Shown: piece by piece, positions 1 through 64,000 of the stretch | Layout: each line of letters starts with the position of its first letter | Position numbering within the stretch: the first letter of the stretch is position 1 | Source of the DNA: Candidatus Poribacteria bacterium | GTDB lineage: Bacteria > Poribacteria > WGA-4E > WGA-3G | Direction of reading: 5' to 3' | Assembly (NCBI GenBank): GCA_965209095.1 | Contig: OZ242381.1 | Coordinates: 4,126,630-4,190,629 of the forward strand | Length of the DNA stretch: 64,000 bases | Translations under genes and position numbers: made by a program | Notes under the pieces: generated by a model | Databases searched by the model: none | Told to the model about the DNA's origin: nothing | What the model saw: only the letters and a program-made list of their open reading frames with translations

Positions 1-90
1 GTGCCCCGCCATCTATAACCAACAATTGCGGGGCACGGAGACCCCGCACTACAATGAACATGAAATGTTTGCCGAAAACTTTACACACCC
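1..90. repeat. Right half of a family-1 MITE-like element, truncated by the window edge. It has the internal GC hairpin gtgccccgc...gcggggcacgg and the terminal repeat TGCCGAAAACTTTACACACCC.
   Basis: Near-identical to positions 60441..60545. The terminal motif GGGTGTGTAAAGTTTTTGGCAAACA recurs in inverted orientation at several loci in the window. Confidence 0.6.
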
Positions 91-139
91 TTCACGAGTA
101 CATTGACGATAGGAAACATCTATCTTATACATATACCTC

Positions 140-2083
140 TTACGGCCAAAAGTTATACATCGGTTGCTGCGTCACCACACTCATGAGACTCCAAATTCCA
201 CCAATCGTAAAATCCCCCAACATCAATCCAACAGCAAACATCACCAATTGACGTGATGCATGCGGTCCACCGATTTTCAACACAGACCATTTCACAACCG
301 AACTGACCAACATACAACTCCACAAATACCGCATACCCCAATCGCTTGAAACGACAAAGCCAATCGGATGGAAGGGCCACCAGAAAAACCGCGCACGCAT
401 AAACATCAGTCCGGTCGAAAAAAGAAGACCGAATACTATCCCACCTGTCGCATAGAAATTCGGTTCAGTAGGATAGTAAAACCATCTTTGGAGTCCGCTG
501 AAGACACGTTCACCAAAACCGATGTTCCAACTGCTACTCCCACTCATATTCAAGGCACCGTAAGTATAATAGATGTAGAGAATCACCCCAAAGACCATAA
601 TTGAGGCAAACGTGGAAATTCCGAGAAGTGCTAAGAACAACCGCTGCGGTGCAATTGCCGTTCGTTCCGACAGTTTGAATCCCTCTAATTGATGTGGCAT
701 CGGATTGCTCGTATAACTGCGATTGAACCAACGATATAACGTCATGGCAACAAGGTTGTTTGTTCCCAACATGCGTGTGCCGAAACTATCAATGAGAATA
801 TGATGATTCGGCATGTTTTCCATTGCATGCACAGGGAAACCTTGTTCAGCACGCATCCGCGTCAATACCAACACGATGATAAAATAGATGGCAAAAAACA
901 ACGGAATTAGCCATAGTGACATCCCGATTCGATTAGAAAAGATAAAGAGGACCGCAAGTCCCCCAACGATACCCCATAACGCAAATCTATACGGAATAGG
1001 TTCATCGGAATCTTCAGCAGTGCGATGCCGTGCAATACGGAACACGCCTCGTATATGACGCGAATTCAACACCAACACCGAAATGAATATCCCAATGGCA
1101 GCCCCAAAACACTGTCTGTCAATGTATGGAAATCCGGGTAGACTGGACAACCCAACAGCACTTGAGAATACCAATTGTGCTTTATAGAAAAAGAAGAAAA
1201 ACCAGCTGGAAAATGATAGGTCAAGTGGCATCAACAACCCTAATCCGATAACAAAAGGATAATAGGACATACTGATGCCGCCGATGGCATTCCACGGCTT
1301 TTCTGTGAATAGATGTCCAAAACCACGCCATCCACCGATTCGCTTTATTGGTAAGTAGGGAATTGTAGGATATAGATAACTGAATCCGTTGAGGATTGCA
1401 ATAGACGCTGCGATACCGAAACCGATCCACATAATGCGATGCCTAAACAGCGACTTCGTGTTATGTGTAACATGGAAAGCGATTTGTGTAATAGGATAAG
1501 CGAGTCGTTCTCGTTCCACCCATTGCTTTCGGAGTATAACATTGATACATAACATCACCAGCACAAGTGCAGTGATAAACAGTGTCCAAGAAAGTATTGG
1601 AACGAGCCACACGCCGACAATCTCAATCGTCGTCAAATTGGTTTCGCCTTTATAATATCCAGTAAGAGCCTTTGAATCGTCTACAAGAAGCCATCTTGGA
1701 AGGTAGTCCCAAAAGATTTGTTTCCATTCGTTTTCGGGAGTGGCAAACCAGAAGGCATGACCGACGGTTGTGACGAGGATCGTCATTAGAGTAATGGAGG
1801 GAAATGCGCATGCGGTGCTTAGCAGAATGTAGATAGTGAGAAGCTCAGCATCGGAAATTAAGCGGATACGGGTGGTATGGCGAACAATAAGGTTGAACAG
1901 TGTGAATGTGAAAACGACAAAGACAACATTGTAAAATGGGACAGCGTAAGTATTGAGGGCATAACCGACGAGTCCTACTTCACCAGCGATAATCCAGTAG
2001 AAATTGAACGGAATCAACACAAGTGTAATGAGAACAGACTTCCATGTGACTCCGTACGATTTCAACTGTCCATCTTCTTTCAT
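140..2083 (-). CDS. Polytopic membrane protein of unknown family (about 14 predicted TM segments). Paralog of 32774..34702.
   Basis: 647-aa ORF with many hydrophobic segments. Conserved blocks shared with the paralog include NEW..F..YLP.WL, LAYPI.Q, RWxxxPxEPN and WWPFHP.GY. No ABC-permease EAA motif is present. Confidence 0.75.
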   Translation of the reverse strand: MKEDGQLKSYGVTWKSVLITLVLIPFNFYWIIAGEVGLVGYALNTYAVPFYNVVFVVFTFTLFNLIVRHTTRIRLISDAELLTIYILLSTACAFPSITLMTILVTTVGHAFWFATPENEWKQIFWDYLPRWLLVDDSKALTGYYKGETNLTTIEIVGVWLVPILSWTLFITALVLVMLCINVILRKQWVERERLAYPITQIAFHVTHNTKSLFRHRIMWIGFGIAASIAILNGFSYLYPTIPYLPIKRIGGWRGFGHLFTEKPWNAIGGISMSYYPFVIGLGLLMPLDLSFSSWFFFFFYKAQLVFSSAVGLSSLPGFPYIDRQCFGAAIGIFISVLVLNSRHIRGVFRIARHRTAEDSDEPIPYRFALWGIVGGLAVLFIFSNRIGMSLWLIPLFFAIYFIIVLVLTRMRAEQGFPVHAMENMPNHHILIDSFGTRMLGTNNLVAMTLYRWFNRSYTSNPMPHQLEGFKLSERTAIAPQRLFLALLGISTFASIMVFGVILYIYYTYGALNMSGSSSWNIGFGERVFSGLQRWFYYPTEPNFYATGGIVFGLLFSTGLMFMRARFFWWPFHPIGFVVSSDWGMRYLWSCMLVSSVVKWSVLKIGGPHASRQLVMFAVGLMLGDFTIGGIWSLMSVVTQQPMYNFWP

Positions 2084-2553
2084 GTCGCCTTATGTCTCGC
2101 GTAAAAAAGCGGTGAATGCATCCAGTTCTTCAAATACATTTGGCATTAATTCTTTCAGATGGAATGCAAGTTTCTTTACATCTTCAATAACTATTGGTGT
2201 GTCCGCTCTAATTTTGCGGGTATAATCGTTTTAACCGGATGCGTGCATCATCCGTTGTAAACTGCCAGTCTACAGTTTGATTTGAACTGTATTGGCTTGA
2301 TATGGACGTTATCCACCGACTTTCAAGGTTACTGCGATGCGGTTTTATTTCGACTTTCGCTGGGCAGTCTGTGATGCCCTTGCACATATTTCGTTTCTGA
2401 GCCGTCTACATCCCACAAGCGAAAGCATGGGGATTTGATGGGAGGTGTTAAAATTTTGTTGCAAGTCCGAAATTACTTATTGCGAATTTATATTCAAACT
2501 ATAATTTCATACGTATGATTTTAGGATCCAAACATCATAGACAATTGGGGAAT

Positions 2554-3411
2554 CTATTTTAGTTCAGGCCCGGGTGTTCGATTCCATTGCAATGGTTCAA
2601 CGTCCCCTTGATAATTTGGGTTGAGCTCTGCAATTCTTTCCCAATCTTCATCTGACCATTCCAATTTCTGCCGCATTCTCCCGATATGTGCCTGCATTGC
2701 TTCTGGTAATAAAGCAAAAAATGGATGATACCATAAGGTGATGACTGTGCGTCGTTCTATTGATTTATTGCTGTGTGATGCGTGTAGCAACCGAGAATCG
2801 CCGATAACAAGATCACCTGCCTTGACGGTGATATCTACCTCATCTGGATATTTCTGAAATGCAGGATGGTCTGCATTTTCAACCCGTTGTAGTTCCGCGC
2901 CGTGCGCATTTGGTAATATGTCGTGTAGTCGGTGTCTTGTAAGATGTGAGCCATTGATCACACGTAGGCATCCGTTATGTGGTGTGGTATCAACCAAATA
3001 ATACATTAGAAAAAGTTGTTGTGGTAATGCTGTGTAACTACAAGGATCGTTCCAACCCCACCAATCCTGATGCCAAAAAAGCGGAGGACTCTTCGGTGGT
3101 TTGCTAATAACATATCCTGAAGAGAATTTTGGTCGCAGGAAACCTAATGCCTCCATAGCAAGTAATGCGCGTGGATAGACGACCAATTCTGAAAACAGAG
3201 AGTGCGTATAAATACTAATCATACTCCCGGATGAACGGGTTGCAGCTAGTTGCTCTTCTGTCTGTGCCTCCAACAGCGTATCTGTAACTGAACGAAGTTG
3301 CATTATCATGTCATCTTCAAGAACATTCTCAACGACACAATAACCATCTGAGATCAATTGGTCGTATTTTTCTTTAGTTTTTTCAATTTCCATTTTAATT
3401 TTACCAGGCAA
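2554..3411 (-). CDS. Phytanoyl-CoA dioxygenase (PhyH) family Fe(II)/2-oxoglutarate oxygenase.
   Basis: 285-aa ORF. The WHQDW motif supplies the His-x-Asp of the facial triad, with downstream His residues. Similar to the second PhyH-like ORF at 44374..45108. Confidence 0.7.
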   Translation of the reverse strand: MPGKIKMEIEKTKEKYDQLISDGYCVVENVLEDDMIMQLRSVTDTLLEAQTEEQLAATRSSGSMISIYTHSLFSELVVYPRALLAMEALGFLRPKFSSGYVISKPPKSPPLFWHQDWWGWNDPCSYTALPQQLFLMYYLVDTTPHNGCLRVINGSHLTRHRLHDILPNAHGAELQRVENADHPAFQKYPDEVDITVKAGDLVIGDSRLLHASHSNKSIERRTVITLWYHPFFALLPEAMQAHIGRMRQKLEWSDEDWERIAELNPNYQGDVEPLQWNRTPGPELK

Positions 3412-3418
3412 GTTGAGA

Positions 3419-4795
3419 TTATTCTACTAAATCTTTTGCTTTCTGATACTTCTGTTTCGCGAATTGTCCCCATTCTTTTATTTTCTCGTTACGATATACT
3501 TGATCATTCCAATCTGATGCAGCCATAGTCATTGCTTTGTCCTCATTTAGTGGTATTTTGACCAATTCAGCAATTGCTTCAGAGCGTTTTTCAGCATCTT
3601 TAGAGTTCGCAATTGCTTTCCAAGCATCAACAAGATCGGTATGGGAGTCAATGATTAGAATACCGAATAGATCGTTAACAATGTCCCAACGTGTGCTGCC
3701 TTTTTCTGCATCATAGGGAAATGGAGACAATTCCATATCAAAAGGATTTGTTACAACACACCGATCTCCCAATTGTTCGTAGAGATCGGGCAGAACACTT
3801 GCGCGATTTAATCCACCTTTCCATTTTGGTCCCTCTTCATCACTATCACGTAACATCCACAATTTTTGAGCTTGTTCAGACAAAACAAACTCGACGAATA
3901 ATTTTGCAACCGACATGTTCGGTGCACCTTTGAGAATTGCGATTGAATCGGGATTGACCACCGTCCCATCAGTTGGTAAGACGTACTTAATTGTATTGGA
4001 ACCTAAAGCAGCGATTTGACTATATGCATAAAAATCTATTGCTAATCCATAGATAACTTGTCCTGTTCCGACATCTCTGGGTATTACGTTTGATCCTGCG
4101 GAAAACTTCTTTACATTACCACCTAATTTTGTAAGGAGTGCAAATCCTTTTTCCCAACCATGTGTTTGTAGTATTATCTCATACATCATGTGGGCACTTC
4201 CACTTTCTCTCGGATCAGCAGCTCCAATTAGGTTAATTAAAGCAGAATTGCCCAGATCCTCCCATTTTTTTACTTCTGGCAAATTCTCCAATGCTCGCAA
4301 CTGGTCATTATACATAATACCGAAACTTGATAAGGCTGCACCGTACCACCTATGTTGTGAATCGTATACAGGTATCCCATGATAAGCTTGTGGAATTTGA
4401 TTAAGTTGTGATTCGGGAAGTTTATAGGGTGTAAGTAAATCCATATCAGCCAAACGGAGATAATTGTCTGTTCCACCGCCAAAGAAAATATCTATACCAA
4501 TGCCATCAGGTTTTCGATTAAATTCACCTGCAATAAAACGGTAATTAGAAGATGTTCCACCGACATCACGCCAGTCAGTTTTGACAGGTCTTCCAGTCTT
4601 TTCTTCATGCCATTTTTCAAAATTGCTTCCAAATTCTGACTCGATACTTTCAGGATGAGGTGAAATGATTATAAGTTGATCCTCTGTTTGTTGAGGTGAC
4701 TGGCAATTCCATATTATAGTCAGGCAGAGTAGTATCCCGATTGGAATGATATTGTTGATCTTAATTACATGCCGAAACGAATTAAAATTGGACAT
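3419..4795 (-). CDS. ABC transporter periplasmic substrate-binding protein (family 1; ferric/polyamine/thiamine type).
   Basis: The ORF track gives 3419..4852. The start probably lies at the internal Met (MSNFNSF...) that precedes a hydrophobic signal segment. Length and the FFGGGTDNY block resemble AfuA/PotD-type binding proteins. Confidence 0.65.
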   Translation of the reverse strand: MSNFNSFRHVIKINNIIPIGILLCLTIIWNCQSPQQTEDQLIIISPHPESIESEFGSNFEKWHEEKTGRPVKTDWRDVGGTSSNYRFIAGEFNRKPDGIGIDIFFGGGTDNYLRLADMDLLTPYKLPESQLNQIPQAYHGIPVYDSQHRWYGAALSSFGIMYNDQLRALENLPEVKKWEDLGNSALINLIGAADPRESGSAHMMYEIILQTHGWEKGFALLTKLGGNVKKFSAGSNVIPRDVGTGQVIYGLAIDFYAYSQIAALGSNTIKYVLPTDGTVVNPDSIAILKGAPNMSVAKLFVEFVLSEQAQKLWMLRDSDEEGPKWKGGLNRASVLPDLYEQLGDRCVVTNPFDMELSPFPYDAEKGSTRWDIVNDLFGILIIDSHTDLVDAWKAIANSKDAEKRSEAIAELVKIPLNEDKAMTMAASDWNDQVYRNEKIKEWGQFAKQKYQKAKDLVE

Positions 4796-4864
4796 GGTTG
4801 TCAATTCTCCTAAATAAGAAATTTCCTTAATCATTGGAAGTAGGTAAAACAAAAATAGATGTAC

Positions 4865-5005
4865 TTATACACCGAAAAGTGAAATAATATCCTTCATTTT
4901 CCAAGCTAAAACCAAGATACCTATTAGTAGAATTAGATACCAAATAATCATTGATTTTAGCTGCTTTGTATTGAAGAATGAGCGAGGTTGTTTCTTCTGT
5001 TTCAT
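4865..5005 (-). CDS. Possible 46-aa small membrane protein (MKQKKQPRSFFNTKQLKSMIIWYLILLIGILVLAWKMKDIISLFGV). It falls below the ORF-track size cutoff.
   Basis: Hand translation of the minus strand. The ATG at 5005 is preceded by AAGGA 8 nt upstream, one TM helix is predicted, and the ORF ends 12 nt upstream of the substrate-binding-protein gene. Confidence 0.3.
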   Translation of the reverse strand: MKQKKQPRSFFNTKQLKSMIIWYLILLIGILVLAWKMKDIISLFGV

Positions 5006-5838
5006 CGGTTATTCCTTACACATATCTGTTGAACAAAGTTGTGAAAATGATAGCACATAATGGAATTGTATGTCAAAGAATATTACACAACAACACAGGT
5101 GTGTAATATTCTGTACAAATATGACTGTCTCTTAGTAGTGCATGGTCTGTGTGCCCCTCCGCCGTAGGTGATGAATTGAAGACTATGGTGGCATTAGTGT
5201 TCATGAATTTCGCCTAACATTTAACAGCGAATTCTCTGTGTTTATCTTGAAGTTTCATTGAAATCTTCCTCTTAAAAATCGTACTATATGGTACAGTTTT
5301 TCGTACTATAGTACGATTTTTAAAATTGCTCTAAACATAGTGTACATAAGGGTTTGTAAGGATAATTTCTAAAATCAAAAAAATTTAAAATAGTACAGTT
5401 TCCATTTTCGGATTTTGTCGTGTGAAATCGGTTTTCTGTTTCAGACAATTGCCCAATATTATACTCATGGATGCTTGAATGTTGATAAAGGTTAAAATAG
5501 ATGTAATAAAAATGCCCTTGGTGAATGTGTAAGACATTTTCATTGACACTTATTGTTATTGAAATGTCGTTTCTTAGTTCTGATATTTTATATATTGAAA
5601 AGAGTATATATCGGATAATCGGTGTGAATTGTCCGTCAGGATTTGTGTACATGTTTTTTACTCTTAGAAAAATAAATGTGATGTGAAATATATTATAACG
5701 TATACAAATTGTTGATGTCAAGTTAATTATTACATTTATAAGATGATTTTTGTGTTTTTTGTAAAAAAGGGAATTTTTCCTTGTATTTTGCGTTTTATGT
5801 GATAAGTTTCATTACTCTGAACAGATATAATTTCTCCT

Positions 5839-6024
5839 GGGGATGTGTAAAGTTTTTGGCACTGCACGTAGGGGCAGGGTTTCCCCGCCCGATTCCCACC
5901 CCTTGCCACATTCCCATCCCAACCACTGCTGATGGATAGGATGTGTTCCAACGAGGGCGAGGGGACCTCGCCCCTACGATGTGTCTGAACGTGAGATAAC
6001 CTTTGCCAAAAACTTTACACACCC
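5839..6024. repeat. Complete family-1 MITE-like element (186 bp).
   Basis: Terminal inverted repeats are GGGGATGTGTAAAGTTTTTGGCA and TGCCAAAAACTTTACACACCC. The interior holds two GC-rich hairpins built on acgtaggggc...gcccctacg. The right end overlaps the ORF-track start of selA. Confidence 0.7.
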
Positions 6025-6092
6025 TCTCCTGGGTATATAAGTTGACATCTGATAGATTATCTGTTAAAATGAACAACATTGAAATATTCTTG

Positions 6093-7550
6093 ATGATATC
6101 ATTCTCTTATTGGTGTTTGAATTTGACAACAAAAGACAAAATAAACCAGCATCTACTCCGTGAACTCCCATCAATTGAAAAACTCCTACTGTTGCCAGAG
6201 TTGCAGGAGTTAATTGCTTCTTATTCACGAACACTTGTTACGAATGCACTAAGGTCAGTTGTATCATCAGTACGAGAGCAAATCCTGGGTGGAGAAATTG
6301 CCCAAACACTTCCCGTCCCCTCTGAATACGCTACTTTGGCATTAACAGAAATTGAGGAATTAACCCGTTCTCCACTACGCACCGTCATAAATGCGACAGG
6401 GACTGTAACACATACAAATCTCGGTCGTTCATTGCTATCTCAATCTGCATGTGATAGTTTACTAAACGCTGCACAAAACTATGTCAACCTTGAATATGAC
6501 CTTGAGACAGGCAAACGTGGACACCGTGACAGGATAACAGAGCCACTTTTGCAGCAATTAACTGGATGTGAAGCATCCACAGTTGTTAATAATAATGCTG
6601 CTGCAGTCCTAATTGCACTTCAAACCGTTGCTGCAGGAAAAGAAGTTATTGTCTCACGCGGGGAGTTAATTGAGATCGGTGGGGCGTTTCGTATTCCTGA
6701 TGTAATGGCAGCAAGTGGTGCCATTTTGAGAGAGGTAGGCACTACAAATCGGACACACCTGCGAGATTATGCTGAAGCCATCAACGAGAATACTGCCCTA
6801 CTATTAAAGGTGCATCCAAGCAATTATAAGATTGTAGGTTTTACTTCTACACCAGAGATGCGTGAATTGACTGAATTGGGTGCAGAACACGGTATCTTAA
6901 CAATGGAAGATTTAGGTAGCGGTGCTTTGGTTGATCTTTCAGAGTTTGGACTCCCTAAAGAACCGGTTGTCGCTGATAGAATTGCCGATGGCGTTGACAT
7001 CGTAACATTTAGTGGGGATAAATTACTTGGTGGTCCACAAGCGGGGATTATCGTTGGAAAAGCAGAATGGATACATCAAATTAGAAAGAATCCTCTGATG
7101 CGTGCACTAAGGGTGGATAAACTGACTATCGCAGCACTATCAACAACATTACAAACATATCTATATCAAGACAATATCACAGAACATTTCCCTATGCTTC
7201 AACGTTATACTCGGTCAATTGATGATTTGCAAAATGTTGCAGGACAGCTGGTAGAAAAACTTGAGAATATATTCCAAGACAGTATAACAATTGACGTTTC
7301 TGAAACTCAGTCGGAGATAGGAAGTGGATCGCTTCCCGTTGAGACATTACCGAGTATTGCAGTTGTGTTAACACCCAAAACTATCTCTATATCTAAACTT
7401 TCCGAATGCTTCAGGCAAGGAAAAACACCTGTCATCGGAAGGATTGAAAATGATCAGTTGATGTTTGATCTTCGCACATTATATGAGGCAGAAATACAAT
7501 TTTTGATTCAAACAGCAGCTGAAGTCGTATCAAATATTGGAAATGAATAA
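6093..7550 (+). CDS. selA: L-seryl-tRNA(Sec) selenium transferase (selenocysteine synthase, SelA).
   Basis: Strong matches to SelA blocks: TGTVTHTNLGRS, NNNAAAVL, VSRGELIEIGGAFRIPDVM, VGTTNRTH, FSGDKLLGGPQAGIIVGK (the PLP lysine) and IGSGSLP. The ORF-track start at 6003 lies inside a MITE, so the start is more likely the Met at 6093 or nearby. Confidence 0.9.
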   Translation: MISFSYWCLNLTTKDKINQHLLRELPSIEKLLLLPELQELIASYSRTLVTNALRSVVSSVREQILGGEIAQTLPVPSEYATLALTEIEELTRSPLRTVINATGTVTHTNLGRSLLSQSACDSLLNAAQNYVNLEYDLETGKRGHRDRITEPLLQQLTGCEASTVVNNNAAAVLIALQTVAAGKEVIVSRGELIEIGGAFRIPDVMAASGAILREVGTTNRTHLRDYAEAINENTALLLKVHPSNYKIVGFTSTPEMRELTELGAEHGILTMEDLGSGALVDLSEFGLPKEPVVADRIADGVDIVTFSGDKLLGGPQAGIIVGKAEWIHQIRKNPLMRALRVDKLTIAALSTTLQTYLYQDNITEHFPMLQRYTRSIDDLQNVAGQLVEKLENIFQDSITIDVSETQSEIGSGSLPVETLPSIAVVLTPKTISISKLSECFRQGKTPVIGRIENDQLMFDLRTLYEAEIQFLIQTAAEVVSNIGNE

Positions 7551-8373
7551 TTTAAGTAGAATGAAGGTCACTTTGCTAATTTCAATGTCTCTTTTTTCTG
7601 CTTGTATAGATAGTTCACAAAACCCCGTTGAAACGAAAGAATTAAATGAGAGAATAGTATCACACATTGATAATGCAGAGATGCAGTTGATACCATCTGG
7701 CACATTTTTGATGGGTAATTCTGATGAAGATGTAGGAGATGTAGACGAATTACCTGTTCATGAAGTATATCTGGATGCATTTTATATTGATATTTTTGAG
7801 GTTACCAATGCGAAATACCAACAATTTGTGTTGTCTACGGGATATCCATTCCCTCCACTATGGAACGACCAAAAGTTTAATCAACCAGAAAATCCTGTTG
7901 TTAATATTAAATGGGTTGATGCATTTGCTTATGCAAACTGGGCAAATAAACGACTACCAACTGAAGCTGAATGGGAGTATGCTGCACGTGGTAATCTGAT
8001 TGAAAAGAAGTTTCCATTTGGTGATACAATTACACGCGACGATGCGAATTTTGGTGGTGAAGAAGGGAAAGATATTTGGAGATGGACATCTCCTGTCGGG
8101 AGTTTCTCACCAAATGGTTTTGGTCTATTTGATATGGCTGGAAACGTCTGGGAATGGTGCTTTGATGAATACAATGCTGAATTCTATGCTATATCATCAA
8201 AGAACAATCCCAGATATGGGAGAGAATCAGCACCAGATAATGAAAACTTTCGTATATTGAGAGGTGGGGGATGGGGTGGAAGTAGCGAAGATTTGCGTGT
8301 TTCTGATAGATGGTACCATCTCACTTCAGGAAGCACTATCGGTTTTCGTTGTGTGAAGGATGTTATTGAATAA
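7537..8373 (+). CDS. Formylglycine-generating enzyme (FGE/SUMF1) family protein, probably a lipoprotein.
   Basis: The N-terminus LLISMSLFSAC looks like a lipobox signal. FGE-sulfatase domain blocks are present (NVWEWCFDEY, RGGGWGGS, GFRCV). It overlaps the selA stop by 14 nt. Confidence 0.75.
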   Translation: MEMNNLSRMKVTLLISMSLFSACIDSSQNPVETKELNERIVSHIDNAEMQLIPSGTFLMGNSDEDVGDVDELPVHEVYLDAFYIDIFEVTNAKYQQFVLSTGYPFPPLWNDQKFNQPENPVVNIKWVDAFAYANWANKRLPTEAEWEYAARGNLIEKKFPFGDTITRDDANFGGEEGKDIWRWTSPVGSFSPNGFGLFDMAGNVWEWCFDEYNAEFYAISSKNNPRYGRESAPDNENFRILRGGGWGGSSEDLRVSDRWYHLTSGSTIGFRCVKDVIE

Positions 8374-8395
8374 ACACATATTCAGGACTTACGCA

Positions 8396-8480
8396 TTCCC
8401 CTTGATAAGGGGGGTTAGAAGGGTTAAAAAGTCGTTATTTCAGTGAATTAACCCCCTAAATCCCCTTATCAAGGGGACTT
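8396..8480. repeat. Compound palindromic (REP-like) intergenic element.
   Basis: CCCCTTGATAAGGGG at about 8400 and its reverse complement CCCCTTATCAAGGGG at about 8461. These flank an internal GGGTTAA...TTAACCC inverted repeat. Confidence 0.45.
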
Positions 8481-8549
8481 TAAGAGAACTGCGTAGTGCA
8501 TTTTACATTTCGTAGGAAAAACAGAAATGTTATTGAAGGTATAAATTTA

Positions 8550-9617
8550 ATGTCTGTTAGTGTTCAGTTAGACCATATTACAAAAGCATTTGATACGACT
8601 TATGCGGTCAATGATGTTTCTTTGACTATTGAGTCGGGTGAACTATTTTTTTTATTAGGTCCGTCTGGTTGTGGAAAATCAACACTACTCCGAGTGATTG
8701 CTGGGTTCTATCGTCCTGATGCGGGGCAACTTATGTTTGATGATAAGGATATGATCAATGTTCCACCACATCAGCGTAACACGGGTATGGTATTTCAAAA
8801 TTACGCATTATGGCCACATATGACAGTGAGTGAAAATATTGAATATGGATTGCAGATCCGAAAACTCGACAGACCAGACCGAAATGAAAAAATTGATAAA
8901 GTTCTTGAAATGGTACAAATGTCAGAATACCGCGATCGTCCTGTCAACACGCTTTCAGGTGGTCAACAGCAACGGATTGCATTAGCACGTGCGATGGTTA
9001 TTGAACCGAGTGTGCTATTACTTGATGAACCGCTAAGTAATTTAGATGCCGCATTACGTCAAAATCTTCGTGACGAGATAAAAGAGATACACCGTAGAAC
9101 GAAAATCACGACAATCTATGTGACTCATGACCAAGTAGAAGCAATTTCTATGGCTGACCGAATGGCAATTATGAAAGATGGTGTCTTTATCCAAGTCGGT
9201 ACACCGCGAGAGATCTACCAACATCCTGCTAATTCTTTTGTAGCAAGTTTCGTTGGAGAAACGAACTTTATTTCTGGCAATATCAAAGAGATTTCTAATG
9301 GTAAAGCAGCCATAGAAACCGAGGTAGGAATCCTTCATACAGAAAGTAATTATAACGATTTCACTCCAGGGCAAGAAGTCAGCTGTTCTATTCGACCAGA
9401 ATCTATTTACTTTAATGATAATGCTGCAGTAAACCAATTAGCTGCTACAGTAGGAACAATAACCTATCTTGGAAGAACTGAAGAATATGAATTGAGAATA
9501 GCGGATACACTAAAACTAAAAGCCGTAGTCCATAACCCGGGCACCGATATAATTAGACAGGGAGAATCTGTAAATATATCAATATCTCCTGAATCCGTTA
9601 TTCCGTTACCGTTATAA
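8550..9617 (+). CDS. ABC transporter ATP-binding protein (PotA/FbpC-like importer ATPase with a C-terminal TOBE-like domain).
   Basis: Walker A GPSGCGKST, signature LSGGQQQR and Walker B LLLDEP are present. The start is taken at the internal MSVSVQLDHITKAF; the ORF track starts at 8496. Confidence 0.85.
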   Translation: MSVSVQLDHITKAFDTTYAVNDVSLTIESGELFFLLGPSGCGKSTLLRVIAGFYRPDAGQLMFDDKDMINVPPHQRNTGMVFQNYALWPHMTVSENIEYGLQIRKLDRPDRNEKIDKVLEMVQMSEYRDRPVNTLSGGQQQRIALARAMVIEPSVLLLDEPLSNLDAALRQNLRDEIKEIHRRTKITTIYVTHDQVEAISMADRMAIMKDGVFIQVGTPREIYQHPANSFVASFVGETNFISGNIKEISNGKAAIETEVGILHTESNYNDFTPGQEVSCSIRPESIYFNDNAAVNQLAATVGTITYLGRTEEYELRIADTLKLKAVVHNPGTDIIRQGESVNISISPESVIPLPL

Positions 9618-9621
9618 TGCG

Positions 9622-12600
9622 TTGAGTAAAGTAATGAACTTAACACCGAACCAACATAGAGCATTAGATATAAACCGACACATCTGCGTAACTGCGGGTG
9701 CTGGTTCTGGAAAGACCACCGTTTTAGTTGGGCGTTATCTTGAATTACTGAAACAAGATAATGTCAAACCTGAACAAGTTGTTGCGATTACATTCACAGA
9801 TAAAGCTGCTGCTGAAATGAAAGGTAGAATAATTGAAGAATTGAATGAACCACATAATTCCGAGTTTCGGGAAAGACATATTGAACAGATGAATTCTGCT
9901 CCAATATCAACGATTCACTCTTTCTGTGGTAATATCCTCAGAGAGTTCCCATTTCAAGCAGGTGTTCCTGCTAACTTCAATATTGTTCAAGGTATTGACC
10001 AAAAACTTCTACTCAATCAAACTATACAAGAGAACTTGAGTGAGATTGCCACTAATCCGAATCATGGACATTACGAAGCCTTACGAATTTTGCTACAAAG
10101 ATATGGCAATCGTAAGAACTTAGTTGATCTTTTTTCAATGCTTATTGAGAAACGTGATATAGTCGACCCACTATTAGAAAAGGTTTATTCAAGCAGCAGA
10201 AATGGTGAGATACCTACAGTTTGGCAAGAGATGTTTCTTGATCAATTGCCTTCTGAAGCTGATATTAATGAATTTCTACAATCTTTATCTACTGTTTTGC
10301 AGGTTGCAAAGGGTAAAAACAGGACAGAAGTTGATATTTTAACAACTAAATTAGGTGCGTTGTCAGATAGAAACCCAAATTCTCCTGATGTTCTGAACTG
10401 TTTGAATGGGATTGCCCCACTAATTACAACTTCGGCTAACAATATTGCAAAAAGAGATTTCTTAGGTAATCGTGTGGACGTGTCTGAACTTCAAGAGGAG
10501 ATTGAAACATTAGAATCGGTGGCAACAAGGATAAAATCTGCTCCACCGATTGATAATGAGGATACTGAAACAGACGATCAATTTATGTTGGAAACAACAG
10601 CGGACATTTTGACACTATATAATGCAATCAAGGATGACTACCAAAATAATAAACTTACACAAGGTAAACTGGATTTTACCGATCTCCAGTTGATGACCCG
10701 TGACTTACTTAAATCCGATGAAAATATCCGCAACAGATTGCTTGAACGACACAATTATTATATGATAGATGAATTTCAAGATACAAACGAGGTGCAGTAT
10801 GAATTAGTTATGCTGCTGACAAACGACCTACAAGATGCTAACCTGTTTATTGTTGGTGACCCGAAGCAGAGCATTTTTGGGTTTCGCGGTGCTGATGTTC
10901 GTGTCTTTAATAAAACAAGAGAGAAAATTGAGGAAAATGGTGGAGAGAATATTCAACTTAAAGAGAATTTCCGATCCCTTCGTCATCCGGTGGGATTTGT
11001 CAATCATTTTTTTGAAAGTTTGATGGGAGATGGAACACAATCTGAATACGATGTAAGATTTGAAGCATTAACAAAAGCACGTGTGGAGAAGGAGCATGAT
11101 GATGGTTCTGTAGAAATCCTGATGGGGAATAGTGGTGATAGTCCAGTGAGTGAATATAAACTTATTGCACATCACATAAACAGGATGGTTGCAGATGGGA
11201 TTAACTATGAAGACATTGCAATTCTAATCCGAAGTAGAACGCATCTACCGGACATTGAGGCGGCATTGATTTCAGCAAGAATTCCATATCTTACTACAGG
11301 CGGGGTTGGTTTCTATCAACGGCAAGAGATATATGATATTTGGAATTATCTCCACTTTCTAAATGACCCATCCAAAAACCATACTTCACTTGTAGGAATA
11401 TTACGCGGTCCTGCTTTTTGTATTTCTGATACTGAGTTGTATGAGGTTTCTCTTCAAAACGGTAATAGTTTCTGGGAAAAAGTAAGAAACATTCAAACTC
11501 AATCTACACACCTAAAGAAAGCAAATGAAATAATTGAGCACCAACTGCAGTATGTCCATAGGATGCCAGTGAATCAACTTATTCAATCAGTCGTCAATGA
11601 AACAGGATTAATTGGGACATTGAATTTAGGTCAACAAGGACAGCAAAGATATGCCAATTACCAGAAGTTATTAGACCTTGCCAGACATTTTGATAGTGAT
11701 GAAAACAGACAGACTCTATCAGAATTTATCTCTTTTCTTGATAAACTAATTACAGATGAACCCCGTGAAGGACAAGCACCGATTGAGAATACAAGCGGCT
11801 CAGTTGAAATCATGACAGTACATTCTGCAAAAGGAAGGGAATTTCCAGTAGTAATCCTCCCTTGTCTTCATCGCAGTGGCGCAAGAACATCAGAACCGTT
11901 CATTGACGAAAAGGTTGGTATCGGCTTTAGTCCTCGTAAACCTGATGAGGAATATATAAAATCTGAACCTGAAATTGTAGAGATGATGAGGACTCGTGCG
12001 AAAAACAAAGATGAGGTTGAAAAGAAAAGATTGTTTTATGTGGCTGCAACCCGTGCTAAAGATAGACTTGTTCTTTCAGGTGCATTGAAAAATGATAAGA
12101 CAGGAGATTTACTAAAATGGTTGTTTGAGCACCTTGGTATAAATATTCATGATGGATATGTAAGTTTAGAAGTAGAATTAGATGAATATTCTGATCGTTC
12201 TTCACTACGAAATCAAGTGAAAATAAATATACCGATTATAGATAGAATTGATGTTAATTCACTTGATGACACATCACATGATGTAAAACATTTAGATTTT
12301 CCAGAACTACCTATAAAGTCATTACAACAAGGATTCATAGATGCGTCCTATTCTGTTGTTGAACTTGCTAATTATGTCAGATGTCCGCTACGATACCAGT
12401 TAGAGCATGTGCTACGAATTCCTCCAATTAATAATGAGCAATCAGCTGCAAAGGATGAGGTATTAGATTGGATAATTCGTAATGTGATTATACAAATCCA
12501 ACACCCGCAGGATAATCAAGACCTGAAGAGACTAATAGAACAGACAATAGGCAATTTTTCCGATTTAAACATAGAATCATCAGTAACAGAATTTAGAGAT

Positions 12601-13065
12601 GAGATTACGGAACATATCATGAATTACCAGAGATCGGAGATTGGAGATATTTTACTTGCGTCAACGAAAGCGGAAAATAATCGTTCTATCCATGCTGAAA
12701 TAAATGGACGAATAATTTCATGTCGAATTGACAGGATATTCAAAGATCATTCTGGTCATTGGAACGGATTAATGTTTATTACAAATGAACAGCATGATAT
12801 AGAATATTATGAACCTGAAATGGAACTAATCTGTCTATTATTACATAAATCATATCCTGAACAAGAAAGTGTTTCAGTTAGTAATTTCAACACACTTTTG
12901 AATCAATATCATACAGTATGTTATAATGATACAGATTTTCAGGAAATCAGCGTAAAATGGTCAACATTAATCACAACAATACAGCAGAGAAATTTTGACA
13001 AAAACCTTTCACATTGCAATTTATGTCTATATTCAGATCTACAAGGTCACTGCATTGTTGATTGA
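9622..13065 (+). CDS. UvrD/Rep-family SF1 helicase fused to a C-terminal PD-(D/E)xK nuclease domain (AddA/RecB-like, single chain).
   Basis: 1147 aa. Walker A AGAGSGKTT and UvrD helicase blocks are present (FTDKAA, DEFQDT, VGDPKQSIF, VHSAKGREF). The C-terminal region contains a cysteine cluster, C-x2-C-x8-C. Confidence 0.75.
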   Translation: MSKVMNLTPNQHRALDINRHICVTAGAGSGKTTVLVGRYLELLKQDNVKPEQVVAITFTDKAAAEMKGRIIEELNEPHNSEFRERHIEQMNSAPISTIHSFCGNILREFPFQAGVPANFNIVQGIDQKLLLNQTIQENLSEIATNPNHGHYEALRILLQRYGNRKNLVDLFSMLIEKRDIVDPLLEKVYSSSRNGEIPTVWQEMFLDQLPSEADINEFLQSLSTVLQVAKGKNRTEVDILTTKLGALSDRNPNSPDVLNCLNGIAPLITTSANNIAKRDFLGNRVDVSELQEEIETLESVATRIKSAPPIDNEDTETDDQFMLETTADILTLYNAIKDDYQNNKLTQGKLDFTDLQLMTRDLLKSDENIRNRLLERHNYYMIDEFQDTNEVQYELVMLLTNDLQDANLFIVGDPKQSIFGFRGADVRVFNKTREKIEENGGENIQLKENFRSLRHPVGFVNHFFESLMGDGTQSEYDVRFEALTKARVEKEHDDGSVEILMGNSGDSPVSEYKLIAHHINRMVADGINYEDIAILIRSRTHLPDIEAALISARIPYLTTGGVGFYQRQEIYDIWNYLHFLNDPSKNHTSLVGILRGPAFCISDTELYEVSLQNGNSFWEKVRNIQTQSTHLKKANEIIEHQLQYVHRMPVNQLIQSVVNETGLIGTLNLGQQGQQRYANYQKLLDLARHFDSDENRQTLSEFISFLDKLITDEPREGQAPIENTSGSVEIMTVHSAKGREFPVVILPCLHRSGARTSEPFIDEKVGIGFSPRKPDEEYIKSEPEIVEMMRTRAKNKDEVEKKRLFYVAATRAKDRLVLSGALKNDKTGDLLKWLFEHLGINIHDGYVSLEVELDEYSDRSSLRNQVKINIPIIDRIDVNSLDDTSHDVKHLDFPELPIKSLQQGFIDASYSVVELANYVRCPLRYQLEHVLRIPPINNEQSAAKDEVLDWIIRNVIIQIQHPQDNQDLKRLIEQTIGNFSDLNIESSVTEFRDEITEHIMNYQRSEIGDILLASTKAENNRSIHAEINGRIISCRIDRIFKDHSGHWNGLMFITNEQHDIEYYEPEMELICLLLHKSYPEQESVSVSNFNTLLNQYHTVCYNDTDFQEISVKWSTLITTIQQRNFDKNLSHCNLCLYSDLQGHCIVD

Positions 13066-13079
13066 CATAAGGAAAAACA

Positions 13080-13778
13080 ATGAAAAACGCAATTACCATT
13101 AAAGTCACCTTCATTTTGTTAAGTTTGACATTCTTTTCAATCTTGCAAGCGTTTGCCGGAACCTGGCGAGATGATTTTGAAGATAAAAGAACTACTGAAT
13201 GGGAGATCTATAATGAAGATAAACGGTTAGAGAAATGGTGGATTAATGATGGGGAAGCAGTTGGGGAGATTTTCAGTCCCCCTTTTTCAAGTATATGGTT
13301 GACTGGTGACATTGAATGGGAATTTTATAGTGTATCATGTCGTGTAATGTTGGAAGAAGATTGGAATGACCCACCATCAATTGCGTTGAATCTTCATGAT
13401 AGGGGCGATGAAAGAAGTCGGTATATATTTATTCTCGATTATGTTTTTAACACTGCAAGGATCATTAAAGGTGCACCTGGTGGTAGACAAAAAGAGATCG
13501 AATTCGTTGCAGAAAAAGAGGTATGGTACGATCTTAAAGCAACAGTTTATGAAACGGGTGATCTTGAGTTCCGAATTAACGACACGGTATTCGAAGCATT
13601 TGATCCACAACCACTAAGTGGTGGTCAGGTAGGGCTTATGGTTACTGATGCCCGCGCAAGGTTTGATAATGTTGAAATAACAGGTGACAATATACCCAAT
13701 GGTGGACCAGGAAAACCGTTTGATGTTGTACCGAAAGATAAACTCACAACTATGTGGGGAAAACTTAAAATGAAGTGA
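13080..13778 (+). CDS. Secreted hypothetical protein, possibly a concanavalin/LamG-like jelly-roll (DUF1080-like).
   Basis: N-terminal signal peptide. The last strand, RFDNVEI, resembles DUF1080-type proteins. The assignment is tentative. Confidence 0.35.
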   Translation: MKNAITIKVTFILLSLTFFSILQAFAGTWRDDFEDKRTTEWEIYNEDKRLEKWWINDGEAVGEIFSPPFSSIWLTGDIEWEFYSVSCRVMLEEDWNDPPSIALNLHDRGDERSRYIFILDYVFNTARIIKGAPGGRQKEIEFVAEKEVWYDLKATVYETGDLEFRINDTVFEAFDPQPLSGGQVGLMVTDARARFDNVEITGDNIPNGGPGKPFDVVPKDKLTTMWGKLKMK

Positions 13779-13882
13779 GTTGTCTGTATCATTCTCACTA
13801 AAAATTCCGATACAAAATGGAAAGAGGATATAATATTTGCGATTTCATTCCTGTCAACTGTAGGATTGATATTCATACCAAT

Positions 13883-15547
13883 ATGATGCATTTTTTTTCA
13901 ACATTGAAGATAGTTCTGTCATTTACATTATCTGTTTTTTGTATTCAGTCTACGGTAAATCTTTCAGCAGAACAGCTGCCTCAATTTACAGAAATAACCA
14001 AAGAGGCAGGTATCACCTTCGTACACAATAGCGGTGCATTCGGTAAGAAATATCTACCTGAAACAATGGGTTCTGGATGCGCCTTTATTGATTATAATAA
14101 CGATGGTTGGCAGGACATTTTATTTGTAAATGGAATGGATTGGGAAAGTCATAAAACCGGGAAATCACAAACTCCATCACTCTATAAGAATAATCAGGAT
14201 GGCACTTTTACAGATGTGACCTTATCTGCCGGTCTGAATAAATCTATGTATGGGATGGGTGTGGCTATTGCTGATTACGATAATGATGGGGATGATGACA
14301 TATACCTGAGTTGTCTCAATGCAGATAGATTATTTCAAAACAGTGGTGATGGTACATTTCTGGATGTAACAGAAATAGCCGGGATTGCTAACCCAGGTTT
14401 CGGGGCAAGTTGTGCTTGGTTTGATTACAATCAGGATGGCTATCTTGACATATATGTTGCAAATTATGTTGAGTGGACTATTGATACAGATCTTTTCTGT
14501 ACACTTGACGGTAAAAACAAATCGTACTGTACACCTGAATCTTACAAAGGTCAGTCAAGCAAACTTTTTCGGAACCGTGGGAATGGTACATTTGTTGATG
14601 TATCTCAACAAGCAGGGATTAGCGATCCGTTCAGCAAATCTTTAGGTGTATGTATTCTTGATCACAATCAAGACGGTCTACCCGATATTTTTGAAGCCAA
14701 CGATACTCAACCCAACAAATTATATCAGAATAACGGTGATGGAACTTTCATAGAAGTTGGAATGCTGGCAGCAGTTGCATATAATGAGAGTGGCGTTGCA
14801 ACCGGTGCAATGGGTGTTGATTCTGCTGATTATGATCGTATTGGTCGGGAAAGTCTGATTATAGGTAATTTTTCTAATGAAATGTTGAATCTATATCACA
14901 ACGAAGGTGGCTTTTTCATTGATGATGCGCCTATCGCACAAATTGGTCACAAAAGTCTATTGACACTTACCTTCGGTTGTTTTTTCTTTGATTTTGATCT
15001 TGATGGATTTGACGATATATTTACAGCAAATGGTCATGTTGAAACTGATATAAACAGTGTTCAAAGTGAAGTCACATATCCACAACCACCGCATCTATTT
15101 CGAAATTTATCTAATGGTAAGTTTGCAGATGTGATGGATCAAATAGGAAATGATTTAGTAAAACCAGTTGTTGGTCGTGGAGCAGCTTATGCAGATATTG
15201 ACAACGATGGAGACCATGATATACTCGTCACTACATCCAACGGTTCTGCACATTTATTCCGAAATGATGGGGGAAATCGTAATAATTGGTTGAAAATAAA
15301 GCTGATTGGAAAGAAAAGCAATCGCAATGGAATTGGTGCAAGAATCCGTGTCACTTCTGCGATTGGTACGCAGACAAAAACTGTAAAGAGTGGATCAAGC
15401 TATTGTTCTCAAAGTGAGTTGACTACAATATTTGGTCTTAAGAACAACACGATAGTTGAAGAGATTAAGGTGAGTTGGCTTAGTGGATCAGTCAATACAC
15501 TCAAAAACAGTAAAGTAAATCAATTAATCCTAATCACTGAAGAATAG
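13883..15547 (+). CDS. CRTAC1/ASPIC-UnbV family protein with FG-GAP-like repeats; secreted.
   Basis: Repeated FG-GAP-like D-x-[DN]-x-D-G-x-x-D motifs are present (DYNNDGWQD, DYDNDGDDD, DYNQDGYLD, DHNQDGLPD, DIDNDGDHD). The C-terminus NRNGIGARIRV is UnbV-ASPIC-like. Start set at the internal Met before the signal peptide; the ORF track starts at 13817. Confidence 0.75.
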   Translation: MMHFFSTLKIVLSFTLSVFCIQSTVNLSAEQLPQFTEITKEAGITFVHNSGAFGKKYLPETMGSGCAFIDYNNDGWQDILFVNGMDWESHKTGKSQTPSLYKNNQDGTFTDVTLSAGLNKSMYGMGVAIADYDNDGDDDIYLSCLNADRLFQNSGDGTFLDVTEIAGIANPGFGASCAWFDYNQDGYLDIYVANYVEWTIDTDLFCTLDGKNKSYCTPESYKGQSSKLFRNRGNGTFVDVSQQAGISDPFSKSLGVCILDHNQDGLPDIFEANDTQPNKLYQNNGDGTFIEVGMLAAVAYNESGVATGAMGVDSADYDRIGRESLIIGNFSNEMLNLYHNEGGFFIDDAPIAQIGHKSLLTLTFGCFFFDFDLDGFDDIFTANGHVETDINSVQSEVTYPQPPHLFRNLSNGKFADVMDQIGNDLVKPVVGRGAAYADIDNDGDHDILVTTSNGSAHLFRNDGGNRNNWLKIKLIGKKSNRNGIGARIRVTSAIGTQTKTVKSGSSYCSQSELTTIFGLKNNTIVEEIKVSWLSGSVNTLKNSKVNQLILITEE

Positions 15548-15578
15548 ACAGAAAACAAAATGCGAAATAATGCGTATA

Positions 15579-15998
15579 CTATAAGTCAAATATAACTTGT
15601 GCTTCCCAATCACCATCAGTGTTTTGGACGACATATAATTGATGATATGTTACCGCTTTAATTTCCGTATATACGATATGTTTGTTAAAATCTGTTGGTT
15701 CACCGTATACTTCTGCAATCAATTCTGTTGGACTGATTGATTTTATGTCAACACGTTTGAAGAACATCTCTTCTGTTTCATGTTTGAAGACTAATTCATC
15801 TAACCAAGCGACTAATAGCATATCAACCGATTCTGATTCAATTTGAACTTCTATTGCAGATGTTTCATCAATTGTTTCAGTAACTGCTATCATCTCAAAT
15901 AAACCTTGTGCTGCGTTGGTAAAGAGAGAATGTAGAGAATCACCTCTAACAAGCATCCCCGCATCTGCTGTATGTTCTATGTATTCAAAAGGTTTCAT
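15579..15998 (-). CDS. Archease family protein.
   Basis: The N-terminus FEYIEHTADAG matches the archease signature, and the C-terminal AVTYHQL...VIFDL block is also conserved. 139 aa. Confidence 0.75.
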   Translation of the reverse strand: MKPFEYIEHTADAGMLVRGDSLHSLFTNAAQGLFEMIAVTETIDETSAIEVQIESESVDMLLVAWLDELVFKHETEEMFFKRVDIKSISPTELIAEVYGEPTDFNKHIVYTEIKAVTYHQLYVVQNTDGDWEAQVIFDL

Positions 15999-16094
15999 AT
16001 TTCTAATTACAAATTCATCACACCATTTTAATTTTGAGTTATTATAGTCAAAATATTACAATGTGTCATCAACATTTTCTATAGGCAGTATACA

Positions 16095-19000
16095 ATGCAT
16101 AAGGTTATTGTTCGTCATGTTTCCCGAATAAGTTTCTGCTTTCTCGTAGGATTCCTCTGTCTACTTGTCTTTGAGTTGCAGGCAGAACCTTGGAAATGTG
16201 GTACTCCGTTATTATGTGATAACATCACACATGATCATAACATAGAAATCTCAAATGACAATAGTATCTTTACGTTGCCTGCTGCCCCAGCGAAAATAGG
16301 ACAATCCAATCGGTTCTTTGTTCACATACCTGAAGCATCAATTCAAGCTACATGTGTTGCTATTGGAAAGTATTGTTATATCTTTGTTGAAGACACTTAT
16401 GGAGATATGCTGACAGATGCCCAGGCAAAAGATGTCGCAGATACTTTTGATACAGAAATATATCCGAAAGTCCACCACTGGATCGGATCGGAAACACAAC
16501 CAGGTTTGGATCGTGACATCAGAATCACTATATTATTCCATGATGTTGGTATGAATCAATCTGGACAAGATTATGGGGGATATTTTTCTCCTGTGGATCT
16601 TCACGCTACACATCCGACAAGTAATAGACGCGATATAGTCTATATGGATATTTTTCAGTATAAACAACGTAGTAGACTTACTTTCACTAGCAGCCTTGCC
16701 CATGAATTCGCACATTTGATAAACTGGTATCAGAACGGGGGAAAATCGGATCAACGTTGGTTGGAAGAAGGTATTGCATCATTTGTTGAATGGGGTATTT
16801 ATGGATATGTTCATACGTTGTTTGTAGATGGTTATCTTGCAGCCCCAAGTATGTCATTGACAACTGCTAACACCTTTGACACATATTACGGTGCAGCGTT
16901 TATGTTTCTGCTTTACCTATATGAGAACCATGGGGGGCTCAATTTCATCAGGAAACTTGCAGATGAAGATAATCTCGGTTTACCAGCGATTGATACATCT
17001 TTGGATGATAGAGATAATTTAGTATCTATCTTTCTCAATTGGGCAACTGCAAATTGGTTGAACAACACAAAATATGGAAAGAGTCTAAGCTACCAACACC
17101 TACCAAATCGTAGAGTTACTTATCGCACTCCAAGGGTGATTCAGTACCCAAAGACTTCAGGGAACATACAAATAGACAGTTGGGGTGTCCAATACGTACT
17201 CTTTCAAAACTTACCAACAAAATTTGAATTGACCTTGAATTCAAACAGTGATTCATATCTATATGCAAATATTGCCTATTTTGCTCCAAACAGAAACCGA
17301 CCAATTATCAGATCTGTTCTACCTATATTAGATGTAAACGCATTAGATAATAAACGCATTAACAAAATACAGATAGGCAATCTAAGCAATGATGGTGAAA
17401 TTTTATTGATTATTACTTCTGAATACCCGCAAACTTTTCATTATACTGCAAAACAAGATGAGGATGTTACTACAATTGATATTGAAAAACTGATTCAGAC
17501 ACAAATACCCAATTTTCATCATTCTATTGATAGTTGGTTTCCACGTGAAGAAACCTATGCTCCCACAAGAAGAACACAACCAGTATTTAAAGACCACAAT
17601 TCATTAATTCCATCTGATCCGACTATTGAACTTGATCCTGTTTCCCAAATACATCTCTCCAGTAACTACAACGAGATTATGATAAAGGATAATATCGCTT
17701 ATGTAACCAGTGATTGGGGTTTAGAGATATTTTCATTGAATCCTATACCAATTCCAATCGGAGAAATTGCCACGCCAGGACAGGCACAAGCCGTAACAAT
17801 TGATGACGAACATGTCTATGTAGCAGACGGTAAATCTGGCGTTCTGATGATCAGTGTTAATCCTCCAACAGCACCACGTATTATAAAATCTTTGGGAGGA
17901 TTTCATGAGGCAAGAGACGTACACTTTGCAGATGATAGATTATATGCACTTGATACCCTCCGTGGTCTATTGATCTTCAATAGGCAGGATTTAGAAAATA
18001 ACGAAAATCCACAACCACGACAGTCATTTAAAACTGATGGTACCCCTTTGAAGGTTTCAACAAACGAAGATGGCAAAATATATCTTAGTGACAATGCAAG
18101 GGGGCTATACATTTTGACACCTGACAACCTTGGCGGATTCACTATATCGAACACCGTTCCATTATTAATTCCAGATTTTCAGATATTAGGAAGATATATT
18201 CTTGCTGCATCTGGTGATCTCCAAGTTGTAAATATAGCCAATATCTTTGATACGAATGTCATTTCTCGTGCTAATACCCCGGGTAGTGTCACGGCACTTA
18301 GTTTCTTTCAAGGATTACTCTACCTAACCGATAAACAGTCAGGACTACAAATTGTAAATGTGGATAGTGCGCAAACTCCTCGTGTAATCTCATCACATCC
18401 AACGATAGGTAATGCTGAAGATATTGCTCTCCGTTTTTCGGCAGAAGACAAAAAGACTTATGCACATATTGCTGATGGAATCGGAGGAATACAAACAATA
18501 GATGTGACACACCCCGACAATCCGATATGGGAAAACCACTATAATGCCAAAGGGGTTGCTTCAGCACTTGATGTGATAAACGATGGACAAAACACAACCA
18601 TTGCTATTGCAAACGGGACTGGTGGATTAAAAATCGTAGAATTAACAGATCCATTCATTGGCAGAATAGTGAACGAGATACGTTCTATTCCAGGGCAACA
18701 AGGTGTATTGTGTGTTAAAATTCTCAACCAATTTGCTTTTGTAGGTTCTGACACAGGATTGACAGTTACTAATATCATAACAGGTGAAATTCAGAGACAT
18801 ATTCGGACGCGACAACCTGTGTGGAGTATAGAATTAATCAAGAATCATGCATATCTATGTACAAAATCATTAATTGTAGTAGACATATCTATTCCGGAAC
18901 AGAGTCGTATCGTTGCACAACGAACACTGCCTGGTACAGCGTATAGAATTTCCTACGACGAATCTCATGCTTATGTTGCAGCACTTGAAGGAGGTGTACA

Positions 19001-19733
19001 GATATTTGATATAACAGAGCCTAACCAACCACGTCATATTTCATCTTTCTTAACTGATGGTTCAGCCACAAATGTCGTGATTAATAGTCATAGACTGTTT
19101 GTATTGGATAATCGTCATGGTGTGATTCAGATAGATACTCATAATCCTGAACAATTGACTATAGTTAGCGAATACGGTGATACACAATTGCCTATAGCTG
19201 CTGCAATAAGTGATAATCATCTATATCTACTTGATATTGATACATTGCAGATTATTGATACTCGTACAATGACACGTTTGAGTCGATATTCACAATTTCA
19301 TTCTCCTACAGATATTGTAGCAACTGGTTCTGCACTCTATGTAACTGATAAACATCAACTCAAGATTTTTCGTGTTAACACTCAACAGAATAATCTTGCT
19401 GTAGAAGAATATCCTCATAACTATTTAAAACAGACAACACAAATGTCCTTAACACCCAAAAACGAACTTCTACAGAATCATCCGAATCCATTTAACCCAG
19501 ACACCTGGATTCCCTACACACTCGCAAAACCCACAGATGTGTCTCTCTCAATTTATGATTCTTATGGTCGTCTAATCCTACAAAAATCGTTAGGATTTCA
19601 ATTCTCAGGTAAACATACTACCTATTGGGATGGGAATAATACTATTGGCGAACCTGTTGCAAGTGGGATATACTTTTATCAATTAACTGCCGATGGTTTT
19701 TCGTCTACACTTAAAATGGTTATACAAAGGTAG
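16095..19733 (+). CDS. Large secreted multidomain protein with a gluzincin-type HExxH metalloprotease motif, LVIVD beta-propeller repeats and a T9SS-type C-terminal sorting domain.
   Basis: Signal peptide present. HEFAHLINW is followed by EEG about 20 aa downstream. More than twelve G-[LV]-x-I-[VFI]-[DN]-[VI] units preceding a short P-rich turn (the LVIVD pattern). The C-terminus reads NHPNPFNPDTWIPY...IYD..G..............WDG.......ASGIYFYQL. Confidence 0.7.
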   Translation: MHKVIVRHVSRISFCFLVGFLCLLVFELQAEPWKCGTPLLCDNITHDHNIEISNDNSIFTLPAAPAKIGQSNRFFVHIPEASIQATCVAIGKYCYIFVEDTYGDMLTDAQAKDVADTFDTEIYPKVHHWIGSETQPGLDRDIRITILFHDVGMNQSGQDYGGYFSPVDLHATHPTSNRRDIVYMDIFQYKQRSRLTFTSSLAHEFAHLINWYQNGGKSDQRWLEEGIASFVEWGIYGYVHTLFVDGYLAAPSMSLTTANTFDTYYGAAFMFLLYLYENHGGLNFIRKLADEDNLGLPAIDTSLDDRDNLVSIFLNWATANWLNNTKYGKSLSYQHLPNRRVTYRTPRVIQYPKTSGNIQIDSWGVQYVLFQNLPTKFELTLNSNSDSYLYANIAYFAPNRNRPIIRSVLPILDVNALDNKRINKIQIGNLSNDGEILLIITSEYPQTFHYTAKQDEDVTTIDIEKLIQTQIPNFHHSIDSWFPREETYAPTRRTQPVFKDHNSLIPSDPTIELDPVSQIHLSSNYNEIMIKDNIAYVTSDWGLEIFSLNPIPIPIGEIATPGQAQAVTIDDEHVYVADGKSGVLMISVNPPTAPRIIKSLGGFHEARDVHFADDRLYALDTLRGLLIFNRQDLENNENPQPRQSFKTDGTPLKVSTNEDGKIYLSDNARGLYILTPDNLGGFTISNTVPLLIPDFQILGRYILAASGDLQVVNIANIFDTNVISRANTPGSVTALSFFQGLLYLTDKQSGLQIVNVDSAQTPRVISSHPTIGNAEDIALRFSAEDKKTYAHIADGIGGIQTIDVTHPDNPIWENHYNAKGVASALDVINDGQNTTIAIANGTGGLKIVELTDPFIGRIVNEIRSIPGQQGVLCVKILNQFAFVGSDTGLTVTNIITGEIQRHIRTRQPVWSIELIKNHAYLCTKSLIVVDISIPEQSRIVAQRTLPGTAYRISYDESHAYVAALEGGVQIFDITEPNQPRHISSFLTDGSATNVVINSHRLFVLDNRHGVIQIDTHNPEQLTIVSEYGDTQLPIAAAISDNHLYLLDIDTLQIIDTRTMTRLSRYSQFHSPTDIVATGSALYVTDKHQLKIFRVNTQQNNLAVEEYPHNYLKQTTQMSLTPKNELLQNHPNPFNPDTWIPYTLAKPTDVSLSIYDSYGRLILQKSLGFQFSGKHTTYWDGNNTIGEPVASGIYFYQLTADGFSSTLKMVIQR

Positions 19734-19776
19734 TATAAATCTAATGCTTAGTCAACATCTGTTTGATAGTTCAATT

Positions 19777-19913
19777 GTAGGTCGGATAGAGGCACGAAAC
19801 CCGACAGGATAGCCACAATCATATATGTCCAAATCAACGTCTAATGCGCGTGGCAGAATACGCGTTTGGTATTCTGCATGATTTGTCGGGTTTCGTGCCT
19901 CTACCCGATCTAC
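19777..19913. repeat. Hairpin-type repeat with 29-bp arms (GTAGGTCGGATAGAGGCACGAAACCCGAC and its complement) around a 79-bp loop.
   Basis: Two mismatches in the arms. The loop carries ccaaatcaacgtctaatgcgcgt, the same motif found in the family-1 MITE at 60405. AGGCACGAAACC also occurs at 37040. Confidence 0.55.
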
Positions 19914-20270
19914 AAGTTAGGTGTTGACACAGCACTAACTAATAACTGCAAGTAACTTCTTAGTATCTCTTCGTCCAGAACATCTTCGTACAGAACATGT
20001 ATGTAACCCTATAATAATTGTAAACGTTAAAATGCATAGAATGGGTATGATTTATTCACACAAATACATAGTTATTAAGATGTCTTATTAATGGTAATTG
20101 GACACTTTGATGTCGTAACTACAGCGTTTACATGCTGTTTCTCCGAACGGGAACGAACAAAATTAGTTAGGTTAGAATAACCGTTCGGCATACCTTTTAG
20201 ATTACTATAGTTCACGCTCAGATCAGACCAGTATGTATAGCTCATGCAGAATCTGTAAAGGAGATTTCGG

Positions 20271-21935
20271 ATGGTCGAGAACAGTGTATCGGGAAGTTTT
20301 AGAGGTATAGAGATTAGTTTTAACTATAATGGGCCGCATGTTGTTATGAGTGTTCTGAATACAACAGATGAAGGTAAACTACTTCGTGTGATGTTTCAGC
20401 AACAGCCGCGAAGCGGTCGTGTCAATTGGACAACATTTCAGTTGACTGGCCAACTCCAGGAAGTAGTGGTACCACCTGAGGTAATGCAGTCACACAAATT
20501 AGCATTCTATGTTGATAATCATGAACCGATTGCAACTTATACTGATAAAATCATAGATGAATTAAAGCAGATACAGGAGAAAAGTAATCTGGATAATCCT
20601 CCAAATGTCCCTGGACCAGAATTGGATCAGCAATCCCCTCTACTTACCAAAAATGATGGATTTGATGCTTCAATAAATAACCAGGATACCGAAAAAACGC
20701 CGACTGGTATTCATAATGATAACGTCATAGATCACACAAGCAAAGTAAAGCCAGATGGAACTGATTTTCAACATGCCTCTGATGACACAGATGACGTTCA
20801 AACATCTACGAAAGTAGATGACATTAGACAGAATGAAACTGGTGATAAAAAAACAGTTACTCCCTCAACAACATCCAATACAAACCCATCTGATATTTCT
20901 AATGGACCTCAGCCAAAGGATCAGAATGATATTGTAGATAGGTTAACATCTGAAGCGAAGTCTAATCTGTTAAGAAATGGGAAACCCAAAACAACCAGAA
21001 TCAGTAGACCTATTCCTGATGTAAATACTGAATTACAGTTCAAAATTAAAGTGCCATCTCTACCAAAAAGTGCTACGAAAAAACAAACGACTTTTATGCC
21101 AGTTCAAACTGCCCAATTCTCAGCAACAAACCAACAAAAGCAAGGGTTTTTTGGTAATTTAGCTGGAGCATTTGGTTTATCGTTTGCAAATAAGAAACAG
21201 TACTATATTGAGCAAAACAAACATCTTCATGACAGATTTCATGCTGATTTAGAAAAAATGGAGAATGACTACAATAACGGTAATGGCATTCCACTTGAAT
21301 CATGGGATATTGCAGCGTTAAATGAACAACAGACTGCAGTTCTTCTACTTAACCTTATGGTTAACGAGATAAGTGAATGGAAAAAGGATACCCAGAAAGC
21401 AAGTTCAACAGAAGATACACTTGTTAAATCTCTTGAGGAAATTGAAAGGGAACTGAAACGGACCTTGAAGCATACCAGGGGTATAAATGCCCCGTCTCCC
21501 ACTCTTTTTCCTGATAGGAACGCCACCTCTGATCAAGAATTAGAACGTATTCAAAAAGACTGTGATAGTTACTTACAACGGTTTTCTGAAAAGTTATCTA
21601 CACTTGAACAAAAACATGCAGAAAAAGTCCGCGTACCAGCATTCAAAAAGTTTTTGTTGGAATTTGTGCGTGATAAACTCTTTCCTTCAGTTGCAGAATT
21701 CAGTTCTCTTAAATCAGTCCAGTCAAGGTTAAGTTGGTTTCTTGATTTAATTGACTATGAATTAATGCCGATTGAACCGGGTGTAACTAAGTTTTCTCCT
21801 GAACTTCATGAACTGAAAGATGTCTGTAGCAGTGGTCTTGATACTGATACTATTGTTGAAGTTGTCACACCTGGATTACAATTGAAGGGCGGGAAACGGA
21901 TTGTACAGAATGCTGTTGTGATTCAAGCGGAGTAG
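20271..21935 (+). CDS. GrpE-like nucleotide-exchange-factor domain at the C-terminus, fused to a low-complexity N-terminal extension of about 340 aa.
   Basis: The C-terminal FSPELHEL...DTIVEVVTPGLQLKGGKRIVQNAVVI resembles the GrpE beta-domain FDPNLHEA...VVEV.QKGYKL.DRVLRPAMV.V. The preceding helices, FKKFLLEFVRDKLFPSVAEF, resemble GrpE KFAKDLLPVLDNLERA. The N-terminal two-thirds is rich in T/S/N/D/Q/P with no recognisable domain, and the start is uncertain. Confidence 0.5.
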   Translation: MVENSVSGSFRGIEISFNYNGPHVVMSVLNTTDEGKLLRVMFQQQPRSGRVNWTTFQLTGQLQEVVVPPEVMQSHKLAFYVDNHEPIATYTDKIIDELKQIQEKSNLDNPPNVPGPELDQQSPLLTKNDGFDASINNQDTEKTPTGIHNDNVIDHTSKVKPDGTDFQHASDDTDDVQTSTKVDDIRQNETGDKKTVTPSTTSNTNPSDISNGPQPKDQNDIVDRLTSEAKSNLLRNGKPKTTRISRPIPDVNTELQFKIKVPSLPKSATKKQTTFMPVQTAQFSATNQQKQGFFGNLAGAFGLSFANKKQYYIEQNKHLHDRFHADLEKMENDYNNGNGIPLESWDIAALNEQQTAVLLLNLMVNEISEWKKDTQKASSTEDTLVKSLEEIERELKRTLKHTRGINAPSPTLFPDRNATSDQELERIQKDCDSYLQRFSEKLSTLEQKHAEKVRVPAFKKFLLEFVRDKLFPSVAEFSSLKSVQSRLSWFLDLIDYELMPIEPGVTKFSPELHELKDVCSSGLDTDTIVEVVTPGLQLKGGKRIVQNAVVIQAE

Positions 21936-21938
21936 CAT

Positions 21939-22946
21939 GTGATTATTCGAGAAGATCTTCTCCAAAGAATTGCGAAAATCCCACAAGTTGATATTGGTCA
22001 TTTTCCAACCCCGCTTGAGGCGTGTCCGCGCCTCACCGAAGCACTCGGTGGCCCCCGTATCTACATTAAACGCGAAGACTGTTCTGGATTAGCAATGGGT
22101 GGGAACAAAGTCCGTCAATTGACTTTCACAATTGGCGATGCAGTTGCCCAAGGAGCAGATACAATCGTTCATGGGGCAGCATCTCAATCCAACCATTGCC
22201 GTCAAGCTGCTGCTGCTTGCAATAAACTCGGATTAAATTGTTATCTACGCCTTGCCAAAGATCATAAAAGTATCATACAGGGTAATTTGCTTTTAGATAA
22301 TCTGTTTGGGGCAGATATTGAGATCGTAGATATACCATTTGGTCCTGAATTAGAGGAATATAAGGCTCAACTTGCCGAGAAGTTAAAAGCAGACGGCTTA
22401 AACCCTTATGTCGTTACTTCACCGCGATCAACAGCACTTGCAGCAGTTGCCTTCACTTGGTGTGTCGCAGAAATACACGAGCAGCAAGAAGAAATGGGAA
22501 TAGATGCTGATTATATATACACCGCATCTGTAGGAGGAACACAAGCAGGATTAGTATTGGGTAGGAAAGCTATGAATATGAAACTGAAACCTTATGGGAT
22601 TGCTCCAATCCATTGGGAAGGGAAATATGACCGTATGCGTAATGCTGCGAATTCAGCTGCATCACTATTAGACATTGATATAAACATATTGGATACCGAT
22701 ATACAGAATAGTGATGATTATATTGGAGAAGGATACGGTCATCTCACGCCAGAGTGTATTTCAGCACTTAAATTGGTCGCAAGGACAGAAGGCATAATAC
22801 TTGATCCGGTTTATACTTCAAAGGCGATGGCTTGTTTAATTCAACATATCAAGCAGAACAAATTTGATAGGAATGATACTGTAATCTTCCTACATACTGG
22901 CGGAACACCAGCACTTTTTGCGTATAATGACGATATTCAATTCTAA
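21939..22946 (+). CDS. PLP-dependent D-cysteine desulfhydrase / ACC deaminase family protein.
   Basis: The N-terminus reads FPTPLE...IYIKREDCSGLAMGGNKVRQL, which contains the PLP lysine context. The tryptophan-synthase-beta-like fold length is 335 aa. Confidence 0.75.
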   Translation: MIIREDLLQRIAKIPQVDIGHFPTPLEACPRLTEALGGPRIYIKREDCSGLAMGGNKVRQLTFTIGDAVAQGADTIVHGAASQSNHCRQAAAACNKLGLNCYLRLAKDHKSIIQGNLLLDNLFGADIEIVDIPFGPELEEYKAQLAEKLKADGLNPYVVTSPRSTALAAVAFTWCVAEIHEQQEEMGIDADYIYTASVGGTQAGLVLGRKAMNMKLKPYGIAPIHWEGKYDRMRNAANSAASLLDIDINILDTDIQNSDDYIGEGYGHLTPECISALKLVARTEGIILDPVYTSKAMACLIQHIKQNKFDRNDTVIFLHTGGTPALFAYNDDIQF

Positions 22947-22955
22947 TTCACCGTA

Positions 22956-23738
22956 TTAAGACATTTTCTCATAGTGGACAAATTCTGTTTTTTCCAATCT
23001 TACAGAATCTCCGTTTTCTGTATCCATATACCCTAATCTCAATAGTGTCATCACTTCATGGAAGTCCGGGATATTAAAGTGTTTGCGGATATTATCTCGA
23101 TCTGTCTTGCTTTCTAATGGCGCACTGACAAATTGCACGCCAATTCCAAGAGCAGTCGCAGCCAATAGTATATTCTGGATTAACATGCCTATACTTAACC
23201 ACATCCATCTATCCGCACCTTCCCCTGGTGGTTTTCTTTGTGTGTTCATAGTAATCAGTATCAATAGAGGTGCATGACGAACTTGTGCTGCAATTTCATT
23301 TGCGGGAATCTTACCTGCTCCTAAATGTCCTAATATTGATAATGATTTAGCATTTTTTACCAATACTTTCAGCAGACTACCCGTAAGTTTTTTCGGTGCG
23401 TCTTTAAACATCTTAGGTAAAGTAATATGGTCTGTCAATAGGACACCATCACTACGATCTTTCCATTCATTTTCATCTATGCTCATCCACTTGCTATTGT
23501 CATCCAAAAACTGTGTGTCTTTGAACTGTTGGACTATTGCTTGTTCTGTCATATTCGCAAGGATATCTTTTCCTTCTGATTCTTTTATTATGAGTAATTC
23601 CCAAGGTTGTGTATTAAAGGGTGACGGGGTCCATCGTGCGGACTCAATTATATGATTCAAATCAGCGTCATCAATAGGACGTTGCTTGAATTCACCGCGA
23701 TAACTTCTACGTTGTATGATAGCATCAAATATGTTCAT
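22956..23738 (-). CDS. Nitroreductase family protein.
   Basis: The N-terminus IIQRRSYRGEF...TPSPFNTQPWELLII matches the nitroreductase fold signature. It overlaps the downstream kinase gene by 14 nt. Confidence 0.7.
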   Translation of the reverse strand: MNIFDAIIQRRSYRGEFKQRPIDDADLNHIIESARWTPSPFNTQPWELLIIKESEGKDILANMTEQAIVQQFKDTQFLDDNSKWMSIDENEWKDRSDGVLLTDHITLPKMFKDAPKKLTGSLLKVLVKNAKSLSILGHLGAGKIPANEIAAQVRHAPLLILITMNTQRKPPGEGADRWMWLSIGMLIQNILLAATALGIGVQFVSAPLESKTDRDNIRKHFNIPDFHEVMTLLRLGYMDTENGDSVRLEKTEFVHYEKMS

Positions 23739-24789
23739 TCTGTTTCTTATATCTTTTCAAGATATCTTCAGGATAGGCAGTGCCTGTTGTGCCAATTTTT
23801 GTTATTGTGATAGATGCCACCAAGTTTCCAATATAAGCAGCTTCTACTACCTTCTCTTTTCCCATGCTACAGAGCGTAGCAACTATTCCTGCAGATACAC
23901 TATCTCCCGCACCTACAGGATCTATCTTTTCATCAACTTTTATACTTGGTATATGTGCTAATCGATCATTATGATACACAAGAATTCCATCTTCACCAAG
24001 CGTAACGTATACAGTATTTTGCGTTTGCTCTGAAAGTTTTATCGCACAGTTTTTTGCAGTATTAATGTCAACATTTTTTTCATCCCAAAGTTGATCCAGT
24101 GCTCGTTGTGCTTCAAAACGATTCGGTTTAATGATTACATTTTTATATCTGCCAATTCGATTTCGTGAGTCTGCCAAGATGACTTTCTCCGGATATGATG
24201 AAGCGAAACTACACAATTCTTCACGGACACGTTCTGTTATGACTCCATAATTTTCATGTTGCATTTGATCACCTATGATAATACCATCTACATTTGGTAT
24301 ACAATCATATAAGGCATTTAGAACTTCTTTCTCAACATTTTCAGAGATTGGCGTTCTGTTTTCAATATCAAAACGCGGTCCTTCGTGTTCTATATCTTCA
24401 AAGCCCCGGTGTATCGGTTTCAGATAGGTCGGGGTTACACAATTCGGTGCAGAAATCATATAATCGGTAATACAGCCACTTTCATTTAACTCATTCAGTA
24501 ATATTTGACCAAAACCATCTTCGCCAACGACCCCGATTGTATAGACTGTTCCTATACCCAGTGCCTTTAGGTTATTTGTTACGGTTCCTGCTGCACCTGG
24601 GCTATATCGTTGGTCAACCACAGGATTTGTATACCATGGTGTTTCCAATGACAGCGTCGAAAGGGTTTTATCAATATACCAATATGCATCCAGATAAAAA
24701 TCACCTATGACAAGGATGCTTAAAGTTTTAAATCCTGATAATATAGATTGTAGTTCTTCAAATGTGATCAATTCTACGCTCCGAAACAT
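23725..24789 (-). CDS. PfkB-family carbohydrate kinase, similar to the RfaE/HldE heptose-7-phosphate kinase domain.
   Basis: The N-terminus ILVIGDFYLDAYWY resembles HldE domain I, VLVVGDVMLDRYWYG. The C-terminal block DPVGAGDSVSAG is the PfkB anion-hole motif. Confidence 0.65.
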   Translation of the reverse strand: MFRSVELITFEELQSILSGFKTLSILVIGDFYLDAYWYIDKTLSTLSLETPWYTNPVVDQRYSPGAAGTVTNNLKALGIGTVYTIGVVGEDGFGQILLNELNESGCITDYMISAPNCVTPTYLKPIHRGFEDIEHEGPRFDIENRTPISENVEKEVLNALYDCIPNVDGIIIGDQMQHENYGVITERVREELCSFASSYPEKVILADSRNRIGRYKNVIIKPNRFEAQRALDQLWDEKNVDINTAKNCAIKLSEQTQNTVYVTLGEDGILVYHNDRLAHIPSIKVDEKIDPVGAGDSVSAGIVATLCSMGKEKVVEAAYIGNLVASITITKIGTTGTAYPEDILKRYKKQNEHI

Positions 24790-24848
24790 ACATATTCAAC
24801 TAACTACTATTATATCATAATCCTGCTTCTGTCAAATATAAAAACCTT

Positions 24849-25047
24849 GGAGGGTGTGAAAAGTTTTTGATACTTGTCTGAACCAGGATTTTCAGGATTT
24901 ATAGATTTTCGGGATTTTTCTCATCAAGTCCTATTTCATAAAGACAACACCAAACATGCATCAAAAAGCCTGGATATGGTAATTCTGGTAATCTGTAAAT
25001 CCTGAAAATCCTGGTTCAGACAAGTGCTAAAAACTATACACCCCCCC
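24849..25047. repeat. MITE-like element with 52-bp terminal inverted repeats (a family-1 variant).
   Basis: Left end GGAGGGTGTGAAAAGTTTTTGATACTTGTCTGAACCAGGATTTTCAGGATTT. Right end AAATCCTGAAAATCCTGGTTCAGACAAGTGCTAAAAACTATACACCCCCCC. AAAAACCTTG occurs on both flanks but not immediately adjacent. A fragment (aatcctggttcagacaa) recurs at 60700. Confidence 0.65.
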
Positions 25048-25157
25048 ATATAATTTGAAAAACCTTGACATCATATATAAAAAAAGATATACTAAATGAA
25101 GGAATAACAAATCGTAAATTGAAAGGATTAATGGATTTCTCGCCATAAAGATTTCTT

Positions 25158-25949
25158 ATGAACCTTGGACTCAAAAACAAAATTGCAGTTGTAGGAGCAT
25201 CAAGTAAAGGACTTGGAAAAGCAATCGCACTCGGTTTAGCACAAGAAGGTGCGAAAGTTACAATCTGTGCAAGAGACAGCGGCACTTTGGCAGAAACAGC
25301 AGCAGAAATACAAAAGGAAACCGGTTCTGAAGTATTCGCTGTCCCAACCGATGTAAGTCAACCAACTCAAGTTGAATCGCTCATAAATGAGACAATATCA
25401 CATTTTGGTGGGATTGATATTTTAGTCAACAATGCTGGTGGTCCACGAGCAGGTAGGTTTGATGACCTATCAGCAGAAGATTATATAAGTGCTGTTCAAC
25501 TGAACTTGATGAGTACCATAAATCTATCTCGTGCAGTTGTTCCATCTATGCGTAAACGTGGCGGTGGACGTATTATCAACCTAACTTCAGTATCTGTCAA
25601 ACAACCTGTAGATGGTCTTATGTTATCTAATATGGCACGCACAGGCGTTATCGGTTTTGCAAAGACTCTTGCAACAGAACTTGCACCTGATAAGATTCTC
25701 GTTAACAATGTCTGTCCCGGAATTATTTTCACAGATAGGATAAAGCAGTTAGCCACCGTTAGAGCGGAAGAGGGAGGAATTTCCTTTGAAGCGGCACTTG
25801 AGAAAATGACTGCAGACATACCGCTCGGTAGAATTGGGGATCCTAAAGAATTCGCGAATTTAGTTGTCTTCCTTGCATCTGAACGTGCAAGTTATATTAC
25901 AGGTGCGACAATCCAAGTTGATGGAGGAATGGTTAGGTCTCTGCTTTAG
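25158..25949 (+). CDS. Short-chain dehydrogenase/reductase (SDR) family oxidoreductase, FabG-like.
   Basis: Glycine-rich NAD(P)-binding motif VVGASSKGLGKA, NNAG, and spacing appropriate for the catalytic region. Confidence 0.8.
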   Translation: MNLGLKNKIAVVGASSKGLGKAIALGLAQEGAKVTICARDSGTLAETAAEIQKETGSEVFAVPTDVSQPTQVESLINETISHFGGIDILVNNAGGPRAGRFDDLSAEDYISAVQLNLMSTINLSRAVVPSMRKRGGGRIINLTSVSVKQPVDGLMLSNMARTGVIGFAKTLATELAPDKILVNNVCPGIIFTDRIKQLATVRAEEGGISFEAALEKMTADIPLGRIGDPKEFANLVVFLASERASYITGATIQVDGGMVRSLL

Positions 25950-25982
25950 GGCAATTAATGATACCACATCTCTATTCTGATA

Positions 25983-26015
25983 TTCGAACCTAAGTTGCCA
26001 CCTATGTAGCACAAT
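25983..26015. repeat. Solo terminus of the family-2 MITE (AACCTAAGTTGCCACCTATGTAGCACAATCTG).
   Basis: Matches the ends of the elements at 40943..41237 and 54018..54160. Confidence 0.5.
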
Positions 26016-26483
26016 CTGTACGAAGTTCAAATAAATATTTCGGTAATCTATTAGAAAAAACGGTGTTTGTATGTCTAAAATCCTAATGAGATTTGACATT
26101 CAAGTTCGGCAATGACAGACGTAGGGGTTGGGTTTCCCAACTCATCTGGAGCTTTGTTGATTGCACACCGGGTGAGGTTCCCTCGCTCCTACGAATACGC
26201 AATTTGAAAGAAATGAGGATATTCTCATGTTATTAAAACTTATAGAACAACGCCGTAACAGGTACAAGCGATTCGTTTTGATCTATGCTGTTATCAGTTG
26301 TGTTGCAGGATTAATTCTGCTTGGAAGTATCGGTCTGATGCATGCGTTGCATGTATATTCCTTCGACAGCGGTTATCATCGGGCTACTGATTGTGGTGTT
26401 CCAATACATCCCAAACCAACACAACCGCTTTCAAACCAACCGCCATGCTTGTTGGACGCAGGCAGATAAAGGAGGAACCTATC

Positions 26484-26977
26484 ATGAATAAGAAGTTTTA
26501 TTGGGATTAGTTATCCTCATCACTTTACTGGTAGATACTGCATGTGTTGTGTTTCTTCTTCATAAACATGCCCCACAAGAAGCATTTGATTTGTTTGAAT
26601 CGTTTTTTCGATACCATTTTATAGACCAACGCGAAGTCCAAGTGTATTTTTTAGAAATTGAAGGAAAAGACCCACCCTCAGAATTTATGGATCGGTTTGC
26701 TGGGCATTCACCTTCTATAAAGAATGGTTCTGAATTTATATCGGATGGTTTTGAGAATAGTGATGGTATTTTATTTCAAATTGATAGTTGGAGATGGCGC
26801 GGTTGGGGTTGGCTTACCAGAGCTCATGCTGTAATATCTGGTGGATATCGAGATAAATTTGGTGTTTCTTACGCTACTTACATTTTGAAAAGGGAGAAAA
26901 ATAGGTGGACATTGGATCGTGTGGGGCATGGATTTGGCATTGAATTCGTAACTCCACAAATGCCACCAAGCCCATAG
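26484..26977 (+). pseudogene. Frameshifted paralog of the downstream N-anchored protein gene. An ATG with a strong RBS gives MNKKFYWD-stop. A 1-nt shorter G-run than the paralog shifts the frame, and the remaining ORF was called from a TTG at 26501.
   Basis: tattgggattagttatcctcatcact here versus tattggggattagttatcctcatcact at 27008. Adding one G restores MNKKFYWGLVILITLLV..., which continues into the 158-aa ORF. Confidence 0.5.
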
Positions 26978-26987
26978 GAGTAATATT

Positions 26988-28346
26988 ATGGTGACCCGTA
27001 GAATGTATTGGGGATTAGTTATCCTCATCACTCTTGTTGTCACTGCCACAGTGTGGGTAGTGGTACACAACAATGCGGCAATAGAACAAATGAAAGAGGA
27101 GTCAGCTGAACTTTTGCCACAAAGCGATGATCCATCATTGCAAAACACACCGAAACGTGTGGCAGATTCACCAGACTACCAACCGCCCCCGCTTGGCGAA
27201 ACAGATGACACGGGATATTGGGAAGGCAACACGTGGCATCAAAAACCTGCTCCGAAACCGAAAAAAAGAGGGTTCTGGTCAGAGGACATAGATACACTCG
27301 CACATCGGATAATACGCGGTGTTGAGATTAAAAATCCAGAAAGATTCCAGTTAGCGCAACGTATCATCCGTGAATATCCTTATTCCGAAGCTGTGCTCAA
27401 AATGAGGTACACATTCATGCATTACGACGAAAATGGTTATAGTCGTTCACTTGGTGGTGAAGACCAAATAGAGTATCTCAAGGGCATGCTAAAATACCAT
27501 CCGAATTCACCACGTGTGCTGTCAGATTTAGCAATGTATCTGAGCTACGATTCTTCGGAGGAGGCGATTGCTTTTGCTAAAAAGTCGCTGCGTGTAGACC
27601 CATCAAATATAGACGCGCATGATGCATTAGGGACAGCGTATCAACGTTTGGGCGATTACAAAACTGCGTTAGTCCACCTGAAGGCGGGTCAGAAGTTGAG
27701 TGATCCGAATGATGGGTCCCGTTGGGTAGAAATCGTTATAGACGAAAACACGAGCCTTTACAATGACTATGATGAGTTTACGTATGAAATATCTATGATA
27801 GCAGCGGGTACCCCGCGTTATGGTCCGGCACCGCAGCCGCCTGTATCATCGTCTGTGGACGTTCCGATGTTTCCTTCGGATGCTGTGTCTACACCGCCCC
27901 CTGCCCTTGATCCATCGTTTGATCCGTTGTCTACTCCGTTTGATATGCCTGCTGCTTCGTCTGTAGATGAGCGTGACGTTGCTTCAGCAGGGTCTCCTTC
28001 GTGGCGTGATGCTCCTGCGGGACGTGCGCGTGCATCGATGGAAACGGAACGTCGTCGCCGTGAAGAGTTTGATAGTTTTCTGCAATGGATGGAGCAGATA
28101 GAGCGAGCGAAGTCACCTGCGGATTTAGATGACTTTTTGATGCGTGAGATGGCGATGCAGCTGCAAGGTGGGACCTCTGCGTTCACACCGGATCGTTTGG
28201 TGCGTGCGTTTGAAACGTTACAACGTCATGGGGAGCGTCAAGGGCGTATAGAACTTGAAAAGCGCGATGCGGAGTTAGCGCGTGAAATGGAACGGGCAAG
28301 CCCGAAAAACGGTGTGTCTTCTCGGTCTGTCCCGAATAAAAGTTAG
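26988..28346 (+). CDS. N-terminally membrane-anchored hypothetical protein with a TPR-like helical segment, a Pro-rich low-complexity region and a C-terminal coiled coil.
   Basis: 452 aa. The TM helix YWGLVILITLVVTATVWVV is nearly identical to the upstream paralog N-terminus. No catalytic motifs recognised. Confidence 0.55.
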   Translation: MVTRRMYWGLVILITLVVTATVWVVVHNNAAIEQMKEESAELLPQSDDPSLQNTPKRVADSPDYQPPPLGETDDTGYWEGNTWHQKPAPKPKKRGFWSEDIDTLAHRIIRGVEIKNPERFQLAQRIIREYPYSEAVLKMRYTFMHYDENGYSRSLGGEDQIEYLKGMLKYHPNSPRVLSDLAMYLSYDSSEEAIAFAKKSLRVDPSNIDAHDALGTAYQRLGDYKTALVHLKAGQKLSDPNDGSRWVEIVIDENTSLYNDYDEFTYEISMIAAGTPRYGPAPQPPVSSSVDVPMFPSDAVSTPPPALDPSFDPLSTPFDMPAASSVDERDVASAGSPSWRDAPAGRARASMETERRRREEFDSFLQWMEQIERAKSPADLDDFLMREMAMQLQGGTSAFTPDRLVRAFETLQRHGERQGRIELEKRDAELAREMERASPKNGVSSRSVPNKS

Positions 28347-28424
28347 ATTTGCGCATCTAAAATGTTGTAGGTAGCAAATTGAGTTATTCAATGTAAATGG
28401 ACAACAATCCCTAAGTAATGCACA

Positions 28425-29135
28425 ATGTTAGTATCTGTAATCATTCCAGCATATAACGAAGAGCAAACAATTCTACAGGTATTAGAAAATGTGCAAGCGT
28501 TACCGATTCAAAAACAGATTATTGTTGTGAATGATGGTTCTACGGATAACACACATGCACTTCTTGAAAAAGTAAGTGTTGATGCCGAGGTGACTATAAT
28601 TCATCACGAGGTGAATAGAGGAAAAGGTTACGCAATTCGAAGTGGGATACCGCATATTAAGGGTAATTTGGTAATCATTCAGGATGCAGATATGGAACTC
28701 TGTCCGAGTGATATATTGCAGATAGTAGAACCGTTAAAAGATGATAGTGTTAAAGTTGTCTACGGTTCAAGGTTTCTAAATGGTAGAGGAAACGCGAGTC
28801 TTCACAACTATGTAGCAAACAAAATTCTTGCTATCTATACAAATATGCTTTATGGATGTAGAATCACGGATGAGTCTACGGGATATAAAGCATTTTCATC
28901 AAATCTGTTAAAGGCACTAAATTTAACTTGTGAAGGATTTGAATTTTGTCCTGAAGTGACAGCAAAGATATTACGTGGTGGTTTTAAGATTCAGGAAGTA
29001 CCTGTTTCCTATTTTCCACGTTCTAAGAAAGAGGGTAAGAAACTTCGCTTTTTCACGGATGGTTTCTTTGCTGCTTGGACATTGTTGAAATTTCGTTTTA
29101 TTTCAAAGAATAAGATTTTTAAGAAGAATACATGA
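28425..29135 (+). CDS. Family 2 glycosyltransferase (DPM1/GtrB-like).
   Basis: VSVIIPAYNEE, VVNDGSTDNT and a DxD-type motif near QDADME. Confidence 0.8.
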   Translation: MLVSVIIPAYNEEQTILQVLENVQALPIQKQIIVVNDGSTDNTHALLEKVSVDAEVTIIHHEVNRGKGYAIRSGIPHIKGNLVIIQDADMELCPSDILQIVEPLKDDSVKVVYGSRFLNGRGNASLHNYVANKILAIYTNMLYGCRITDESTGYKAFSSNLLKALNLTCEGFEFCPEVTAKILRGGFKIQEVPVSYFPRSKKEGKKLRFFTDGFFAAWTLLKFRFISKNKIFKKNT

Positions 29136-29158
29136 AATATTCAATTGGAGGTTAATGA

Positions 29159-30778
29159 TTGATGATTTATAAAAACATGTTTATTTCCATATTATCTGTT
29201 GTGCTTATTGTGGGTTTTGTTATTTCAGTGCATGGGCACGGAGACGGTTCTACGCTATTAGAAGATGTCAATAACGATGGAACAGTCAACATACAAGACC
29301 TTGTGTTGGTGGCAAATTCGTTTGGACAACCAGGTGATCGGACTTCTGCAACAAATCCTGATGTTAATCGAGATGGTTTTGTTGATATTCTTGACCTTGT
29401 TCGTGTGGCAAACCGATTTGGTGAGACTGAACAGGGAGATAATTCGGCATATCATGACATTCAGGATCACATTTTTGACAAAAGTTGTGCAAATAGTGCA
29501 TGTCATGCACCGCCAACAAATTCTGCAGATTTAAACCTAACTTATGGACAGTCATATCAGGATTTGGTGAACCGGATCCCTCGTAATTCTGCAGCGGCAG
29601 CGGCGGGTATGAAACTCATTGATCCTGACAACCCTGACAACAGTTTCTTATTGACAAAGTTAATGAATATAGAAAATCAAGAGTTTGGGTCGCGCATGCC
29701 ATTTCAGATGGGGCAACTCCATAATGGCAAAATAGAAGCACTTCGAACATGGATTTCAGCTGGTGCACCACAAGAGGGTAAATTGGCAGGTATTGGTGAC
29801 TTAGGTGTCCTTCGTGATCCAGAGGAAAAATTCAATCCACCTAAACCGCCTGCTCCAGGAGAAGGGTATCAACTCTATTTACCACCCTTCAAAATTGAAC
29901 CTGGTACTGAACGAGAAGTCTACTTTGCAACGCAAATCTTGGATGACAACGGTGAACCTATAGAAGAAGACATTTTCATCAATAGAGTTGAGATTTTCTA
30001 TCCATCGGGTAGCCATCACTTCATCATATATCGACTCACAGAAGAAGGGCTTGCAAATGGCATTCTGGATAGAGGGGTAGATACGACAATTGGTGTTGAT
30101 CCAACACACGAATTCAGAGAACTTGATCCGGATGATCCACAAGTTTTGGGTAATTTCGGTATTGATAGGTTGTTTGTAGTAGGAACACAAACCGATGACA
30201 CAACCTTTGCATTTCCTGATAATGTCGCTCTCCGATTACCGGGAAATACGGTCTTTGACCTGAATTCTCACTATATCAACCTACTTGGTGATGAAACGTT
30301 GATCGGTGAAACTTATGTCAATATCTATACTATCCCTGAAGAAGATGTAAAATACGAAGCAATAGAGATATTTGTTTCCAATCGAGCAATCAACGTGCCT
30401 CCCAATACTACACGTGTCGCAAAATTAACTTGGTATGTTGAAGATGAGTTAGAACGTCGAGGACATGATCCTGACACGGAATTGCATGTATTTCTACTTA
30501 CATCACACATGCATAGACACGGTGAATTGTTTGAGATTTTTCAAGACTCAACAGGTGAGTTATTACACCGTAGTATAGCTTATGACGATGCCCCAATTAC
30601 ACTATTTCCCTCACCGATAATTTTAAGTGTGGACGACGGTATAAGTTTCCAATGCACCCATAACAATTACGATATAGATGGACCGCTTCAATTCGGACTT
30701 ACCTCCGAAGATGAGATGTGTATTATCTTCGGTTATTATTTCATTCCAATAGAAAAGGCTGGAGAAACAATCAAATAG
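29159..30778 (+). CDS. Secreted protein combining a dockerin repeat pair, a PSCyt1-like (planctomycete cytochrome-c-like) domain and a PHM/DBH-like copper type II monooxygenase domain.
   Basis: Signal peptide present. Dockerin repeats DVNNDGTVNIQDLVLVANSFG and DVNRDGFVDILDLVRVANRFG. The PSCyt1-like segment reads CANSACH...LNL...L..G...LIDPDNPDNSFLLTKL....RMP.....L....IEALRTWISAGA. The C-terminal 300 aa carries an HH pair at residues 286-287, H-x-F-x4-H-M-H-x2-G at 443-455 and Met520 in DEMC about 70 aa later. Confidence 0.6.
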   Translation: MMIYKNMFISILSVVLIVGFVISVHGHGDGSTLLEDVNNDGTVNIQDLVLVANSFGQPGDRTSATNPDVNRDGFVDILDLVRVANRFGETEQGDNSAYHDIQDHIFDKSCANSACHAPPTNSADLNLTYGQSYQDLVNRIPRNSAAAAAGMKLIDPDNPDNSFLLTKLMNIENQEFGSRMPFQMGQLHNGKIEALRTWISAGAPQEGKLAGIGDLGVLRDPEEKFNPPKPPAPGEGYQLYLPPFKIEPGTEREVYFATQILDDNGEPIEEDIFINRVEIFYPSGSHHFIIYRLTEEGLANGILDRGVDTTIGVDPTHEFRELDPDDPQVLGNFGIDRLFVVGTQTDDTTFAFPDNVALRLPGNTVFDLNSHYINLLGDETLIGETYVNIYTIPEEDVKYEAIEIFVSNRAINVPPNTTRVAKLTWYVEDELERRGHDPDTELHVFLLTSHMHRHGELFEIFQDSTGELLHRSIAYDDAPITLFPSPIILSVDDGISFQCTHNNYDIDGPLQFGLTSEDEMCIIFGYYFIPIEKAGETIK

Positions 30779-30818
30779 AGTCTTTTAATTGGATTCAGTA
30801 AATTCAATTACCTACCTA

Positions 30819-30854
30819 CGATTCCTGTGCCTACTTATATAGGCACGGGAATCG
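30819..30854 (+). terminator. Intergenic stem-loop with a 14-bp stem (CGATTCCTGTGCCT-acttatat-AGGCACGGGAATCG) between the monooxygenase-like gene and the Hcy-methyltransferase gene.
   Basis: Inverted repeat with one G-U position. The downstream tract TATTACGTC is only weakly U-rich, so its function as a terminator is uncertain. Confidence 0.3.
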
Positions 30855-30885
30855 TATTACGTCATCATACACAGTTGCAATAAGC

Positions 30886-32763
30886 ATGCCTATAGATTCC
30901 AAATCAAACAACTTCTTGAATGCCTTGTCGAACCGAGTGCTGGTTTGTGATGGTGCCATTGGAACAGAACTTCGGAAACGGATCAAGGCATTACTTCCTT
31001 GCGTGGATGCTTGTAATATCATTGAAGAATATGCAGATGAAGTAGTCAAGATTCATACTGCTTATGTGAATGCGGGTGCTGATGTAATTCAAACCAACAC
31101 ATATCAAGCGAATAGGGAAGCATTGTCTATACATGGATTTGGTGATAAAGTAGATGAGATTAACCGTGTTGGTGTTAGATTAGCGCGACGTGCTGCAGGA
31201 AACCAACGGTTTGTCGCAGGTTCGGTTGGTGAAATATCCTTCAACATTGACAATGCTACAGACGCAGATATTGAACCATCCACCAAAAGAATTAGAACGC
31301 TATTTCAAGAACAGATGGATGCACTTGTAGATGAAGGTATTGATCTGTTAATATTAGAGACCTTTGTATCACAGAAACAAGCGGAGATTGCCACGAAGCA
31401 GGCACTAACTTACGATGTACCCGTTATAGTTGAAATAAGTGGTATTTCTGGTGGTACAGTTGGATCAGGATTAGATGTTAGAGTGTTTGCTCAGGAACTG
31501 GAACAATTAGGTGCACATGTAGTCGGTATCAATTGCAGAGGCCCCCACGACCTCGTTCAAGCGATGGAACTTCTTGCACCTGTGATCAGTGTGCCACTTG
31601 TTGTGCAACCCAATGCAGGAAATCCAAGAGTAGAACAGGGAGAAATAACCGTTTCTTACACCGTAGATTCAGATGTGTTTACGGACTATGTTCAAAAACT
31701 GATAAAGCTTGGTGCAAATATGATTGGTGGGTGTTGCGGTACGACACCTGAATATATCGCGAAGATTCAGGCAGCAGTTGGACAACAAAAACCGATAAAA
31801 CGAGTTCCGCGTATCTTTGTTCTACCCAAGAGTTCACCGTCTATTAAGACGCGCACAGACAATCCAGTTCAGCAAGTATTTGAGACTCGTCAACGCATTG
31901 TTAGTGTGGAAGCACGAGCAAATACTTTCCCACAACTACGTGCATTGTTGAAAGAAGCAAAGGTATTGGCGGCAATGGGGGTTGATCTCTTTGATGTAAC
32001 AGACAATTCTGGTGCGGCAGTCAACATAGGTGCGATCGGCACAGCATTTCGTCTACAACAAGCAACACACATTCCAACACTCATCCATTGGACAACGCGA
32101 TCTCGAAACCTCATCAGCATGCAATCACATCTGTTGGAAGCAGAGGCGTTGGGAATACGGGGGATTGTGGCACTGTCGGGTGATCATCCGAAGGCAGGAC
32201 CTTTTGAATCTGCAAGTCTTGTTCCTGATGTGCGTGGTGCAGTTCAATTGATGAAACTCATCTCCAGACTCAATCAAGGTGAACTTGCTGACGGTTCGTC
32301 AATTGGAGATCCGTGTGGGTTTTACATTGGCGGGGGTTTTACGATTGCTGAGAATCTTGATCCACATCTCAAGCATCTACGGAATAAGGTTGCGGCAGGT
32401 GCAAAATTTGCTTATACACAACCTGTGTGGACATTTGAGGACATCGTACGATCTCAGAAAGCAACAGAGGATATCGGAATAAAGATACTATATGGGATCT
32501 TACCATTAACAAGTTTCCGAAGTGCATCCTACCTACGCGATAATTTAGGTTTGTATATTCCTCAATTAATTGTGGACAAGTTCCGTGATCTTGGGGATAC
32601 TGCTGGAAACGAACTCGGTATGAAATTGACACTTGACCTTGTTCGTGAAATCCGAAATCAGGATACAGTCGCTATTGATGGTATCTATCTAATCCCGCCT
32701 GCCCGATTAAACTGGAGAAACAGACGTGGTGTCATCTCAGAAATCGTAAAAGTCTACCGTTAG
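30886..32763 (+). CDS. Bifunctional homocysteine S-methyltransferase / 5,10-methylenetetrahydrofolate reductase (YitJ-like fusion).
   Basis: N-terminal Hcy-binding domain blocks (VLVCDGAIGTEL, DVIQTNTYQAN) and the zinc-ligand region GGCCGTTPEYI. The C-terminal 300 aa resemble MetF/MTHFR (FDVTDNSGA, LSGDHP). 625 aa, comparable to B. subtilis YitJ. Confidence 0.8.
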   Translation: MPIDSKSNNFLNALSNRVLVCDGAIGTELRKRIKALLPCVDACNIIEEYADEVVKIHTAYVNAGADVIQTNTYQANREALSIHGFGDKVDEINRVGVRLARRAAGNQRFVAGSVGEISFNIDNATDADIEPSTKRIRTLFQEQMDALVDEGIDLLILETFVSQKQAEIATKQALTYDVPVIVEISGISGGTVGSGLDVRVFAQELEQLGAHVVGINCRGPHDLVQAMELLAPVISVPLVVQPNAGNPRVEQGEITVSYTVDSDVFTDYVQKLIKLGANMIGGCCGTTPEYIAKIQAAVGQQKPIKRVPRIFVLPKSSPSIKTRTDNPVQQVFETRQRIVSVEARANTFPQLRALLKEAKVLAAMGVDLFDVTDNSGAAVNIGAIGTAFRLQQATHIPTLIHWTTRSRNLISMQSHLLEAEALGIRGIVALSGDHPKAGPFESASLVPDVRGAVQLMKLISRLNQGELADGSSIGDPCGFYIGGGFTIAENLDPHLKHLRNKVAAGAKFAYTQPVWTFEDIVRSQKATEDIGIKILYGILPLTSFRSASYLRDNLGLYIPQLIVDKFRDLGDTAGNELGMKLTLDLVREIRNQDTVAIDGIYLIPPARLNWRNRRGVISEIVKVYR

Positions 32764-32773
32764 CACCTTTTCA

Positions 32774-34702
32774 ATGTCAACACATGGTCATCAAACCTCA
32801 ACGAAGCATATCACAGGACGTTCACTTCTCTTAGGTGTCCTTCTCATACCAATCAATGTTTACTGGATGACAATCGTTGAGGTGAAATACTACTCTCTTG
32901 ACGGATCATGCCTTCCACTGTTTATTCAGCCTGTCTTTATCATGTTTGTGTGTGCTGTTGCCAATGTCTCGTTGAAACGTATAGCACCACAATATATGCT
33001 GCGTCAAGGTGAGTTATTGACTGTCTATATTATGGTGGCAATTTCCTGCACATTTGCTGGACACGACGCTATGCAGAATATGTTTGGCAGTATTGCTCAT
33101 CCATTCCGTTTTGCAACGGAAGAGAATGAATGGCAGACACTGTTTTTTCGGTATCTTCCATCTTGGCTTACCGTGTCAGATCCTCTGAGTCTACAAGGAT
33201 TTTATGAAGGTGATGCCAGTTTCTATACCAGCCATAATTTTTCTGTGTGGTTAAAACCGTTATTATATTGGGGACTCTTTTTTCTTACGATGATGTTTAT
33301 GATGCTATGCATCAACACACTTGTCCGCAAACGGTGGGCAGAACAGGAGAAATTGGCTTATCCGATCATACAACTTCCATTGCATTTATCAGAAGCAGGT
33401 GGCATTAGTCTGTTGAAGAATAGAATGATGTGGATAGGATTTACGATAGCAGTGATTATTGGTGTCATAAACGGGATCAATTATCTGTTTCCACAGTTTC
33501 CACTGATCCCGTATATCAAGCGGACAGCAGTTTTTCAAGACATCTTCACAGAACGACCGTGGAGTGCGATACGAGGGACTCGTATCTCCATATATCCGTT
33601 TGCTGTTGGGTTGGCATTTTTTCTACCACTGGATCTATCATTTTCGTGTTGGTTTTTCTTTGTTGTACGGTTAGCAGAATTTGTGGTTGCGGCTGCACTT
33701 GGCACCCGATATTTTCCTGCCTTAAATGAACAGGCTTACGGAGCTTGGGTTGCGCTATTCGTTCTTGCAGTGTGGGTAACTCGTAGTCATTTGAAAGGTG
33801 TATTGAAAAAGGCACTGTGGTTCAGTTCTGATATAGATGACTCAAATGAACCGATGTCATATCGTGCTGCGATGTTAGGTATTATCGGATCGCTTATTGC
33901 ACTTGGCATCTTTGCCAATATTGCAGGAATGGCTTTATGGATTGCAGGTATATTCTTCGGTGTATATTTTCTTCTATCATTTGCGATCACTCGTGTTCGC
34001 GCTGAACTCGGCACCCCACATGAAATCTATTATGTCAACCCACACGATATGTTGGCTACTGTAGGTGGAACGCGTCAGTTTGATACAAGCAGTCTTACAA
34101 TCATGTCACTGTTTTATTGGTTCAATCGAGGCTATCGTAATCACCCTATGCCGAATCAGATTGAAGCATTTAAGTTGGCAGAGTCAACTGGGATGGGGAA
34201 CCGTCGGTTGTGGGTTGCGATGCTCATTGCGATTGTGGTTGGTATTATAGCAACTTTTTGGGCGAATCTTGACATTACATTCCGTAATGGGGCAGTAGCA
34301 AAGGCAGGTGGATTCAAGGGATGGGTCGGTAGAGAGTCATTTGGTAGACTTCAACGTTGGTTACATAATCCATCTGAACCGAATGTTGTTGGTATTGGGT
34401 TTATGGGGATTGGTGCGTTATTGACATTTGTTATGATGTATATGCGGATGCATTTCTTGTGGTGGCCATTCCATCCTGCTGGTTATGCACTTGCGATTAG
34501 TTTTGCGATGGATTATTTCTGGTTTGCGTTCTTTGTCGCATGGTTCTTGAAGTTATTGATATTACGTCATGGGGGGCTGAAGTTACATCGTAAAGTTGCA
34601 CCTCTATTCTTAGGTTTGATTTTGGGCGATTATGTTATTGGTAGTGTTTGGGCTATTATAGGACCTGCAACAGGGTTGCGGACTTACAAGATATTCATCT
34701 AA
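32774..34702 (+). CDS. Polytopic membrane protein of unknown family. Paralog of 140..2083, lying 11 bp downstream of the Hcy-methyltransferase/MTHFR gene.
   Basis: 642 aa with about 14 TM segments. Shares many conserved blocks with the 140..2083 protein. Confidence 0.75.
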   Translation: MSTHGHQTSTKHITGRSLLLGVLLIPINVYWMTIVEVKYYSLDGSCLPLFIQPVFIMFVCAVANVSLKRIAPQYMLRQGELLTVYIMVAISCTFAGHDAMQNMFGSIAHPFRFATEENEWQTLFFRYLPSWLTVSDPLSLQGFYEGDASFYTSHNFSVWLKPLLYWGLFFLTMMFMMLCINTLVRKRWAEQEKLAYPIIQLPLHLSEAGGISLLKNRMMWIGFTIAVIIGVINGINYLFPQFPLIPYIKRTAVFQDIFTERPWSAIRGTRISIYPFAVGLAFFLPLDLSFSCWFFFVVRLAEFVVAAALGTRYFPALNEQAYGAWVALFVLAVWVTRSHLKGVLKKALWFSSDIDDSNEPMSYRAAMLGIIGSLIALGIFANIAGMALWIAGIFFGVYFLLSFAITRVRAELGTPHEIYYVNPHDMLATVGGTRQFDTSSLTIMSLFYWFNRGYRNHPMPNQIEAFKLAESTGMGNRRLWVAMLIAIVVGIIATFWANLDITFRNGAVAKAGGFKGWVGRESFGRLQRWLHNPSEPNVVGIGFMGIGALLTFVMMYMRMHFLWWPFHPAGYALAISFAMDYFWFAFFVAWFLKLLILRHGGLKLHRKVAPLFLGLILGDYVIGSVWAIIGPATGLRTYKIFI

Positions 34703-36954
34703 TCTGGTCGTGTTTTAATTTTCATTTGCAGTTCACCTGTTTCAACATTCCATTTATGAAACCATCTTGTATCAATATCAGTACTTATTAGACTTTCACC
34801 ACTTGGTAAGAACTCATAAGCATCTATCGGTCCTCCAACCGCTTCAATAGTAGCTTTGAGTTTTCCCGTATTTAAATCCCATACGTGAAGTAAAACAGGA
34901 TCTCCTTTGCTAATTAAAGTATTCCCATCTGGAGACATAATGATCTGCGAGTGACTATATCCGTTCTTCTCAAGTATTGAACGGAGTGTGCCAGTATCTG
35001 TTTCCCATAACCGAATAGTTTTGTCAAGACTGCCGCTAACCAAAGTTTTTCCATTTTTTGTAAATTCAAGGTAATGGATCCAAGATGTATGTCCTTCAAG
35101 AGTCGCACTTTGTTTAGTATCAAGATTATATAACCATATTGTGTCATCCGAACTTGCACTTGCAAGCTTATTTCCATTTTCTGTAAACCTTATGAGATTG
35201 ATCTTGCCTGTATGTCCTTCATAAGTTGCTATTGGTTGTGCGTTTTGCACCGATGATATGTCCCAAAGCAGAATCTTGTTATCATGACATGCACTTGCAA
35301 GTAATTTTCCATTGGAAGATAATTCCATTGTATGAACACCTGCGGTGTGTTCTTTGAGTGTTACCTTATGTTCACCTGTTTTCGTGTCCCACAGACGTAT
35401 TGTGCTGTCACGGCTTGCACTGAACAGCGTTTTGCCATCTGGTGAAAATGCAAGGTCATCAATCCAAGACGTATGTCCATTGAGTGTTGTCTTGAGTTTT
35501 CCATTTCTTGTGTTCCATAGTCGAATCTGACTGTTATTCCAACCGTTTCCTGTAGCGATCGTTTTGGCATCAGGAGATAGTGCAACAGAATATATTTGTG
35601 CGAATTCGTCTTTAATTGTCACTCTGTGTTTACCAGAATCTGCATTCCATAGAGCGATGTCGTTGTTACTTATACTAACAAAGGTTTTTCCATCCTTGGC
35701 AAAAAAAGTAGATTTAACAGGAGACTGATAGTAGACTGGTGTTTCATGGACTTCACTGAGTTTCGTTCCTTTACGTGGAATTTTCCCGATATTAGTATTA
35801 CCTGATAGTATTTTATTTAGAGGCGGTTGCAGGAAGACAATCACGTATTGCCATCCAGCAAAGGAATCTTCAACGATATAGGTTACAGTGCTGACATCTG
35901 GTGAAAATTTAATTGGAGCACTATTCCGAATCCGATCATCCGAGATCGTTCTCTTATGCTTTCCAGTTTTTACATCCCATATACGTATACTATTCCAATG
36001 TGTATCACTCATACTTGCTAACATATTCCCGTCGGGTGAAAAATCTAAAGTAGTAACTCCCGCAACAAATATATAAGGTTTTGAAAGTGTTTTTATGTGT
36101 TGTGCCTTACTTACATCCCACAGCAAAATTTCTTGGTAACTGCCACCAGCAAGAATGTTACCGTCAGGTGAAAAAGCGAGAGATTCAACACTGCCTCTAT
36201 GTCCGGTTAGAGAGTTTAGTCTTTTTCCTGTGTTTGGATTCCATAAGATTATTTCCTGAAAACCCGCACTTGCAAGGACCTTTCCATCTGGAGAAAATTC
36301 GGCATCATAAACTTCGTCTGTATGTCCTTCCAGAGTATGTTTTAGATTACCTGTGTTAATATCCCACAACGCAATTCTCTGAATTCCGGTTAATGCGATA
36401 GTATTACCGTCTGGTGAAAACGCGGTCAAATTGCTCGCAGATACTTTGATAGACTTTAGTAAATGACCTGTTTGGACATCCCAAACCCTTATCATATCAT
36501 CAGATCCTTCACTCGCGATTTTTTTACTGTCAGGAGAAAATAGAATGGAGTAAGTTACATCTGTTGGTTCAAATATTGATAGTATTTCTTCACCATTGAT
36601 TGGATTCCATAATTGAATTTCATCATTTCGGTTATTCACACTTGCTAATATATTTCCATCATGAGAAAACTCAACCATATCGTACCATCCACCATAGGGA
36701 TGTGTATCGTCTTTGATGGTTAACTTTTTTTCATAAGTGTGTGCGTCAAATAACCATATTTCATCTGTAGCTGCTATAGCAAATCGGTTTCCATCTGGAG
36801 AATACTCGAAATCCTTTATTGCAGAAGATTCCATGATACTTAGAGCATCAACTGTTATAGGAAGATGCATAATGACATAGAAGAATGAACATATTGAGAT
36901 TATGAAAACAAGATATGAGTTTAGAATGTATTGGTTGAATTTAATGCCTTTCAT
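34699..36954 (-). CDS. WD40-repeat beta-propeller protein with an N-terminal TM/signal anchor (751 aa).
   Basis: Many WD units of the type FSPDG..LAS.S.D..I.LWD. An N-terminal hydrophobic helix is present. The stop overlaps the stop of the convergent membrane gene. Confidence 0.8.
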   Translation of the reverse strand: MKGIKFNQYILNSYLVFIISICSFFYVIMHLPITVDALSIMESSAIKDFEYSPDGNRFAIAATDEIWLFDAHTYEKKLTIKDDTHPYGGWYDMVEFSHDGNILASVNNRNDEIQLWNPINGEEILSIFEPTDVTYSILFSPDSKKIASEGSDDMIRVWDVQTGHLLKSIKVSASNLTAFSPDGNTIALTGIQRIALWDINTGNLKHTLEGHTDEVYDAEFSPDGKVLASAGFQEIILWNPNTGKRLNSLTGHRGSVESLAFSPDGNILAGGSYQEILLWDVSKAQHIKTLSKPYIFVAGVTTLDFSPDGNMLASMSDTHWNSIRIWDVKTGKHKRTISDDRIRNSAPIKFSPDVSTVTYIVEDSFAGWQYVIVFLQPPLNKILSGNTNIGKIPRKGTKLSEVHETPVYYQSPVKSTFFAKDGKTFVSISNNDIALWNADSGKHRVTIKDEFAQIYSVALSPDAKTIATGNGWNNSQIRLWNTRNGKLKTTLNGHTSWIDDLAFSPDGKTLFSASRDSTIRLWDTKTGEHKVTLKEHTAGVHTMELSSNGKLLASACHDNKILLWDISSVQNAQPIATYEGHTGKINLIRFTENGNKLASASSDDTIWLYNLDTKQSATLEGHTSWIHYLEFTKNGKTLVSGSLDKTIRLWETDTGTLRSILEKNGYSHSQIIMSPDGNTLISKGDPVLLHVWDLNTGKLKATIEAVGGPIDAYEFLPSGESLISTDIDTRWFHKWNVETGELQMKIKTRPD

Positions 36955-37076
36955 TTTATATCTCCGTGAGTGATATGTTTTTCATAGTAGATCTGTTCTA
37001 TAAAAACGTGAGACCAGTGTATTTGTCGTAGGTTAGGTTAAGGCACGAAACCTAATATTCCTTACTGAATATTGTT

Positions 37077-37237
37077 CGGGGTTAGAAACCCCTCCTACAA
37101 GAGAGTATCAATCGGGGTTAGAAACCCCTCCAACAAGAGTATCAATCGGGGTTAGAAACCCCTCCAACAAGAGTATCAATCGGGGTTAGAAACCCCTCCA
37201 ACAAGAGTATCAATCGGGGTTAGAAACCCCTCCAATA
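37077..37237. repeat. Tandem array of about 4.7 copies of a 34-bp unit (CGGGGTTAGAAACCCCTCCAACAAGAGTATCAAT). Each unit contains the palindrome GGGGTTagaAACCCC.
   Basis: Units start at 37077 (36 bp), 37113, 37147, 37181 and 37215 (partial). Copies are near-identical with no unique spacers. The array abuts the stop codon of the 711-aa WD40 gene and lies upstream of the 751-aa WD40 gene. Confidence 0.85.
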
Positions 37238-37239
37238 GG

Positions 37240-39375
37240 TTATCTCCTTGGTTGTAGATTAGGATTGTCCAATTTCCAAAGTAGAATAGTACTGCCAACA
37301 CTTGCAATAGTTTTTTCATCTTTAGAAACTATAAATGTATCAATATAATCTGGTTGTGCGTCAAGGGTCAATTTTGGTTCCCACGTTTCTGTGTTCAAAA
37401 ACTCGATCATGTTTCCACTTATACTTACTAATGTATTTCTATCTGGGTAAAATGAAACTGGTTGATACCCAAATAGTGTTTTCTTATACGCTCCAGTCTT
37501 TGTATCCCATAACAGAGTATGTCCAAAATAACTTGTGGTTGCTACGGTTTCACCATCAGGAAAAAAGACTATTGAACTGACACTTTCTGTATGCCCTATA
37601 AGTGTAGCAATGAGTTCAAAAGTCTCTGTATTCCATAATCGTACTGTTTCGTCAAGACTTGCACTTGCTAAAATACTTTTATCGGGTGAGAAGACAATAA
37701 AATCCACACCACCAGTATGTCCTTTCAGCGTTGTTATATGTTCACCAGTATTGACATTCCATATTGGAATACGACCACCTCCCAGACCTATCAACATTTG
37801 ACTATCTGAAAAAAATTCAACGGAATTAACGTTGTAGTCCTTGATATCCATTGTCAATTTATGATCAGCTGTGCCTACATTCCAGAGTTCAAGTGTGGGT
37901 TCAGAACTTGTAGCACGACTGACTAAAGTTTTGCCATCAGGCGAAAAATGTAGTAACTGTAATCTACCTTTCTTACCTGTAGAAATTATCCTTTCTCCTT
38001 CACCCGTTTTTGTGTTCCACAATTGTATAATTGGAGGATCATTCCAATTATTTACCCTATTAATTCCAATTGCTACCATAATTCCATCTGAAGATATTGA
38101 AGCAACATCACCTGAATAGGTTCTAATTAGCTTTTGCGTATTTATATCCCAGATCTGTATATGGTTCAGATACCAACAGGCAATTGCATTTCCATCGTGA
38201 ATGATCATTGCATTAGATTGTACTGAGATATGTTTTTCATTGATTGGCGTATGTTCTCCTGTAGTAATATCCCATAGTCCCAGATCATTCGCGAGTTTTT
38301 TGCCGTCAGGTGAAAACACTAATGTGTTGTTTTCTGATTTGATATCAAGGAGCGTTTTTTCAATTTCTCTTGTATTCATATCCCATATATTGATTTTGTC
38401 TTGTTCGTAGCTTGCATATTTTTTCCAATTTGGAGAGATAAATATGCGTCCTTTATGTTCCCATGTAGGATTGCCGGTCCTAACATCCCACAATTTGGAG
38501 TTATTTTTGTGTATTGTTACTATCGTCCTATTGTCTGGAGAAAAAGCAATGAAATTGGTGTCATATAGACCAACATTAAATTTCTCTTTGAATGTTCTGA
38601 TATTTTTACCAGATTTCGTGTCCCATAACCGGAGCGTTCCATCATAGGTAAGACTAACGAGCATACGGTTATCTCGTGAAAAAGCAACAGAATAGACTAC
38701 GTCTTTATAGTTGAGAGGCTTTGATGGCATATTGAGTTTGTGAATCTGTTGACCGGTTTCTGCATTCCATATTCGAGATGTACCATCATCACTACCACTT
38801 GCCAACATACTATTGTCTGGTGAGAAGGAAATCGCTGTTACATCACTTGTATGTCCTTTAATGTTATTCATGTTCTCACCAGTGTTTGTATTCCACAATT
38901 TAATAGTCCTATCCTTGCTTGCAGTTGCAATTGTATTGCCATCAGATGCATACACAATACTCGTAATATCTTTTGTATGACCTTTTAGTGTTGTTCTGAG
39001 ATTTGCTTGGATTGGGTCATAAGATATATCCCATAATTCAACAGCCTTATCCGATGGATCATTAGCAGCAAACATCGTTCCATCAGGTGAAAAGACAATG
39101 TTTGACACATTTATAGGCAGTAGCCTAATTTCTTTGTATGTCGTTGCGTCATAAATCCATAAACCTATCGTACTTGGTATTATTATCTTTGTGCTATCTG
39201 GAGAAAAAACAATTTTATCTGTGATGTAGCCCTTTCCAATGCGTGCAATTGCACCTTCAGGTAATTCCCATTTTGAATATTCTTGGGTAAAACCGATTGA
39301 GAGTATTTGCATCATTGAGAGGATGATTGTGATAAAGTATTTCATGGATTTTAATTTACCTAATACAAAATTCAA
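37240..39375 (-). CDS. Secreted WD40-repeat beta-propeller protein (711 aa) with signal peptide.
   Basis: The N-terminal signal is MKYFITIILSMMQILS. Numerous WD40 units are present (GHT..V.S..FSPD...LAS.S.D.T.RLWN). Confidence 0.8.
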   Translation of the reverse strand: MNFVLGKLKSMKYFITIILSMMQILSIGFTQEYSKWELPEGAIARIGKGYITDKIVFSPDSTKIIIPSTIGLWIYDATTYKEIRLLPINVSNIVFSPDGTMFAANDPSDKAVELWDISYDPIQANLRTTLKGHTKDITSIVYASDGNTIATASKDRTIKLWNTNTGENMNNIKGHTSDVTAISFSPDNSMLASGSDDGTSRIWNAETGQQIHKLNMPSKPLNYKDVVYSVAFSRDNRMLVSLTYDGTLRLWDTKSGKNIRTFKEKFNVGLYDTNFIAFSPDNRTIVTIHKNNSKLWDVRTGNPTWEHKGRIFISPNWKKYASYEQDKINIWDMNTREIEKTLLDIKSENNTLVFSPDGKKLANDLGLWDITTGEHTPINEKHISVQSNAMIIHDGNAIACWYLNHIQIWDINTQKLIRTYSGDVASISSDGIMVAIGINRVNNWNDPPIIQLWNTKTGEGERIISTGKKGRLQLLHFSPDGKTLVSRATSSEPTLELWNVGTADHKLTMDIKDYNVNSVEFFSDSQMLIGLGGGRIPIWNVNTGEHITTLKGHTGGVDFIVFSPDKSILASASLDETVRLWNTETFELIATLIGHTESVSSIVFFPDGETVATTSYFGHTLLWDTKTGAYKKTLFGYQPVSFYPDRNTLVSISGNMIEFLNTETWEPKLTLDAQPDYIDTFIVSKDEKTIASVGSTILLWKLDNPNLQPRR

Positions 39376-39533
39376 TTAATGATTTACCTTTGAGATGAAA
39401 TGTAAAATGCGTAATGAATTGTCAAAAATAACACTACAAGTTGACACAGTTTGTTGTTTTCTGATAATCTGTTAAACATAATGCTTCACCTTTACTAACT
39501 CATAGACAAATTATATTCAAGGAGTTTCAATTT

Positions 39534-40547
39534 ATGAAAATTACAGATATTGAATACCGAACCGTTTCAATCCCATTTATACCTGCCATTGAGGAACATT
39601 CAGGTATGGTGTATCCGACTACATTAGTTTGGGTGCACACCGATGAAGGAATTACAGGTTTAGGTGAAAGTAATGCTGTTCATAGCGATATTACAGAACA
39701 AGCAGAACAGATTGCTGAAAGATACGTTGGCAAGAACTTCTGGGAATTTGATATTGCCGATGAAGGCTTCACATTCCAATCAGCGTTTTACGATATTGCC
39801 GGACAAGCATTAGGTGTACCTGCACATAAGTTAATGGGTCGTCTACATCGTGAAAGTGTTGAACTTGCCTATTGGTCACCTCCGATGCCACCTGAAGCTA
39901 CTGCTGCAGAGGCGGAACGTGCTGCGAACTTAGGTTTCCGTGTTCATAAACTCAAAGCGCGAAAAGCAACTATTGTTGAAACTGCAAGGTTAATTAAAGA
40001 AGCATGTGGACCTGATTTTGGAATACGCGTTGACCCAAACACAGAATTTGGTGATCTGGAAACAGGTATCCGTTTAGCAGATGAACTGATTCCTTATAAC
40101 ATTGAAGTCTATGAAGACCCTATTCAATTTGAAGATCTATCGTGGTATGCTGAACTTAGGAAACGGACTGATGTACCAGTTGCCAGACATATTGGTGGTC
40201 TTCAAGAGATACTGCGTAACATCCAGGCTGATGCCGTTGATGCGATAAACACACAAGGAAATTTATCTGGTTTACGCAAAAGTGCTGCGATAGCAGAAGC
40301 TGCGGAAATACCAATTTGGGTACAATGCTTTGCATTCGGTTGTTGCGTTGCTTCCACTTTCGCTGCCCATATTGTTTCTACTATCCCCAATTGTTCCATG
40401 CCGATTGATGAACTGCCTCATATTCGTGTTGATGATCTGTCTGGTGGTAGTATGAACCTAAAGAACGGTGCAATACACTTGTCGGATGAACCGGGTTTAG
40501 GACTTCAATTGGATATGGATGCCGTTGAACGTTATAGGATAAAATAG
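39534..40547 (+). CDS. Enolase-superfamily enzyme (mandelate racemase / muconate lactonizing enzyme family).
   Basis: The N-terminal capping domain reads MKITDIEYRTVSIPF...GITGLGES. Barrel-domain metal-ligand spacing is consistent with the family (DPN..F, YEDP). RBS AAGGAG is upstream. Confidence 0.7.
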   Translation: MKITDIEYRTVSIPFIPAIEEHSGMVYPTTLVWVHTDEGITGLGESNAVHSDITEQAEQIAERYVGKNFWEFDIADEGFTFQSAFYDIAGQALGVPAHKLMGRLHRESVELAYWSPPMPPEATAAEAERAANLGFRVHKLKARKATIVETARLIKEACGPDFGIRVDPNTEFGDLETGIRLADELIPYNIEVYEDPIQFEDLSWYAELRKRTDVPVARHIGGLQEILRNIQADAVDAINTQGNLSGLRKSAAIAEAAEIPIWVQCFAFGCCVASTFAAHIVSTIPNCSMPIDELPHIRVDDLSGGSMNLKNGAIHLSDEPGLGLQLDMDAVERYRIK

Positions 40548-40601
40548 TATGCACTCTAAAAGTGTCTGTAATTTTATCTTTGTTTTGTAAGCCAAGAATG
40601 T

Positions 40602-40913
40602 CTATTGCTTTGATTTCAAAGTTCCCCATAAAACTGTCAACTTTTCTACAGGGTCAACTTTATACACAAACCTTGACTTATAGTTTTGCTTAATTTCATT
40701 CTCAGTAAGTGCCCGGTCGTAAATCCTAACTTCATCAATTAATCCTCTGTAAAAGCGTTCTGCATTTCCTTGATTGTTTGCTGCTCCAAGAAATATAGGT
40801 TCCGAAAATGGAAGAAAAACAAGAGAATCAGCACCTCTTCCACTTGAACTTCGTTTTTCACCATCAATATGTATACGAATCTCGTGCATTTCTACATCCA
40901 ATCGTCCTGCCAT
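40602..40913 (-). pseudogene. C-terminal fragment of a LamG/concanavalin-like (Laminin_G_3) domain protein, truncated at its 5' end by the adjacent MITE.
   Basis: FRGLIDEVRIYDRALTENEI is the characteristic terminal LamG_3 block. Only about 100 aa remain, and the ORF start abuts the family-2 MITE terminus at 40943. Confidence 0.5.
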
Positions 40914-40942
40914 GAATTTCCTTATGATTATTTCATTAACAT

Positions 40943-41237
40943 AACCTAAGTTGCTACCTATAAGATTTTAGACACACAGACACTATTTTTAATAGATAAC
41001 AGTTCGTTATTGGTGAATATTGTAGCGTCCACTTTCAGTTTGCGGACTAATATGCACAAACTAGTAGTCTGTCCAGTCTAAAATTGTAAGTATCAGCAAT
41101 AGTCGGGAATCGGAGTTCCCTCCTACAAAGAGCAGGCGGTATTGGTAGGAGCGATCTCCGAATCGCGACCTTTACATGCAAAATTTCGGTAGACAGTCCA
41201 CTAGAAAGTTTGTGCTACATAGGTGGCAACTTAGGTT
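40943..41237. repeat. Family-2 MITE-like element (295 bp).
   Basis: Ends AACCTAAGTTGCTACCTATAAG and (reverse-complemented) AACCTAAGTTGCCACCTATGTAGCACAA. Related copies lie at 54018..54160 and 25983..26015. Confidence 0.65.
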
Positions 41238-41990
41238 AACATATACAATATGATGCCATTTACCAAAGGATGCTCCCGATGCTGCTATTAGGTTTCGTGT
41301 TCTTTTAGTTTTATGAATACGCGCATTATCCATTATGACGAGATGGTTTTCTCCGAGTTGTGGACATACTTGACTTTCAAGCCATGCATTGAAACACGCC
41401 GCATTACAACTCCCTTTCAAATAGAGTAGGTGTTGTAAATGCTTGATCAATACGGGCAGCTAATAAAGTTGTTGTACGGGTTCTTTGACTTGATATGAGG
41501 TCAAAAACAGGTTCCCCTTTTGGGGCATACCCAAAACGCCTAAAACTTTCTGATCGAAACCCGCTTTCATCAATAAAAACTAATGTTTTTCCGCTGCGAG
41601 TTGTTCACAATAGGTTTTCGCTGTTGATCACATCGCTCCTTATAACCGAATGTCTTTTTTTCTCGAGATGCCGAGTTTCCGCAGCCCATACCAGATACAA
41701 TAGGGTGAGACACCGAAATGTGCAGCACGTTCAACGTTAGTTTGATCAGGAAAATCTTGGACATGTTGTTTGAGTGCGCTATAGTCAATACACCTGGGAC
41801 CTCGGGGTCCCGTCTTTTGCGGGGTAAGTGGGTCTGGTGCTTTTAGCCATTTGTAGATAATATCCCGCGAGATATTATACCGCTTTGCAGCTTCTACTTT
41901 GCTACCGCCACCTTCTACAAAATCAAGGACACGCTTACGTAAATCTTTCGAATATGACATAATGCCAGATATTATATCATAAATATAAAA
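41172..41990 (-). mobile_element. Degraded IS630/Tc1-mariner family transposase gene. It is frameshifted near 41600-41650 and 3'-truncated by the family-2 MITE.
   Basis: N-terminal HTH ORF (MSYSKDLRKRVLDFVEGGGS...), the first-Asp block KTLVFIDESGF in another frame, and VIMDNARIHK matching the second-Asp block of IS630 transposases. The usual C-terminal PPYSPDLNPIE block is missing. Confidence 0.6.
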
Positions 41991-42013
41991 AAATGTATAA
42001 TTATTTATATTCT

Positions 42014-42400
42014 TTACCATAGTATCTGCAGCACATCATCTAAATCAACAGACATATCGTTGACATTTGTGTCTTGTTCTCCTTGCGTTGTTGTCTGGGT
42101 AAAAGCAAGTTGTGTAAGACTGGTAGCGACAAAACTGAGTTGTGCGAAACGATTCAATCCCTGACGATTTCGGAGTTGATAGGTATCAAAACCGAAGTTC
42201 TGTTTGGCATCCCGTAAAGCAGTTTCAATCTGCCACCGATTTCTATAGTGTTGGATCAACGCCTCTTTGGGACGCTCTAAATCAGAGGTAAATAAACGAA
42301 AATACTGATATGTTTTAGAGCTTTTCTGCCGAGTGCGTCCGACAATGATTGAAATTGTTATACTTGAAGAGACTTCTATATTCTGATAACATGCTTTCAA
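42014..42400 (-). pseudogene. C-terminal fragment of a DDE transposase (IS4/IS701-like, YRNRWQIETALRDAKQ block). The N-terminal part is absent.
   Basis: 128-aa ORF. The R-W-x-I-E motif is typical of the third catalytic residue region in IS4-type transposases. No upstream continuation is present in the window. Confidence 0.45.
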
Positions 42401-42666
42401 AGCGGAGAAGAGGATTCATTGAAAACTTCCTTTCAAAAAAGGTATATTATATTGAAAGGATACCCTCTTTTCTGCTTTTTGTCACTCAAAAAAAAATAAA
42501 ACTGTCCAAACTATAGTTATCTTAGACAGTGGTCTAAATTTCCAATGGCAGTACAACCTGTTCACTTTATTCTAAATTTTCTACCAAAATCTCAAATTGT
42601 ATGCTAAACTAAAACCGTAATTAAAAGACTGATTTCATCTGAGAAATACGAATAAGACATAGTAAT

Positions 42667-44295
42667 TTGAGGAAATACTGGGACATGATTGGCACAATGA
42701 TGAATAATCCTTTATCAATTTCGCTAATAATTGAACACGCTAATAGTATACACGGTGATAAGTATGTGTATACTCTTTTGCCAAATGGAAAGAGAAATGA
42801 CTTTGCCTATTCAACCCTTTACAGCCGTATAATGAAATTAGCAAATGCTATCTCAAATTTGGGCATACAACAAGGGGAGATTGTGGGTGCTTTTGCTACC
42901 AATTCATACCAACATTTGGAACTTTGCTTTGCCGTTCCAGTTATAGGTTCAATTATCCATCCACTAAACATTAGACTTTCACCTGTGCAACTTGCTAAGA
43001 TTATCAGAGAAGCAGATGACAAAATCATCTTTGTTGATGAAATGGTTTATGACAAATTCGCTCACTTAATTAGTGAAATTGAAAGTCTACAATCTATAGT
43101 CTACAACTCTCAGAAATGCATGAATGAATCAACATGTCAATATGAAATGTTGTTATCTAATGCAAGTAACAAATACAAATCAGAAATCATTGACGAAAAT
43201 ATGGCAATGGCATTATGTTATACAAGTGGTACGAATGGTGAACCAAAGGGTGTTCTCTATACACATCGTTCCATGCTTTTACATACTTTAGTAGTCAATC
43301 AAACTGATGTGTTTGGTCTAACAGAAGCAGATGTTGTGATGCCGCTTGTGCCAATGTATCACGCAATGGGATGGGGACTACACTTCGCAGCTATATTTGT
43401 CGGTGCGGATCTCGTGTTAACCGATCCGAACAATAAACATATAATTGATCTCATCGCAGAAACCAAAGTTACCGTTTCAGCAGGAGTGCCAACTGTTTGG
43501 AAAAAACTATTGCCTGATTTTCTCAAAAGAAAAAACGATGTTTCTTCACTACAACGAATAATAGTCGGCGGAGAACCGATGCCAGAACAACTCGTTGAGG
43601 TGTATGAAAAAGAACTGGATATAGAAGTCCGACATGCATGGGGAATGACGGAAATGTCTCCAACTGGGACATTTTCTATGCTTAGAAAGAAACATCATAA
43701 ACTATCTGATAAAGAAAGATACAAAATAAAGGCATTACAAGGTCAACCAATTCCCGGCGTTCAGTTACGGGTCGTTGATGAAAATCAGCGTATACTATCT
43801 AATGATGGAATTTCTGTAGGAGAAGTGCAAGTCAAGAGTCCTTGGACAGCATGTAGTTACTTCAACAACGGATTAGACAACGATAGTTTTACTGAGGATG
43901 GTTGGTTACGCACGGGGGATCTTGCAACAATCAATGAAGAAGGTTACATGAAGATTGTTGACCGATCTAAAGCACTTATCAAAAGTGGTGGCGAGGCCAT
44001 TTCTCCTATGGCATTAGAAGCAGCACTACTAAATCATCCACTTGTTATTGATAGTGTAGTTATCGGTGTTTCTGATGACAAATGGGGTGAAAGACCGTTG
44101 GCAATCGTTGTGTTATCAGAACAGAACGGTGGAGATATATCAGAAGCACTGAAGGAACATCTTTCTACAGATTTCCCAAAATTTTGGATACCAGATAGGT
44201 TTATTGTTGTCGATGAAATTCCAAGAACTGGCGTGGGTAAAACAGATAAACAAACAATAGGACGGCTGTTACATATTAACGAAAGTTTGATATAA
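42667..44295 (+). CDS. AMP-dependent acyl-CoA synthetase/ligase (long-chain fatty-acid-CoA ligase-like).
   Basis: AMP-binding motif YTSGTNGEPKGV, GWGL/TE blocks and a C-terminal GVGKTDK-like lysine region. The start may be the Met at 42685, which has GAGGAA 10 nt upstream. Confidence 0.8.
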   Translation: MRKYWDMIGTMMNNPLSISLIIEHANSIHGDKYVYTLLPNGKRNDFAYSTLYSRIMKLANAISNLGIQQGEIVGAFATNSYQHLELCFAVPVIGSIIHPLNIRLSPVQLAKIIREADDKIIFVDEMVYDKFAHLISEIESLQSIVYNSQKCMNESTCQYEMLLSNASNKYKSEIIDENMAMALCYTSGTNGEPKGVLYTHRSMLLHTLVVNQTDVFGLTEADVVMPLVPMYHAMGWGLHFAAIFVGADLVLTDPNNKHIIDLIAETKVTVSAGVPTVWKKLLPDFLKRKNDVSSLQRIIVGGEPMPEQLVEVYEKELDIEVRHAWGMTEMSPTGTFSMLRKKHHKLSDKERYKIKALQGQPIPGVQLRVVDENQRILSNDGISVGEVQVKSPWTACSYFNNGLDNDSFTEDGWLRTGDLATINEEGYMKIVDRSKALIKSGGEAISPMALEAALLNHPLVIDSVVIGVSDDKWGERPLAIVVLSEQNGGDISEALKEHLSTDFPKFWIPDRFIVVDEIPRTGVGKTDKQTIGRLLHINESLI

Positions 44296-44373
44296 GAAAA
44301 ATGGTCAAATTACTATGGCTGAATCTCCTACAATAGCAGTAGGAATGGTTTTGCAGTTATTTGAGGTAAAAAA

Positions 44374-45108
44374 ATGACAGACAATGATTATAAATTGAGC
44401 TTAAAAGAAGCGAATCAATTTCGAAAACAGGGGTACCTTGGTCCTTATACACTCTGTAGTCCAGAAGAAATGCTAAAACATCAACCGGAAATTGAGCATA
44501 TTCTTGAAACTGATGCACCTGATCATAAGAATAGGGTCCATAACCGTCATCTTGACTATCCGTTGATATATGACCTTGCTACACATCCATCCATCGTTGA
44601 TCGTATGTCATCTCTTTATGGACCCGATCTTTTGCTATGGCGGACAAATTTCTTCGTAAAAGAACCAGGTGCAAAAGAAATACCTTGGCATCAGGATTTC
44701 AACTATTGGCCTCTTGAACCCCCAATTATTATATCAGCATGGATAGCAATTGATTCTGCTACTTTGGAAAATAGTTGTCTCCAAATTGTGCCTGGATCGC
44801 ATCGCAAAGTAATTCCTCATGTAAAAGCAACATCAGAAATGGCATTTGGACAGATGGGTGATCTTAACTATATTGACGCAAATAATTATGTCAATCTTGA
44901 AATGCAACCAGGTGAATTTGTTCTTTTCAATGAACGTACACTTCACCACTCTGAAGCAAACCGTTCAGAGAAAAGACGAATTGGATTGGCTGTGCGTGTC
45001 ATCGTACCAATTGTAAAAGTCTTTGATTGGGATTCTCCGAAACACGAGTTGATAGTAATTAGTGGAAAAGATACAGTACAATTCAATAAAAGGAGTTATA
45101 ATGAATAG
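44374..45108 (+). CDS. Phytanoyl-CoA dioxygenase (PhyH) family Fe(II)/2-OG oxygenase.
   Basis: PWHQDFNYW (the HxD of the facial triad) with a downstream His in LHHSEAN. Translationally coupled to the next gene through the ATGAATAG overlap. Confidence 0.7.
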   Translation: MTDNDYKLSLKEANQFRKQGYLGPYTLCSPEEMLKHQPEIEHILETDAPDHKNRVHNRHLDYPLIYDLATHPSIVDRMSSLYGPDLLLWRTNFFVKEPGAKEIPWHQDFNYWPLEPPIIISAWIAIDSATLENSCLQIVPGSHRKVIPHVKATSEMAFGQMGDLNYIDANNYVNLEMQPGEFVLFNERTLHHSEANRSEKRRIGLAVRVIVPIVKVFDWDSPKHELIVISGKDTVQFNKRSYNE

Positions 45109-46111
45109 ACAAATAACATTAGCTGCACGTCCTGTTGGATATCCAAAAGAATCAGATTTCAAACTTGTAGAAACGCCTATTCCTTCACCGGATGATGGTC
45201 ATGTCTTAGTTAAAACCATCTATCTTTCAGTTGATCCATATATGCGTGGACGAATGAATCAGGTGCGTTCTTATGCTGCAAACGTTGAATTCAATGAAGT
45301 GATGGTAGGTGGTGTTATCGCCCAAGTAGTAGAATCGAAGCATAAAGATTTTCGAGAAGGTGATATAGTCAACGCACATATTGGTTGGCAAGAATATGGT
45401 GTCTCTGGTGGAGATGGATTACGGAAAATAGATCCTTCTATTGCTCCGATTTCAACGGGTATCGGTATACTCGGTATGCCTGGATTGACTGCTTATTTTG
45501 GATTGCTTGAGGTGGGGAATCTTCAAGACGGTGAAACCGTGTTTGTTTCAGGAGCTGCGGGTGCTGTCGGTTCTGTTGTCGGTCAGATTGCAAAAATAAA
45601 AGGTTGTCGTGTTATTGGGTCGGCAGGGACAGATGAAAAGCTTGCTTATGTAACAGATGAACTCGGTTTTGATGAAGCCTTTAATTATAAGAACGTTGAT
45701 GATTATCATACAAAGTTAGCGGAACTCTGTCCTGATGGCATTGATGTATATTTTGATAATGTCGGTGGAAAGATAACTGATGCTGTATTCCCAAATTTAA
45801 GAGTTAAGGGACGGGTTGTTATTTGTGGACAGATATCACAATACAATTTAGAAAGTCCTGAAACTGGTCCGCGTTTCCTTTGGTATATGATTACAAAACG
45901 CGCAAGAATTGAAGGGTTCCTTGTCTCTGATTTTACTGGAAAATATGCGGATGGTCTAACCCAACTTGCGGATTGGCTACAGCAAGGTAAACTGCAATAC
46001 CGGGAAACCATTACTGAAGGTGGGATAGAAAACGCACCTGCAGCATTTATCAGCATGCTCAAAGGTGGAAATATCGGTAAACAACTGGTAAAAATATCTG
46101 ATCCAAGTTAA
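45101..46111 (+). CDS. NADP-dependent medium-chain dehydrogenase/reductase (2-alkenal/enone reductase, YncB/PTGR1-like).
   Basis: Nucleotide-binding motif GAAGAVGSVVGQIAKIKGCRVIGSAG. The N-terminus ARPVGYPKESDF is typical of this subfamily. RBS AAGGAG precedes the ATG at 45101. Confidence 0.8.
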   Translation: MNRQITLAARPVGYPKESDFKLVETPIPSPDDGHVLVKTIYLSVDPYMRGRMNQVRSYAANVEFNEVMVGGVIAQVVESKHKDFREGDIVNAHIGWQEYGVSGGDGLRKIDPSIAPISTGIGILGMPGLTAYFGLLEVGNLQDGETVFVSGAAGAVGSVVGQIAKIKGCRVIGSAGTDEKLAYVTDELGFDEAFNYKNVDDYHTKLAELCPDGIDVYFDNVGGKITDAVFPNLRVKGRVVICGQISQYNLESPETGPRFLWYMITKRARIEGFLVSDFTGKYADGLTQLADWLQQGKLQYRETITEGGIENAPAAFISMLKGGNIGKQLVKISDPS

Positions 46112-46124
46112 TAAAATATATGTT

Positions 46125-47069
46125 CTAATATCCCTTTCGCTTGTCAATTACACTAAGCAAAGGTTTGCCGACAAGGAATCGTTCCAAGTTATCACAGAAG
46201 AGTGATACAGTCCTTTCCATTCGAATCGGTGAACCGCCAGCAACGTGTGGTGTGATAATGACATTTGGCATATCCCACAAAGGATTATCAGCAGGAAGCG
46301 GTTCAACAGGCGTGACATCCAAACCTGCACCACCAATCTGTCCTTCATCTAAAGCACGGATGAGTGCAGGACCATCAACAATCCTACCACGAGTAACGTT
46401 GATTAGTAATGCATGTGACTGCATTTTTTGGAACACTCTATCGTTAAACATACACTCGGTTTCTGGTGTTAATGGTGCACAGATACAAACAATATCGGAT
46501 TGAGATAACAATTCATCAAACTTGTCCATTTTCCATGTTTCATGCACAAATGTTGGTGGTTCAACTGTTTCTGGGTCAACAGCAATGACACGCATTTCAA
46601 ATCCTTGAGCACGTCGGGCAACCTCAATTCCCGTACCACCAAGTCCCACAATACCAAGTGTTCGTTCTCCGAGTTCCCATGTTGCTAATCGGATTGACAT
46701 TTTATTGTCCCAAGTCCGTTCACGTACTGAACGGCCAATACCACGAAGTAACCCTAAAATCAATGCCCATGCCTGATCGGCAAGATGTGTGCCTACATAT
46801 CCTTTTGCACTTGTTAATATCACATCACTATCAACGAATTCTGGAAACAGAATTCCATCTACACCTGCCGCCCACACTTGTACCCATTTCAATTGTGTTG
46901 CTTTTTCAAAAAGTGTGTGATTGAATCCACCGAATACAATATCAGTGTCTACGATTTCATCTAATGCTTCAGTAGAATTCTTTGGTCTAACTATGTTCAA
47001 TGTATCAGAAATTGATTCAATCTGTTGATGTTGTTCTAATGTGATTTCGGAATTTATCATTATTTTCAT
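46125..47069 (-). CDS. D-isomer-specific 2-hydroxyacid dehydrogenase family protein (NAD-binding).
   Basis: GIVGLGGTGIEVARRA Rossmann motif. The catalytic region has the conserved R-(x)n-E-(x)n-H arrangement (VTRGRIVD...HVAGGS). Confidence 0.75.
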   Translation of the reverse strand: MKIMINSEITLEQHQQIESISDTLNIVRPKNSTEALDEIVDTDIVFGGFNHTLFEKATQLKWVQVWAAGVDGILFPEFVDSDVILTSAKGYVGTHLADQAWALILGLLRGIGRSVRERTWDNKMSIRLATWELGERTLGIVGLGGTGIEVARRAQGFEMRVIAVDPETVEPPTFVHETWKMDKFDELLSQSDIVCICAPLTPETECMFNDRVFQKMQSHALLINVTRGRIVDGPALIRALDEGQIGGAGLDVTPVEPLPADNPLWDMPNVIITPHVAGGSPIRMERTVSLFCDNLERFLVGKPLLSVIDKRKGY

Positions 47070-47146
47070 GTTGACATCTGCTCCTTACCGTGTTATTCTA
47101 TCAATGATTTACTTTTAATATAAATCATAGGAGTGAAAATAGTTAT

Positions 47147-47653
47147 ATGCTATTTGATAAAAAACATTTATACGCAGTTACACTTACTATATTTTCAGTA
47201 TGTATTTTACTTACTGCTGGACTAATATCTGGTTGTGGAGATGAAGGTGATCCTCCTACAGAGATGGTCAACGGAAATGGTGATAAAACACCAGATCCCG
47301 ATCCTGATCCTACAGATCCTGTTGTTGATCCCGATCCTGATCCTGTTGATCCTCCTGCCCCTGGTGTAACCTTTAAGGATGATATTATGCCAATCCTTGC
47401 ACAAACTTGTGCCATTGCTAATTGCCATGACAATACTGCTCTAAAAGGACTAAATCTTACCACTTATGACAACTTCAAGAAAGGTGGCAATAGTGGTCCT
47501 GCCTTTGTAGCAGAGGATGCGGACAACAGTCTCGTTGTAAAGTATATTAAAGGAGAAGAGCAACCTCAAATGCCCATTGGTGGAAATCCACTAAATGCAG
47601 ACGAAATTCAGCTTTTTGTTGATTGGATCAATGCAGGTGCTGAAAATAATTAA
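47147..47653 (+). CDS. Lipoprotein with a Pro/Asp-rich linker and a PSCyt1-like cytochrome-c-type domain.
   Basis: The lipobox is LISGC. The linker reads PDPDPDPTDPVVDPDPDPVDPP. The domain reads CAIANCH...LKGLNL....KGGNSGPAFVAEDADNSLVVKYI.....MP.GGNPL...EIQLFVDWINAGA. Confidence 0.65.
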   Translation: MLFDKKHLYAVTLTIFSVCILLTAGLISGCGDEGDPPTEMVNGNGDKTPDPDPDPTDPVVDPDPDPVDPPAPGVTFKDDIMPILAQTCAIANCHDNTALKGLNLTTYDNFKKGGNSGPAFVAEDADNSLVVKYIKGEEQPQMPIGGNPLNADEIQLFVDWINAGAENN

Positions 47654-47975
47654 TTTTCGTCCTATCTCCATTTGTATGCGGGGTCTGTCTCTATGACAAA
47701 CCCCGCATTTTCATTGTAACACATCTATCAAACCAACATTCCAATATATCAATACATAATCATATCAACATTTCGTTCCTCAATCAACGATATTTATCTA
47801 ATTGAGGGATGTGCATAAATATTTGACGCATCAACACAACAGCGACAGACTTCTGGTGCAGCTTATTTATAAAAAGCAGAATGCGCCAAATCAACGGTAT
47901 GAATGGGTGTGTAAAGTATTTGTCACCATAGTCATCAATTTCTTGAAAGGACATTGCATTTTTGATCTTTGAAAA

Positions 47976-48033
47976 GGTACCGTTTGGTACGTTTTTTCGG
48001 ATTACGGTACGTTTTTGGTACGTTTTTGGTACG
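47976..48033. repeat. Array of five GGTAC(C)G(TTTTT) direct repeats with 10/20/11/11-bp spacing (helically phased). An extra copy lies at about 48108.
   Basis: Read directly: ggtaccgtttggtacgttttttcggattacggtacgtttttggtacgtttttggtacgg. Confidence 0.6.
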
Positions 48034-48594
48034 GTGCTGTGAGTCCAGTCTGTATATGGGTTTGTGAATGATTTTCGTGTATATTTCTGGAAATTTCAAT
48101 TTTTCGATTCGGTACGTTTTGTGATTTATGTTTTGGGTGTCCTGATATGTATTATTTAAGATATATAGACACCACATCATAATCCGATTGATCCGTGTGG
48201 TGTATTCTGATTCAGTCTGTTTTTCACTTCTATTGTCCTGCGTTAACATGATATTCTCTCTGCTGGTTTGGACCAATTCTATTCTTGAAATTGCTTTTTC
48301 TGTTGTAATGTATGAGGAGCAATGAATTGTGCGACTATGCCCCTATTGTCCTTCATGATATGTTCAGAACTTGTATAGAACAATCGTGATGTGCGAAATC
48401 ATGGTTATATCGTAAGATTTCTCTGACTGAGTTGCCTATTTGCGTTTCTAAACTTGCGTAGTTGAATTGGACATATCCACTAAACACATGTTAAGTATAC
48501 TATACATATATGTGATTGTCAAGTAAAAATAATAGAGAATCTATATTTTTTCAGATATTGTTGATAATCTTGAATTTCTATCGTATTGTTTCAA

Positions 48595-49557
48595 CGATTT
48601 AGACGTTGTTGCTTTAGAAAAAACACTCAGTGCATGGGCAGCTGATGTGTTCGCAGCTACGCAGGAAGACGATAAGAATGCGGTAGCAATAGATGGCAAA
48701 ACCTTATGTGGCAGTCTCACTCAAGATGCTCAAATCACACAGCTGTTATCTGTTGTGACACATCAACTCGGTATCACACTCACACAGCGACCTGTGTCTG
48801 ACAAAACGAATGAAATCCCTATTGCTTCACGCATCCTACAAGCGTTTGATGTCGCAGGCGAAGTGGTGACAACAGATGCATTGCTGACACAACGCGCGTT
48901 CTGTCAAGATTTATGTGATGCGGATGCGGATTATGTCATGCCTGTGAAAGAAAATCACCCGCTCTATTAGAAGATATTCGCGCCGTATTTGAAAGTGGAC
49001 ACTCGGACACCCGGACGTCACACCCCACAAAAACAAGTGAACAGATACATAAGGAACTCGGGGCACGGACAGATACTTGCACCACTGTTGAAAAAGACAA
49101 GGGTGGCTTCAAACGCGCACGATGACGACAAGCACAATCCTAATAGATACAGGATATGTGGACTGGCCGGGGCTTGCACAAGTTTACTAATATAAGAGAG
49201 AACGAAAACATGCCCGCACCGGAGAAAAGAGCACGATGACGCAATATGGCATAACAAGTCTAACGCCTGAGTGTGGGTCAGCAAAACGGATTCTAATGCT
49301 CCGTCGTGGGCATTGGGCGATAGAGAACCTATCGCACCGCACGCGGGATGTGCTCTTTGATGAGGATGCGTCTCAAGTCCGGTGTGGCAACATACCTCAG
49401 GTGATGTGTGCATTACGAAATGCAACCATTAGTCTATTGCGCACTTCTGGAAACACAGCCATAGCTTCTGCATTCCGCTATTTTGGAGCAAAACCTAAAG
49501 AAGCATTCACACTATTAGGAGCAAACATCTACAATTGAATGCTTCTGCTACCCGACC
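48595..49557 (+). pseudogene. Older ISAs1-family copy, 5'-truncated and frameshifted. Its probable degenerate right terminus lies at about 50937..50950.
   Basis: Fragments VAIDGKTLCGS...TDALLTQRAFCQD and MTQYGITSLTPE...RRGHWAIENLSHRTRD align with the middle and C-terminus of the intact transposase at 49696..50859. Frames are disrupted between them. Confidence 0.6.
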
Positions 49558-50874
49558 CAGGGTTATTTAGTTTTCGGTATTTTAGTCGTTTTTTATCACA
49601 AACGTTAATAATTTTAGATACGCAGAAATAGCGTGAAAAATCACGCTATTTCTGCTATACTTCACCTTAAAAATCTTAACCCTTTGAGGTGAAAAATGAC
49701 AGAGAATAACTCTCGCCACTTGTTAGATAGATTAGCAGAAATCGAAGACCCGCGCAACGAAAAAGGAAAACGACATCCGTTGAATTCAATCCTTGGCCTT
49801 AACATTATTGGTTTTATGACTGGACATAAAGGATATACATCCACCGCAAAGTGGGCACGATCTCAACCAGATCTCGTCCAAGCACTCGGTTTTACACACG
49901 AGAAATCACCTTGTTCCGCAACGATACATAATGTTCTAAAAATATTAGATGCGGATACTGTTGAAAAGACATTTACAAACTGGGTAGAAGATGTTTGTCC
50001 AAGTCGGTCTGATTTAGCAGGATGTCTTGACGCAGTCGCTATAGACGGTAAAACGATGCGTGCCTCCAAAAAAAGTGGTGCGGCAATAAGCCATTTACTC
50101 TCCGTTGTTTCTCATGAGTTAGGGGTTACCCTGACACAACAAGGTATCAGGGACAAAACCAACGAAATACCGATTTCAACAGAGATCCTCAAAAACTTTG
50201 ATGTGAGTGGTAAAGTCATCACAACAGATGCGCTTTTGACACAGAAAACTTTCTGCCAAGAAATCATAGAGGGTGATGGAGACTATGTGCTCCCTGTCAA
50301 AAACAACCACCCCGACCTTTGCGATGATATCCAAAAACTCTTTCAAGATGTTCCTGACACACCTTCACAAGACGCTACACATCCTCTATTGGGAGACCCT
50401 ATTGACACTCACGAGACTTATGAAAAATCACATGGTAGAATTGAGACAAGATGCCTAAAAGCAAGCACAAGTCTCAACGCATATCTGGACTGGCCAGGGA
50501 TAGAACAGGTGATCCAATATCGTTATATTCACGAAAACCCAAATACAGGAGAAGAAACAACCAAAGTCACCTATGGTATTACAAGTCTGACACCCGAAGC
50601 AGCTACTGCCGAACGCTTACTTGAACTACGCCGTGGGCATTGGTCTATAGAGAACAAATCGCATTGGATCCGAGATACTCAACTTGGAGAAGACGCATCG
50701 TCTGTCCGATGCGGTGCTATTCCGCAGGTTATGGCTGCTTTGCGAAATGCAGCATTAGCAGTATTGAGATTTGATGGCGTTACAAGTATAGCTGATAAAA
50801 TAAAATATTATGCTTCAAAACCTTTACTCGCAGTTAACTTGATAACTGAATGTTTTTAAAACTAAATAACCCTG
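49558..50874 (+). mobile_element. Intact ISAs1-family insertion sequence (1317 bp) with 15-bp terminal inverted repeats and a 9-bp target-site duplication.
   Basis: Left inverted repeat CAGGGTTATTTAGTT (49558..49572). Right inverted repeat AACTAAATAACCCTG (50860..50874). Direct repeat TACCCGACC at 49549..49557 and 50875..50883. Confidence 0.75.
49696..50859 (+). CDS. ISAs1-family (H-repeat-associated, DDE_Tnp_1-like) transposase.
   Basis: 387 aa. VAIDGKTMRAS, TTDALLTQK and RRGHWSIENKSHWIRD are characteristic ISAs1 transposase blocks. Confidence 0.8.
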   Translation: MTENNSRHLLDRLAEIEDPRNEKGKRHPLNSILGLNIIGFMTGHKGYTSTAKWARSQPDLVQALGFTHEKSPCSATIHNVLKILDADTVEKTFTNWVEDVCPSRSDLAGCLDAVAIDGKTMRASKKSGAAISHLLSVVSHELGVTLTQQGIRDKTNEIPISTEILKNFDVSGKVITTDALLTQKTFCQEIIEGDGDYVLPVKNNHPDLCDDIQKLFQDVPDTPSQDATHPLLGDPIDTHETYEKSHGRIETRCLKASTSLNAYLDWPGIEQVIQYRYIHENPNTGEETTKVTYGITSLTPEAATAERLLELRRGHWSIENKSHWIRDTQLGEDASSVRCGAIPQVMAALRNAALAVLRFDGVTSIADKIKYYASKPLLAVNLITECF

Positions 50875-50959
50875 TACCCGACCTACAACACTTCATAAAT
50901 ATGAACAAATGTGATAAAATACAACCAAAATACCTAAAACTAAATAGTCCCGTGAGAAA

Positions 50960-51060
50960 GGGGTGAGTAAGTTTTTGGTATCAATTTCCAGAGTGCTTAC
51001 AAAGCACCAAATCAACAAGACCAATGCTAATTAGCATTCCCCGTCTACGAATATCCGATG
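50960..51060. repeat. Degenerate family-1 MITE fragment (GGGTGAGTAAGTTTTTGGTA ... ccaaatcaacaagaccaatgctaattagcatt).
   Basis: Shares the terminal motif and the internal ccaaatcaac motif with the copy at 60358..60545. Confidence 0.4.
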
Positions 51061-51278
51061 CACAATGAATTGCTCAACTACAAACACTTGTCTTGGTAAT
51101 GAAAGACTATATTAATGGTAAAACTATTGATTTATGACAGTTCTTGATAATTGAATGTACAATAAAAAAGGCACACATGGTTAGCGTGCCTAAAGGAGTA
51201 TTGTTGACTAAATTACAGTTTACGTTTAAGGTAGGTGTGCTATATGTTCAGACTAAATAATTCAACCTCTTGAGTCTG

Positions 51279-51662
51279 TTATATTTGTTTCTGGATTGCA
51301 TAAGCACTTACATCAACTCTTTCGGATAATTTCTTTTGTGTGGATGTGAGTTCTGTAGATTCACCATCTATTGCTTCAATATCAGTACTATTTTTCCCAG
51401 TTGTATCTTTGTTCTCTGTATCATTAAATTCTATGTAATGGATTTCCTCATGGTCTGTATCAGATGTTTCATCAATGTGTTGGGTTTCTACTTTTTGATT
51501 GTTGTCATATATTTCTACAGTAGACATCATAAATTGAAACCATACAAAACATCCGATTGTAAAAATCATTATGAAAATTGATCCACCGACAATCCAGTTT
51601 TCTATTGAAAAATCTTTTAACATGGTGTTCTCCCTATTGTCCGTTGTTCGTCCAGTCATCAC
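51279..51662 (-). CDS. Small single-pass membrane protein with an acidic C-terminal tail, downstream of the first ECF-fusion gene.
   Basis: One TM helix (IVGGSIFIMIFTIGCFVWF) followed by a D/E/T-rich tail. The start is uncertain (MLKDFS... possible). Confidence 0.4.
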   Translation of the reverse strand: MMTGRTTDNRENTMLKDFSIENWIVGGSIFIMIFTIGCFVWFQFMMSTVEIYDNNQKVETQHIDETSDTDHEEIHYIEFNDTENKDTTGKNSTDIEAIDGESTELTSTQKKLSERVDVSAYAIQKQI

Positions 51663-51974
51663 TGGGAGTGAAACTCTTTATTCTCTCTCGGTTAATCGTT
51701 AGACATATCAATCACTTATGTGTTCACAATATGTATATCAAATTAGTTGAAAGTTACAATCAATTCTTTCAGACTTTTTGTGTCTCTGTAATTAAAGAGA
51801 CATATCTTGGGAAAAAGGTTGCACTTTTTTACTAAAATATACAAATAAAGAGGAAAAAAGTTGCATATTGGTGGATATTTATTTCAATTTACGTGTTTTT
51901 GCTATCTGATGAACGTGGATAAATAAGATTCAGAGCAGAAAGGTAGACTACTGTTTTGTATATACTTGAAAGAA

Positions 51975-53822
51975 TTAATCAGAGAAACGAAGTTCTTCAT
52001 CAGGAATTGGTATGTTAAATTCTGCCTTATCTACTTGCATTTGGAAAAATTGTCCTGACATTTCGGTTTCAGGATCATAACCTACACCGTAAGTTGCAGA
52101 TTTTGGAAACCAAATTTCTGGAGTAAACTGTTCAATGTTAAATGTATGTTTAATTCGACTAATTACTTCTTCAGGTTCTAAGAGGATACGTTTTCCATCA
52201 GGACCCACGAGTACTGCTCGAGACATACCCTTTGAGGTTTTTAAACTTTGAGTTGGTCTATATCCTTTCGCCGGATCTATCCATATCTGTTGAATAGCAG
52301 AATTGTCTTTGCCATGAATTCGTTGTAAGGTAATTAAGTATTGAGGAACTTTATTGACCATAACCTGCTCTACTTTTATGGGATTATAATAATTCCGGGT
52401 TAGGAAAGTAAAACTAAATATGCTCGGATGCCATCCCCAACTGAGTGGACTATAATCATATATGAATATTGATTTATCCACTGGTTTTGGATGCTGTACC
52501 CATAACTCATCCTCATTTTTCTCTCTTATCAACATCTCTTTTTTAGCAATCTGAAACTGGTAGTGTTTTTCTTCCCAATCTGGAAGTAGAAAACCAACGA
52601 AATCCATCTTCCGACGAAATTTGACATCATACAAATGACGTGTTCCTTGAAAAGTATAGGTTATCTGGTAAATTCCTACTTCTTCATATTTGGCTTTTTC
52701 ATCTACCGGTTTTTGCAGTAAGAAATTCAGAAAACGGATGAATAGGTTCTTCTGTGTTTTAGGTGGCACATAATCATTCTGCTTAATTTGAAATTCGATT
52801 TTCCCACTTTGCAATTTACCATTATATGCAATTACTTCTTTCGTGATTTTTTCCAAAAGATCAGCCGATTCTTTGGATAGAACTACATCTGACGGTGGTG
52901 CTTGAACTGTGGCATCTGTCCTATCATCCTCTTGATTTCCCACACCATTTGTATTACCATCTTCATCTGATTGACCTAACTGATTACGTTTATCTGGTTC
53001 CTCTTTTAAATCCAGGAATAGATCAGTATCAACTAATTCAACCGTAGTCTCTGATGTAGAATCCAAACTATACGGTTTCTGATAACTTCTTAGATTCTGT
53101 GCACCAATCACTATCAGCAAGACAAAAATAATGGCTGATGCAGCTGATATTGCTAACGGTATAAAAGGTCTATTGACCGATGGTGTTATTGGAATTATAC
53201 GGTTTACCTCTTTCAGGATGTTTTCTGTCATTTGTGTCGGTAGTTGGAAACTATTCAAGTTTTCTTGAATCATTGCTTCTTCCTTCTTTAATCGGTTACG
53301 AGCACGGTGGAGTCGACTCCGTACCGTATTGGGAGACATTCCCAAAAACTTACCAATCTCTTCACAGGACATTTCTGCGATATAATACAGATTTACGACA
53401 GTGCGGTCACTCTCTTGCAGTGTACTGAGCAACTTCTGAACGGCTGTACGTCGTTTTTCTTTTGCCGCATCTTCGCGTTGTTGAGTCATATATTCTGAAT
53501 AGCATACCTCCTCTAATTCAACGGGATCTGTCGCTTCTAACGATTGCGGTTGTGGTGATTTCTTTCGGTGCCACGCAATACATTTACGGTTGGTAATCAC
53601 ATAGAGCCATCCCGCGAAACGATTATGGTCTGTGAGCGTAGAGAGCTTTTGGAATGCTGTAAAGAACGCATCCTGTGTAATCTCTTGAGCAATGTGGAAA
53701 TCACCAATTTTCTGCCAGGCTAACGCGTGTACCTGTTTTTGGTATTTTTCCACAAGTGCAGCAAACGCTTTCTGGTCACCCTCTAAAGTTTGTTGAATCA
53801 GGTCAGAGTCATCGTAAGTCAT
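51975..53822 (-). CDS. ECF sigma factor fused through one TM helix to an extracytoplasmic domain of about 370 aa (paralog 1; no BNR repeats).
   Basis: Sigma70 region 2 (DLIQQTLEGDQKAFAALVEKYQKQVHALAW...WLYVITNRK) and region 4 (EMSCEEIGKFLGMSPNTVRSRLHRARNRL). A TM helix follows at about residue 240 (FIPLAISAASAIIFVLLIVIGA). Start set at MTYDDSD; the ORF track gives 53888. Confidence 0.75.
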   Translation of the reverse strand: MTYDDSDLIQQTLEGDQKAFAALVEKYQKQVHALAWQKIGDFHIAQEITQDAFFTAFQKLSTLTDHNRFAGWLYVITNRKCIAWHRKKSPQPQSLEATDPVELEEVCYSEYMTQQREDAAKEKRRTAVQKLLSTLQESDRTVVNLYYIAEMSCEEIGKFLGMSPNTVRSRLHRARNRLKKEEAMIQENLNSFQLPTQMTENILKEVNRIIPITPSVNRPFIPLAISAASAIIFVLLIVIGAQNLRSYQKPYSLDSTSETTVELVDTDLFLDLKEEPDKRNQLGQSDEDGNTNGVGNQEDDRTDATVQAPPSDVVLSKESADLLEKITKEVIAYNGKLQSGKIEFQIKQNDYVPPKTQKNLFIRFLNFLLQKPVDEKAKYEEVGIYQITYTFQGTRHLYDVKFRRKMDFVGFLLPDWEEKHYQFQIAKKEMLIREKNEDELWVQHPKPVDKSIFIYDYSPLSWGWHPSIFSFTFLTRNYYNPIKVEQVMVNKVPQYLITLQRIHGKDNSAIQQIWIDPAKGYRPTQSLKTSKGMSRAVLVGPDGKRILLEPEEVISRIKHTFNIEQFTPEIWFPKSATYGVGYDPETEMSGQFFQMQVDKAEFNIPIPDEELRFSD

Positions 53823-54017
53823 CTGATACCTCAATAACGAATTAGTCTTTTTAATATATAGACGCGATTTTGAGGAAAAGAATTGCATTTTTTTGAAAAA
53901 AGCGTATTCTCAAAGAAATGTATGGGTTTTAGTTCAGAGAAGTCAGAAGTTGTATGTAGGGTAGTATGAAATGGTATTACATACCAGGTAGGTGAATATT
54001 GAACTATTTATTATTCA

Positions 54018-54160
54018 AACCCAAGTTGCTACCTATAAGTTTTAAGACCTGGAAAGACCTTTTTTAATGAAAAAACTGATAATTAGCCAATATTTTGTAG
54101 CGTAAACTTCCAGTTTGCGCCTCTTATGACACAATCTGGCAGATTGTGCTACAAGGTAGC
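54018..54160. repeat. Family-2 MITE-like element (143 bp) between ECF-fusion genes 1 and 2.
   Basis: Ends AACCCAAGTTGCTACCTATAAG and CTACAAGGTAGCAACTTGAGTT, with the internal cacaatctggcagattgtg palindrome. Confidence 0.6.
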
Positions 54161-54168
54161 AACTTGAG

Positions 54169-57060
54169 TTATTCAAGTCGAATCTTATACACGCCGCTAC
54201 CGTAAGTGCCAGCGTAAATAAAACCGTCAACTACTGCTAAGGATGAAACCTGTTTGTGAAGAGAACCAATCGACTTCCAATGCTGTTTTTCCTCTATCCA
54301 TTGGAAAACACTTGTAGGTGTGCTGACATACACCTCAGTCCCATCTGTTCCTATTGATGTAGCAGATGTTTCATCCAGACCCTCGTTGATGGTTATCCAT
54401 GTATTGCCTCCATCCTTGGAACGAAATACCCCGTTGTTCCAAAAGCTTGCATATAAGGTTGTATCGACCCACTTGAGATCAGACAAACCGTCATCAATCA
54501 TATCTGTTATGTGAATAGGTTCCCAACGGTGTTCTTTAAAACGGTAGATTTCATTGCCCGCGGTGCCATGAATTCCTGTAACCGCAATCACACTCTCTTT
54601 GTTGGCAGACAACATCGAGATTTCGCGATGTTGTTCCAAGCCAAGTTTGGTAAGACCCATTTTCTGATCCCACCGGAAGACCCCACTTGACCATGTGCCC
54701 ATATAAAAGGTATTGCCAACTACATCCATACTTCGAATTCCATACATGTCCCTATCTGTGAAAAGTTCGACCAAAGTGTTATTTTCTCTATTCAACGTAT
54801 AGACACTATCTCCCTCACGACCAGAATAAGGAGGAATATATTTATCATTACCAAAGTAAGCACCAATGTAGAGCTCTCCATTTGAAACACAAATGGATTC
54901 AACACCACATTTGCCCTGATTTAAAGGATCGTTTACAGGCAACCATGTATCTCCACCGTCGGCTGAATAGACAAGCTTGCTACCAACAACGGTGTATAGT
55001 TTATCACCAATTATCTCTAATTTGCTTACATCTGTATTTATTATGCCAGTGCTGCATTCTACCCAAGAATCCCCTGCATCTGTTGTGCGAAAGACTCCAT
55101 TGTCCGATGTGCCTACAAAAACAGTATTATCATTGATTGGTAACAATGTTAAAACATCATCATACATGACTCCATCATTGATTGATATCCAGGAATCACC
55201 CATATCATTCGAAAGATAGATCAAACCGTCAGAAGTGCCGGCATATAGCCTCTCACCTTGTACGGTAATTGTCTGAACGTCATCACCTTCTTCTCCTACT
55301 TTTTCTGGGGTGATGAGCGTCCATGTGTCGCCTCCGTCATTTGAACGGAAGAGCCCAGATTCTTTGCCTATACTTCCACTCAAAAAAAGTAAATGTTTCA
55401 TAGAAGCTAACGACTCAACATATAAATCATAAGAAGAATCTTGCTTAGGTGAAGGATTTGATTTTGGTTTATCTTTCGAATTATTTTCCGATTCAACCCC
55501 ATCTGAATGCACAATGACAGTTGGGTTGACTGGTGTCCACGAGTCGTCATTTTCCATTCTACGAAAGAGCCCCTTTTTTGTTGCAACGACTAGTAGTGCT
55601 GTACCAACACTTGCGAGTTTAAAAACCGGCATCGGGTTTAGGGCAAAGGGTCTAACAATAGGCGAGTTGCTATCTAAGAGACGCCCATGTAACATAATTC
55701 CGAGTCCCTCATTGATTTGTACCCATGAATTACCATCTGACTGCCAAACACCTGAGAGATGTGTACTAACATAGATGTGGTCACCATGAATCACAATATC
55801 AGTGATTATTGCAGGTGCTTTGAAAGCAGATACAGGTTGCCAGGTGTTGCCAATATCAGTAGAAATGTATAATGCCTCCCCCGTGCTAACATAGATCATA
55901 TCCCCCATTTCTGCGATTGCAGTAACTACCATGGGGGACCTACTTGGGTGGGTGTGTAATCCAGTATTAACAGGTGTCCAACTATTTCCATGATCTGTGG
56001 AGCGGAAAACTCCTGCCCCATCTGTCCCCGCAAGAAGCACGCCATTAGAGGTGTTATAAAGCGTAGTTATCTTGCCACCGTAAGGGCCATTCGTCTGTCT
56101 CCATCTGCCTTTAAACTTGCTGCTTTCTGCACCATCTGATTGTGCTGCTGCAGGCAGTGATGTATCCGGTTCCTGATCTGTTCCATCATTTTTACTGAGT
56201 ACATCAGAACGACTAACCTGATTGATTATTGCAGGTTTGGCAGGGGATTCAAAGACTACTCGTGTGTCAACGATTTCAATCGTTGGTTTTGATGTTGCCT
56301 CTATACTATACGGTTTCTGAAACCGAATTATATTTTGCGCACCAAAACCTATCAGTAAAACAACTAAAATGGTTGATGCAGCAGAAACTGCTAAAGGTAC
56401 TAAAGGTTTACTTCCTGATGGCGTTACTGGGTTGAGCCGTGATATTTCCTTCCTGATGTTTTCTGTCAATTGTGTTGGCAGTTGGAAACTGCTAAGATTT
56501 TCTTGTATCATTGCTTCCTCCTTCTTTAACCGCTCTCTGGCTCGGTGAAGTCGACTCCGTACCGTATTGGGAGACATTCCCAAAAACTTGCCAATCTCTT
56601 CACAGGACATTTCAGCGAGGTAATAGAGACTCATCACTGTACGGTCACTTTCCTGTAGCTTGCTGAGCAATTTATGGACAATTGTTCGGTGTTTTTCTTT
56701 TGCTGCTTCTTCACGTTGTTCGGTCATATATTCTGAATAATATACCTCTTCCAACTCAACTGGATTTGTATCATCAATTGATTGCGTTTCAAGTTTTTTC
56801 TTCCGATGCCACGCAATGCACTTTCGATTCGTAACGACATAAAGCCATCCTGCAAATTGTTTGTAGTGTGTGAGGGTCGAGAATTTTTGATAGGCAGTGA
56901 TGAAAACATCTTGCGTAATTTCTTGTGCGATGTGAAAATCACCAATTTTCTGCCACGCAAGGGTGTGTACCTGCTCTTGGTATTTTTCTACAAGTTGGGC
57001 AAAAGCGTGTTGATCACCTTCTAATGTGCGTTGAATTAGTTCAGCATCATCGTTTTTCAT
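54169..57060 (-). CDS. ECF sigma factor, TM helix and periplasmic BNR/Asp-box beta-propeller fusion (paralog 2, 963 aa).
   Basis: The N-terminal sigma regions 2 and 4 are as in paralog 1. The TM helix is LVPLAVSAASTILVVLLIGFGA. There are at least seven S-x-D-x-G-x-[ST]-W Asp-box motifs (STDHGNSW, STDIGNTW, SNDGGDTW, SNDMGDSW, TTDAGDSW, SADGGDTW, SKDGGNTW). Confidence 0.8.
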   Translation of the reverse strand: MKNDDAELIQRTLEGDQHAFAQLVEKYQEQVHTLAWQKIGDFHIAQEITQDVFITAYQKFSTLTHYKQFAGWLYVVTNRKCIAWHRKKKLETQSIDDTNPVELEEVYYSEYMTEQREEAAKEKHRTIVHKLLSKLQESDRTVMSLYYLAEMSCEEIGKFLGMSPNTVRSRLHRARERLKKEEAMIQENLSSFQLPTQLTENIRKEISRLNPVTPSGSKPLVPLAVSAASTILVVLLIGFGAQNIIRFQKPYSIEATSKPTIEIVDTRVVFESPAKPAIINQVSRSDVLSKNDGTDQEPDTSLPAAAQSDGAESSKFKGRWRQTNGPYGGKITTLYNTSNGVLLAGTDGAGVFRSTDHGNSWTPVNTGLHTHPSRSPMVVTAIAEMGDMIYVSTGEALYISTDIGNTWQPVSAFKAPAIITDIVIHGDHIYVSTHLSGVWQSDGNSWVQINEGLGIMLHGRLLDSNSPIVRPFALNPMPVFKLASVGTALLVVATKKGLFRRMENDDSWTPVNPTVIVHSDGVESENNSKDKPKSNPSPKQDSSYDLYVESLASMKHLLFLSGSIGKESGLFRSNDGGDTWTLITPEKVGEEGDDVQTITVQGERLYAGTSDGLIYLSNDMGDSWISINDGVMYDDVLTLLPINDNTVFVGTSDNGVFRTTDAGDSWVECSTGIINTDVSKLEIIGDKLYTVVGSKLVYSADGGDTWLPVNDPLNQGKCGVESICVSNGELYIGAYFGNDKYIPPYSGREGDSVYTLNRENNTLVELFTDRDMYGIRSMDVVGNTFYMGTWSSGVFRWDQKMGLTKLGLEQHREISMLSANKESVIAVTGIHGTAGNEIYRFKEHRWEPIHITDMIDDGLSDLKWVDTTLYASFWNNGVFRSKDGGNTWITINEGLDETSATSIGTDGTEVYVSTPTSVFQWIEEKQHWKSIGSLHKQVSSLAVVDGFIYAGTYGSGVYKIRLE

Positions 57061-57121
57061 TGGACACCTTCATACAGAAAAATAGAAATGCAATTACAAA
57101 TAATAGACTCTCTATAATTAA

Positions 57122-57157
57122 AAACGCGATTTTATGGTATAGAATTGCACATTTTTG
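57122..57157 (-). promoter_or_regulatory. Candidate ECF-type promoter for paralog 2. On the coding strand it reads TGTGCAATTCT-N13-AAAATCGCGTTT. A near-identical motif lies upstream of paralog 1 at about 53861..53895.
   Basis: Coding-strand sequences: paralog 2 attttttcaaaaatgtgcaattctataccataaaatcgcgttt; paralog 1 ttttttcaaaaaaatgcaattcttttcctcaaaatcgcgtct. ECF promoters typically pair an AA-containing -35 with a CGTC-containing -10. Confidence 0.4.
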
Positions 57158-57270
57158 AAAAAATTGCAATTTTGGGGGAAAAACGATAATTTAAAAAAAA
57201 GAGAAGAGGATTTAGGCAGAATTATAAAAAAGCACACCTACTAATAGGCGCACATTATGATTTACTGGTA

Positions 57271-57290
57271 GGCGCGCCTGGAAGCGCGCC
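57271..57290. other. GC-only stem-loop GGCGCGC-ctggaa-GCGCGCC in the intergenic region between ECF-fusion genes 3 and 2. A second copy at 60599..60618 is called as a terminator.
   Basis: A 7-bp all-GC stem in an AT-rich background, with no clear U-tract on either strand. Confidence 0.4.
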
Positions 57291-57330
57291 TAAAAAGAGT
57301 AATGTAAATTGCAAATCAACTATAAGCAGC

Positions 57331-60159
57331 TTACTTTTCAATTTGAATACGATGGACACCTGCTTGAGTGCCAGCGTAGAGGAAACCGTCCAATACCGCT
57401 AAGGATTGAACTGGTAAACTTAGCGAACCCAACTGTTCCCACTTCTCATCTTTATGGAGCCACTTGAAAACCCCATGCTGCGTTGTGCCGATGTAGAAGT
57501 CAGTGCCATCAATCTCTACAGTTTCGATTGATACCTGTTCTATACCACTGTTTAATTGAGTCCAAGTATTACCATCGTCTAATGACCGTATTAGTCCTTC
57601 TTGACCAGACAGTAAGTAAAGTTTATTGTCAATCTTTCTTGATGCTGCGAACCGCCTATGCGCCTTTTTACCCTTTATTTGTTCCCACTGCGCTTGGTGG
57701 CCTTGCAGACAGAAAAATTCGTTTCGCTGTGTCCTTGCATAGATATTAGCATCGCTTACCGTAATGTCAGTGATAAATTGACCATTTAATCCAAGATTTA
57801 GCCACGAGTCCCAACCTTCATTCCAAAGGAAAACACCTTGTCCTTGTGTGCCAACATAAAACGTCGTATCTACAATATGCATACTTTCTATCCCGTACGC
57901 TTCTCTATCAGTTGTAATTTCAATCAATGCGTTGTTCTGTTCATCTAATTGGAAAACACCACCAACGACTCCCCCATGACTGTTAGGAGCAAATCTTAAG
58001 GCACCAATGTACAATCTTCCATTCAAAGCAGAAATCTCTGCAAAGTGAAAATCATACGGTTTAGGCGAGTTCTCAATTTGTTCCCACTTATCTCCACCAT
58101 TTGTACTATATAGAAGTCTACCTTCTACAGTAAAAGCATAAATTCTGTCTCTCAAAACTTCCAAATCGACAACTGAAGTGCCCATTATTCCTTTATCTGC
58201 TTCCACCCACGAATTACCTCCATCTGTCGTGCGAAAAATGCTTCCTTCAAGTGTAGTGGCGAAAACTGTATCTGCACTAATTGCCACTAATTCCTTACTC
58301 ATTCCATCTGTTAGATCTTTGCCAACGGGTGTCCAAGAATCACCTTTGTCATTCGAACGGAAAACACTTCCACCAAAAGTACTGGCGTACAGTGTAGATT
58401 CAAAAACTGCCAACGCTTCAACGGTTCGTTTCATTTCTTTAGCGGTGATACGTGTCCAAGAATCACCTTCATCATCAGATCGAAATAAACCTTTGTCTTT
58501 ACCCATATATACACCAATATATAGTAAATCATCCATAGAAGCAATTGAGTCCACTCGAATTCCTGCAGGAAAGAGCGGTCTTGGAGGCGGATCAAATCCC
58601 GATTCAATTTGCGCTTTAATGAATGGTTCCTCGTCAATGGGTTGCGCACTAAATCCTGAATTGATTGGTTGCCACCTATCTTCAGTTGCTTTTTTGCGAA
58701 AAGCACCATCCTCTGTCCCAACAACAAGGGTGGTACCAATATTTGCAAATTCACGGATCCGTACATCTATCAGACCATCGTTCATTGGTGTCCAAGACTT
58801 CTCATCATCTGAATACCATACACCTCCCACATCCCCACGTCCTGGATATGTACTGATGTATATACGGTCACCAATAATTACGATACCAGAAATTGTGCTA
58901 TCCTGTGGATCGGTTGGAACATAATGCCATGTTTTCCCAGTATCGGTTGACTTATATAAATCCCCGATAACACTTGCGTAGAATGTATCCTCTTTTTGTG
59001 TAAATGCCAAAACATTTATTTCAAGATCTTCGTATATGTCAGGTACTTCCACATTCGCTGACACCCAAGAATCACCGAGATCAGTTGAACGAAAAATTCC
59101 GTGATTCATTGTCCCAGCTAAAAGTATTCCCTCAGAGGTCGCAAAAAGTGTACTGATATCTCCTCCATAAGGACCGTTGGTCTGACTCCATTGTGCTTTT
59201 GACGTTGAATTTTCTGCATCATCCGATTGTGCTGCTGCAAGCAGTGATGTACCCGGTTTCTGCTCTGTTCCATCATTGTTAATGAGAACATCAGAACGAC
59301 TAACCTGATTGTTTATTGCAGGTTTGACAGGGGATTGCAAGACTATTGGAGTATCTACGATTTCAATCGTTGGTTTTGATGTTGCCTCTATACTATACGG
59401 TTTCTGAAACCGAATTATATTTTGCGCACCAAAACCTATCAGTAAAACAACTAAAATGGTTGATGCAGCAGAAACTGCTAAAGGTACTAAAGGTTTACTT
59501 CCTGATGGCGTTACTGGGTTGAGCCGTGATATTTCCTTCATGATGTTTTCTGTCAATTGTGTTGGCAGTTGGCAACTGCTAAGGTTTTCTTGAATCATTG
59601 CTTCCTCCTTCTTTAACCGCTCTCTGGCTCGGTGAAGTCGACTTTTAACCGTGTTCGGAGATACCCCCAAAAACCTACCAATCTCTTCACACGTTAAGCC
59701 TGCAAGGTAATGCATCGTTACGACTGTCCGTTCACTCTCTCCAAGTTTACTGATCAGTTTTCGAACAATTGCTCTCCGATTTTGATTCGCTGCTTCTTCA
59801 CGTTGACGAGACGTATATTCGGAATAATACACCTCTTCTAATTCCATTGGGTCTGTCTCCTCCAGAGATTGTAATTGCGGTTTTTTCTTCCGGTGCCACA
59901 TGTTACACTTGTTACTGGTAATGACGTAGAGCCATCCCGCAAATCGGTTGTGATGTGTGAGGGTTGCGAGTTTTTGATACGCAGTGACGAAGGCATCTTG
60001 TGTTATCTCTTGTGCGATGTGGAAATCACCAATTTTCTGCCACGCCAAAGCGTGTATCTGTTCTTGGTATTTTTCTACAAGTGCAGCAAAGGCGTGTTGA
60101 TCACCTTCAAGTGTGCGTTCAATCAATTCAGCATCATTATGTTTCATGGAACACCTCAC
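57331..60159 (-). CDS. ECF sigma factor, TM helix and periplasmic BNR/Asp-box beta-propeller fusion (paralog 3, 942 aa).
   Basis: Sigma regions 2/4, TM helix and Asp-box motifs (STDLGDSW, STDTGKTW, SDDEGDSW, SNDKGDSW, TTDGGNSW, STNGGDKW, SLDDGNTW). The juxtamembrane segment is about 97% identical at DNA level to paralog 2. Confidence 0.8.
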   Translation of the reverse strand: MRCSMKHNDAELIERTLEGDQHAFAALVEKYQEQIHALAWQKIGDFHIAQEITQDAFVTAYQKLATLTHHNRFAGWLYVITSNKCNMWHRKKKPQLQSLEETDPMELEEVYYSEYTSRQREEAANQNRRAIVRKLISKLGESERTVVTMHYLAGLTCEEIGRFLGVSPNTVKSRLHRARERLKKEEAMIQENLSSCQLPTQLTENIMKEISRLNPVTPSGSKPLVPLAVSAASTILVVLLIGFGAQNIIRFQKPYSIEATSKPTIEIVDTPIVLQSPVKPAINNQVSRSDVLINNDGTEQKPGTSLLAAAQSDDAENSTSKAQWSQTNGPYGGDISTLFATSEGILLAGTMNHGIFRSTDLGDSWVSANVEVPDIYEDLEINVLAFTQKEDTFYASVIGDLYKSTDTGKTWHYVPTDPQDSTISGIVIIGDRIYISTYPGRGDVGGVWYSDDEKSWTPMNDGLIDVRIREFANIGTTLVVGTEDGAFRKKATEDRWQPINSGFSAQPIDEEPFIKAQIESGFDPPPRPLFPAGIRVDSIASMDDLLYIGVYMGKDKGLFRSDDEGDSWTRITAKEMKRTVEALAVFESTLYASTFGGSVFRSNDKGDSWTPVGKDLTDGMSKELVAISADTVFATTLEGSIFRTTDGGNSWVEADKGIMGTSVVDLEVLRDRIYAFTVEGRLLYSTNGGDKWEQIENSPKPYDFHFAEISALNGRLYIGALRFAPNSHGGVVGGVFQLDEQNNALIEITTDREAYGIESMHIVDTTFYVGTQGQGVFLWNEGWDSWLNLGLNGQFITDITVSDANIYARTQRNEFFCLQGHQAQWEQIKGKKAHRRFAASRKIDNKLYLLSGQEGLIRSLDDGNTWTQLNSGIEQVSIETVEIDGTDFYIGTTQHGVFKWLHKDEKWEQLGSLSLPVQSLAVLDGFLYAGTQAGVHRIQIEK

Positions 60160-60357
60160 AAATAGACTAATCTTTTAATATAAAGATGCTATTTGGTTTA
60201 TGAAGGTTGCATTTATCAGAAAAAGTACGGATTGAAAGAGAAAGACTAATTTTGTGCAGCTTCTCTCCGTGAAAATTATGATAAAATTTCTTTAATGGAA
60301 AGTTTTGCTTTAAAAGGGTAGCATATAGTTGGACAATTGCCAACTATAGTAAATCAG

Positions 60358-60545
60358 ATGGATATGTAAAGTTTTTGGCAAACATCTCACTGGTGATTGT
60401 AGTGCCAAATCAACGTCAAATGCGCGTATGGCATTTGTCGGGGTCTCTGTGCCCCGCAATTATTGGTAGATTAAAGGTAGCGGGGCACGGAGCCCCCGCA
60501 CTACAATGGATGGTCCGTAGTTTGTGCCAAAAGCTTTACACACCC
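60358..60545. repeat. Complete family-1 MITE-like element (188 bp) upstream of ECF-fusion paralog 3.
   Basis: Terminal repeats TGTAAAGTTTTTGGCAAACA and TGTGCCAAAAGCTTTACACACCC. Internal hairpin gggtctctgtgccccgc/gcggggcacggagcccc. ccaaatcaacgtcaaatgcgcgt motif present. Confidence 0.7.
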
Positions 60546-60588
60546 AATCAGATTTCATGCTTTTAAAGTGGTTGGAAATGATTCGTGC

Positions 60589-60618
60589 AAAGAAGAAAGG
60601 CGCGCTTGGAAGCGCGCC
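60589..60618 (-). terminator. Probable rho-independent terminator for the lipoprotein gene: GC stem-loop GGCGCGC-ttccaa-GCGCGCC followed by TTTCTTCTTT on the minus strand.
   Basis: A 7-bp GC stem followed by a T-rich tract, about 110 nt downstream of the stop of 60727..61455. Confidence 0.55.
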
Positions 60619-60726
60619 TATAATACCAAATTAACTTGATTCTAATCCAAGTGCCATTTAATAGATAATGCTTATACTTTGAATAGGAATTTGAGAGAAC
60701 CAGACTCATAATCCTGGTTCAGACAA

Positions 60727-61455
60727 TTAATGATCTTCTACTTCCTGCGATGGTAATACCTGCGATGGTATCGTAACTGTCTCACCTGTTGGGGTTCTAA
60801 TACTCGTGGTTGAACGTCTTTTTAGGATGCCAAACAACCTTTTTTCATAATAGGATAAATTCAATAGCGGGTGTTCCATTTCTGACAGTTCCCTATAGAA
60901 ATTTCTATCAATATATGTCAAGACCCCGTCCCAACGTACTGCAATTTTGGCATCTTCTGGTCTTTCTTTTAAAATTAATTCAAGCACACCGCTTGATCGT
61001 TGATATGTTGAAGTTCTTGCACGTGTATGTGTTGAATATCCATCAACATATACTATTGATTTAGACAATTCCCACATCTTGCCATTGGTAAGTTGATAAC
61101 TGGGTTCACCAAGTTTCTCAATACTCTTTTGGACAAGATTTAGTGCATTTGTAGTCGGTTTTTGCGTCATATAACCAGCTGCACGTAATTTATTATTTCT
61201 AAAAGTATACACAAGATAAACAGGAACTTGGTCAATTATAGATTTGTAAACAAGTAGATCCGGTGTTCGCATAAACACTGTTTTACCTTGTTCAATTAAC
61301 ATTACACGTTCCTGCGAGTACCCCCACCGTACCCCACGAAAATCATAATAGCCTTGCATATCTTCAGATACAATATTGTGAAAGGATGAACACCCTACGA
61401 AAAGTGTTGTAATAATAAGTATTCCAAAAAAGGAATTAAATTTTGTGATATTCAC
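60727..61455 (-). CDS. Hypothetical lipoprotein (242 aa).
   Basis: The N-terminus is a signal peptide with a lipobox-like LFVGCSS. No recognisable catalytic motif. The 3' end overlaps a fragment of the 24849-type MITE (aatcctggttcagacaa). Confidence 0.5.
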   Translation of the reverse strand: MNITKFNSFFGILIITTLFVGCSSFHNIVSEDMQGYYDFRGVRWGYSQERVMLIEQGKTVFMRTPDLLVYKSIIDQVPVYLVYTFRNNKLRAAGYMTQKPTTNALNLVQKSIEKLGEPSYQLTNGKMWELSKSIVYVDGYSTHTRARTSTYQRSSGVLELILKERPEDAKIAVRWDGVLTYIDRNFYRELSEMEHPLLNLSYYEKRLFGILKRRSTTSIRTPTGETVTIPSQVLPSQEVEDH

Positions 61456-61556
61456 TACGGTCTATCCTCCTTTATTATTTACATAATTTACTATAAGAAC
61501 GACTTGTGCCAGTTAACAATATGTTTATTATGTATTCACACATATTTGATTTGTCA

Positions 61557-61639
61557 TATAAACATATCGTCCCTACGGGACTAAAGAGGGTGTTAAAGAC
61601 GTTTTTCTATAAACATATCGTCCCTACGGGACTAAAGAG
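61557..61639. promoter_or_regulatory. Two direct copies of a 32-bp sequence (TATAAACATATCGTCCCTACGGGACTAAAGAG), each containing the palindrome GTCCCtacGGGAC, 51 bp apart and upstream of the lipoprotein gene.
   Basis: Perfect copies at 61557..61588 and 61608..61639. Palindrome-containing direct repeats are typical of dimeric regulator operators. Confidence 0.45.
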
Positions 61640-61756
61640 CGTTCAAAAAAATAGAAATACGGCCAAAACCATCTATTTATGTGAAACAATGTTTAACATA
61701 AAGTTATTTAGCACAACTCGTTATAAGAGAAAATGCGTAAGTCCTATTGTTATACT

Positions 61757-63949
61757 TTACTGCAAAATCAACATTTTGCGCAGGAACGACATATTGTCCG
61801 CCTGCAGTTGATAGAAATATATACCGCTTGCCACCTTTTCACCGAACTCGTTTGTGCCATCCCAATGTGCCGCACGTCCACGCGTTTGATATATACCTGC
61901 CGGTTGGTGCCCCAAATCAAGTTGGCGGACCACAGCACCACGTGCATCATAGATCGTAATCTGCACGTCACTGGCATCTGCTAAACGATACGGTATCCAC
62001 GTCTCCGGGTTGAACGGGTTCGGATAGTTTTGGAACAGTTGGGTACGCTTTATCTGACCGAGTGTGACAAGTTTCTTGCCGCGTGACTCAACGGAGAACG
62101 GCTCAGCCCCGGATCTGTAAACCCATAAGAGAACGGTGCCGTCCCAACTTCCACTTGCGAGGGTTCTTTCATCCGGACTGAACGCTACGCTTGCGACCCG
62201 CGCTGTATGTCCTTTGAGTATTCTCTTTTCTTCGCCGTTAGCAACATCCCACAGACAGATGGTATTGTCATAACTTCCACTTGCGAGTGTGTTTCCATCA
62301 GGACTGAAAGCAATGCTAAAGACCGCCTCTGAATGTCCTTTGAGTATTCCCTTTTCTTTGCCTGTATCAACATCCCACAGACGAATAGTACCGTCCCCAC
62401 TTCCACTTGCGAGCATCTTTCCATCAGGACTGAATGCTACACTATAGGCAGCCGCTTTAAGTATTCTCTTTTCTTTGCCTGTATCAACATCCCACAGACG
62501 AATAGTACCGTCCCCACTTCCACTTGCGAGTGTGTTCTCATCCGGACTGAACGCTACGCTATAGACCCAATATGTATGTTCTTTGAGTATTCTCTTTTCT
62601 TCTCCGGTATCAACATCCCACAGACGAATGGTGCCGTCCTGACTTCCACTTGCGAGGGTTCTTTCATCCGGACTGAACGCTACGCTTTTGACCGCCTCTG
62701 TATGTCCTCTGAGTATTCTCTTTTCTTTACCTATAGCAACATCCCACAGACGAATGGTACTGTCATAACTTCCACTTGCGAGCATCTTCCCATCCGGACT
62801 GAACGCTACGCTTGCGACCGGCCATGGCCGTATATGTTCTTTGAGTATTCTCTTTTCTTCGCCTGTATCAACATCCCACAGACGAATAGTGCCGTCCCCA
62901 CCTCCACTATGACTTCCACTTGCGAGCATCTTCCCATCCGGACTGAACGCTACGCTTTCAACAGGTGCTGTATGTCCTTTGAGTATTCTCTTTTCTTCGC
63001 CTGTATCAACATCCCACAGACTGACTCCACTTGCGATTGTTTTTCCATCCGGACTGAACGCTACATGGTCCCCCACTGTATTTCCATTGAGTATTCTCTT
63101 TTTTTCACCAGTATCAACATCCCACAGATGGATGGCGCCCCAACCTGCACTTGCGAGTGTTTTTTCATCCGGACTGAACGCTACGCTTTCAACAGACCAT
63201 GTATGTCTAAGTATTCCCTTTTCTTCGCCTGTAGCAATATCCCACAGACTGATGGTGTCGTCCCTGCTTCCACTTGCGAGTGTGTTCCCATCCGGACTGA
63301 ACGCTACGCTTGTGACATATCCTCTATGTCCTCTAAATATTTCCTTTTCTTCTCCAGTATCAACATCCCACAGACGGATAGTGATGTCATAACTTCCACT
63401 TGCGAGTGTTTTTCCATCCGGACTGAACGCTACGCTTGTGACAAGTTCTGTATGTCCATTGAGTATTCTCTTTTCTTCACCTGTAACCACATCCCAGAGG
63501 CGGATAGTGCTGTCTAAACTTCCACTTGCGAGGGTTTTTCCATCCGGACTGAACGCTACACTATAAACATTTGCTGTATGTCCTTTAAGTATTCTCTTTT
63601 CTTTTCCAGTGTCAACATCCCACAGGTGGACGGTGTTGTCTAAACTTCCACTTGCGAGGGTTTTTCCATCCGGACTGAACGCTACACTATAAACATTTGC
63701 TGTATGTCCAATATATAGGTCCAGTTCTTCACCTGTTAGTGCGTCATATATCCAAACACCGATGCTACTCGCCACTGCCAGTTTAGAGCCGTCTGGGGAA
63801 TATGCAATTTCACCGTTACCTCCTTTTCCAAACCGCACTTTCGCGCCTTCGGGTAACTCCCAACGTGTGTAGTCTTGAGCGAAGGCGTTTAATGTAAAAA
63901 TAAATATCGTTAAAAGAACAGTTGGAATGAAGAATGGTTTGTTTTTCAT
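61757..63949 (-). CDS. Secreted WD40-repeat beta-propeller protein with a T9SS-type C-terminal sorting domain (730 aa). It is highly repetitive internally.
   Basis: Signal peptide present. Fifteen or more WD units, several identical over 40 aa (GHTANVYSVAFSPDGKTLASGSLD.T..LWDV.TG.EKRILK). The C-terminus reads NYPNPFNPETWIPYRL....V.I.IYDARG..V..L.........WDG.N..GEKVASGIYFYQL. Confidence 0.8.
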   Translation of the reverse strand: MKNKPFFIPTVLLTIFIFTLNAFAQDYTRWELPEGAKVRFGKGGNGEIAYSPDGSKLAVASSIGVWIYDALTGEELDLYIGHTANVYSVAFSPDGKTLASGSLDNTVHLWDVDTGKEKRILKGHTANVYSVAFSPDGKTLASGSLDSTIRLWDVVTGEEKRILNGHTELVTSVAFSPDGKTLASGSYDITIRLWDVDTGEEKEIFRGHRGYVTSVAFSPDGNTLASGSRDDTISLWDIATGEEKGILRHTWSVESVAFSPDEKTLASAGWGAIHLWDVDTGEKKRILNGNTVGDHVAFSPDGKTIASGVSLWDVDTGEEKRILKGHTAPVESVAFSPDGKMLASGSHSGGGDGTIRLWDVDTGEEKRILKEHIRPWPVASVAFSPDGKMLASGSYDSTIRLWDVAIGKEKRILRGHTEAVKSVAFSPDERTLASGSQDGTIRLWDVDTGEEKRILKEHTYWVYSVAFSPDENTLASGSGDGTIRLWDVDTGKEKRILKAAAYSVAFSPDGKMLASGSGDGTIRLWDVDTGKEKGILKGHSEAVFSIAFSPDGNTLASGSYDNTICLWDVANGEEKRILKGHTARVASVAFSPDERTLASGSWDGTVLLWVYRSGAEPFSVESRGKKLVTLGQIKRTQLFQNYPNPFNPETWIPYRLADASDVQITIYDARGAVVRQLDLGHQPAGIYQTRGRAAHWDGTNEFGEKVASGIYFYQLQADNMSFLRKMLILQ

Positions 63950-64000
63950 GAGAAAGTTTCCTCCTAACGCAAAATTAACTTGATAATAGTATACGGTGTT

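Follow-up and report, generated by a model that had tools for sequence, protein, structure and literature searches.

The gene considered here lies on the plus strand of a 64-kb stretch of DNA, hereafter the window. A Pfam scan of the window's open reading frames (ORFs) is dominated by WD40 families. The gene, its parts and its immediate neighbors are as follows.

16095..19733, plus strand: upstream gene for an LVIVD-repeat/beta-propeller protein, 1212 aa (Pfam)
20258..20263, plus strand: AAGGAG, Shine-Dalgarno-like, 7 nt 5' of the ATG (direct reading of the sequence)
20271..21935, plus strand: complete coding sequence, 554 aa and TAG stop codon (ORF list)
20271..20594, plus strand: N-terminal beta-sandwich and capping helix, residues 1-108 (pLDDT, alignment, dN/dS)
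20595..21038, plus strand: variable acidic/polar disordered linker, residues 109-256 (pLDDT, alignment, dN/dS)
21039..21074, plus strand: short linear motif FKIKVPSLPKSA, residues 257-268 (alignment of 35 sequences)
21138..21182, plus strand: second, weaker linker motif K-x-G-F-F-G-x-L-A-G-A-x-G-L-S, residues 290-304
21183..21479, plus strand: family-specific three-helix domain, residues 305-403 (model and alignment)
21480..21530, plus strand: conserved extended loop T402-R-G-x-x-x-P-x-P-T411 (alignment and model)
21531..21749, plus strand: GrpE-like stalk helix and short helical pair, residues 421-493
21750..21932, plus strand: GrpE-like C-terminal beta-wing, residues 494-554 (model, Pfam, profile alignment)
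21939..22946, plus strand: downstream gene for a fold-type II PLP enzyme, 335 aa, GTG start (PALP, NCBIfam)

The ORF runs through its 554 codons without interruption, and both the gene and its annotated start are real, as is evident from purifying selection on the N-terminal domain (dN/dS 0.07-0.11 for residues 1-108) that is as strong as on the C-terminus (0.08-0.12), together with the Shine-Dalgarno sequence at the annotated ATG. Of the 35 homologues in the alignment, 34 retain the N-terminal domain. Every homologue preserves a single open frame, which also encodes the conserved linker motif. A preliminary description of the locus had raised the prospect of an internal start near residue 350. 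The gene model would then be an annotation artefact, with a GrpE of normal size as the product and an upstream 1 kb that is non-coding or a separate gene. The biased composition and fast evolution of the linker could be read in this sense, but the folded, conserved domains at residues 1-108 and 305-403, the second of which begins upstream of the proposed start, and the linker motif between them refute an internal start, and the probability of such an artefact is next to negligible. A scan for sigma-70 promoters carries no information, with sites rarer than in shuffled sequence. On reading the sequence, neither a signal peptide nor a transmembrane segment is evident and the product is presumably cytoplasmic.

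The protein consists of four parts, namely a beta-sandwich, a disordered linker, a three-helix domain and a GrpE-fold unit. Residues 1-108 are predicted with a pLDDT of ~90 as eight strands followed by a helix (91-108), and many of their alignment columns are nearly invariant. A Foldseek search with the full-length model returned generic Ig-like/sandwich matches alone (E >= 0.03), a weak result that stems from the poor modelling of the C-terminal wing (pLDDT 50-60) from a shallow alignment; a second model, built from a more diverse alignment (A6), cured the wing. The linker proper (109-256) has a pLDDT of 27-35, varies in length and is hard to align, with a mean majority-residue frequency of 0.35, and across residues 109-304 the sequence is 56% S/T/N/Q/D/P, has a pLDDT of ~30 and evolves fast (dN/dS 0.54-0.73). 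Within this region the motif FKIKVPSLPKSA has six invariant residues out of 12 in the 35 aligned sequences (F257, I259, V261, P262, P265 and S267). The corresponding pattern F.I.VP..P.S occurs in 119 of 184 sequences, all 119 being Poribacteria-type proteins, and it is missing from just seven of the ~126 proteins of this type and absent from the distant relatives within the same 184-sequence set. The second motif (290-304) is glycine/alanine-rich and hydrophobic, with G292 (0.94), G295 (0.86), F294 (0.74) and G302 (0.74) as its best conserved positions, and contains a short helix (295-300) modelled with low confidence.

The three-helix domain (305-403) is not part of canonical GrpE. In the model of the C-terminal part it is formed by helices 2-31, 48-72 and 78-99 with a pLDDT of 81-96, and its invariant positions include Y334, G337, G339, W345, the stretch L360-N-L-M-V364 with E366, and W370. 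T402 and R403 close the last of these helices and lead into a loop (404-420) that is modelled without secondary structure, although T402, R403, G404, P408, P410 and T411 are invariant. The stalk helix and helical pair follow, and the chain ends in a beta-wing (494-554) predicted to have six strands. The preliminary description had given the protein a 340-residue disordered extension and had regarded the N-terminal two-thirds as of low complexity and lacking any recognizable domain. This holds for residues 109-304, which are polar and disordered, but not for the beta-sandwich or the three-helix domain, and the simple extension gives way to a four-part architecture with two additional folded domains.

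On the evidence of the predicted structure, residues 421-554 are a divergent but genuine GrpE-fold unit. The AlphaFold2 model of the C-terminal part, a monomer prediction, has a pLDDT of 92.1, and its Foldseek matches ranked 1-11 are all GrpE or GrpEL1 (E 4.9e-5 to 1.1e-2), with the next match at 0.44. The model contains the long stalk helix, the short helical domain and the C-terminal beta-wing, in the same order as in GrpE and GrpEL1/Mge1 (PF01025). At the level of sequence the relationship is far less apparent. The full-length protein has no GrpE match in Pfam or NCBIfam, while the C-terminal 115 residues match positions 108-162 (of 165) of PF01025 with 14.9 bits (E 0.021), short of the cut-off of 25.8. 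Nine of the 35 homologues match this family at E <= 1 (best E 1.5e-5), and among the homologues Pfam GrpE is the most frequent family. The GrpE profile match, whose absence would have refuted the preliminary description by its own criterion, exists but is borderline, below the Pfam gathering score, and it is the structure that settles the matter for GrpE homology.

Profile searches point the same way once the profile is broad enough. When a library comprising 1.84 billion proteins is searched, a family profile reaches the GrpE of Metamycoplasma alkalescens (E 9.9e-4), and a profile built from 28 diverse members of the family has GrpE chains 3a6m and 4ani as its top PDB matches and stays in register to the C-terminal end with the GrpE proteins of T. 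thermophilus and G. kaustophilus. The Poribacteria-only C-terminal profile matched no PDB sequence, GrpE included, and the full-length profile gave only low-complexity noise against the same sequences, the former being too specific and the latter swamped by the linker. A tblastn search with E. coli GrpE did not detect this ORF. The two peptides quoted as GrpE-like in the preliminary description, KFLLEFVRDKL... and FSPELHEL...TIVEVVTPGLQLKGGKRIVQNAVVI, are indeed both present in the translation.

The register of the beta-wing with GrpE extends to F-x-P-x-x-H, the G of the (K/P)G(Y/L) turn, an arginine equivalent to R183 and the hydrophobic end strand. We take R183, RPA, V192 and FDPxxH of E. 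coli GrpE to be Hsp70-contact or signature residues. Of these, the histidine of FDPxxH has an invariant counterpart in H513, and R543 aligns with R183 at a position where arginine is at least 90% conserved in the family. The equivalent of V192 is Q552, replaced by R in relatives, and the end-motif RPA is represented by QNA. A disordered segment ahead of the helical part is a further likeness to GrpE (PMC12987570), but the disordered N-terminus of GrpE is short and GrpE has about 180-250 residues, compared to the 554 residues of the present protein with its folded domains at 1-108 and 305-403, its motif-bearing linker of ~200 residues and its scores below the curated sequence thresholds.

The family is conserved across the sponge-associated phylum Poribacteria. 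We found 170 homologues, nearly all of them full-length (490-590 aa), and the gene is carried by at least 95 GTDB species genomes, of which the 80 kept for analysis are Poribacteria or unnamed metagenome-assembled genomes throughout. Neither dnaK nor a canonical grpE was found in the 64-kb window by tblastn, or a dnaK/Hsp70-like gene or canonical grpE within 10 kb in any of the 80 orthologous loci, which bears out the placement of the gene away from any dnaK operon in the preliminary description. Local searches of the window gave no Hsp70-like or Tubulin_2 match, and J-domain and Tubulin_2 genes are absent both from the window and from within 10 kb in the 80 loci.

Such core-gene behavior, with a stable position in so many species genomes, might be expected of a housekeeping GrpE, the sole exchange factor of DnaK, that had acquired N-terminal additions and been relocated from dnaK, and one member of the family was in fact named GrpE by the JGI pipeline. 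However, the protein falls far under all curated GrpE models (none in NCBIfam, and 14.9 versus 25.8 bits in Pfam), whereas housekeeping GrpE is normally well conserved, such that the E. coli protein matches that of Mycoplasma at 1e-13 yet has no match in the window or the 80 loci. Its nearest relatives, described below, are paralogues that serve a non-canonical Hsp70 cluster, and a housekeeping role is decidedly improbable. GrpE genes are frequently linked to dnaK/dnaJ/hrcA, unlike this one, and no CIRCE heat-shock operator was found here.

What the gene does have as a neighbor is a PLP enzyme, whose gene comes next, in the same orientation, in 77 of 79 Poribacteria loci. As the preliminary description recognized, the product belongs with D-cysteine desulfhydrase, within the D-cysteine desulfhydrase/ACC deaminase/CuyA family of fold-type II enzymes (PALP, 3.7e-45); its top NCBIfam match is CuyA, with 315.8 bits, which does not reach the cut-off of 450. 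The spacer between the two genes is only 3 nt, the TAG stop codon (21933-21935) being followed by CAT and the GTG start, with a GGAG 6 nt before the GTG, and from this arrangement the PLP gene is probably translationally coupled to the GrpE-fold gene. A homologue of the upstream LVIVD-repeat protein, which carries a FlgD-Ig/T9SS-type C-terminal sorting domain, is found in 68 of the 80 loci as well as in loci L001, L002 and L006, but not in L007.

These neighbors raise the alternative that the GrpE fold has been put to a use in which no Hsp70 takes part, for instance as a dimeric scaffold or regulator of the cotranscribed PLP enzyme or as a structural adaptor for the LVIVD surface protein. The PLP enzyme is the sole strongly conserved neighbor, and together with its 3-nt spacer, the frequency of the LVIVD gene and the lack of an Hsp70 nearby in 80 of 80 loci it would fit such a role, as would the extreme sequence divergence from GrpE, the loss of some DnaK-contact positions and the two additional conserved domains. 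The conservation of the R183-equivalent arginine and of the histidine of the beta-wing motif speaks against it, and we know of no GrpE fold that works without an Hsp70. Further counter-evidence comes from the relatives of the protein, where the same module either shares a chain with an Hsp70-like ATPase or, in gene clusters, always adjoins one. We regard a non-Hsp70 role as rather unlikely.

These relatives carry the same module of 250 residues, made up of the three-helix domain, the TRG..P.PT loop and the GrpE-like unit. The Poribacteria C-terminal profile matches them with E values of 7e-39 to 1.5e-25 over positions ~5-251 in the library of 1.84 billion proteins, and the reciprocal HMM matches the window ORF at 5e-96. 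In the cluster paralogues the match covers profile positions 3-247, which takes in the three-helix domain. In loci L003, L004/L005, L088 and L089 the gene order is Tubulin_2, HSP70, one further gene and two module paralogues, and an Hsp70-like ATPase adjoins module paralogues in five loci. The Tubulin_2 protein is FtsZ-like, and the ATPase consists of three Ig-like domains and an Hsp70 nucleotide-binding domain, with its match to DnaK confined to the nucleotide-binding domain, which is the part bound by GrpE. In one relative of 1195 residues (P0143), Ig-like domains and an HSP70 domain (PF00012, 1.9e-26) are fused with the module into a single chain.

The beta-sandwich is also shared, being common to one paralogue per cluster. 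In the 184-sequence set the N-domain HMM matches the N-termini of P0182 (8e-9), P0157 (2e-7), P0153 (9e-7) and P0129 (5e-6), of which P0157 is the 340-aa gene of L088 and is matched at 2.5e-8 when cluster genes are searched. Some of the cluster paralogues are encoded in Poribacteria genomes. The L088 contig and the Poribacteria chromosome OZ242325.1, which carries the dispersed gene, are both 4,252,156 bp long, and a second chromosome of 5,916,109 bp has both the dispersed and the cluster gene; the window's own contig of 5,444,765 bp is not among the 120 of 235 Hsp70 matches listed. From these sequence relationships the window gene is a dispersed, phylum-wide paralogue of the cluster module proteins. 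The cluster module proteins, exemplified by P0127, P0131 and P0157 alongside the Hsp70 fusion P0143, differ in that their genes encode 340-450 aa without the long linker or the FKIKVPSLP motif and directly follow an Hsp70-like ATPase, whereas the window gene is dispersed and paired with the PLP enzyme. Also unlike the window protein, some relatives have a signal peptide plus a transmembrane segment and are anchored in the membrane. The literature on GrpE/DnaK in Poribacteria and on Tubulin_2 with Hsp70 does not describe this family, and the account of FtsZ-like operons by Makarova and Koonin (2010) mentions neither Hsp70 nor GrpE.

The Tubulin_2/HSP70 clusters recall the GTPase-centered conflict systems, some of whose components are tubulin and HSP70, described by Kaur, Burroughs, Iyer and Aravind (2020, eLife; PMC7159879), who also report HSP70 and GrpE pairs in GAP1-N2 neighborhoods. 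In both cases a non-housekeeping Hsp70 is paired with a GrpE-type partner and a tubulin-superfamily protein, and an IS element interrupts cluster L004, so that the protein might belong to an NTP-dependent system of this kind, with a role in conflict or defense. The systems of Kaur et al. (2020) are, however, defined by DO-GTPases and GAP1 and occur mainly in actinobacteria and firmicutes (PMC7159879), while no DO-GTPase or GAP1 was detected here, judging by PADLOC and a Walker A pattern, which do not prove the absence of GAP1. The PADLOC models match neither this protein nor the cluster proteins, and the cluster genes of L088, L089 and L003 contain no GTPase-type Walker A (the pattern occurs only twice, both times within the 860-aa Ig-domain protein of L088). 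An effector-like domain is likewise lacking. Moreover, the window gene lies outside any such neighborhood, in a fixed, phylum-wide syntenic position beside a metabolic enzyme, unlike variable defense islands, and a defense function is improbable.

We propose that the protein is, on balance, probably a modular adaptor or nucleotide-exchange factor for Hsp70, specialized and distinct from a housekeeping GrpE. The reading as a specialized helper follows from its extra conserved domains and from relatives beside or fused to unusual Hsp70-like ATPases. The preliminary description had offered a divergent accessory exchange factor or a recruited GrpE fold, and the fold, the sub-threshold score, the location and the Hsp70-linked relatives all agree with it. 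Computation shows that the gene is intact and where it starts, how its domains are laid out, that it contains the GrpE fold and how the family is related, along with the fusion and clustering of relatives with Hsp70, conservation across the phylum and an operon shared with the PLP enzyme. On this proposal, the GrpE unit would dimerize through its helices in the manner of GrpE, although our model is of a monomer, and the beta-wing and stalk would dock on an Hsp70-type ATPase at its nucleotide-binding domain. The putative partner is the Hsp70-like protein of the cluster, in genomes that possess it, or the housekeeping DnaK. Docking would open the nucleotide cleft and promote the release of ADP. 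The N-terminal sandwich and the linker motifs may serve as an adaptor arm that recruits or displaces a particular partner or client, and the PLP enzyme, presumably made together with the protein, may be that partner. The hydrophobic-basic motif FKIKVPSLP is a candidate pseudo-substrate for the substrate site of Hsp70, by analogy with the disordered N-terminus of bacterial GrpE, for which such a role has been proposed (PMC12987570).

Several observations weigh against an Hsp70 helper. There is no chaperone gene nearby and the conserved syntenic partner is a PLP enzyme, the curated GrpE thresholds are failed and the V192 and RPA positions are altered, and the helical domain and beta-sandwich are without precedent in GrpE. 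Eukaryotic BAG-domain factors and other modular exchange factors couple Hsp70 cycling to a particular client or place. A likeness to these factors, in which flexible linkers connect an exchange module with targeting or partner-binding domains, may extend to the mode of action, although the BAG domain is a three-helix bundle whose fold is unrelated to GrpE and there is no evolutionary relationship. More tentatively, it is possible that client-specific modular GrpE-type co-chaperones exist in bacteria, in which a helical domain extends the GrpE-fold exchange unit and a disordered tether with motifs connects it to a beta-sandwich adaptor, such that the family would serve the Ig-domain Hsp70-like ATPase and the tubulin-like protein, while its dispersed, Poribacteria-wide member would couple that ATPase or DnaK to a PLP enzyme of sulfur or amino-acid metabolism.

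GrpE, which resets Hsp70 chaperones, is generally regarded as a DnaK cofactor with one purpose and one architecture, and a 2025 review presents it as one conserved architecture across kingdoms (PMC12987570). The family presented herein places the GrpE fold inside larger proteins with adaptor-like parts that are duplicated within genomes. The family also has genetic ties to a tubulin-superfamily protein and to an Hsp70-like ATPase whose layout departs from that usual for DnaK. As the host organisms are uncultured, tests are confined to recombinant proteins. If the link to Hsp70 is true, it would provide the first functional clue to a gene kept throughout the uncultivated phylum Poribacteria, a testable set of partners for the uncharacterized Tubulin_2/Hsp70 clusters, and a bacterial example of exchange factors acting as specific adaptors, following a BAG-like logic. 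If the link fails, the family would represent the first GrpE fold that acts outside the Hsp70 cycle.

The GrpE-fold gene is an uninterrupted reading frame with AAGGAG 7 nt 5′ of its ATG, as read from the sequence, and its surroundings in the window include the following.

140–2083, minus strand: 647-aa protein with DUF6785 (E 1.1e-154) plus DUF6784 (Pfam)
16095–19733, upstream: LVIVD-repeat/beta-propeller protein, 1212 aa, secreted, with a FlgD-Ig/Por_Secre_tail (T9SS-type sorting) C-terminus (Pfam)
20271–21935, plus strand: GrpE-fold gene, 554 codons, TAG stop (ORF list)
21939–22946, GTG start: PLP enzyme, 335 aa, D-cysteine desulfhydrase/ACC deaminase family (Pfam, NCBIfam)

The window also encodes three very large WD40 beta-propeller proteins (Pfam E down to 1e-190), with others at the end of L001, one of the loci compared; eukaryote-like repeat proteins have been reported from Poribacteria, and the WD40 proteins fit this. 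A search of 5.8 billion proteins gave 170 homologues of the GrpE-fold protein with identities down to 37%, nearly all of them full-length (490–590 aa) and, where named, called ‘hypothetical protein, Candidatus Poribacteria’ except for one JGI entry that reads GrpE. An alignment of 35 homologues and an AlphaFold model divide the protein into four parts.

Residues 1–108: conserved beta-sandwich with capping helix (pLDDT about 90)
Residues 109–304: polar linker of variable length (pLDDT about 30; S/T/N/Q/D/P 56%)
Residues 305–403: conserved helical domain (invariant Y334, G337, G339, W345, L360-N-L-M-V364 with E366, W370), followed at 404–420 by a conserved loop, TRG...P.PT (invariant T402, R403, G404, P408, P410, T411)
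Residues 421–554: GrpE-like part recognized in the preliminary description

There is thus no 340-residue disordered N-terminal extension as originally described: residues 109–304 are indeed polar and disordered, but residues 1–108 and 305–403 are conserved and folded. The linker itself holds two islands, F257-K-I-K-V-P-S-L-P-K-S-A268, with six invariant positions, and a weaker, hydrophobic and glycine/alanine-rich one at residues 290–304. In a codon-level comparison of the window gene with four orthologues, dN/dS was 0.54–0.73 for the linker, 0.08–0.12 for the C-terminal 250 residues and 0.07–0.11 for the N-terminal domain, which is therefore translated and constrained. Translation from near residue 350, which would make the long protein an annotation artefact enclosing a normal-sized GrpE, is contradicted by these values, and we give that explanation almost no credence.

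Sequence searches alone place the C-terminus only weakly with GrpE. The full-length protein has no GrpE match in Pfam or NCBIfam, and the match by which the resemblance was to be judged is present for the last 115 residues (E 0.021, model positions 108–162 of 165) but at 14.9 bits lies below the cut-off of 25.8. When the 35 homologues were scanned singly, GrpE was the commonest Pfam family (9 of 35, best E 1.5e-5). Among 1.84 billion representative proteins, a true GrpE, that of Metamycoplasma alkalescens, was reached with a profile built from the Poribacteria C-termini (E 9.9e-4, profile positions 63–250), a match that by itself weighs little because the protein is compositionally biased. Against all PDB sequences, a profile of 28 diverse members ranked the GrpE chains 3a6m and 4ani at the top, with E values of only 0.2–0.26 and with alignments in register up to the extreme C-terminus. 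When E. coli GrpE is aligned to the family profile by way of the Mycoplasma GrpE, the histidine of the FDPxxH motif falls on the invariant H513, and E. coli R183, a DnaK-contact hot spot, on R543 (at least 90% conserved); QNA stands in place of the GrpE end-motif RPA, and the V192 equivalent is Q552.

Modeled with a more diverse alignment, residues 305–554 (pLDDT 92.1, pTM 0.85) begin with three helices and the loop, continue with a helix of 30 residues and two shorter ones, and finish in a beta domain of six strands, and Foldseek ranks 1–11 with this model are all GrpE/GrpEL1 (E 4.9e-5 to 1.1e-2; the next match has E 0.44). This match of the predicted structure is decisive for a GrpE fold over the weak sequence support. 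The protein is homologous to GrpE in fold and beta-wing, the C-terminal beta domain, as first suspected, and is highly divergent; by sequence criteria it would not be placed in the curated GrpE family, whose thresholds it misses.

The gene lies away from any dnaK operon, as the preliminary description had it: E. coli GrpE and DnaK sequences gave no tblastn match in the 64-kb window, and in 80 loci no gene resembling DnaK, Hsp70 or E. coli GrpE lies within 10 kb. A CIRCE operator was sought for the gene and none was found. Judged from the window and these 80 loci, a role as the housekeeping GrpE is very unlikely. These loci were kept from a scan in which a single genome stood for each GTDB species and 95 genomes had the gene; all 80 belong to Poribacteria or to unnamed MAGs. 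Directly 3′ and on the same strand comes the PLP-enzyme gene, in 77 of the 79 loci with enough downstream sequence; in the window 3 nt separate TAG from GTG, with GGAG 6 nt 5′ of the GTG, and the two genes form a predicted operon. The best NCBIfam match of the enzyme is CuyA, D-cysteate sulfo-lyase (315.8 bits, cut-off 450), with 257.5 bits to the coenzyme M enzyme XcbE, and every equivalog cut-off is missed. This pairing suits the main rival explanation, in which the GrpE fold has been put to a use independent of Hsp70, such as regulating or scaffolding the co-translated PLP enzyme, and which we regard as possible though unlikely given the ties of the family to Hsp70. An LVIVD homologue occurs in 68 of 80 loci, upstream in those inspected, and no functional link is evident; the remaining neighbors vary. 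In the window, 537 bp of intergenic sequence separate the LVIVD gene from the GrpE-fold gene. Intergenic sequence 5′ of the GrpE-fold gene also holds a 32-nt inverted repeat (19775–19915, 94% complementary, 77-nt spacer) with a terminator-like hairpin nested inside (19853–19877). Its arm core, AGAGGCACGAAACCCGACA, is found again, likewise in two inverted copies, in another Poribacteria locus (L012, 13777–13834) at a site that is not orthologous, so the repeat appears to be a REP- or MITE-like palindromic element.

Fusion and adjacency tie the family to Hsp70-like ATPases. The search of representative proteins returned, as a second tier, proteins of 335–650 aa that match the entire 250-residue C-terminal module (E 1e-39 to 1e-25) and, as a third, long coiled-coil proteins with the beta-wing alone at their end. 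The second-tier protein P0143 (1195 aa; L004, 8001–11588) naturally joins Ig-like domains to an Hsp70 ATPase (PF00012, E 1.9e-26, with DFGTTNS and DFGGGT seen in the sequence) and to the module in a single chain; an IS element (HTH_Tnp_1/rve) has inserted just 5′ of it and separates it from two Tubulin_2 genes. One gene order recurs at the loci of P0127, P0143, P0157 and P0131: after a small membrane protein come Tubulin_2 (~1100 aa) and an Ig-domain Hsp70-like ATPase (~900 aa), then a 410-aa protein, two module paralogues side by side, a 340-aa protein and an Ig/AMPK1_CBM protein (~850 aa). This cluster of about eight genes is conserved in Poribacteria and relatives (L088, 721–14910; also L089, L003 and L004/L005), and the second of its paired paralogues has the N-terminal beta-sandwich in common with the window protein. 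GrpE binds the nucleotide-binding domain of Hsp70/DnaK, and the cluster Hsp70 matches the DnaK model (119 bits, cut-off 648) over that domain only (positions 5–238). P0157 lies on a 4,252,156-bp contig equal in length and GC content to the Poribacteria chromosome OZ242325.1, which has the dispersed gene ~0.5 Mb away; both genes also occur on a second chromosome (5,916,109 bp), and among the matches listed NCBI names some cluster ATPases ‘Hsp70 family protein, Candidatus Poribacteria’; Poribacteria thus carry a tubulin-like/Hsp70-like cluster with two GrpE-like paralogues, and the window gene is a third, dispersed and enlarged. By eye, P0130, P0137, P0147 and P0160 appear to have a signal-like N-terminus and a conserved extracytoplasmic region, with a single hydrophobic segment ahead of the coiled-coil/GrpE-like part; through these putatively membrane-anchored homologues a signal from outside could reach an Hsp70-like ATPase in the cytoplasm.

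Among described systems, GTPase-centric conflict systems come closest, with their neighborhoods of HSP70 plus GrpE and of tubulin plus HSP70 (PMC7159879). The DO-GTPase and GAP1 genes that define those systems were not found here. No J-domain or GTPase was recognized in the cluster genes, and PADLOC matched neither these nor the GrpE-fold protein. A conflict-system component would suit the cluster paralogues more than the window gene, which behaves as a core-genome gene, unlike a defense island, and we consider this role quite unlikely. The Tubulin_2 (FtsZ-like) operons of Makarova and Koonin (2010) were described without Hsp70 or GrpE (PMC2875224; PMC9871819), and our literature searches found no description of the tubulin-like/Hsp70-like/GrpE-like cluster or of this multi-domain GrpE-fold family.

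The GrpE fold, the tie of the family to Hsp70-like ATPases, the conserved extra domains and motifs and the operon with the PLP-enzyme gene are supported computationally, and we propose that the protein is probably, if by no means certainly, a co-factor of Hsp70 that acts in nucleotide exchange and carries an adaptor arm. It would dimerize through the helices of the GrpE unit, its beta-wing and stalk would dock on an Hsp70 nucleotide-binding domain so that ADP is released, and the beta-sandwich and tethered motifs may recruit or displace a partner. Hsp70-binding peptides are hydrophobic and basic, as is the FKIKVPSLP motif. The motif lies in a disordered stretch ahead of the GrpE unit, the position also taken by the tail of E. 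coli GrpE, for which a pseudo-substrate role has been proposed though not proven (PMC12987570). Of the known families GrpE/GrpEL1 is the closest: the fold is shared, but the window protein departs from it in size, domains and context and, in part, in its contact signature. With its function a prediction and its organisms uncultured, the family makes a solid find, and a moderately surprising one, in both chaperone biology and the biology of Poribacteria.

Follow-up and report, generated by a model that had tools for sequence, protein, structure and literature searches.

The gene and its features

The gene described here belongs to a Candidatus Poribacteria bacterium and lies in a window of 64,000 nucleotides (the whole stretch of DNA that was analysed). 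It is a real gene, with more than 120 orthologue clusters of its product at 71-88% identity, all of them Candidatus Poribacteria where they are named. The open reading frame at 29159-30778 (forward strand) encodes 539 aa when counted from a TTG codon, and the codon that follows is an ATG at 29162. The N-termini of the orthologues begin at the Met equivalent to this ATG, and therefore the true start is probably 29162. A scan for promoters and terminators around the gene returned a single terminator-like match, which falls within the coding sequence. Judged from its sequence, the protein is composed of a signal peptide, a dockerin, a cytochrome-c/PSCyt1-like module and a two-copper core similar to those of PHM (peptidylglycine alpha-hydroxylating monooxygenase) and DBH, in this order. 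An initial annotation of the same DNA had proposed this domain order, which is supported by the Pfam, fold and profile matches described below. The features of the gene are the following.

29147-29151, forward strand: Shine-Dalgarno-like GGAGG, 10 nt 5' of the ATG at 29162 (read from the sequence)
29159-30778, forward strand: whole gene, 539-aa dockerin / cytochrome-c-like / PHM-like copper monooxygenase (open reading frame list and translation)
29159-29236, forward strand: predicted signal peptide, aa 1-26 (sequence pattern)
29261-29419, forward strand: type I dockerin, aa 35-87, with two Ca-binding loops (Pfam Dockerin_1)
29447-29773, forward strand: cytochrome-c-like (PSCyt1-related) module of about 110 aa, aa ~97-205 (BLASTP to PSCyt1-positive repeats)
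29486-29506, forward strand: putative heme c motif C110-ANSA-C115-H116, C-x4-CH (conservation, alignment to CxxCH)
29696-29698, forward strand: Met180 of an R-M-P motif, putative sixth (axial) heme ligand (conservation, alignment)
29858-30343, forward strand: N-terminal catalytic beta-sandwich (CuH domain), aa ~234-395, with H286, H287 and H371 (fold match, alignment)
30344-30751, forward strand: C-terminal catalytic beta-sandwich (CuM domain), aa ~396-531, with H450, H452 and M520 (Pfam Cu2_monoox_C, alignment)

Genomic neighbourhood

Two other genes of the window were of interest, a glycosyltransferase gene immediately upstream and a more distant gene for a small cytochrome-like protein.

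28425-29135, forward strand: GT2 glycosyltransferase (Pfam Glycos_transf_2), separated from the monooxygenase gene by a gap of 23 nt
47147-47653, forward strand: 168-aa lipoprotein-like PSCyt1 protein (Pfam PSCyt1, 31.9 bits against a cut-off of 22)

The GT2 and the monooxygenase gene are probably co-transcribed, and the initial annotation had suggested that both of them, together with an N-anchored protein, may belong to one operon for envelope modification. Following this proposal, the enzyme would act with the GT2 and hydroxylate a glycan, a lipid-linked sugar or an envelope protein. The short distance on a single strand speaks in its favour, as does the preservation of the adjacency in 54 loci, which all belong to one Poribacteria orthologue group (group 1, 69-91% identity). 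However, the same 54 loci keep equally well the unrelated SDR, MetH-like and DUF6785 genes, so that the GT2 linkage looks like general synteny. Besides, no GT2 gene is found next to the members of the Poribacteria paralogue group (57-68% identity) or in distant relatives, including Bacteroidota, and certain genomes carry a further copy of the monooxygenase gene, located between the GT2 and the first one. The N-anchored protein, encoded by a TPR gene at 25950-28424 of the window, is an insertion specific to this genome; it is absent from all of the 80 related loci (these come from a genome scan and are all Poribacteria, the wider taxonomic spread of the family resting on separate protein searches), and we have rejected it as part of the system for this reason. 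What persists of the proposed operon is the neighbouring GT2 in group 1, and we regard a common pathway with the GT2 as unlikely.

When a conserved partner or substrate gene was sought across five non-orthologous loci (L001, L002, L004, L005 and L006/L007), nothing was common to them. A small Cys_rich_CWC gene is found upstream in L001 and in none of the other compared loci. The PSCyt1 protein at 47147-47653 also carries a C-x4-CH variant (CAIANCH), and it might, speculatively, be a candidate redox partner.

Predicted export signal and dockerin

The first 26 residues display a basic n-region, a 17-residue hydrophobic core and small residues at positions -3 and -1, all of them kept in 29 orthologues, and from this pattern we infer that the protein is exported by a Sec signal peptide. 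Cleavage is predicted between ISVHG and HGD, which would leave an invariant residue, His27, as mature N-terminus. Along the same lines, T9SS sorting tails are found on Bacteroidota relatives, which also fits with an extracytoplasmic placement.

The dockerin is well above the Pfam cut-off (PF00404, E 3e-11, 43.8 bits against 22.9), and its two Ca loops, DVNNDGTVNIQD and DVNRDGFVDILD, follow the duplicated loop plus helix layout, exactly as the two canonical repeats that had been annotated. Dockerins in the PDB are matched at E values of 1e-5 to 1e-7 (2y3n at 1e-5), and the domain is found in 80 of the 80 Poribacteria loci. No cohesin was detected among the open reading frames of at least 150 aa in the window.

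The cytochrome-c-like module

A planctomycete PSCyt1 pattern had been noted in the region that follows the dockerin. The direct Pfam match is absent, given that neither PSCyt1 nor any other cytochrome family was matched in the 539-aa protein at E<10; an NCBIfam search with the same protein gave nothing meaningful, and PSCyt1 was matched in just 2 of the 29 orthologues (best E 0.068). Nevertheless, the resemblance is real, and it becomes apparent through repeats that do pass the PSCyt1 profile. By BLASTP, the module matches the four repeats of the protein P0167 with E values of 1e-21, 1e-18, 3e-16 and 1e-6, and these repeats are recognised by Pfam as PSCyt1 (2.1e-19), Cytochrome_CBB3 (5.6e-9) and Cytochrom_C (1.6e-7). 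Similarity extends to the PSCyt1 protein encoded in the same window (BLASTP E 4e-5, 30% identity), and weak profile matches were obtained to the heme c domains of FoxE and of hydrazine synthase alpha. On these sequence comparisons the module is clearly homologous to bona fide PSCyt1/Cytochrom_C domains, a homology that is shown transitively only. Homologous modules appear as well in tandem arrays without the monooxygenase, as in multiheme proteins.

The residues expected for heme attachment are extremely conserved. The C...CH pattern is kept in all of the 134 diverse two-domain relatives that we compared, with a spacing between the cysteines of CX4CH in 91, CXXCH in 34 and CX3CH in 9, always at one alignment position, and the C-x4-CH of our protein (CANSACH) aligns to the canonical CxxCH with a two-residue gap. 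Met180 is a Met in 133 of the 134, the Pro that follows (Pro181) is present in every one of them, and the pair aligns with the MP motif of the PSCyt1-positive repeats. C-x4-CH is among the less common heme motifs. In the literature, CX3CH and CX4CH are both accepted for heme c (PMC10734462). Genes for cytochrome c maturation were seen neither in the window nor in the compared loci.

A different way to look at this protein is as a PHM-like copper core that obtains its electrons from an external reductant, the middle module being heme-free and having a structural, disulfide or other metal-binding role, such as the binding of a substrate or a partner. The missing Pfam cytochrome match and the non-canonical motif would fit with this explanation, as would the AlphaFold model (aa 95-539, from a diverse 65-sequence alignment; pLDDT 87.9, pTM 0.77), in which the loop of the heme motif (aa 111-121) is the sole stretch of low confidence (pLDDT <50). 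However, AlphaFold models apo proteins, and a floppy heme loop is therefore to be expected. The two Cys, the His and the distal Met are present in 133-134 of the 134 relatives and the cysteines are separated by only 2, 3 or 4 residues, a pattern to be expected from heme attachment and not from a structural disulfide, and the homology to domains that pass PSCyt1 and Cytochrom_C points in the same direction. We give a heme-free module a small chance and infer that heme c is bound.

The copper core

The C-terminal part had been assigned to the copper type II monooxygenases, and Pfam bears this out for the second of the two domains only. Cu2_monoox_C (PF03712) is matched over aa 437-530 with 30.3 bits (cut-off 23, E 3.4e-7), and all 29 orthologues match it too (best E 1.3e-11). 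For the N-terminal domain, Cu2_monooxygen (PF01082), there was no Pfam match at E<10 in the protein or in the 29 orthologues, and the CuH domain is recognised only by the fold of the model. At the level of the structure both domains are covered: a Foldseek search with the AlphaFold model retrieved PHM at E 2.6e-15 and DBH at 1e-14 over ~320 columns, and the two-domain beta-sandwich superposes on PHM/DBH by global superposition scores, in agreement with the annotated fold. A model made with the 29 close orthologues only reached a pLDDT of 53 and was discarded.

Identity to PHM is very low (13-16%), and the detection of PHM in the PDB by sequence improves with the depth of the query, from an E value of ~1 with a single sequence to 0.03-0.1 with a shallow profile and 1e-4 with a deep one. 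The deep family profile matches both PHM and DBH at E 1e-4, and all six ligand positions coincide with those of PHM. In PHM, the CuH copper is held by H107, H108 and H172 and the CuM copper by H242, H244 and M314, the two being separated by a cleft of ~11 Å. In our protein SHHF aligns with VHH(107/108) of PHM, NSHY with QVH(172)Y, SHMHRHG with VH(242)TH(244)HLG and SEDEMC with SSDEM(314)C. The sub-alignment around H286/H287 is weak alone, but it agrees with the fold match. Conservation among the 134 relatives is nearly complete for CuH (H286 134, H287 133, H371 134) and for CuM (H450 134, H452 134, M520 131, the other three having His), and the ligands are preserved down to ~27% identity. The CuM domain also holds a C499-C521 pair.

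The residues singled out by the initial annotation were all exact, namely the HH at 286-287, HVFLLTSHMHRHG at 443-455 and the Met of DEMC (518-521), where M520 lies 70 residues past H450. The PROSITE patterns we take to be H-H-M-x2-F-x-C for signature 1 and H-x-F-x4-H-T-H-x2-G for signature 2. HVFLLTSHMHRHG is identical to signature 2 save for one residue (T to M), and signature 1 was not matched, the corresponding stretch being HHFIIYRL. By alignment, both sets of copper ligands are at PHM-equivalent positions, and fold and alignment together identify a two-copper, PHM/DBH-like catalytic core. The initial annotation had named the lack of a significant Cu2_monooxygen match as a ground for its refutation; with a significant match to the Cu2_monooxygenase family and a PHM fold, this outcome did not occur.

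Such a core might serve a purpose other than hydroxylation, acting as an oxidase or redox relay (reducing O2 or H2O2 with extracytoplasmic electrons) or in copper handling. Its fusion to an electron-transfer domain, the occurrence of the cytochrome module in multi-domain electron-transfer-like proteins and the lack of a conserved substrate-related neighbour at the compared loci could all be understood in this way. On the other hand, the CuM-type Met ligand is present in 131 of the 134 relatives, and to our knowledge every characterised enzyme of the PHM fold with His3 and His2Met ligands (PHM, DBH, TBH) is a C-H hydroxylase. We consider a function as oxidase, relay or copper handler improbable.

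The substrate pocket

The residues of PHM that hold the C-terminus of the peptide are R240, N316 and Y318 (according to published structures of PHM with substrate), and they align to T448, I522 and F524 in our protein. At the R240 position the 134 relatives have T, S, F, V, A or Q and never Arg, and at the N316 position 120 of them have Ile, Leu or Val and just 3 have Asn. Because these carboxylate-binding residues are missing, the substrate would not be a glycine-extended peptide, and the enzyme should not be taken for a peptide-amidating PHM (EC 1.14.17.3). An origin of the gene from host PHM was also rejected given the low identity and the wide bacterial spread; the presence of the family across free-living phyla argues against recent transfer from the host. 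A true PHM devoted to peptide amidation and perhaps derived from an animal host is hence extremely improbable, even if PHM is the best structural match, the SHxH..G and S.DEMC motifs are PHM-like and Poribacteria inhabit sponges.

Distribution of the family

The unit formed by the cytochrome-like module and the monooxygenase was found in 689 representative clusters at E<1e-10, with at least 564 matches in species-representative genomes, numbers that contradict the statement of the initial annotation that bacterial PHM-like enzymes are rare. Many proteins of 430-560 aa span the unit in full, and they come from Bacteroidota, Kapabacteria, Gemmatimonadota and Poribacteria. The unit is constant and what varies is the targeting module, which can be a dockerin, a T9SS tail, FG-GAP or none. 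Sponge symbionts have 2 or 3 gene copies per genome. Members of the family are annotated as hypothetical or by their accessory domain. From these sequence searches, the enzyme belongs to a large and hitherto uncharacterised bacterial family.

Searches of the literature found no paper on bacterial PHM/DBH-like enzymes, on cytochrome fusions of this type or on dockerin/cohesin in Poribacteria, and none on the dockerin-cytochrome-PHM-like architecture. A metalloproteome survey gives PHM and DBH as eukaryote-only cuproproteins (PMC7435645).

A model for the enzyme

Taking all of these features into account, the reading that we favour, and that we hold to be reasonably probable as a whole, is that of an exported, self-sufficient copper monooxygenase with a built-in heme c electron donor. 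The Sec signal peptide would carry the protein out of the cytoplasm, and the type I dockerin would tether it to a cohesin-bearing partner located in the envelope or at the cell surface. The following module would be a small PSCyt1-like cytochrome c of the class I type, with the heme attached to C110 and C115 and ligated by H116 and M180, and a Pro-rich linker would connect it to the core of two beta-sandwiches. In this core CuH (H286, H287, H371) would be the electron-transfer copper and CuM (H450, H452, M520) the one that activates O2. The heme would be reduced one electron at a time by a donor in the periplasm or at the surface and would pass the electrons on to CuH, in the place of ascorbate, and CuM would bind O2 and hydroxylate a C-H bond of the substrate, as suggested by the chemistry of PHM and DBH.

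Comparison with known systems illustrates which parts of this arrangement are familiar. With PHM (the catalytic core of PAM; PDB 1sdw, 1phm, 1opm) the fold and the six copper ligands are common, at ~15% identity, whereas T, I and F stand at the positions of the peptide-binding residues R240, N316 and Y318. The Poribacteria protein adds the N-terminal cytochrome-c-like domain and the dockerin, and it would be a bacterial periplasmic or surface protein instead of one from secretory granules, with a reductant that is presumably not ascorbate. The group of DBH, tyramine beta-monooxygenase and MOXD (PDB 4zel) offers a case of an extra domain as well. However, that of DBH is a DOMON beta-sandwich without covalent heme, as against a helical, c-type cytochrome-like module in the Poribacteria protein, which also lacks the C-terminal dimerisation domain of DBH. 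The module shares with PSCyt1 (PF07635, "Planctomycete cytochrome C") and class I c cytochromes the layout of C..CH, PG.P..S.L, the Met of (R)MP and a W-I..GA helix, but it is below every Pfam cytochrome threshold and has C-x4-CH rather than CxxCH. The usual partner domains of PSCyt1 proteins are PSD/DUF15xx modules, not a copper monooxygenase.

A functional analogy can be drawn with cellobiose dehydrogenase (CDH) and LPMO, where an extracellular copper oxygenase is fed one electron at a time by a heme domain; the dockerin of the Poribacteria protein is, in turn, a targeting module of the type found in carbohydrate systems. There is no homology between the two systems, since the domain of CDH carries heme b and is part of a separate flavoenzyme, and LPMO is a mono-copper enzyme with a histidine brace. 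It is plausible, as the initial annotation had put forward for this protein, that the family uses the fused cytochrome rather than ascorbate as its source of electrons. One can go further and propose, as a speculation with rather little probability, that this protein is the founding example of widespread, self-sufficient bacterial extracytoplasmic oxygenases in which a covalently bound heme c replaces ascorbate as donor to an uncoupled two-copper site of the PHM/DBH type. They would then be the bicopper equivalent of LPMO systems driven by a cytochrome. In Poribacteria, a scaffold of cohesins at the cell surface would hold these enzymes by their dockerin, and their substrates there would be polymeric or derived from the host (the sponge matrix). 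The invariant His27 at the predicted mature N-terminus might in this picture provide an extra copper site.

Biological significance

The two-copper oxygenases of animals, PHM and DBH, produce amidated peptide hormones and noradrenaline, and the long-range electron transfer between their two uncoupled coppers is still debated. Bacteria appear to possess a large and conserved family built on this fold and with these six ligands, in which the core is constantly joined to a domain that resembles a dedicated donor of single electrons. Should the heme be confirmed, the family would provide a soluble bacterial model in which the entry of electrons at CuH could be triggered and tracked optically via the heme, and it would show how chemistry of the PHM/DBH type proceeds without ascorbate. 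It would also point to an extracytoplasmic hydroxylation that is common in sponge symbionts and Bacteroidota.

Start and export signals of the fusion gene

The gene occupies a 539-codon open reading frame (29159-30778, + strand) whose first codon, in the ORF listing and its translation, is TTG. An ATG lies at 29162, ten bases 3' of a GGAGG, and since the aligned orthologues begin at the equivalent Met this is probably the true start. At the N terminus a short stretch of basic residues precedes a hydrophobic core of 17 residues, with a site of small residues (…VHG/HGD) whose pattern, [AV]-x-[GS]/H, is kept across the orthologues, features from which we infer, by inspection, a Sec signal peptide. 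His27 (29231-29239 encodes residues 25-27) stands directly after this typical signal-peptidase site and is invariant in 29/29 orthologues, so that the predicted mature protein begins with a histidine, as do the LPMOs, where the N-terminal His forms the copper "histidine brace". The two dockerin calcium loops read DVNNDGTVNIQD and DVNRDGFVDILD.

The probable two-copper core

Three motifs of the catalytic part were read from the translation:

aa 286-287, HH pair
aa 443-455, HVFLLTSHMHRHG
aa 518-521, DEMC, containing Met520

These motifs and the dockerin loops had all been given correctly, residue by residue, in the initial annotation, which took the protein for a PHM/DBH-like copper monooxygenase. 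At the level of Pfam the assignment held for one half: Cu2_monoox_C matched residues 437-530 (30.3 bits, gathering score 23) and was present in all 29 orthologues tested, but the N-terminal family model PF01082 had no match in the protein. Both PROSITE patterns fail as well, one of them by a single residue.

A structure model built from close orthologues alone reached a pLDDT of 53 and was replaced by one with distant relatives added (65-sequence alignment, residues 95-539), with pLDDT 87.9 and pTM 0.77. Its top Foldseek matches in the PDB were some thirty PHM structures and DBH, with E values of 4e-11 to 3e-15 over ~320 columns, so both beta-sandwich domains are present in the predicted core. 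A profile of the family also matched PHM and DBH, the closest known enzymes, at E 1e-4, and the profile alignment (residue numbering offset verified by counting along the chains) paired the copper ligands as follows:

SHHF, opposite PHM VH107-H108-M, CuH ligands
NSHY, opposite PHM QVH172-Y, CuH ligand
SHMHRHG, opposite PHM VH242-T-H244-HLG, CuM ligands
SEDEMC, opposite PHM SSDEM314-C, CuM ligand

Among 134 diverse relatives with both domains, aligned to the family HMM, the six putative ligand positions are, in order, His in 134, 133, 134, 134 and 134 and Met in 131, the remaining three having His at the sixth. The modelled fold and the aligned ligand sets thus agree with a copper monooxygenase core of the PHM/DBH superfamily.

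The substrate site of PHM is absent. PHM residues R240, N316 and Y318, which in published substrate complexes bind the glycine-extended peptide by its C-terminal carboxylate, face T448, I522 and F524 in the profile alignment. None of the 134 relatives has Arg at the R240 position, and 120 have Ile, Leu or Val at the N316 position. These replacements, along with an identity to PHM of 13-16%, set the protein apart from PHM proper and indicate that the substrate is something other than a glycine-extended peptide.

The cytochrome c-like module

The middle module had been described as PSCyt1-like. Pfam called no cytochrome family on the protein and reported PSCyt1 in just 2/29 orthologues (E >= 0.068), a result on which, taken alone, the description would fail; it is sustained instead by several independent results. 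Cys110, Cys115, His116, Pro181 and Trp198 are invariant among the 134 relatives and Met180 is kept in 133. At one and the same alignment position, 91 relatives have a Cys-Cys spacing of 4, 34 have the canonical CxxCH spacing of 2, and 9 have a spacing of 3. The module is also found without the monooxygenase, in arrays that are two to five copies long and mix CxxCH with Cx4CH, as in the proteins P0167, P0175, P0189 and others. The P0167 array matches PSCyt1 at 2.1e-19, and its last repeat matches Cytochrome_CBB3 (5.6e-9) and Cytochrom_C (1.6e-7). Our module aligns with all four P0167 repeats (BLASTP E 1e-21 to 1e-6), CANSACH facing C--IGCH and the Met of RMP facing RMP. The window holds one further example:

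47147-47653, + strand, 168-aa lipoprotein-like PSCyt1 protein (Pfam PSCyt1 31.9 bits, threshold 22)

This protein carries CAIANCH (C-x4-CH) and shares 30% identity with the module; the variant thus recurs in the source genome, and the protein could be a redox partner. A lipobox-like LISGC and a Pro/Asp-rich linker were also seen in it. CX3CH and CX4CH are routinely counted among heme c attachment motifs (PMC10734462), and in the PDB the family profile weakly matched FoxE and hydrazine synthase alpha at their heme c domains. The motif loop is the sole low-confidence stretch of the model, an expected outcome of an apo prediction. Taken together, these similarities make it very likely that the module binds heme c.

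Distribution of the family

More than 120 protein clusters have the length of our protein at 71-88% identity, and all the named ones are Candidatus Poribacteria. With one genome scanned for each species, at least 564 relatives were found, and the best 80 of these are all from Poribacteria and all carry a dockerin. When residues 95-539 were searched against 1.84 billion cluster representatives, all of them scanned, 2898 matched at E<=1e-3, of which 689 reached <=1e-10 and 77 reached <=1e-30; the supposed rarity of bacterial PHM-like enzymes is contradicted by the 689 clusters and by the species-level count. Named sources include Spirosomataceae, Leadbetterella, Chitinophagales, Kapabacteria, Longimicrobiales and Poribacteria, and the members are without exception annotated as "hypothetical protein" or named after an accessory domain.

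Many matches of 430-560 aa span the whole cytochrome-monooxygenase unit. What accompanies it differs: Poribacteria have a dockerin and Bacteroidota have T9SS sorting tails, further variants being FG-GAP repeats or no accessory part at all. It is thus the fusion itself that is conserved, the variable parts all being devices for export or anchoring, consistent with an extracytoplasmic enzyme. Several Poribacteria genomes have two or three copies (e.g., OY762722.1, CBDHGE010000001.1 and a VYFM01 bin), either as a tandem duplicate between the GT2 and MetH-like genes (2028-3659 and 3686-5341 of locus L029, also loci L039 and L064) or, in other genomes, as an unlinked second or third paralogue with 57-68% identity.

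Genomic neighbourhood

A GT2 glycosyltransferase gene ends 23 nt upstream. The other neighbours considered are:

25950-28424, + strand, block between the SDR and GT2 genes: 80-aa ORF, 158-aa ORF and 452-aa N-anchored TPR protein
30886-32763, + strand, homocysteine S-methyltransferase (PF02574)/methylenetetrahydrofolate reductase (PF02219) fusion, 625 aa, 107 nt downstream
32774-34702, + strand, and 140-2083, - strand, two large paralogous DUF6785 + DUF6784 polytopic membrane proteins, function unassigned

The initial annotation proposed that the gene, GT2 and the N-anchored protein may share one envelope-modification operon. The last, whose tail is Pro/Ser-rich and Arg/Glu-rich, has to be removed from it: its block has no counterpart in the best 80 of at least 564 related loci, all from Poribacteria, where the SDR gene abuts GT2, and is therefore a genome-specific insertion. 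For GT2, the order SDR-GT2-gene-MetH-like-DUF6785 is kept, within the same best 80, in ~54/57 loci at >=69% identity, but in none of the paralogue loci at 57-68%; one 64% paralogue and five distant relatives share no neighbours with our locus. The synteny takes in housekeeping genes too, the PF02574/PF02219 fusion being kept 3' of the gene in ~55 Poribacteria loci, and one DUF6785 + DUF6784 paralogue is syntenic with the gene across Poribacteria at 83-94% identity. The operon idea thus comes down to local synteny, and we regard it as improbable. At the Spirosomataceae locus L001, alone among the loci examined, a 79-aa Cys_rich_CWC gene (7594-7833) lies directly upstream of the homologue.

Elsewhere in the window are genes for three WD40 beta-propeller proteins, each large at 711-751 aa (34699-36954, 37240-39375 and 61757-63949, all -), a kind of eukaryote-like repeat protein reported for sponge symbionts. 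Three consecutive ECF-type sigma factor genes (51975-53888, 54169-57060 and 57331-60159, all -) have very long C-terminal extensions, two of them with BNR/Sortilin-like beta-propeller repeats, and are unusual fusions. The gene for SelA (selenocysteine synthase, 6003-7550, +) runs with a short overlap into that of a formylglycine-generating (sulfatase-modifying) enzyme (7537-8373, +). A DDE transposase encoded at 49696-50859 (+), which has DDE_Tnp_1 and the N-terminal domain associated with it, points to an insertion sequence.

Proposed mechanism and significance

Taking as established the PHM/DBH fold with its ligand sets, a middle module homologous to c-type cytochromes, a dockerin and the conserved fusion, a mechanism may be outlined. 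By analogy with PHM/DBH chemistry, CuM (H450, H452, M520) would bind and activate O2 and hydroxylate a C-H bond, with CuH (H286, H287, H371) supplying the second electron. The architecture suggests that heme c (C110, C115, H116, M180) would receive electrons from a donor in the periplasm or at the surface and would in turn reduce the copper sites in place of ascorbate, a plausible delivery route within the protein, and that the dockerin would tether the enzyme to a putative cohesin partner. As a whole, we lean towards this reading of a heme-fed extracytoplasmic two-copper hydroxylase.

In standard lists PHM and DBM count among the eukaryotic cuproproteins (PMC7435645). In the part of the literature covered we found no published description of a bacterial PHM/DBH member or of a cytochrome fusion, and an earlier one may exist; the domain match itself is already visible in precomputed Pfam annotations. 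The protein appears to join a known catalytic fold to a built-in module for electron donation, which is new. To copper-enzyme specialists, a widespread PHM/DBH family of bacteria with a fused heme domain, as predicted from sequences and models, would be surprising and experimentally useful.

Follow-up and report, generated by a model that had tools for sequence, protein, structure and literature searches.

The DNA that we analysed, a 64,000-nucleotide stretch of a Candidatus Poribacteria genome (contig OZ242381.1, hereafter the window), codes for two related membrane proteins, copy A near its first end and copy B directly behind a yitJ-type gene (Table 1). In a BLASTP alignment of 645 columns, the two share 38% identity and 59% positives with an E value of 1e-151, and therefore they are true, full-length paralogs. 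A scan of the window ORFs with a family HMM returned these two as the sole members. With this result, we could confirm the two-paralog membrane family that an earlier sequence-only reading had described, with both ORFs in the expected places. The four motifs listed in that reading are all present in the two translations (ENEWQTLF and ENEWKQIF; LAYPIIQ and LAYPITQ; RWLHNPSEPN and RWFYYPTEPN; WWPFHPAGY and WWPFHPIGF), except that the final tyrosine proposed for WWPFHP-x-GY is a phenylalanine in copy A.

Table 1. Features discussed in the text, with position in the window, strand and remarks.
Copy A, DUF6785+DUF6784 membrane protein	140..2083	-	647 aa; 38% identical to copy B
PhyH-family gene	2554..3411	as copy A	copy A lies 470 bp downstream
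SBP_bac_6/8 solute-binding protein	3419..4852	as copy A	PhyH gene lies 7 bp downstream
yitJ-type bifunctional homocysteine S-methyltransferase/MTHFR	30886..32763	+	Pfam S-methyl_trans and MTHFR; NCBIfam NF006396
Copy B, DUF6785+DUF6784 membrane protein	32774..34702	+	642 aa; predicted OPT/YS1-fold secondary transporter
Most conserved family block, copy B residues ~183-197, LVRKRWAEQEKLAYP	33320..33364	+	colinear with OPT/YSL block PLRK...DYKLxYPSG

Both proteins consist of an N-terminal DUF6785 domain (PF20581; copy B 570.2 bits, copy A 516.2 bits, cutoff 25) followed by a C-terminal DUF6784 domain (PF20580; 126 and 111.6 bits, cutoff 26.4), each above its gathering score. One or both domains are also present in all 120 homologs among the matches listed. 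The description of the family as uncharacterised is thus correct in that no function has been assigned, but the family is already held in Pfam under these two names. A literature search for DUF6785 or DUF6784 found no paper naming either, and no NCBIfam model matched the two copies at E≤1. The family is large and mainly prokaryotic, with 7183 clusters at 50% identity (E≤0.001). Its thousands of members occur in Poribacteria, Armatimonadota and environmental bacteria.

A hydropathy scan resolved about 12-13 distinct, strongly hydrophobic stretches, and AF2 models contain 25-28 helical elements, with helices interrupted at the places of the hairpins and the discontinuous helix of YS1. The previous estimate of about 14 transmembrane segments is therefore roughly right. 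Across 143 family representatives, W188, E192, L194 and P197 within the most conserved block are at least 93% conserved, and the charged residues E192, R337, R407, R409, E464, H567 and K593 are conserved family-wide. Trp, Pro and Gly are also invariant at many positions of the alignment. In the AF2 models the two halves of the protein show a similar succession of helices, and hhalign of the N-terminal against the C-terminal half detected no internal repeat by sequence (probability 0.2%). Proteins of the OPT superfamily contain 16 transmembrane segments that arose from an internal 8+8 duplication (PMC3061005).

The models, built without templates, reached pLDDT values of 88.3 and 87.1 for the two copies and a pTM of 0.90 each. 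In a Foldseek comparison they matched 7wst_A (E 4e-9) and 7wsr_A (E 1e-8) with a probability of 1.00 and TM scores of 0.63-0.71, at about 11% identity in the structural alignments; all other matches have E > 0.06. These two entries are barley Yellow Stripe 1 (HvYS1), a plant iron-chelate carrier, with 7WST representing its complex with Fe(III)-DMA. To our knowledge, its architecture of core and scaffold domains was without a structural homologue when solved and has a single solved representative. The predicted structures reproduce this otherwise unique architecture, core and scaffold included, from end to end. Structure prediction with transporter-fold comparison was the check proposed in the sequence-only reading, and YS1 was matched uniquely. 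ABC-permease and APC/LeuT folds reached TM scores of about 0.1 with E > 0.06. On these values we rejected both an ABC importer permease (BPD_transp_1 with adjoining SBP and ATPase genes) and an APC/LeuT-type carrier with a 5+5 inverted-repeat fold, including an S-methylmethionine permease of the MmuP type. The earlier statement that neither protein is an ABC permease or an APC transporter therefore stands.

At the level of sequence, we found no significant match to an OPT model (TC 2.A.67; PF03169; NCBIfam OPT). In Pfam, neither PF03169 nor any other model apart from the two DUFs matched the copies at E≤1. Searched with the family profile, PDB sequences, HvYS1 included, gave no match at E≤10. 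We then used HvYS1 residues 45-213, the identity of which was confirmed in a PDB sequence search, as bait for YSL sequences. This search gave only short plant YSL fragments (119-279 aa), and the resulting profile, built on fragments of 200-280 residues, covers the N-terminal part only. Aligned to it by hhalign, the 143-member family profile matched colinearly (DUF 11-197 to YSL 45-197, 147 columns, E 0.018), with a probability of only 0.4-2.6%. In a search of 2695 ORFs with the YSL-fragment HMM, DUF6785 ORFs made up 35 of the top 40 matches, always through the same block (hmm 156-193, family residues ~157-195; best E 0.006), compared with 3 of the top 40 for a reversed HMM control. Here, the family motif RK..E.EKLxYP aligns with YSL PLRK..DYKLxYPSG at the same position, in the N-terminal part only and below accepted thresholds. 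These observations suggest a weak, colinear and non-compositional similarity to the N-terminal half of YSL proteins. Since the hhalign probability is so low, the proposed OPT homology rests on predicted structure together with this sub-threshold similarity. A tblastn search of plasmids with the HvYS1 fragment found no bacterial OPT, and the YSL HMM detected no OPT gene in 2.3 Mb of fetched loci, where it matched only the DUF6785 genes themselves.

The yitJ gene scores 502.6 bits against NF006396 (cutoff 453), and its TAG stop ends at 32763, 10 nt before the ATG of copy B at 32774. Copy B thus directly follows a YitJ-like gene, as had been noted before. The two genes lie on the same strand with no terminator-like site in the 10-nt gap, and they are probably co-transcribed in this genome. 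The adjacency recurs in other genomes. Of 160 fetched loci, 27, all from sponge-type Poribacteria, carry yitJ upstream; their family proteins all share at least 84% identity with copy B, and yitJ is missing from every more divergent locus. All 27 share the block adh_short-GT2-dockerin/Cu-monooxygenase-yitJ-DUF, the distance between yitJ and the family gene varies between 9 and 1533 bp, and one locus (L013) has another ORF between them. An 85% ortholog (L017) and all orthologs of 62-78% identity lack yitJ, and the clade at 70-78% has a gene for glycine oxidase ThiO (thiO) upstream instead. We had considered this DAO-family gene as a possible sarcosine or dimethylglycine oxidase, a methylamine-catabolism lead that would have put betaine back among the candidates. 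In NCBIfam, however, the gene is assigned to ThiO of thiamin biosynthesis (280-292 bits, cutoff 250.8), and the lead was therefore rejected.

Hence, the partnership with yitJ is not conserved in the DUF6785/DUF6784 family, and the position of yitJ beside copy B is explained most simply by lineage-specific synteny. Among the neighbours up to two genes away from the family gene in 39 dereplicated loci (n=130), each Pfam family is present 4 times at most. The tightly linked dereplicated neighbours (n=62) matched 139 different families, again none of them more than 4 times. Duplicates, either tandem or divergent, were seen in 10 of the fetched loci and in L168. A third Poribacteria paralog adjoins a TrpD-like gene, and one Armatimonadetes member stands alone between nusA-infB and ribosomal operons. 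Duplication is thus frequent in the family, and no operon partner is conserved. Gene context does not reveal what either copy carries.

The surroundings of copy A are equally local. The PhyH-type oxygenase and binding protein said to lie beside it are both present, although at a gap of 470 bp, and they are absent even from its 86-91% orthologs, which have HepT/MNT toxin-antitoxin and E1 dehydrogenase genes upstream and no SBP gene. PhyH adjoins few family members (copy A, L086, L023 and L168) and accounts for only 3 of the 130 neighbours; with two PhyH genes in the window alone, this looks like background abundance, and we dropped PhyH as a recurrent partner.

Taking this evidence together, we propose with a probability of roughly 0.72 that DUF6785+DUF6784 proteins are a very divergent, unrecognised prokaryotic branch of the OPT/Yellow-Stripe proteins that act as stand-alone proton-coupled carriers, and that the yitJ adjacency of copy B is lineage-specific synteny. 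Since the predicted structures uniquely match YS1, proton-driven nutrient carriers are the most likely function. Judged from HvYS1 and the rest of the OPT proteins, either copy would need no partner protein and would couple secondary transport to protons, perhaps as a homodimer. The family has a conserved C-terminal tail, YKIFI; in HvYS1, the β-strand between the protomers is formed by S1. An elevator mechanism is likely, in which the core domain would bind the substrate and shift relative to the scaffold. The cargo would be a small organic solute of the OPT type, for example a short peptide, glutathione, a chelate derived from amino acids or a folate, taken up into the cell. The core domain of HvYS1 contains the proton-binding acidic residues D446, D490 and D494. 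The invariant polar residues E192, R407/R409, E464, H567 and K593 are candidates for a substrate or proton site.

The best surviving alternative, though an improbable one, is that the proteins share the YS1-like architecture without being solute importers, and instead serve as exporters, flippases, membrane enzymes or receptors. The gene string of copy B includes, two genes upstream of it, a polyprenyl-phosphate, Dpm1-like GT2 gene (28425..29135), and a GtrA-like gene abuts the family member in one Armatimonadetes locus. Catalysis or a structural role could also lie behind the numerous invariant positions with Trp, Pro and Gly, and function is inferred here from fold alone.

Less probable still is the proposal of the sequence-only reading that copy B imports a methyl donor (S-methylmethionine, betaine or a sulfonium compound) for the co-transcribed YitJ. 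E. coli mmuPM, with an S-methylmethionine permease and a homocysteine methyltransferase, offers a precedent, and YitJ contains the Hcy S-methyltransferase domain common to MmuM and BHMT. The close spacing and the retention of the pair in 27 loci point the same way. However, GT2 and dockerin genes lie upstream in all of those loci too, which indicates shallow synteny; the variable gap, the intervening ORF and the change to thiO in the next clade all argue against a functional pair. Furthermore, YitJ passes the equivalog model of the biosynthetic bifunctional enzyme, and an Rfam scan of the window found no riboswitch or other RNA element before yitJ. Neighbourhood analysis of homologs, on which that reading had staked its idea, uncovered no conserved methionine-cycle linkage and no mmuPM-like pairing across divergent lineages, only one syntenic block.

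We give similarly little credence to a combined scenario in which DUF6785/DUF6784 would be an unrecognised sister family of OPT/Yellow-Stripe, the second known with this fold, and the yitJ-linked clade of sponge Poribacteria would serve specifically to supply the Hcy-methyltransferase/MTHFR with a one-carbon or sulfur metabolite taken up from the host or the community. Candidates for this metabolite would be S-methylmethionine, glutathione, 5-methyl-THF and other folates. Slightly more doubtful again is the idea that the cargo of copy B is an OPT-type substrate for one-carbon/sulfur metabolism (5-methyl-tetrahydrofolate, other folates or glutathione), which would explain its place after the MTHFR-containing yitJ. 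In fold, the family matches the OPT superfamily strongly. Fungal and plant OPTs carry glutathione and folates including 5-methyl-THF (bioRxiv 10.1101/2025.06.23.661034), and for several OPTs of prokaryotes, gene context has led to glutathione or peptides being suggested (PMC3061005). Against this, the yitJ linkage is not conserved, folate or glutathione genes are not recurrent among family neighbours, and at about 11% identity to HvYS1 the substrate cannot be transferred. Finally, the suggestion that copy A is the membrane part of a binding-protein-dependent secondary system (TRAP/TTT-like) that uses the upstream SBP draws on the shared strand of the SBP and PhyH genes, an ABC ATPase with a TOBE domain in the window (8496..9617) and the lack of a BPD_transp_1 match among the scanned window ORFs, but can be dismissed as very improbable since the SBP is absent from close orthologs, the 470-bp gap separates PhyH from copy A, and SBP_bac_1/6/8 are not among the recurrent family neighbours, so that an absence of co-occurrence is largely shown.

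The preferred reading, a divergent OPT/YS1-fold carrier, gives a DUF-only family of more than 7000 sequence clusters a testable predicted class, namely an elevator-type and probably proton-coupled transporter. If the models are correct, the OPT/YS1 fold would extend to a second, very divergent bacterial lineage, and such bacterial proteins could be more tractable for mechanistic work. The family is expanded in sponge symbionts, with at least 2-3 paralogs per genome, which makes it of interest for nutrient exchange with the host. The 10-nt junction with a methionine-cycle gene calls for caution, since shallow synteny of this kind provides no basis for naming a substrate.

Among known systems, the E. 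coli MmuP-MmuM pair resembles the yitJ-copy B pair in that a transporter adjoins a PF02574 Hcy S-methyltransferase. MmuP is an APC-family permease; in contrast, copies A and B have no significant APC/LeuT fold match, and the yitJ pairing is not conserved across their family. Prokaryotic OPT-family proteins (PF03169) are likewise stand-alone secondary carriers in heterogeneous gene contexts, but they are recognised by OPT models whereas DUF6785/DUF6784 proteins are not. They are widespread in bacteria, and their substrates (peptides, glutathione, oligosaccharides) have been guessed from context alone (PMC3061005). The PT-clade OPTs, such as S. cerevisiae Opt1/Hgt1 and the AtOPTs, fall in one superfamily with HvYS1 and move small, peptide-like solutes by symport with protons (PMC3061005; bioRxiv 10.1101/2025.06.23.661034). 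Compared by description, they differ in having 16-17 predicted transmembrane segments and long hydrophilic termini, which the DUF6785 proteins lack, yet their tetra- and pentapeptides, glutathione and folates are plausible substrate classes. The closest resemblance in predicted architecture is to HvYS1 and the plant YSL metal-chelate transporters (OPT superfamily, YSL clade), with which the DUF6785 proteins share the same overall design at about 11% identity.

The window encodes two members of one membrane protein family, copy A and copy B, which align end to end with 38% identity (E = 1e-151); a search with the family HMM detected no third copy in the window. The sequence-only reading had placed this pair correctly and had called the family uncharacterised. 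Both proteins consist of Pfam DUF6785 (PF20581, N-terminal ~500 residues) and DUF6784 (PF20580, C-terminal ~100 residues). Since the family is already catalogued it is not new, but its members are named only "hypothetical" or "DUF6785 family protein" in the sources, NCBIfam offers no corresponding model, and a full-text literature search on the names DUF6785 and DUF6784 returned zero papers. The conserved motifs reported earlier occur in both proteins, except that copy A reads WWPFHPIGF rather than ending in GY. When 1.84 billion 50%-identity representatives were searched with the family profile, 7183 clusters passed E ≤ 0.001, and 2518 of these E ≤ 1e-30. The nearest relatives are in Poribacteria, Armatimonadota (Chthonomonadaceae, Fimbriimonadaceae, Capsulimonadaceae, Abditibacteriales, Fervidibacter) and assorted metagenome contigs; judged by its homologs and related loci, the window itself comes from a sponge-type Candidatus Poribacteria.

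Features of the window, and arrangements of family genes in fetched loci of relatives (L numbers)
Feature	Position or locus	Strand	Remarks
Copy A	140..2083	-	647 aa ORF
PhyH-family dioxygenase	2554..3411	-	
SBP_bac_6/8 binding protein (SBP)	3419..4852	-	
Selenocysteine synthase SelA	6003..7550	+	534 bits
TOBE-domain ABC ATPase	8496..9617	+	
Dpm1-like GT2	28425..29135	+	small
Dockerin type I + Cu2-monooxygenase C-terminal-like domain	29159..30778	+	predicted secreted
yitJ-type bifunctional homocysteine S-methyltransferase/MTHFR	30886..32763	+	Pfam S-methyl_trans + MTHFR; NCBIfam NF006396
Copy B	32774..34702	+	642 aa ORF
Large repeat proteins	34699..36954, 37240..39375, 61757..63949	-	711-751 aa
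AMP-binding ligase, second PhyH-family oxygenase, zinc-type ADH	42667..46111	+	
ORF-poor gaps	47653..49696, 50859..51975		flank the transposase
DDE_Tnp_1 transposase	49696..50859	+	
ECF-type sigma-70 (r2 + r4) tandem paralogs	51975..53888, 54169..57060, 57331..60159	-	
thiO directly 5' of copy B ortholog	L020, L022, L023, L161-L164		marine, non-sponge Poribacteria
Tandem/divergent family pairs	L131 2407..6272; L132 1112..4747; L024 7893..11911; L074 1228..6887; L160 4120..9829; L168 3944..7905		

An AlphaFold2 model of copy B, computed from a 35-sequence alignment without templates, reached a mean pLDDT of 88.3 and a pTM of 0.90. When this model was compared with the PDB by Foldseek, the only two significant matches were both structures of barley Yellow Stripe 1 (HvYS1): 7wst_A (E = 4e-9, TM 0.67/0.71) and 7wsr_A (E = 1e-8). 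All remaining matches, among them APC, BCCT, NSS, MFS and ABC carriers, had E > 0.06 and TM ~0.1. The predicted fold is that of YS1 and not of APC or ABC carriers, consistent with the earlier failure to recognise motifs of the latter two. In the sources searched, no paper or database name assigns the fold of YS1 and the oligopeptide transporter (OPT) superfamily to DUF6785/DUF6784.

Sequence profiles do not recognise this relationship directly: copies A and B gave no match to PF03169 (OPT) in Pfam at E ≤ 1 and none to any NCBIfam model, and the family profile found nothing among PDB sequences at E ≤ 10. For a profile comparison, sequences of the yellow-stripe-like (YSL) clade were retrieved with a 169-aa YS1 stretch, which a PDB sequence search places at HvYS1 residues 45-213 (E = 1e-106). 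The 32 PF03169-annotated fragments found with this bait form alignment A3; because retrieved sequences measure 119-279 aa, this OPT profile spans the N-terminal part only. With hhalign, neither the 35-sequence family alignment (probability 0.4%) nor one of 143 members (Neff 5; probability 2.6%, E = 0.018) matched A3 significantly. This sub-threshold alignment is colinear over 147 columns (DUF 11-197 to YSL 45-197) and places the family's pre-TM1 "vTxR" against YSL "iTvRG", its invariant E80 against the Glu in the "RQEN" motif of OPT proteins, and its "RKxWxExEKLxYP" against YSL "PLRKxxxiDYKLxYPSG". Among 2695 six-frame ORFs (≥150 aa) from the window and 160 fetched loci, the A3 HMM assigned 35 of the top 40 ranks to DUF6785 genes (best E = 0.006), always by way of one block (hmm 156-193 to residues ~157-195). 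A column-reversed HMM of identical composition assigned them 3 of 40, so we can exclude a purely compositional effect. Since family members are not independent samples, this ranking counts as a single observation. Together, the predicted structure and the sub-threshold N-terminal similarity make divergent homology of DUF6785/DUF6784 to the OPT superfamily likely.

The gene directly 5' of copy B is indeed YitJ-like (NF006396: 502.6 bits, cutoff 453). Its TAG stop lies 10 nt before the copy B ATG with no terminator-like site at the junction; at the other end, the copy B stop codon overlaps the end of the convergent repeat-protein gene by 4 nt. From this junction the sequence-only reading had inferred possible transport of a methyl donor. 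We examined 81 loci from one-genome-per-species contigs (including L081), together with 79 loci drawn from metagenomes with copy A as the seed. The yitJ gene precedes a family member at 27 of them, always one at least 84% identical to copy B and always in the string adh_short-GT2-dockerin/Cu-monooxygenase-yitJ-DUF; each of these 27 syntenic Poribacteria loci keeps the GT2 and dockerin gene pair ahead of yitJ. The gap from yitJ to the transporter gene ranges from 9 to 1533 bp, and L013 has an extra ORF in between. The 85% ortholog at L017 lacks yitJ, as do all 62-78% orthologs in the loci examined. The 70-78% clade carries a DAO-family flavoprotein gene upstream, 6-27 bp away in L022, L023, L163 and L164 and separated by a transposase-like insertion in L161 and L162. 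A sarcosine oxidase identity for this gene was overruled by its NCBIfam match to glycine oxidase ThiO (280-292 bits, cutoff 250.8). With thiO in the marine clade where copy B has yitJ, the gene at this position depends on the clade and the transporter gene is constant. One ortholog at 68% identity lies downstream of asd and a methyltransferase gene, a third Poribacteria paralog group lies 5' of a TrpD-like gene, and one Armatimonadetes member stands alone between nusA-infB and ribosomal-protein operons. Two tallies agree that no partner is conserved: in 39 dereplicated loci, none of the Pfam families among the 130 neighbours up to two genes away exceeds 4 occurrences, and 62 dereplicated same-strand neighbours within 80 bp hit 139 different families, none more than 4 times. 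Of the sequence-only interpretation, the transporter role is supported and the methyl-donor substrate is not. Known OPT substrates are tetra- and pentapeptides, glutathione, and metal-nicotianamine or metal-phytosiderophore complexes, to which folates including 5-methyl-THF were recently added (bioRxiv 10.1101/2025.06.23.661034). A folate or glutathione link between copy B and yitJ is hence conceivable; however, it meets the same objection, the adjacency not being conserved.

Copy A was correctly described as lying near a PhyH gene (470 bp upstream) and, beyond it, a binding-protein gene, the latter two separated by 7 bp. At 86-91% identity to copy A, orthologs follow either a HepT/MNT toxin-antitoxin gene or a gene for an E1 dehydrogenase, and have neither SBP nor PhyH upstream. 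PhyH adjoins a 75% ortholog and occasionally other family members; since the window alone holds two PhyH genes, we read this adjacency as background. The ABC ATPase lies 3.6 kb from the SBP on the opposite strand, and with no BPD_transp_1 permease match among the window ORFs scanned, both look orphaned. Tandem or divergent family duplicates are frequent (L024, L074, L131, L132, L160, L168 and others). The paired genes are distant paralogs, about 30-40% identical to each other's closest window copy, which points to repeated duplication and specialisation. Stand-alone genes, often duplicated and with no fixed partner, are the pattern expected of a diversifying secondary carrier.

Elsewhere in the window, the sigma-70 region is N-terminal in all three tandem paralogs, and two of them also carry a long Sortilin/BNR/DUF6242 beta-propeller part at the C-terminal end, an unusual architecture. 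In the repeat protein at 61757..63949, 12 WD40 repeats were scored, and repeats of this kind are visible in translations of the other two. Downstream of selA lies an FGE-sulfatase-type gene; an ARAGORN scan of the 64 kb detected no tRNA at all, tRNA-Sec included. The transposase, within ~4 kb of otherwise only short ORFs, probably marks an insertion sequence whose surroundings have degraded. The string containing the second PhyH gene, whose top NCBIfam match is "chlorinating enzyme" (124.7 bits, under the 226 cutoff), may be a small tailoring cluster.

Residues conserved in at least 90% of 143 family representatives include W166, W188, E192, L194, P197, P240, P243, S291, R337, R407, R409, G413, E464, H567, K593, G614 and G618 (copy B numbering), of which the charged ones are candidates for a substrate or proton site. 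The OPT/YS1 fold assignment provides a concrete mechanistic hypothesis for the DUF6785/DUF6784 family: by analogy to HvYS1 and other OPT proteins, each member, working singly or as a homodimer, would import a small organic solute by a proton-coupled, elevator-type mechanism.

Follow-up and report, generated by a model that had tools for sequence, protein, structure and literature searches.

What do large exported WD40 propeller proteins do in a sponge symbiont, and what is the meaning of the T9SS-type tail that some of them carry? The 64-kb stretch of DNA analysed here (the window) comes from Candidatus Poribacteria, a sponge-symbiont phylum, and holds three genuine genes for exported double WD40 propellers, called here WD1, WD2 and WD3 (Table 1). 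A preliminary description of the window, made from the sequence alone, had guessed at a symbiont, and a conserved neighbour gene led to this phylum. The same description called secreted WD40 propellers unusual in bacteria, a claim that needs context. Previous work showed that WD40 genes whose products have signal peptides and TIGR04183 domains abound in the Poribacteria (Kamke et al. 2014, PLoS One, PMC3909097). In that work, Table S8 lists genes with a signal peptide, WD40 repeats and FlgD_ig/TIGR04183, e.g. POR3G_00803, and Table S9 covers 133 WD40 genes, with signal peptides in 31% and transmembrane helices in 24%. NCBI, likewise, names a 905-aa homologue [quoted passage not shown]. The observation that Poribacteria have genes for exported WD40 proteins with a T9SS-type C-terminal domain (CTD) is thus correct but largely known since 2014, the architecture being common in the phylum, and repeating it changes little. 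The earlier paper gave domain counts only; we found in its main text no copy-number-variable tandem array, raised dN/dS, hypervariable blade positions or sigma-WD40-CTD fusion. One survey found that WD40 was not enriched in sponge MAGs as compared with seawater MAGs (PMC8163846).

Table 1. Coordinates of the features discussed, as positions in the window.
Feature	Position	Strand	Description	Evidence
LVIVD-repeat protein	16095..19733	+	1212 aa, CTD at aa ~1130-1211; second CTD cargo in window	
DUF6785/DUF6784 membrane protein	32774..34702	+	conserved left flank of WD40 slot	Pfam 570 bits
WD1	34699..36954	-	751 aa, exported WD40 protein, without CTD	ORF; PF00400 245.7 bits
Intergenic tandem repeat, WD2-WD1	37076..37235	-	34-bp unit, 4.6 copies	TRF, 97% matches
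WD2	37240..39375	-	711-aa ORF from TTG, exported WD40 protein, without CTD	ORF; PF00400 188.9 bits
Enolase-superfamily (MR_MLE_C) gene	39534..40547	+	conserved right flank of WD40 slot	Pfam
WD3	61757..63949	-	730 aa	ORF; WD40 (PF00400) 524.6 bits
WD3 CTD	61760..62044	-	aa ~636-730, T9SS type A / FlgD-Ig-like beta-sandwich ending ...LRKMLILQ	

The three WD40 ORFs are as previously described, and all score above the PF00400 cut-off of 27 bits. Domain annotation showed that the WD40, T9SS-type/FlgD-Ig CTD and LVIVD calls were all right. The sizes given earlier, 711-751 aa, hold for the ORFs, but WD2 probably starts at the ATG at 39345, which gives 701 aa, because its orthologues begin MKY or MRK. 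The claim of N-terminal signal peptides also stands: on inspection all three proteins have hydrophobic, Sec-like N-termini that are conserved in orthologues and paralogues. WD1 has a hydrophobic segment and a site, ...FFYVIMHLPITVDA/LS (VDA/LS), kept in the orthologues of loci L003, L014 and L040. WD2 has the signal-like MKYFITIILSMMQILSIGFT/QE, with the motif QEYSKWELPEGAIARIGKG directly after the signal peptide, and its orthologues have the signal peptide and Y[ST]KWELPEGA in common. The WD3 N-terminus, MKNKPFFIPTVLLTIFIFTLNAFA/QD by inspection, is kept in its orthologue at locus L082, and AlphaFold2 gave a low-confidence N-terminal helix at residues 7-18. Among 50 WD40 ORFs from the window and 82 related loci, 45 have a signal-like N-terminus and 23 have the CTD.

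The three genes had been described as a cluster, which is true of the adjacent pair WD1 and WD2 but not of WD3, 22 kb away. WD1 and WD2 form a same-strand tandem array of paralogues in a slot fixed between the DUF6785 and enolase-superfamily genes. The array begins with WD1, whose stop shares 4 bp with that of the convergent DUF6785 gene. By blade-anchor count each protein has about 14 blades, those of WD1 being degenerate and lying in two propeller regions, aa ~50-360 and ~410-711; self-similarity is not high in either, unlike in WD3. While the DUF6785 protein is conserved at 78-95% identity across 80 Poribacteria genomes, the slot next to it is occupied by anything from no WD40 genes to at least five among different Poribacteria, a variability that is new. 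At six loci (L001, L007, L008, L010, L012 and L035) the slot is empty, the enolase-superfamily gene following directly after DUF6785, and in a close relative (L002) it holds a 190-aa chimera, a chimeric deletion remnant. The spacer between WD2 and WD1 is itself repetitive: every 34-bp unit holds a GGGGTT-tct-AACCCC hairpin, present in 5 copies in the window versus 0 expected, absent from the 82 related loci and, on that comparison, unique to the source genome.

The array genes also differ from their surroundings in rate. dN/dS is 0.27 for WD1, measured against the L003 orthologue, and 0.28 for WD2, versus 0.02-0.07 for four flanking genes, with dS of ~0.8-1.2, close to saturation. This 4-14-fold difference is likewise a new observation; for values below 1, relaxed constraint is also a compatible reading.

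WD3 consists of a signal peptide (aa 1-24), the motif QDYTRWELPEGA, the blades (aa ~36-610), a disordered linker (aa 614-633) and the CTD. Its 14 WD40 blades, marked by 14 SPD anchors, are highly self-similar, though two of the units run to just 37 and 39 aa. The AlphaFold2 model (pLDDT 87.2) has 56 strands in aa 36-610, i.e., 14 blades in two 7-bladed propellers. In the DNA the blades form a tandem array with a 126-bp period, 12.4 copies and 77% identity. The preliminary description took the units to be identical over 126 bp, but that figure is the repeat period: canonical units are 58-90% identical, no two are identical, and the longest exact match is 73 nt. It had also raised the possibility that such repeats are collapsed or mis-assembled, in which case the number and sequence of the units would be unreliable. 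Units that are up to 90% identical, with exact matches of up to 73 nt, speak for such an artefact, as do the two short units, the many public homologues called as fragments, and a frameshifted and truncated copy at locus L081. We found no sign of it, and consider an artefact very improbable. The reading frame is unbroken, and the model predicts exactly 14 blades in two closed propellers, mostly with pLDDT >90. An independent orthologue at L082, 70% identical and from a separate contig and assembly, has 14 units too. Because no two units are identical, there is no stretch of WD3 in which a collapse would pass unnoticed with reads longer than ~75 nt.

The differences between WD3 repeats are concentrated. 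At hypervariable columns 4, 5, 7, 23 and 25 there are 1.54 nonsynonymous versus 0.36 synonymous differences per codon pair, while the framework columns show 0.32 versus 0.24. Between WD3 and the L082 orthologue, identity is 23% at the hypervariable columns and 79% at the framework columns. Within the gene and between orthologues alike, variation falls on 5-6 sites in each blade, which belong to the D-A loop, the beginning of strand A and the B-C turn. In standard WD40 geometry these sites make up the top face, where ligands bind. That such near-identical repeats vary only at sites expected on the top face is a third new observation.

The preliminary description placed a Por_Secre_tail/FlgD-Ig-like end on WD3 and on the LVIVD protein, and profile scores bore this out. 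WD3 scores 28.8 bits with TIGR04183 (cut-off 23), and its CTD scanned alone scores 34.3 with Por_Secre_tail PF18962 (cut-off 27) and 48.6 with FlgD_ig, the FlgD_ig score being the higher. The LVIVD protein scores 30.2 with LVIVD (cut-off 20.2), 34.6 with FlgD_ig and 36.0 with TIGR04183; with PF18962 it reaches 22.1-25.0, under the cut-off of 27, and its CTD alone is 47% identical to that of WD3. The AlphaFold2 model of the WD3 CTD has pLDDT >90 at segment residues 19-118. The model agrees with the seven-stranded beta-sandwich of solved CTDs: Foldseek matched it to FlgD first, and to PorU 6za2 (TM 0.60, rmsd 3.2), PorZ 5m11, the RgpB CTD 7pq4 and the T9SS translocon-bound substrate CTDs 8glk_D, 8gl6_D and 8gl8_D. 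Since FlgD ranks first, the fold is not T9SS-specific. In both sequence and fold, the resemblance of the CTD to the FlgD Ig-like domain is no weaker than its resemblance to T9SS CTDs, which counts against the T9SS assignment.

From homology, we infer that the poribacterial CTD may have a T9SS-like export role. The alternative is a general FlgD-type Ig-like domain, for binding or envelope tethering rather than export, in a phylum without a T9SS-like pathway; this would place all three WD40 proteins in the periplasm or at the inner membrane. The best matches to FlgD (E 4.6e-6 in sequence and 1.6e-4 in fold) agree with this alternative, as does the fact that a sigma fusion anchored in the inner membrane also ends in the CTD. 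A further point for it is that the poribacterial single-cell genomes, which were incomplete, yielded no T9SS structural genes (PMC3909097); the literature searched held nothing else on T9SS machinery in Poribacteria. Within the window there are no SprA/Sov, PorV, PorU or GldK/L/M/N machinery genes. Against the alternative, the WD3 CTD exceeds the curated cut-offs of both TIGR04183 and PF18962, and the domain lies at the extreme C-terminus in all cases examined. It is carried by otherwise unrelated exported cargo, i.e., WD40, LVIVD and dockerin-containing proteins, and the WD3 CTD is 60-92% identical to many poribacterial CTDs across cargo types despite the divergence of the cargo, which is the behaviour of a sorting tag read by shared machinery. 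K113, in the ...LRKMLILQ tail, is at least 90% conserved among 75 poribacterial CTDs. Matched by eye, it appears to correspond to the almost invariant, functionally important Lys near the C-terminus of type A CTDs (PMC10994853). We regard a purely FlgD-type role as quite unlikely.

The surroundings of WD3 suggest another role. Instead of interacting with the host or serving as adhesins, the exported propellers might sense or regulate within ECF sigma signalling. They would then correspond to the periplasmic sensor domain of ECF sigma-TM-propeller fusions, set free as separate proteins that serve as co-receptors or decoys. A lipoprotein gene and three genes for ECF sigma-TM-BNR/Sortilin propeller fusions (51975..60159) share the strand of WD3, which lies just upstream of them, a neighbourhood kept at L081; at L082, however, the orthologue lies among unrelated metabolic genes. 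The fusions in the window use BNR/Sortilin propellers, not WD40, and the WD1/WD2 array does not adjoin sigma genes. A closer connection is P0195, an ECF sigma factor with sigma-70 regions 2 and 4, a transmembrane segment, 14 WD40 units and a WD3-type CTD, 54% identical to WD3 over 96% of its length; P0228 is a second sigma-WD40 fusion. The fusion of a WD40+CTD module of the WD3 type to a membrane-anchored ECF sigma factor is also new. Profile searches of WD1-WD3, though, brought up neither sigma nor anti-sigma domains. A signalling role for the three proteins seems rather unlikely to us, and since a sensor would still bind ligands outside the cytoplasm, it overlaps the explanation preferred below. 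As a separate matter, in P0195 the WD40+CTD module follows an ECF sigma domain and a transmembrane helix, an arrangement that does not sit easily with simple secretion.

Among known systems, the closest are the poribacterial WD40 "eukaryote-like" proteins, from the same phylum and with the same architecture of signal peptide, WD40 and FlgD_ig/TIGR04183 (PMC3909097). Type A cargo of the Bacteroidota T9SS (Porphyromonas gingivalis RgpB, Flavobacterium johnsoniae RemA and NucA) resembles WD3 in having an N-terminal Sec signal and a C-terminal beta-sandwich of ~80-90 aa; the shared profiles, the conserved Lys and the predicted fold add to the likeness. The differences are that the host phylum is not Bacteroidota and yielded no T9SS structural genes in its incomplete single-cell genomes, that the CTD favours FlgD_ig over Por_Secre_tail, and that the cargo is a WD40 propeller, not an enzyme or adhesin. 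Cyanobacterial NACHT/NB-ARC-WD40 proteins (Nostoc, Fischerella, Tolypothrix) match the WD part of WD3 at 45-58% identity. Highly internally conserved WD40 arrays are also found in the fungal STAND/NLR proteins HET-E/NWD. Like STAND/NLR arrays, WD3 has near-identical repeats that vary at few positions expected on the top face, but profile searches of WD1-WD3 gave neither a NACHT/NB-ARC NTPase nor an effector domain. Because a signal peptide and, in WD3, the CTD take the place of these domains, WD3 is expected to work outside the cytoplasm and not as an intracellular sensor. Planctomycetes have ECF sigma factors of the ECF01-Gob type with C-terminal transmembrane and WD40 extensions. These, P0195 and P0228 share with WD1-WD3 extracytoplasmic WD40 propellers of the same repeat type, whereas WD1-WD3 have a cleavable-type signal peptide at the start and no sigma-70 regions 2 and 4 or TM anchor. 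WD1-WD3 have the symbiont origin expected of eukaryote-like repeat proteins of sponge symbionts; the action on host cells that also defines this group is putative for them.

The explanation that we favour is that WD1-WD3 are part of a large family in the Poribacteria, that of Sec-exported WD40 proteins with two seven-bladed propellers each, which are probably diversifying extracytoplasmic ligand-binding modules. All three proteins would first be exported by Sec. Guided by the CTD, WD3 and the LVIVD protein might then cross the outer membrane or be placed on it in a T9SS-like manner, while WD1 and WD2 would be retained in the periplasm or released by another route. The top faces of the propellers would bind variable external partners, putatively molecules of the sponge matrix or cell surface, particles or phages. 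The variation in copy number and sequence may come from unequal recombination, both between paralogues and from repeat to repeat.

How a phylum outside the Bacteroidota sorts many proteins with T9SS-type tails has been a question since 2014 and is now directly testable, because closed chromosomes in which the machinery can be sought exist, e.g. OZ243938.1 and OY282386.1. If closed genomes were to confirm the absence of T9SS, one highly conserved T9SS-type CTD on WD40, LVIVD, dockerin-containing and ECF sigma-WD40 proteins would mark an undescribed pathway of envelope sorting or trans-envelope tethering, with the variable WD40 arrays as its diversifying recognition repertoire; we offer this as a long shot. 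In sum, given a slot that holds from zero to at least five genes, raised dN/dS and hypervariable positions expected on the binding face, the WD40 genes act like a fast-turnover recognition repertoire, and so provide a handle on what dominant sponge symbionts recognise.

The three WD40 ORFs reported in the preliminary description are present, all on the minus strand, with PF00400 scores of 245.7, 188.9 and 524.6 bits for WD1, WD2 and WD3, respectively, far above the cut-off of 27. The length of WD2 assumes a TTG start; an alternative ATG at 39345 would give 701 aa and matches the Met where the orthologues begin. Signal peptides, called here by inspection and conservation, had been claimed for all three proteins, and each indeed has a short basic N-terminus leading into a hydrophobic segment. 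The signal is MKNKPFFIPTVLLTIFIFTLNAFA followed by QD in WD3 and MKYFITIILSMMQILSIGFT followed by QE in WD2, and in WD1 the hydrophobic segment is longer, ending ...LPITVDA before LS. Such N-termini are kept in orthologues and paralogues that are otherwise strongly divergent; among WD40 ORFs of 300 aa or more in the window and 82 related loci, 45 of 50 have one. Neither WD3 nor WD1 had an exact-sequence match in public assemblies, and promoter and terminator scans over 34500..39700 gave no signal above background.

Coordinates of features in the window and, where a locus is named, in related genomic loci
Feature	Position	Strand	Remarks
DUF6785+DUF6784 paralogue	140..2083	-	multi-pass membrane protein
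Selenocysteine synthase (SelA) gene	6003..7550	+
LVIVD-repeat protein	16095..19733		1212 aa
Dockerin/monooxygenase gene	29159..30778	+	539 aa
DUF6785+DUF6784 paralogue	32774..34702	+	multi-pass membrane protein; slot flank
WD1	34699..36954	-	751 aa
34-bp tandem repeat GGAGGGGTTTCTAACCCCGATTGATACTCTTGTT	37076..37235	-	4.6 head-to-tail copies, WD2 stop to WD1 start
WD2	37240..39375	-	711 aa from TTG
Enolase-superfamily gene	39534..40547	+	slot flank
Transposase region	41640..42400	-
Transposase region	49696..50859	+
ECF sigma fusion	51975..53888	-	sigma regions 2 and 4, long C-terminal extension
ECF sigma fusion	54169..57060	-	sigma regions 2 and 4, long C-terminal extension
ECF sigma fusion	57331..60159	-	sigma regions 2 and 4, long C-terminal extension
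Lipoprotein gene	60727..61455		242 aa
WD3	61757..63949	-	730 aa
WD3 orthologue, L081	9630..10378		broken
WD3 orthologue, L082	8039..10354		in-frame stop
P0195 (WD3 homologue), L083	2111..5155		1014 aa

The WD3 gene holds a tandem array with a period of 126 bp (12.4 copies, 77% identity). The statement that its WD units are identical over 126 bp is wrong, because the longest exact repeat is 73 nt and the ten canonical units are 58-90% identical pairwise, with no identical pair; 126 bp is the period. Apart from this detail the observation in the preliminary description was largely right, and its interpretation is reasonable. The collapse or mis-assembly of repeats that it raised was not seen in WD3: the reading frame runs through without interruption, 14 'SPD' anchors can be counted, and the orthologue in L082, a locus from another assembly (70% identical), likewise has 14 units. 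In an AlphaFold2 model (pLDDT 87.2), 56 strands in residues 36-610 form 14 four-stranded blades, so WD3 is predicted to be two 7-bladed propellers, followed by a disordered linker (614-633) and then a beta-sandwich.

In the WD3 unit, GHTxxVxSVAFSPDGKTLASGSxDxTIRLWD..., columns 4, 5, 7, 23 and 25 are hypervariable, a feature given here as new. Differences per codon pair are 1.54 nonsynonymous and 0.36 synonymous at these columns vs 0.32 and 0.24 at the remaining columns, and identity to the L082 orthologue is 23% at the hypervariable columns plus column 28 vs 79% elsewhere. In the model the hypervariable columns lie immediately ahead of strand A, at its beginning, and in the B-C turn, elements that by established WD40 geometry make up the top, ligand-binding face. 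The same pattern, variation confined to a few blade positions, is found in STAND/NLR WD40 arrays, and the sequences nearest to WD3 are cyanobacterial NACHT/NB-ARC-WD40 proteins, 45-58% identical over the WD part. WD3 resembles STAND/NLR proteins in its hypervariable columns but, unlike them, has no NTPase domain, and it is therefore not an NLR-type immune sensor.

WD1 and WD2 occupy a slot between the conserved DUF6785 and enolase-superfamily genes in which WD40 content varies among genomes, and this copy-number-variable WD40 array is also reported as new. The slot is empty, with the flanks adjacent, in L001, L007, L008, L010, L012 and L035; it holds one gene in L046, two in the window and L031, four in L003, and at least five in L014, L016 and L040, where the array continues past the end of the locus. 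L002, which with L001 is the window's closest relative (DUF6785 identity 94-95%), has one 190-aa remnant, its N-terminus from a distal-type array member (signal peptide and 'WTDDYRQWDLPEGA') and its C-terminus from WD1 ('...VETGKLLMKIKTRPD'). Such a remnant is what deletion by recombination between paralogues would leave. The array genes are all on the same strand, encode 680-775 aa with a signal peptide, and in most the motif [QD][ED]Y.[KR]W.LP[EK][GD]A..R[LI]G.G directly follows the signal; the C-terminal sorting domain (CTD) found on WD3 is absent from all of them. Relatives of the DUF6785 protein adjoining WD1, at 78-95% identity, occur in 80 genomes (79 titled Poribacteria and one 'uncultured bacterium' MAG), which places the window in this phylum; proteins of this kind, with two paralogues in the window, are highly conserved across Poribacteria (78-95%). 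Each copy of the 34-bp repeat between WD2 and WD1 contains a hairpin with a 6-bp stem; since the repeat is missing from the 82 related loci searched, it is not a conserved component of the array.

WD1 and WD2 are 65-67% identical to their L003 counterparts vs 85-96% for flanking genes. The corresponding dN/dS ratios, which are rough because dS is near 1, are 0.27 and 0.28 vs 0.02-0.07 for four flanking genes; this fast evolution is likewise given as new. L081 is syntenic with window 52-64 kb, but its copy of WD3 is cut down to about two WD units, the final unit and the CTD, spread over two reading frames. Type_ISP_C restriction-enzyme-like fragments lie upstream of this remnant. In L082 an in-frame stop (...ETDD*KDVDEP...) splits the orthologue between the WD40 part and the CTD, and gene callers therefore give two proteins, one of 651 aa with the WD40 part and an 'orphan' CTD of 117 aa. 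These broken copies may be real pseudogenes or sequencing errors; together with the variable slot, they are consistent with rapid birth and death in this gene family.

The WD3-type gene has a G+C content of 47%. The window as a whole has 39.6%, and WD1, WD2 and the LVIVD gene have 36-38%. Recent horizontal transfer was considered as the source; because the L082 and L081 copies also exceed their own contigs, the high G+C seems to belong to the gene family and not to be a peculiarity of the window's genome. It may stem from amino-acid composition, from gene conversion or from transfer.

The T9SS-type tail proposed for WD3 was confirmed by TIGR04183 (28.8, curated cut-off 23) and, with the last 118 residues alone, by PF18962 Por_Secre_tail (34.3, cut-off 27), FlgD_ig (48.6) and CHU_C (28.7). 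The LVIVD-repeat protein carries the same kind of tail, as had been claimed (TIGR04183 36.0). An alignment of 75 poribacterial CTDs shows 56-91% identity to the WD3 domain (only 47% in the LVIVD protein of the window), 19 invariant residues and the consensus ...NYPNPFNPETWIPY...IYD..G..VR.LDLGHQ.AG.Y...RAAYWDG.N..GE.VASGIYFYQLQAD....LRKM.ILK; its cargo includes WD40, LVIVD and dockerin-containing proteins. A confident AlphaFold2 model of the CTD is a beta-sandwich, for which Foldseek gave FlgD first (E 1.6e-4), followed by PorU, PorZ, the CTD of RgpB and CTDs of substrates bound in the SprA-PorV translocon. A Lys five residues before the end is at least 90% conserved and matches the Lys described as nearly invariant close to the end of type A CTDs (PMC10994853). 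Given the profile scores, modeled fold, Foldseek matches and this Lys, the poribacterial CTD agrees with type A CTDs in every sequence and fold feature examined here. The matches in CTD searches were mostly proteins of 93-207 aa, and those examined were not stand-alone CTD proteins but gene-call fragments, tails of longer genes starting at an internal Met (e.g., 'MLLWDYRS...'). The window was found to contain neither T9SS machinery genes nor a PorP/SprF-like neighbor; downstream of WD3, the 242-aa gene encodes a lipoprotein with no family match, and the 554-aa gene after the LVIVD protein had no match and appears cytoplasmic.

WD3 lies just upstream of the lipoprotein gene and three consecutive ECF sigma fusions, an order that recurs in L081. 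The fusions have a transmembrane segment between the sigma part and the extension, which carries a BNR/Sortilin-type beta-propeller in two of them, of 963 and 942 aa; the remaining fusion has 637 aa. P0195, 54% identical to WD3 over 96% of its length, is a single polypeptide in which ECF sigma regions 2 and 4 precede a transmembrane helix, 14 WD40 units and then a CTD like that of WD3. A sensory role for the WD40 propellers is a serious rival reading, although it overlaps with ligand binding outside the cytoplasm. The topology of P0195 complicates the secretion reading, because an inner-membrane-anchored protein would have to be released by cleavage, be docked to the outer membrane through its CTD, or have a CTD with some other function. 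The best-supported mechanism is that double WD40 propellers would be exported by Sec, that their top faces would bind variable partners, and that a T9SS-type tag would pass one subclass onward; both the outer-membrane route and the ligand are inferred.

PhyH genes are numerous in the window, which also holds an FGE-sulfatase gene, a planctomycete-type cytochrome, FG-GAP/ASPIC genes and the ECF sigma fusions, a content that fits a poribacterial origin. The DNA separating the WD40 slot from the ECF sigma fusions contains an intact DDE_Tnp_1 transposase of 387 aa as well as IS701/IS4-like transposase remnants of 126 and 128 aa. Because a SelA gene is present, the organism probably uses selenocysteine, and in-frame TGA codons are therefore to be treated with care. 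The 539-aa protein has an N-terminal dockerin type I and a copper type II monooxygenase C-terminal-like domain, and in almost every one of the 80 loci its gene is conserved beside a MetH-MTHFR fusion gene.

Sponges harbor Poribacteria as abundant symbionts. A very high abundance of WD40 domains in this phylum was reported by Kamke et al. 2014 (PMC3909097), with 133 WD40 genes, 31% having signal peptides, in Table S9 of that work, and genes annotated FlgD_ig + WD40 + TIGR04183 with a signal peptide, the architecture of WD3, in Table S8. The same authors did not find T9SS structural genes in their incomplete poribacterial single-cell genomes. Because of these reports, the exported WD40/T9SS-tail finding is a rediscovery of a published poribacterial feature. 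Our literature search on T9SS in Poribacteria found this paper alone, and the supplement tables of PMC8546597 hold no T9SS or gliding terms. What recognizes the CTD tag in Poribacteria is a question that dates from 2014 and is the most interesting point here, and closed genomes make it testable.
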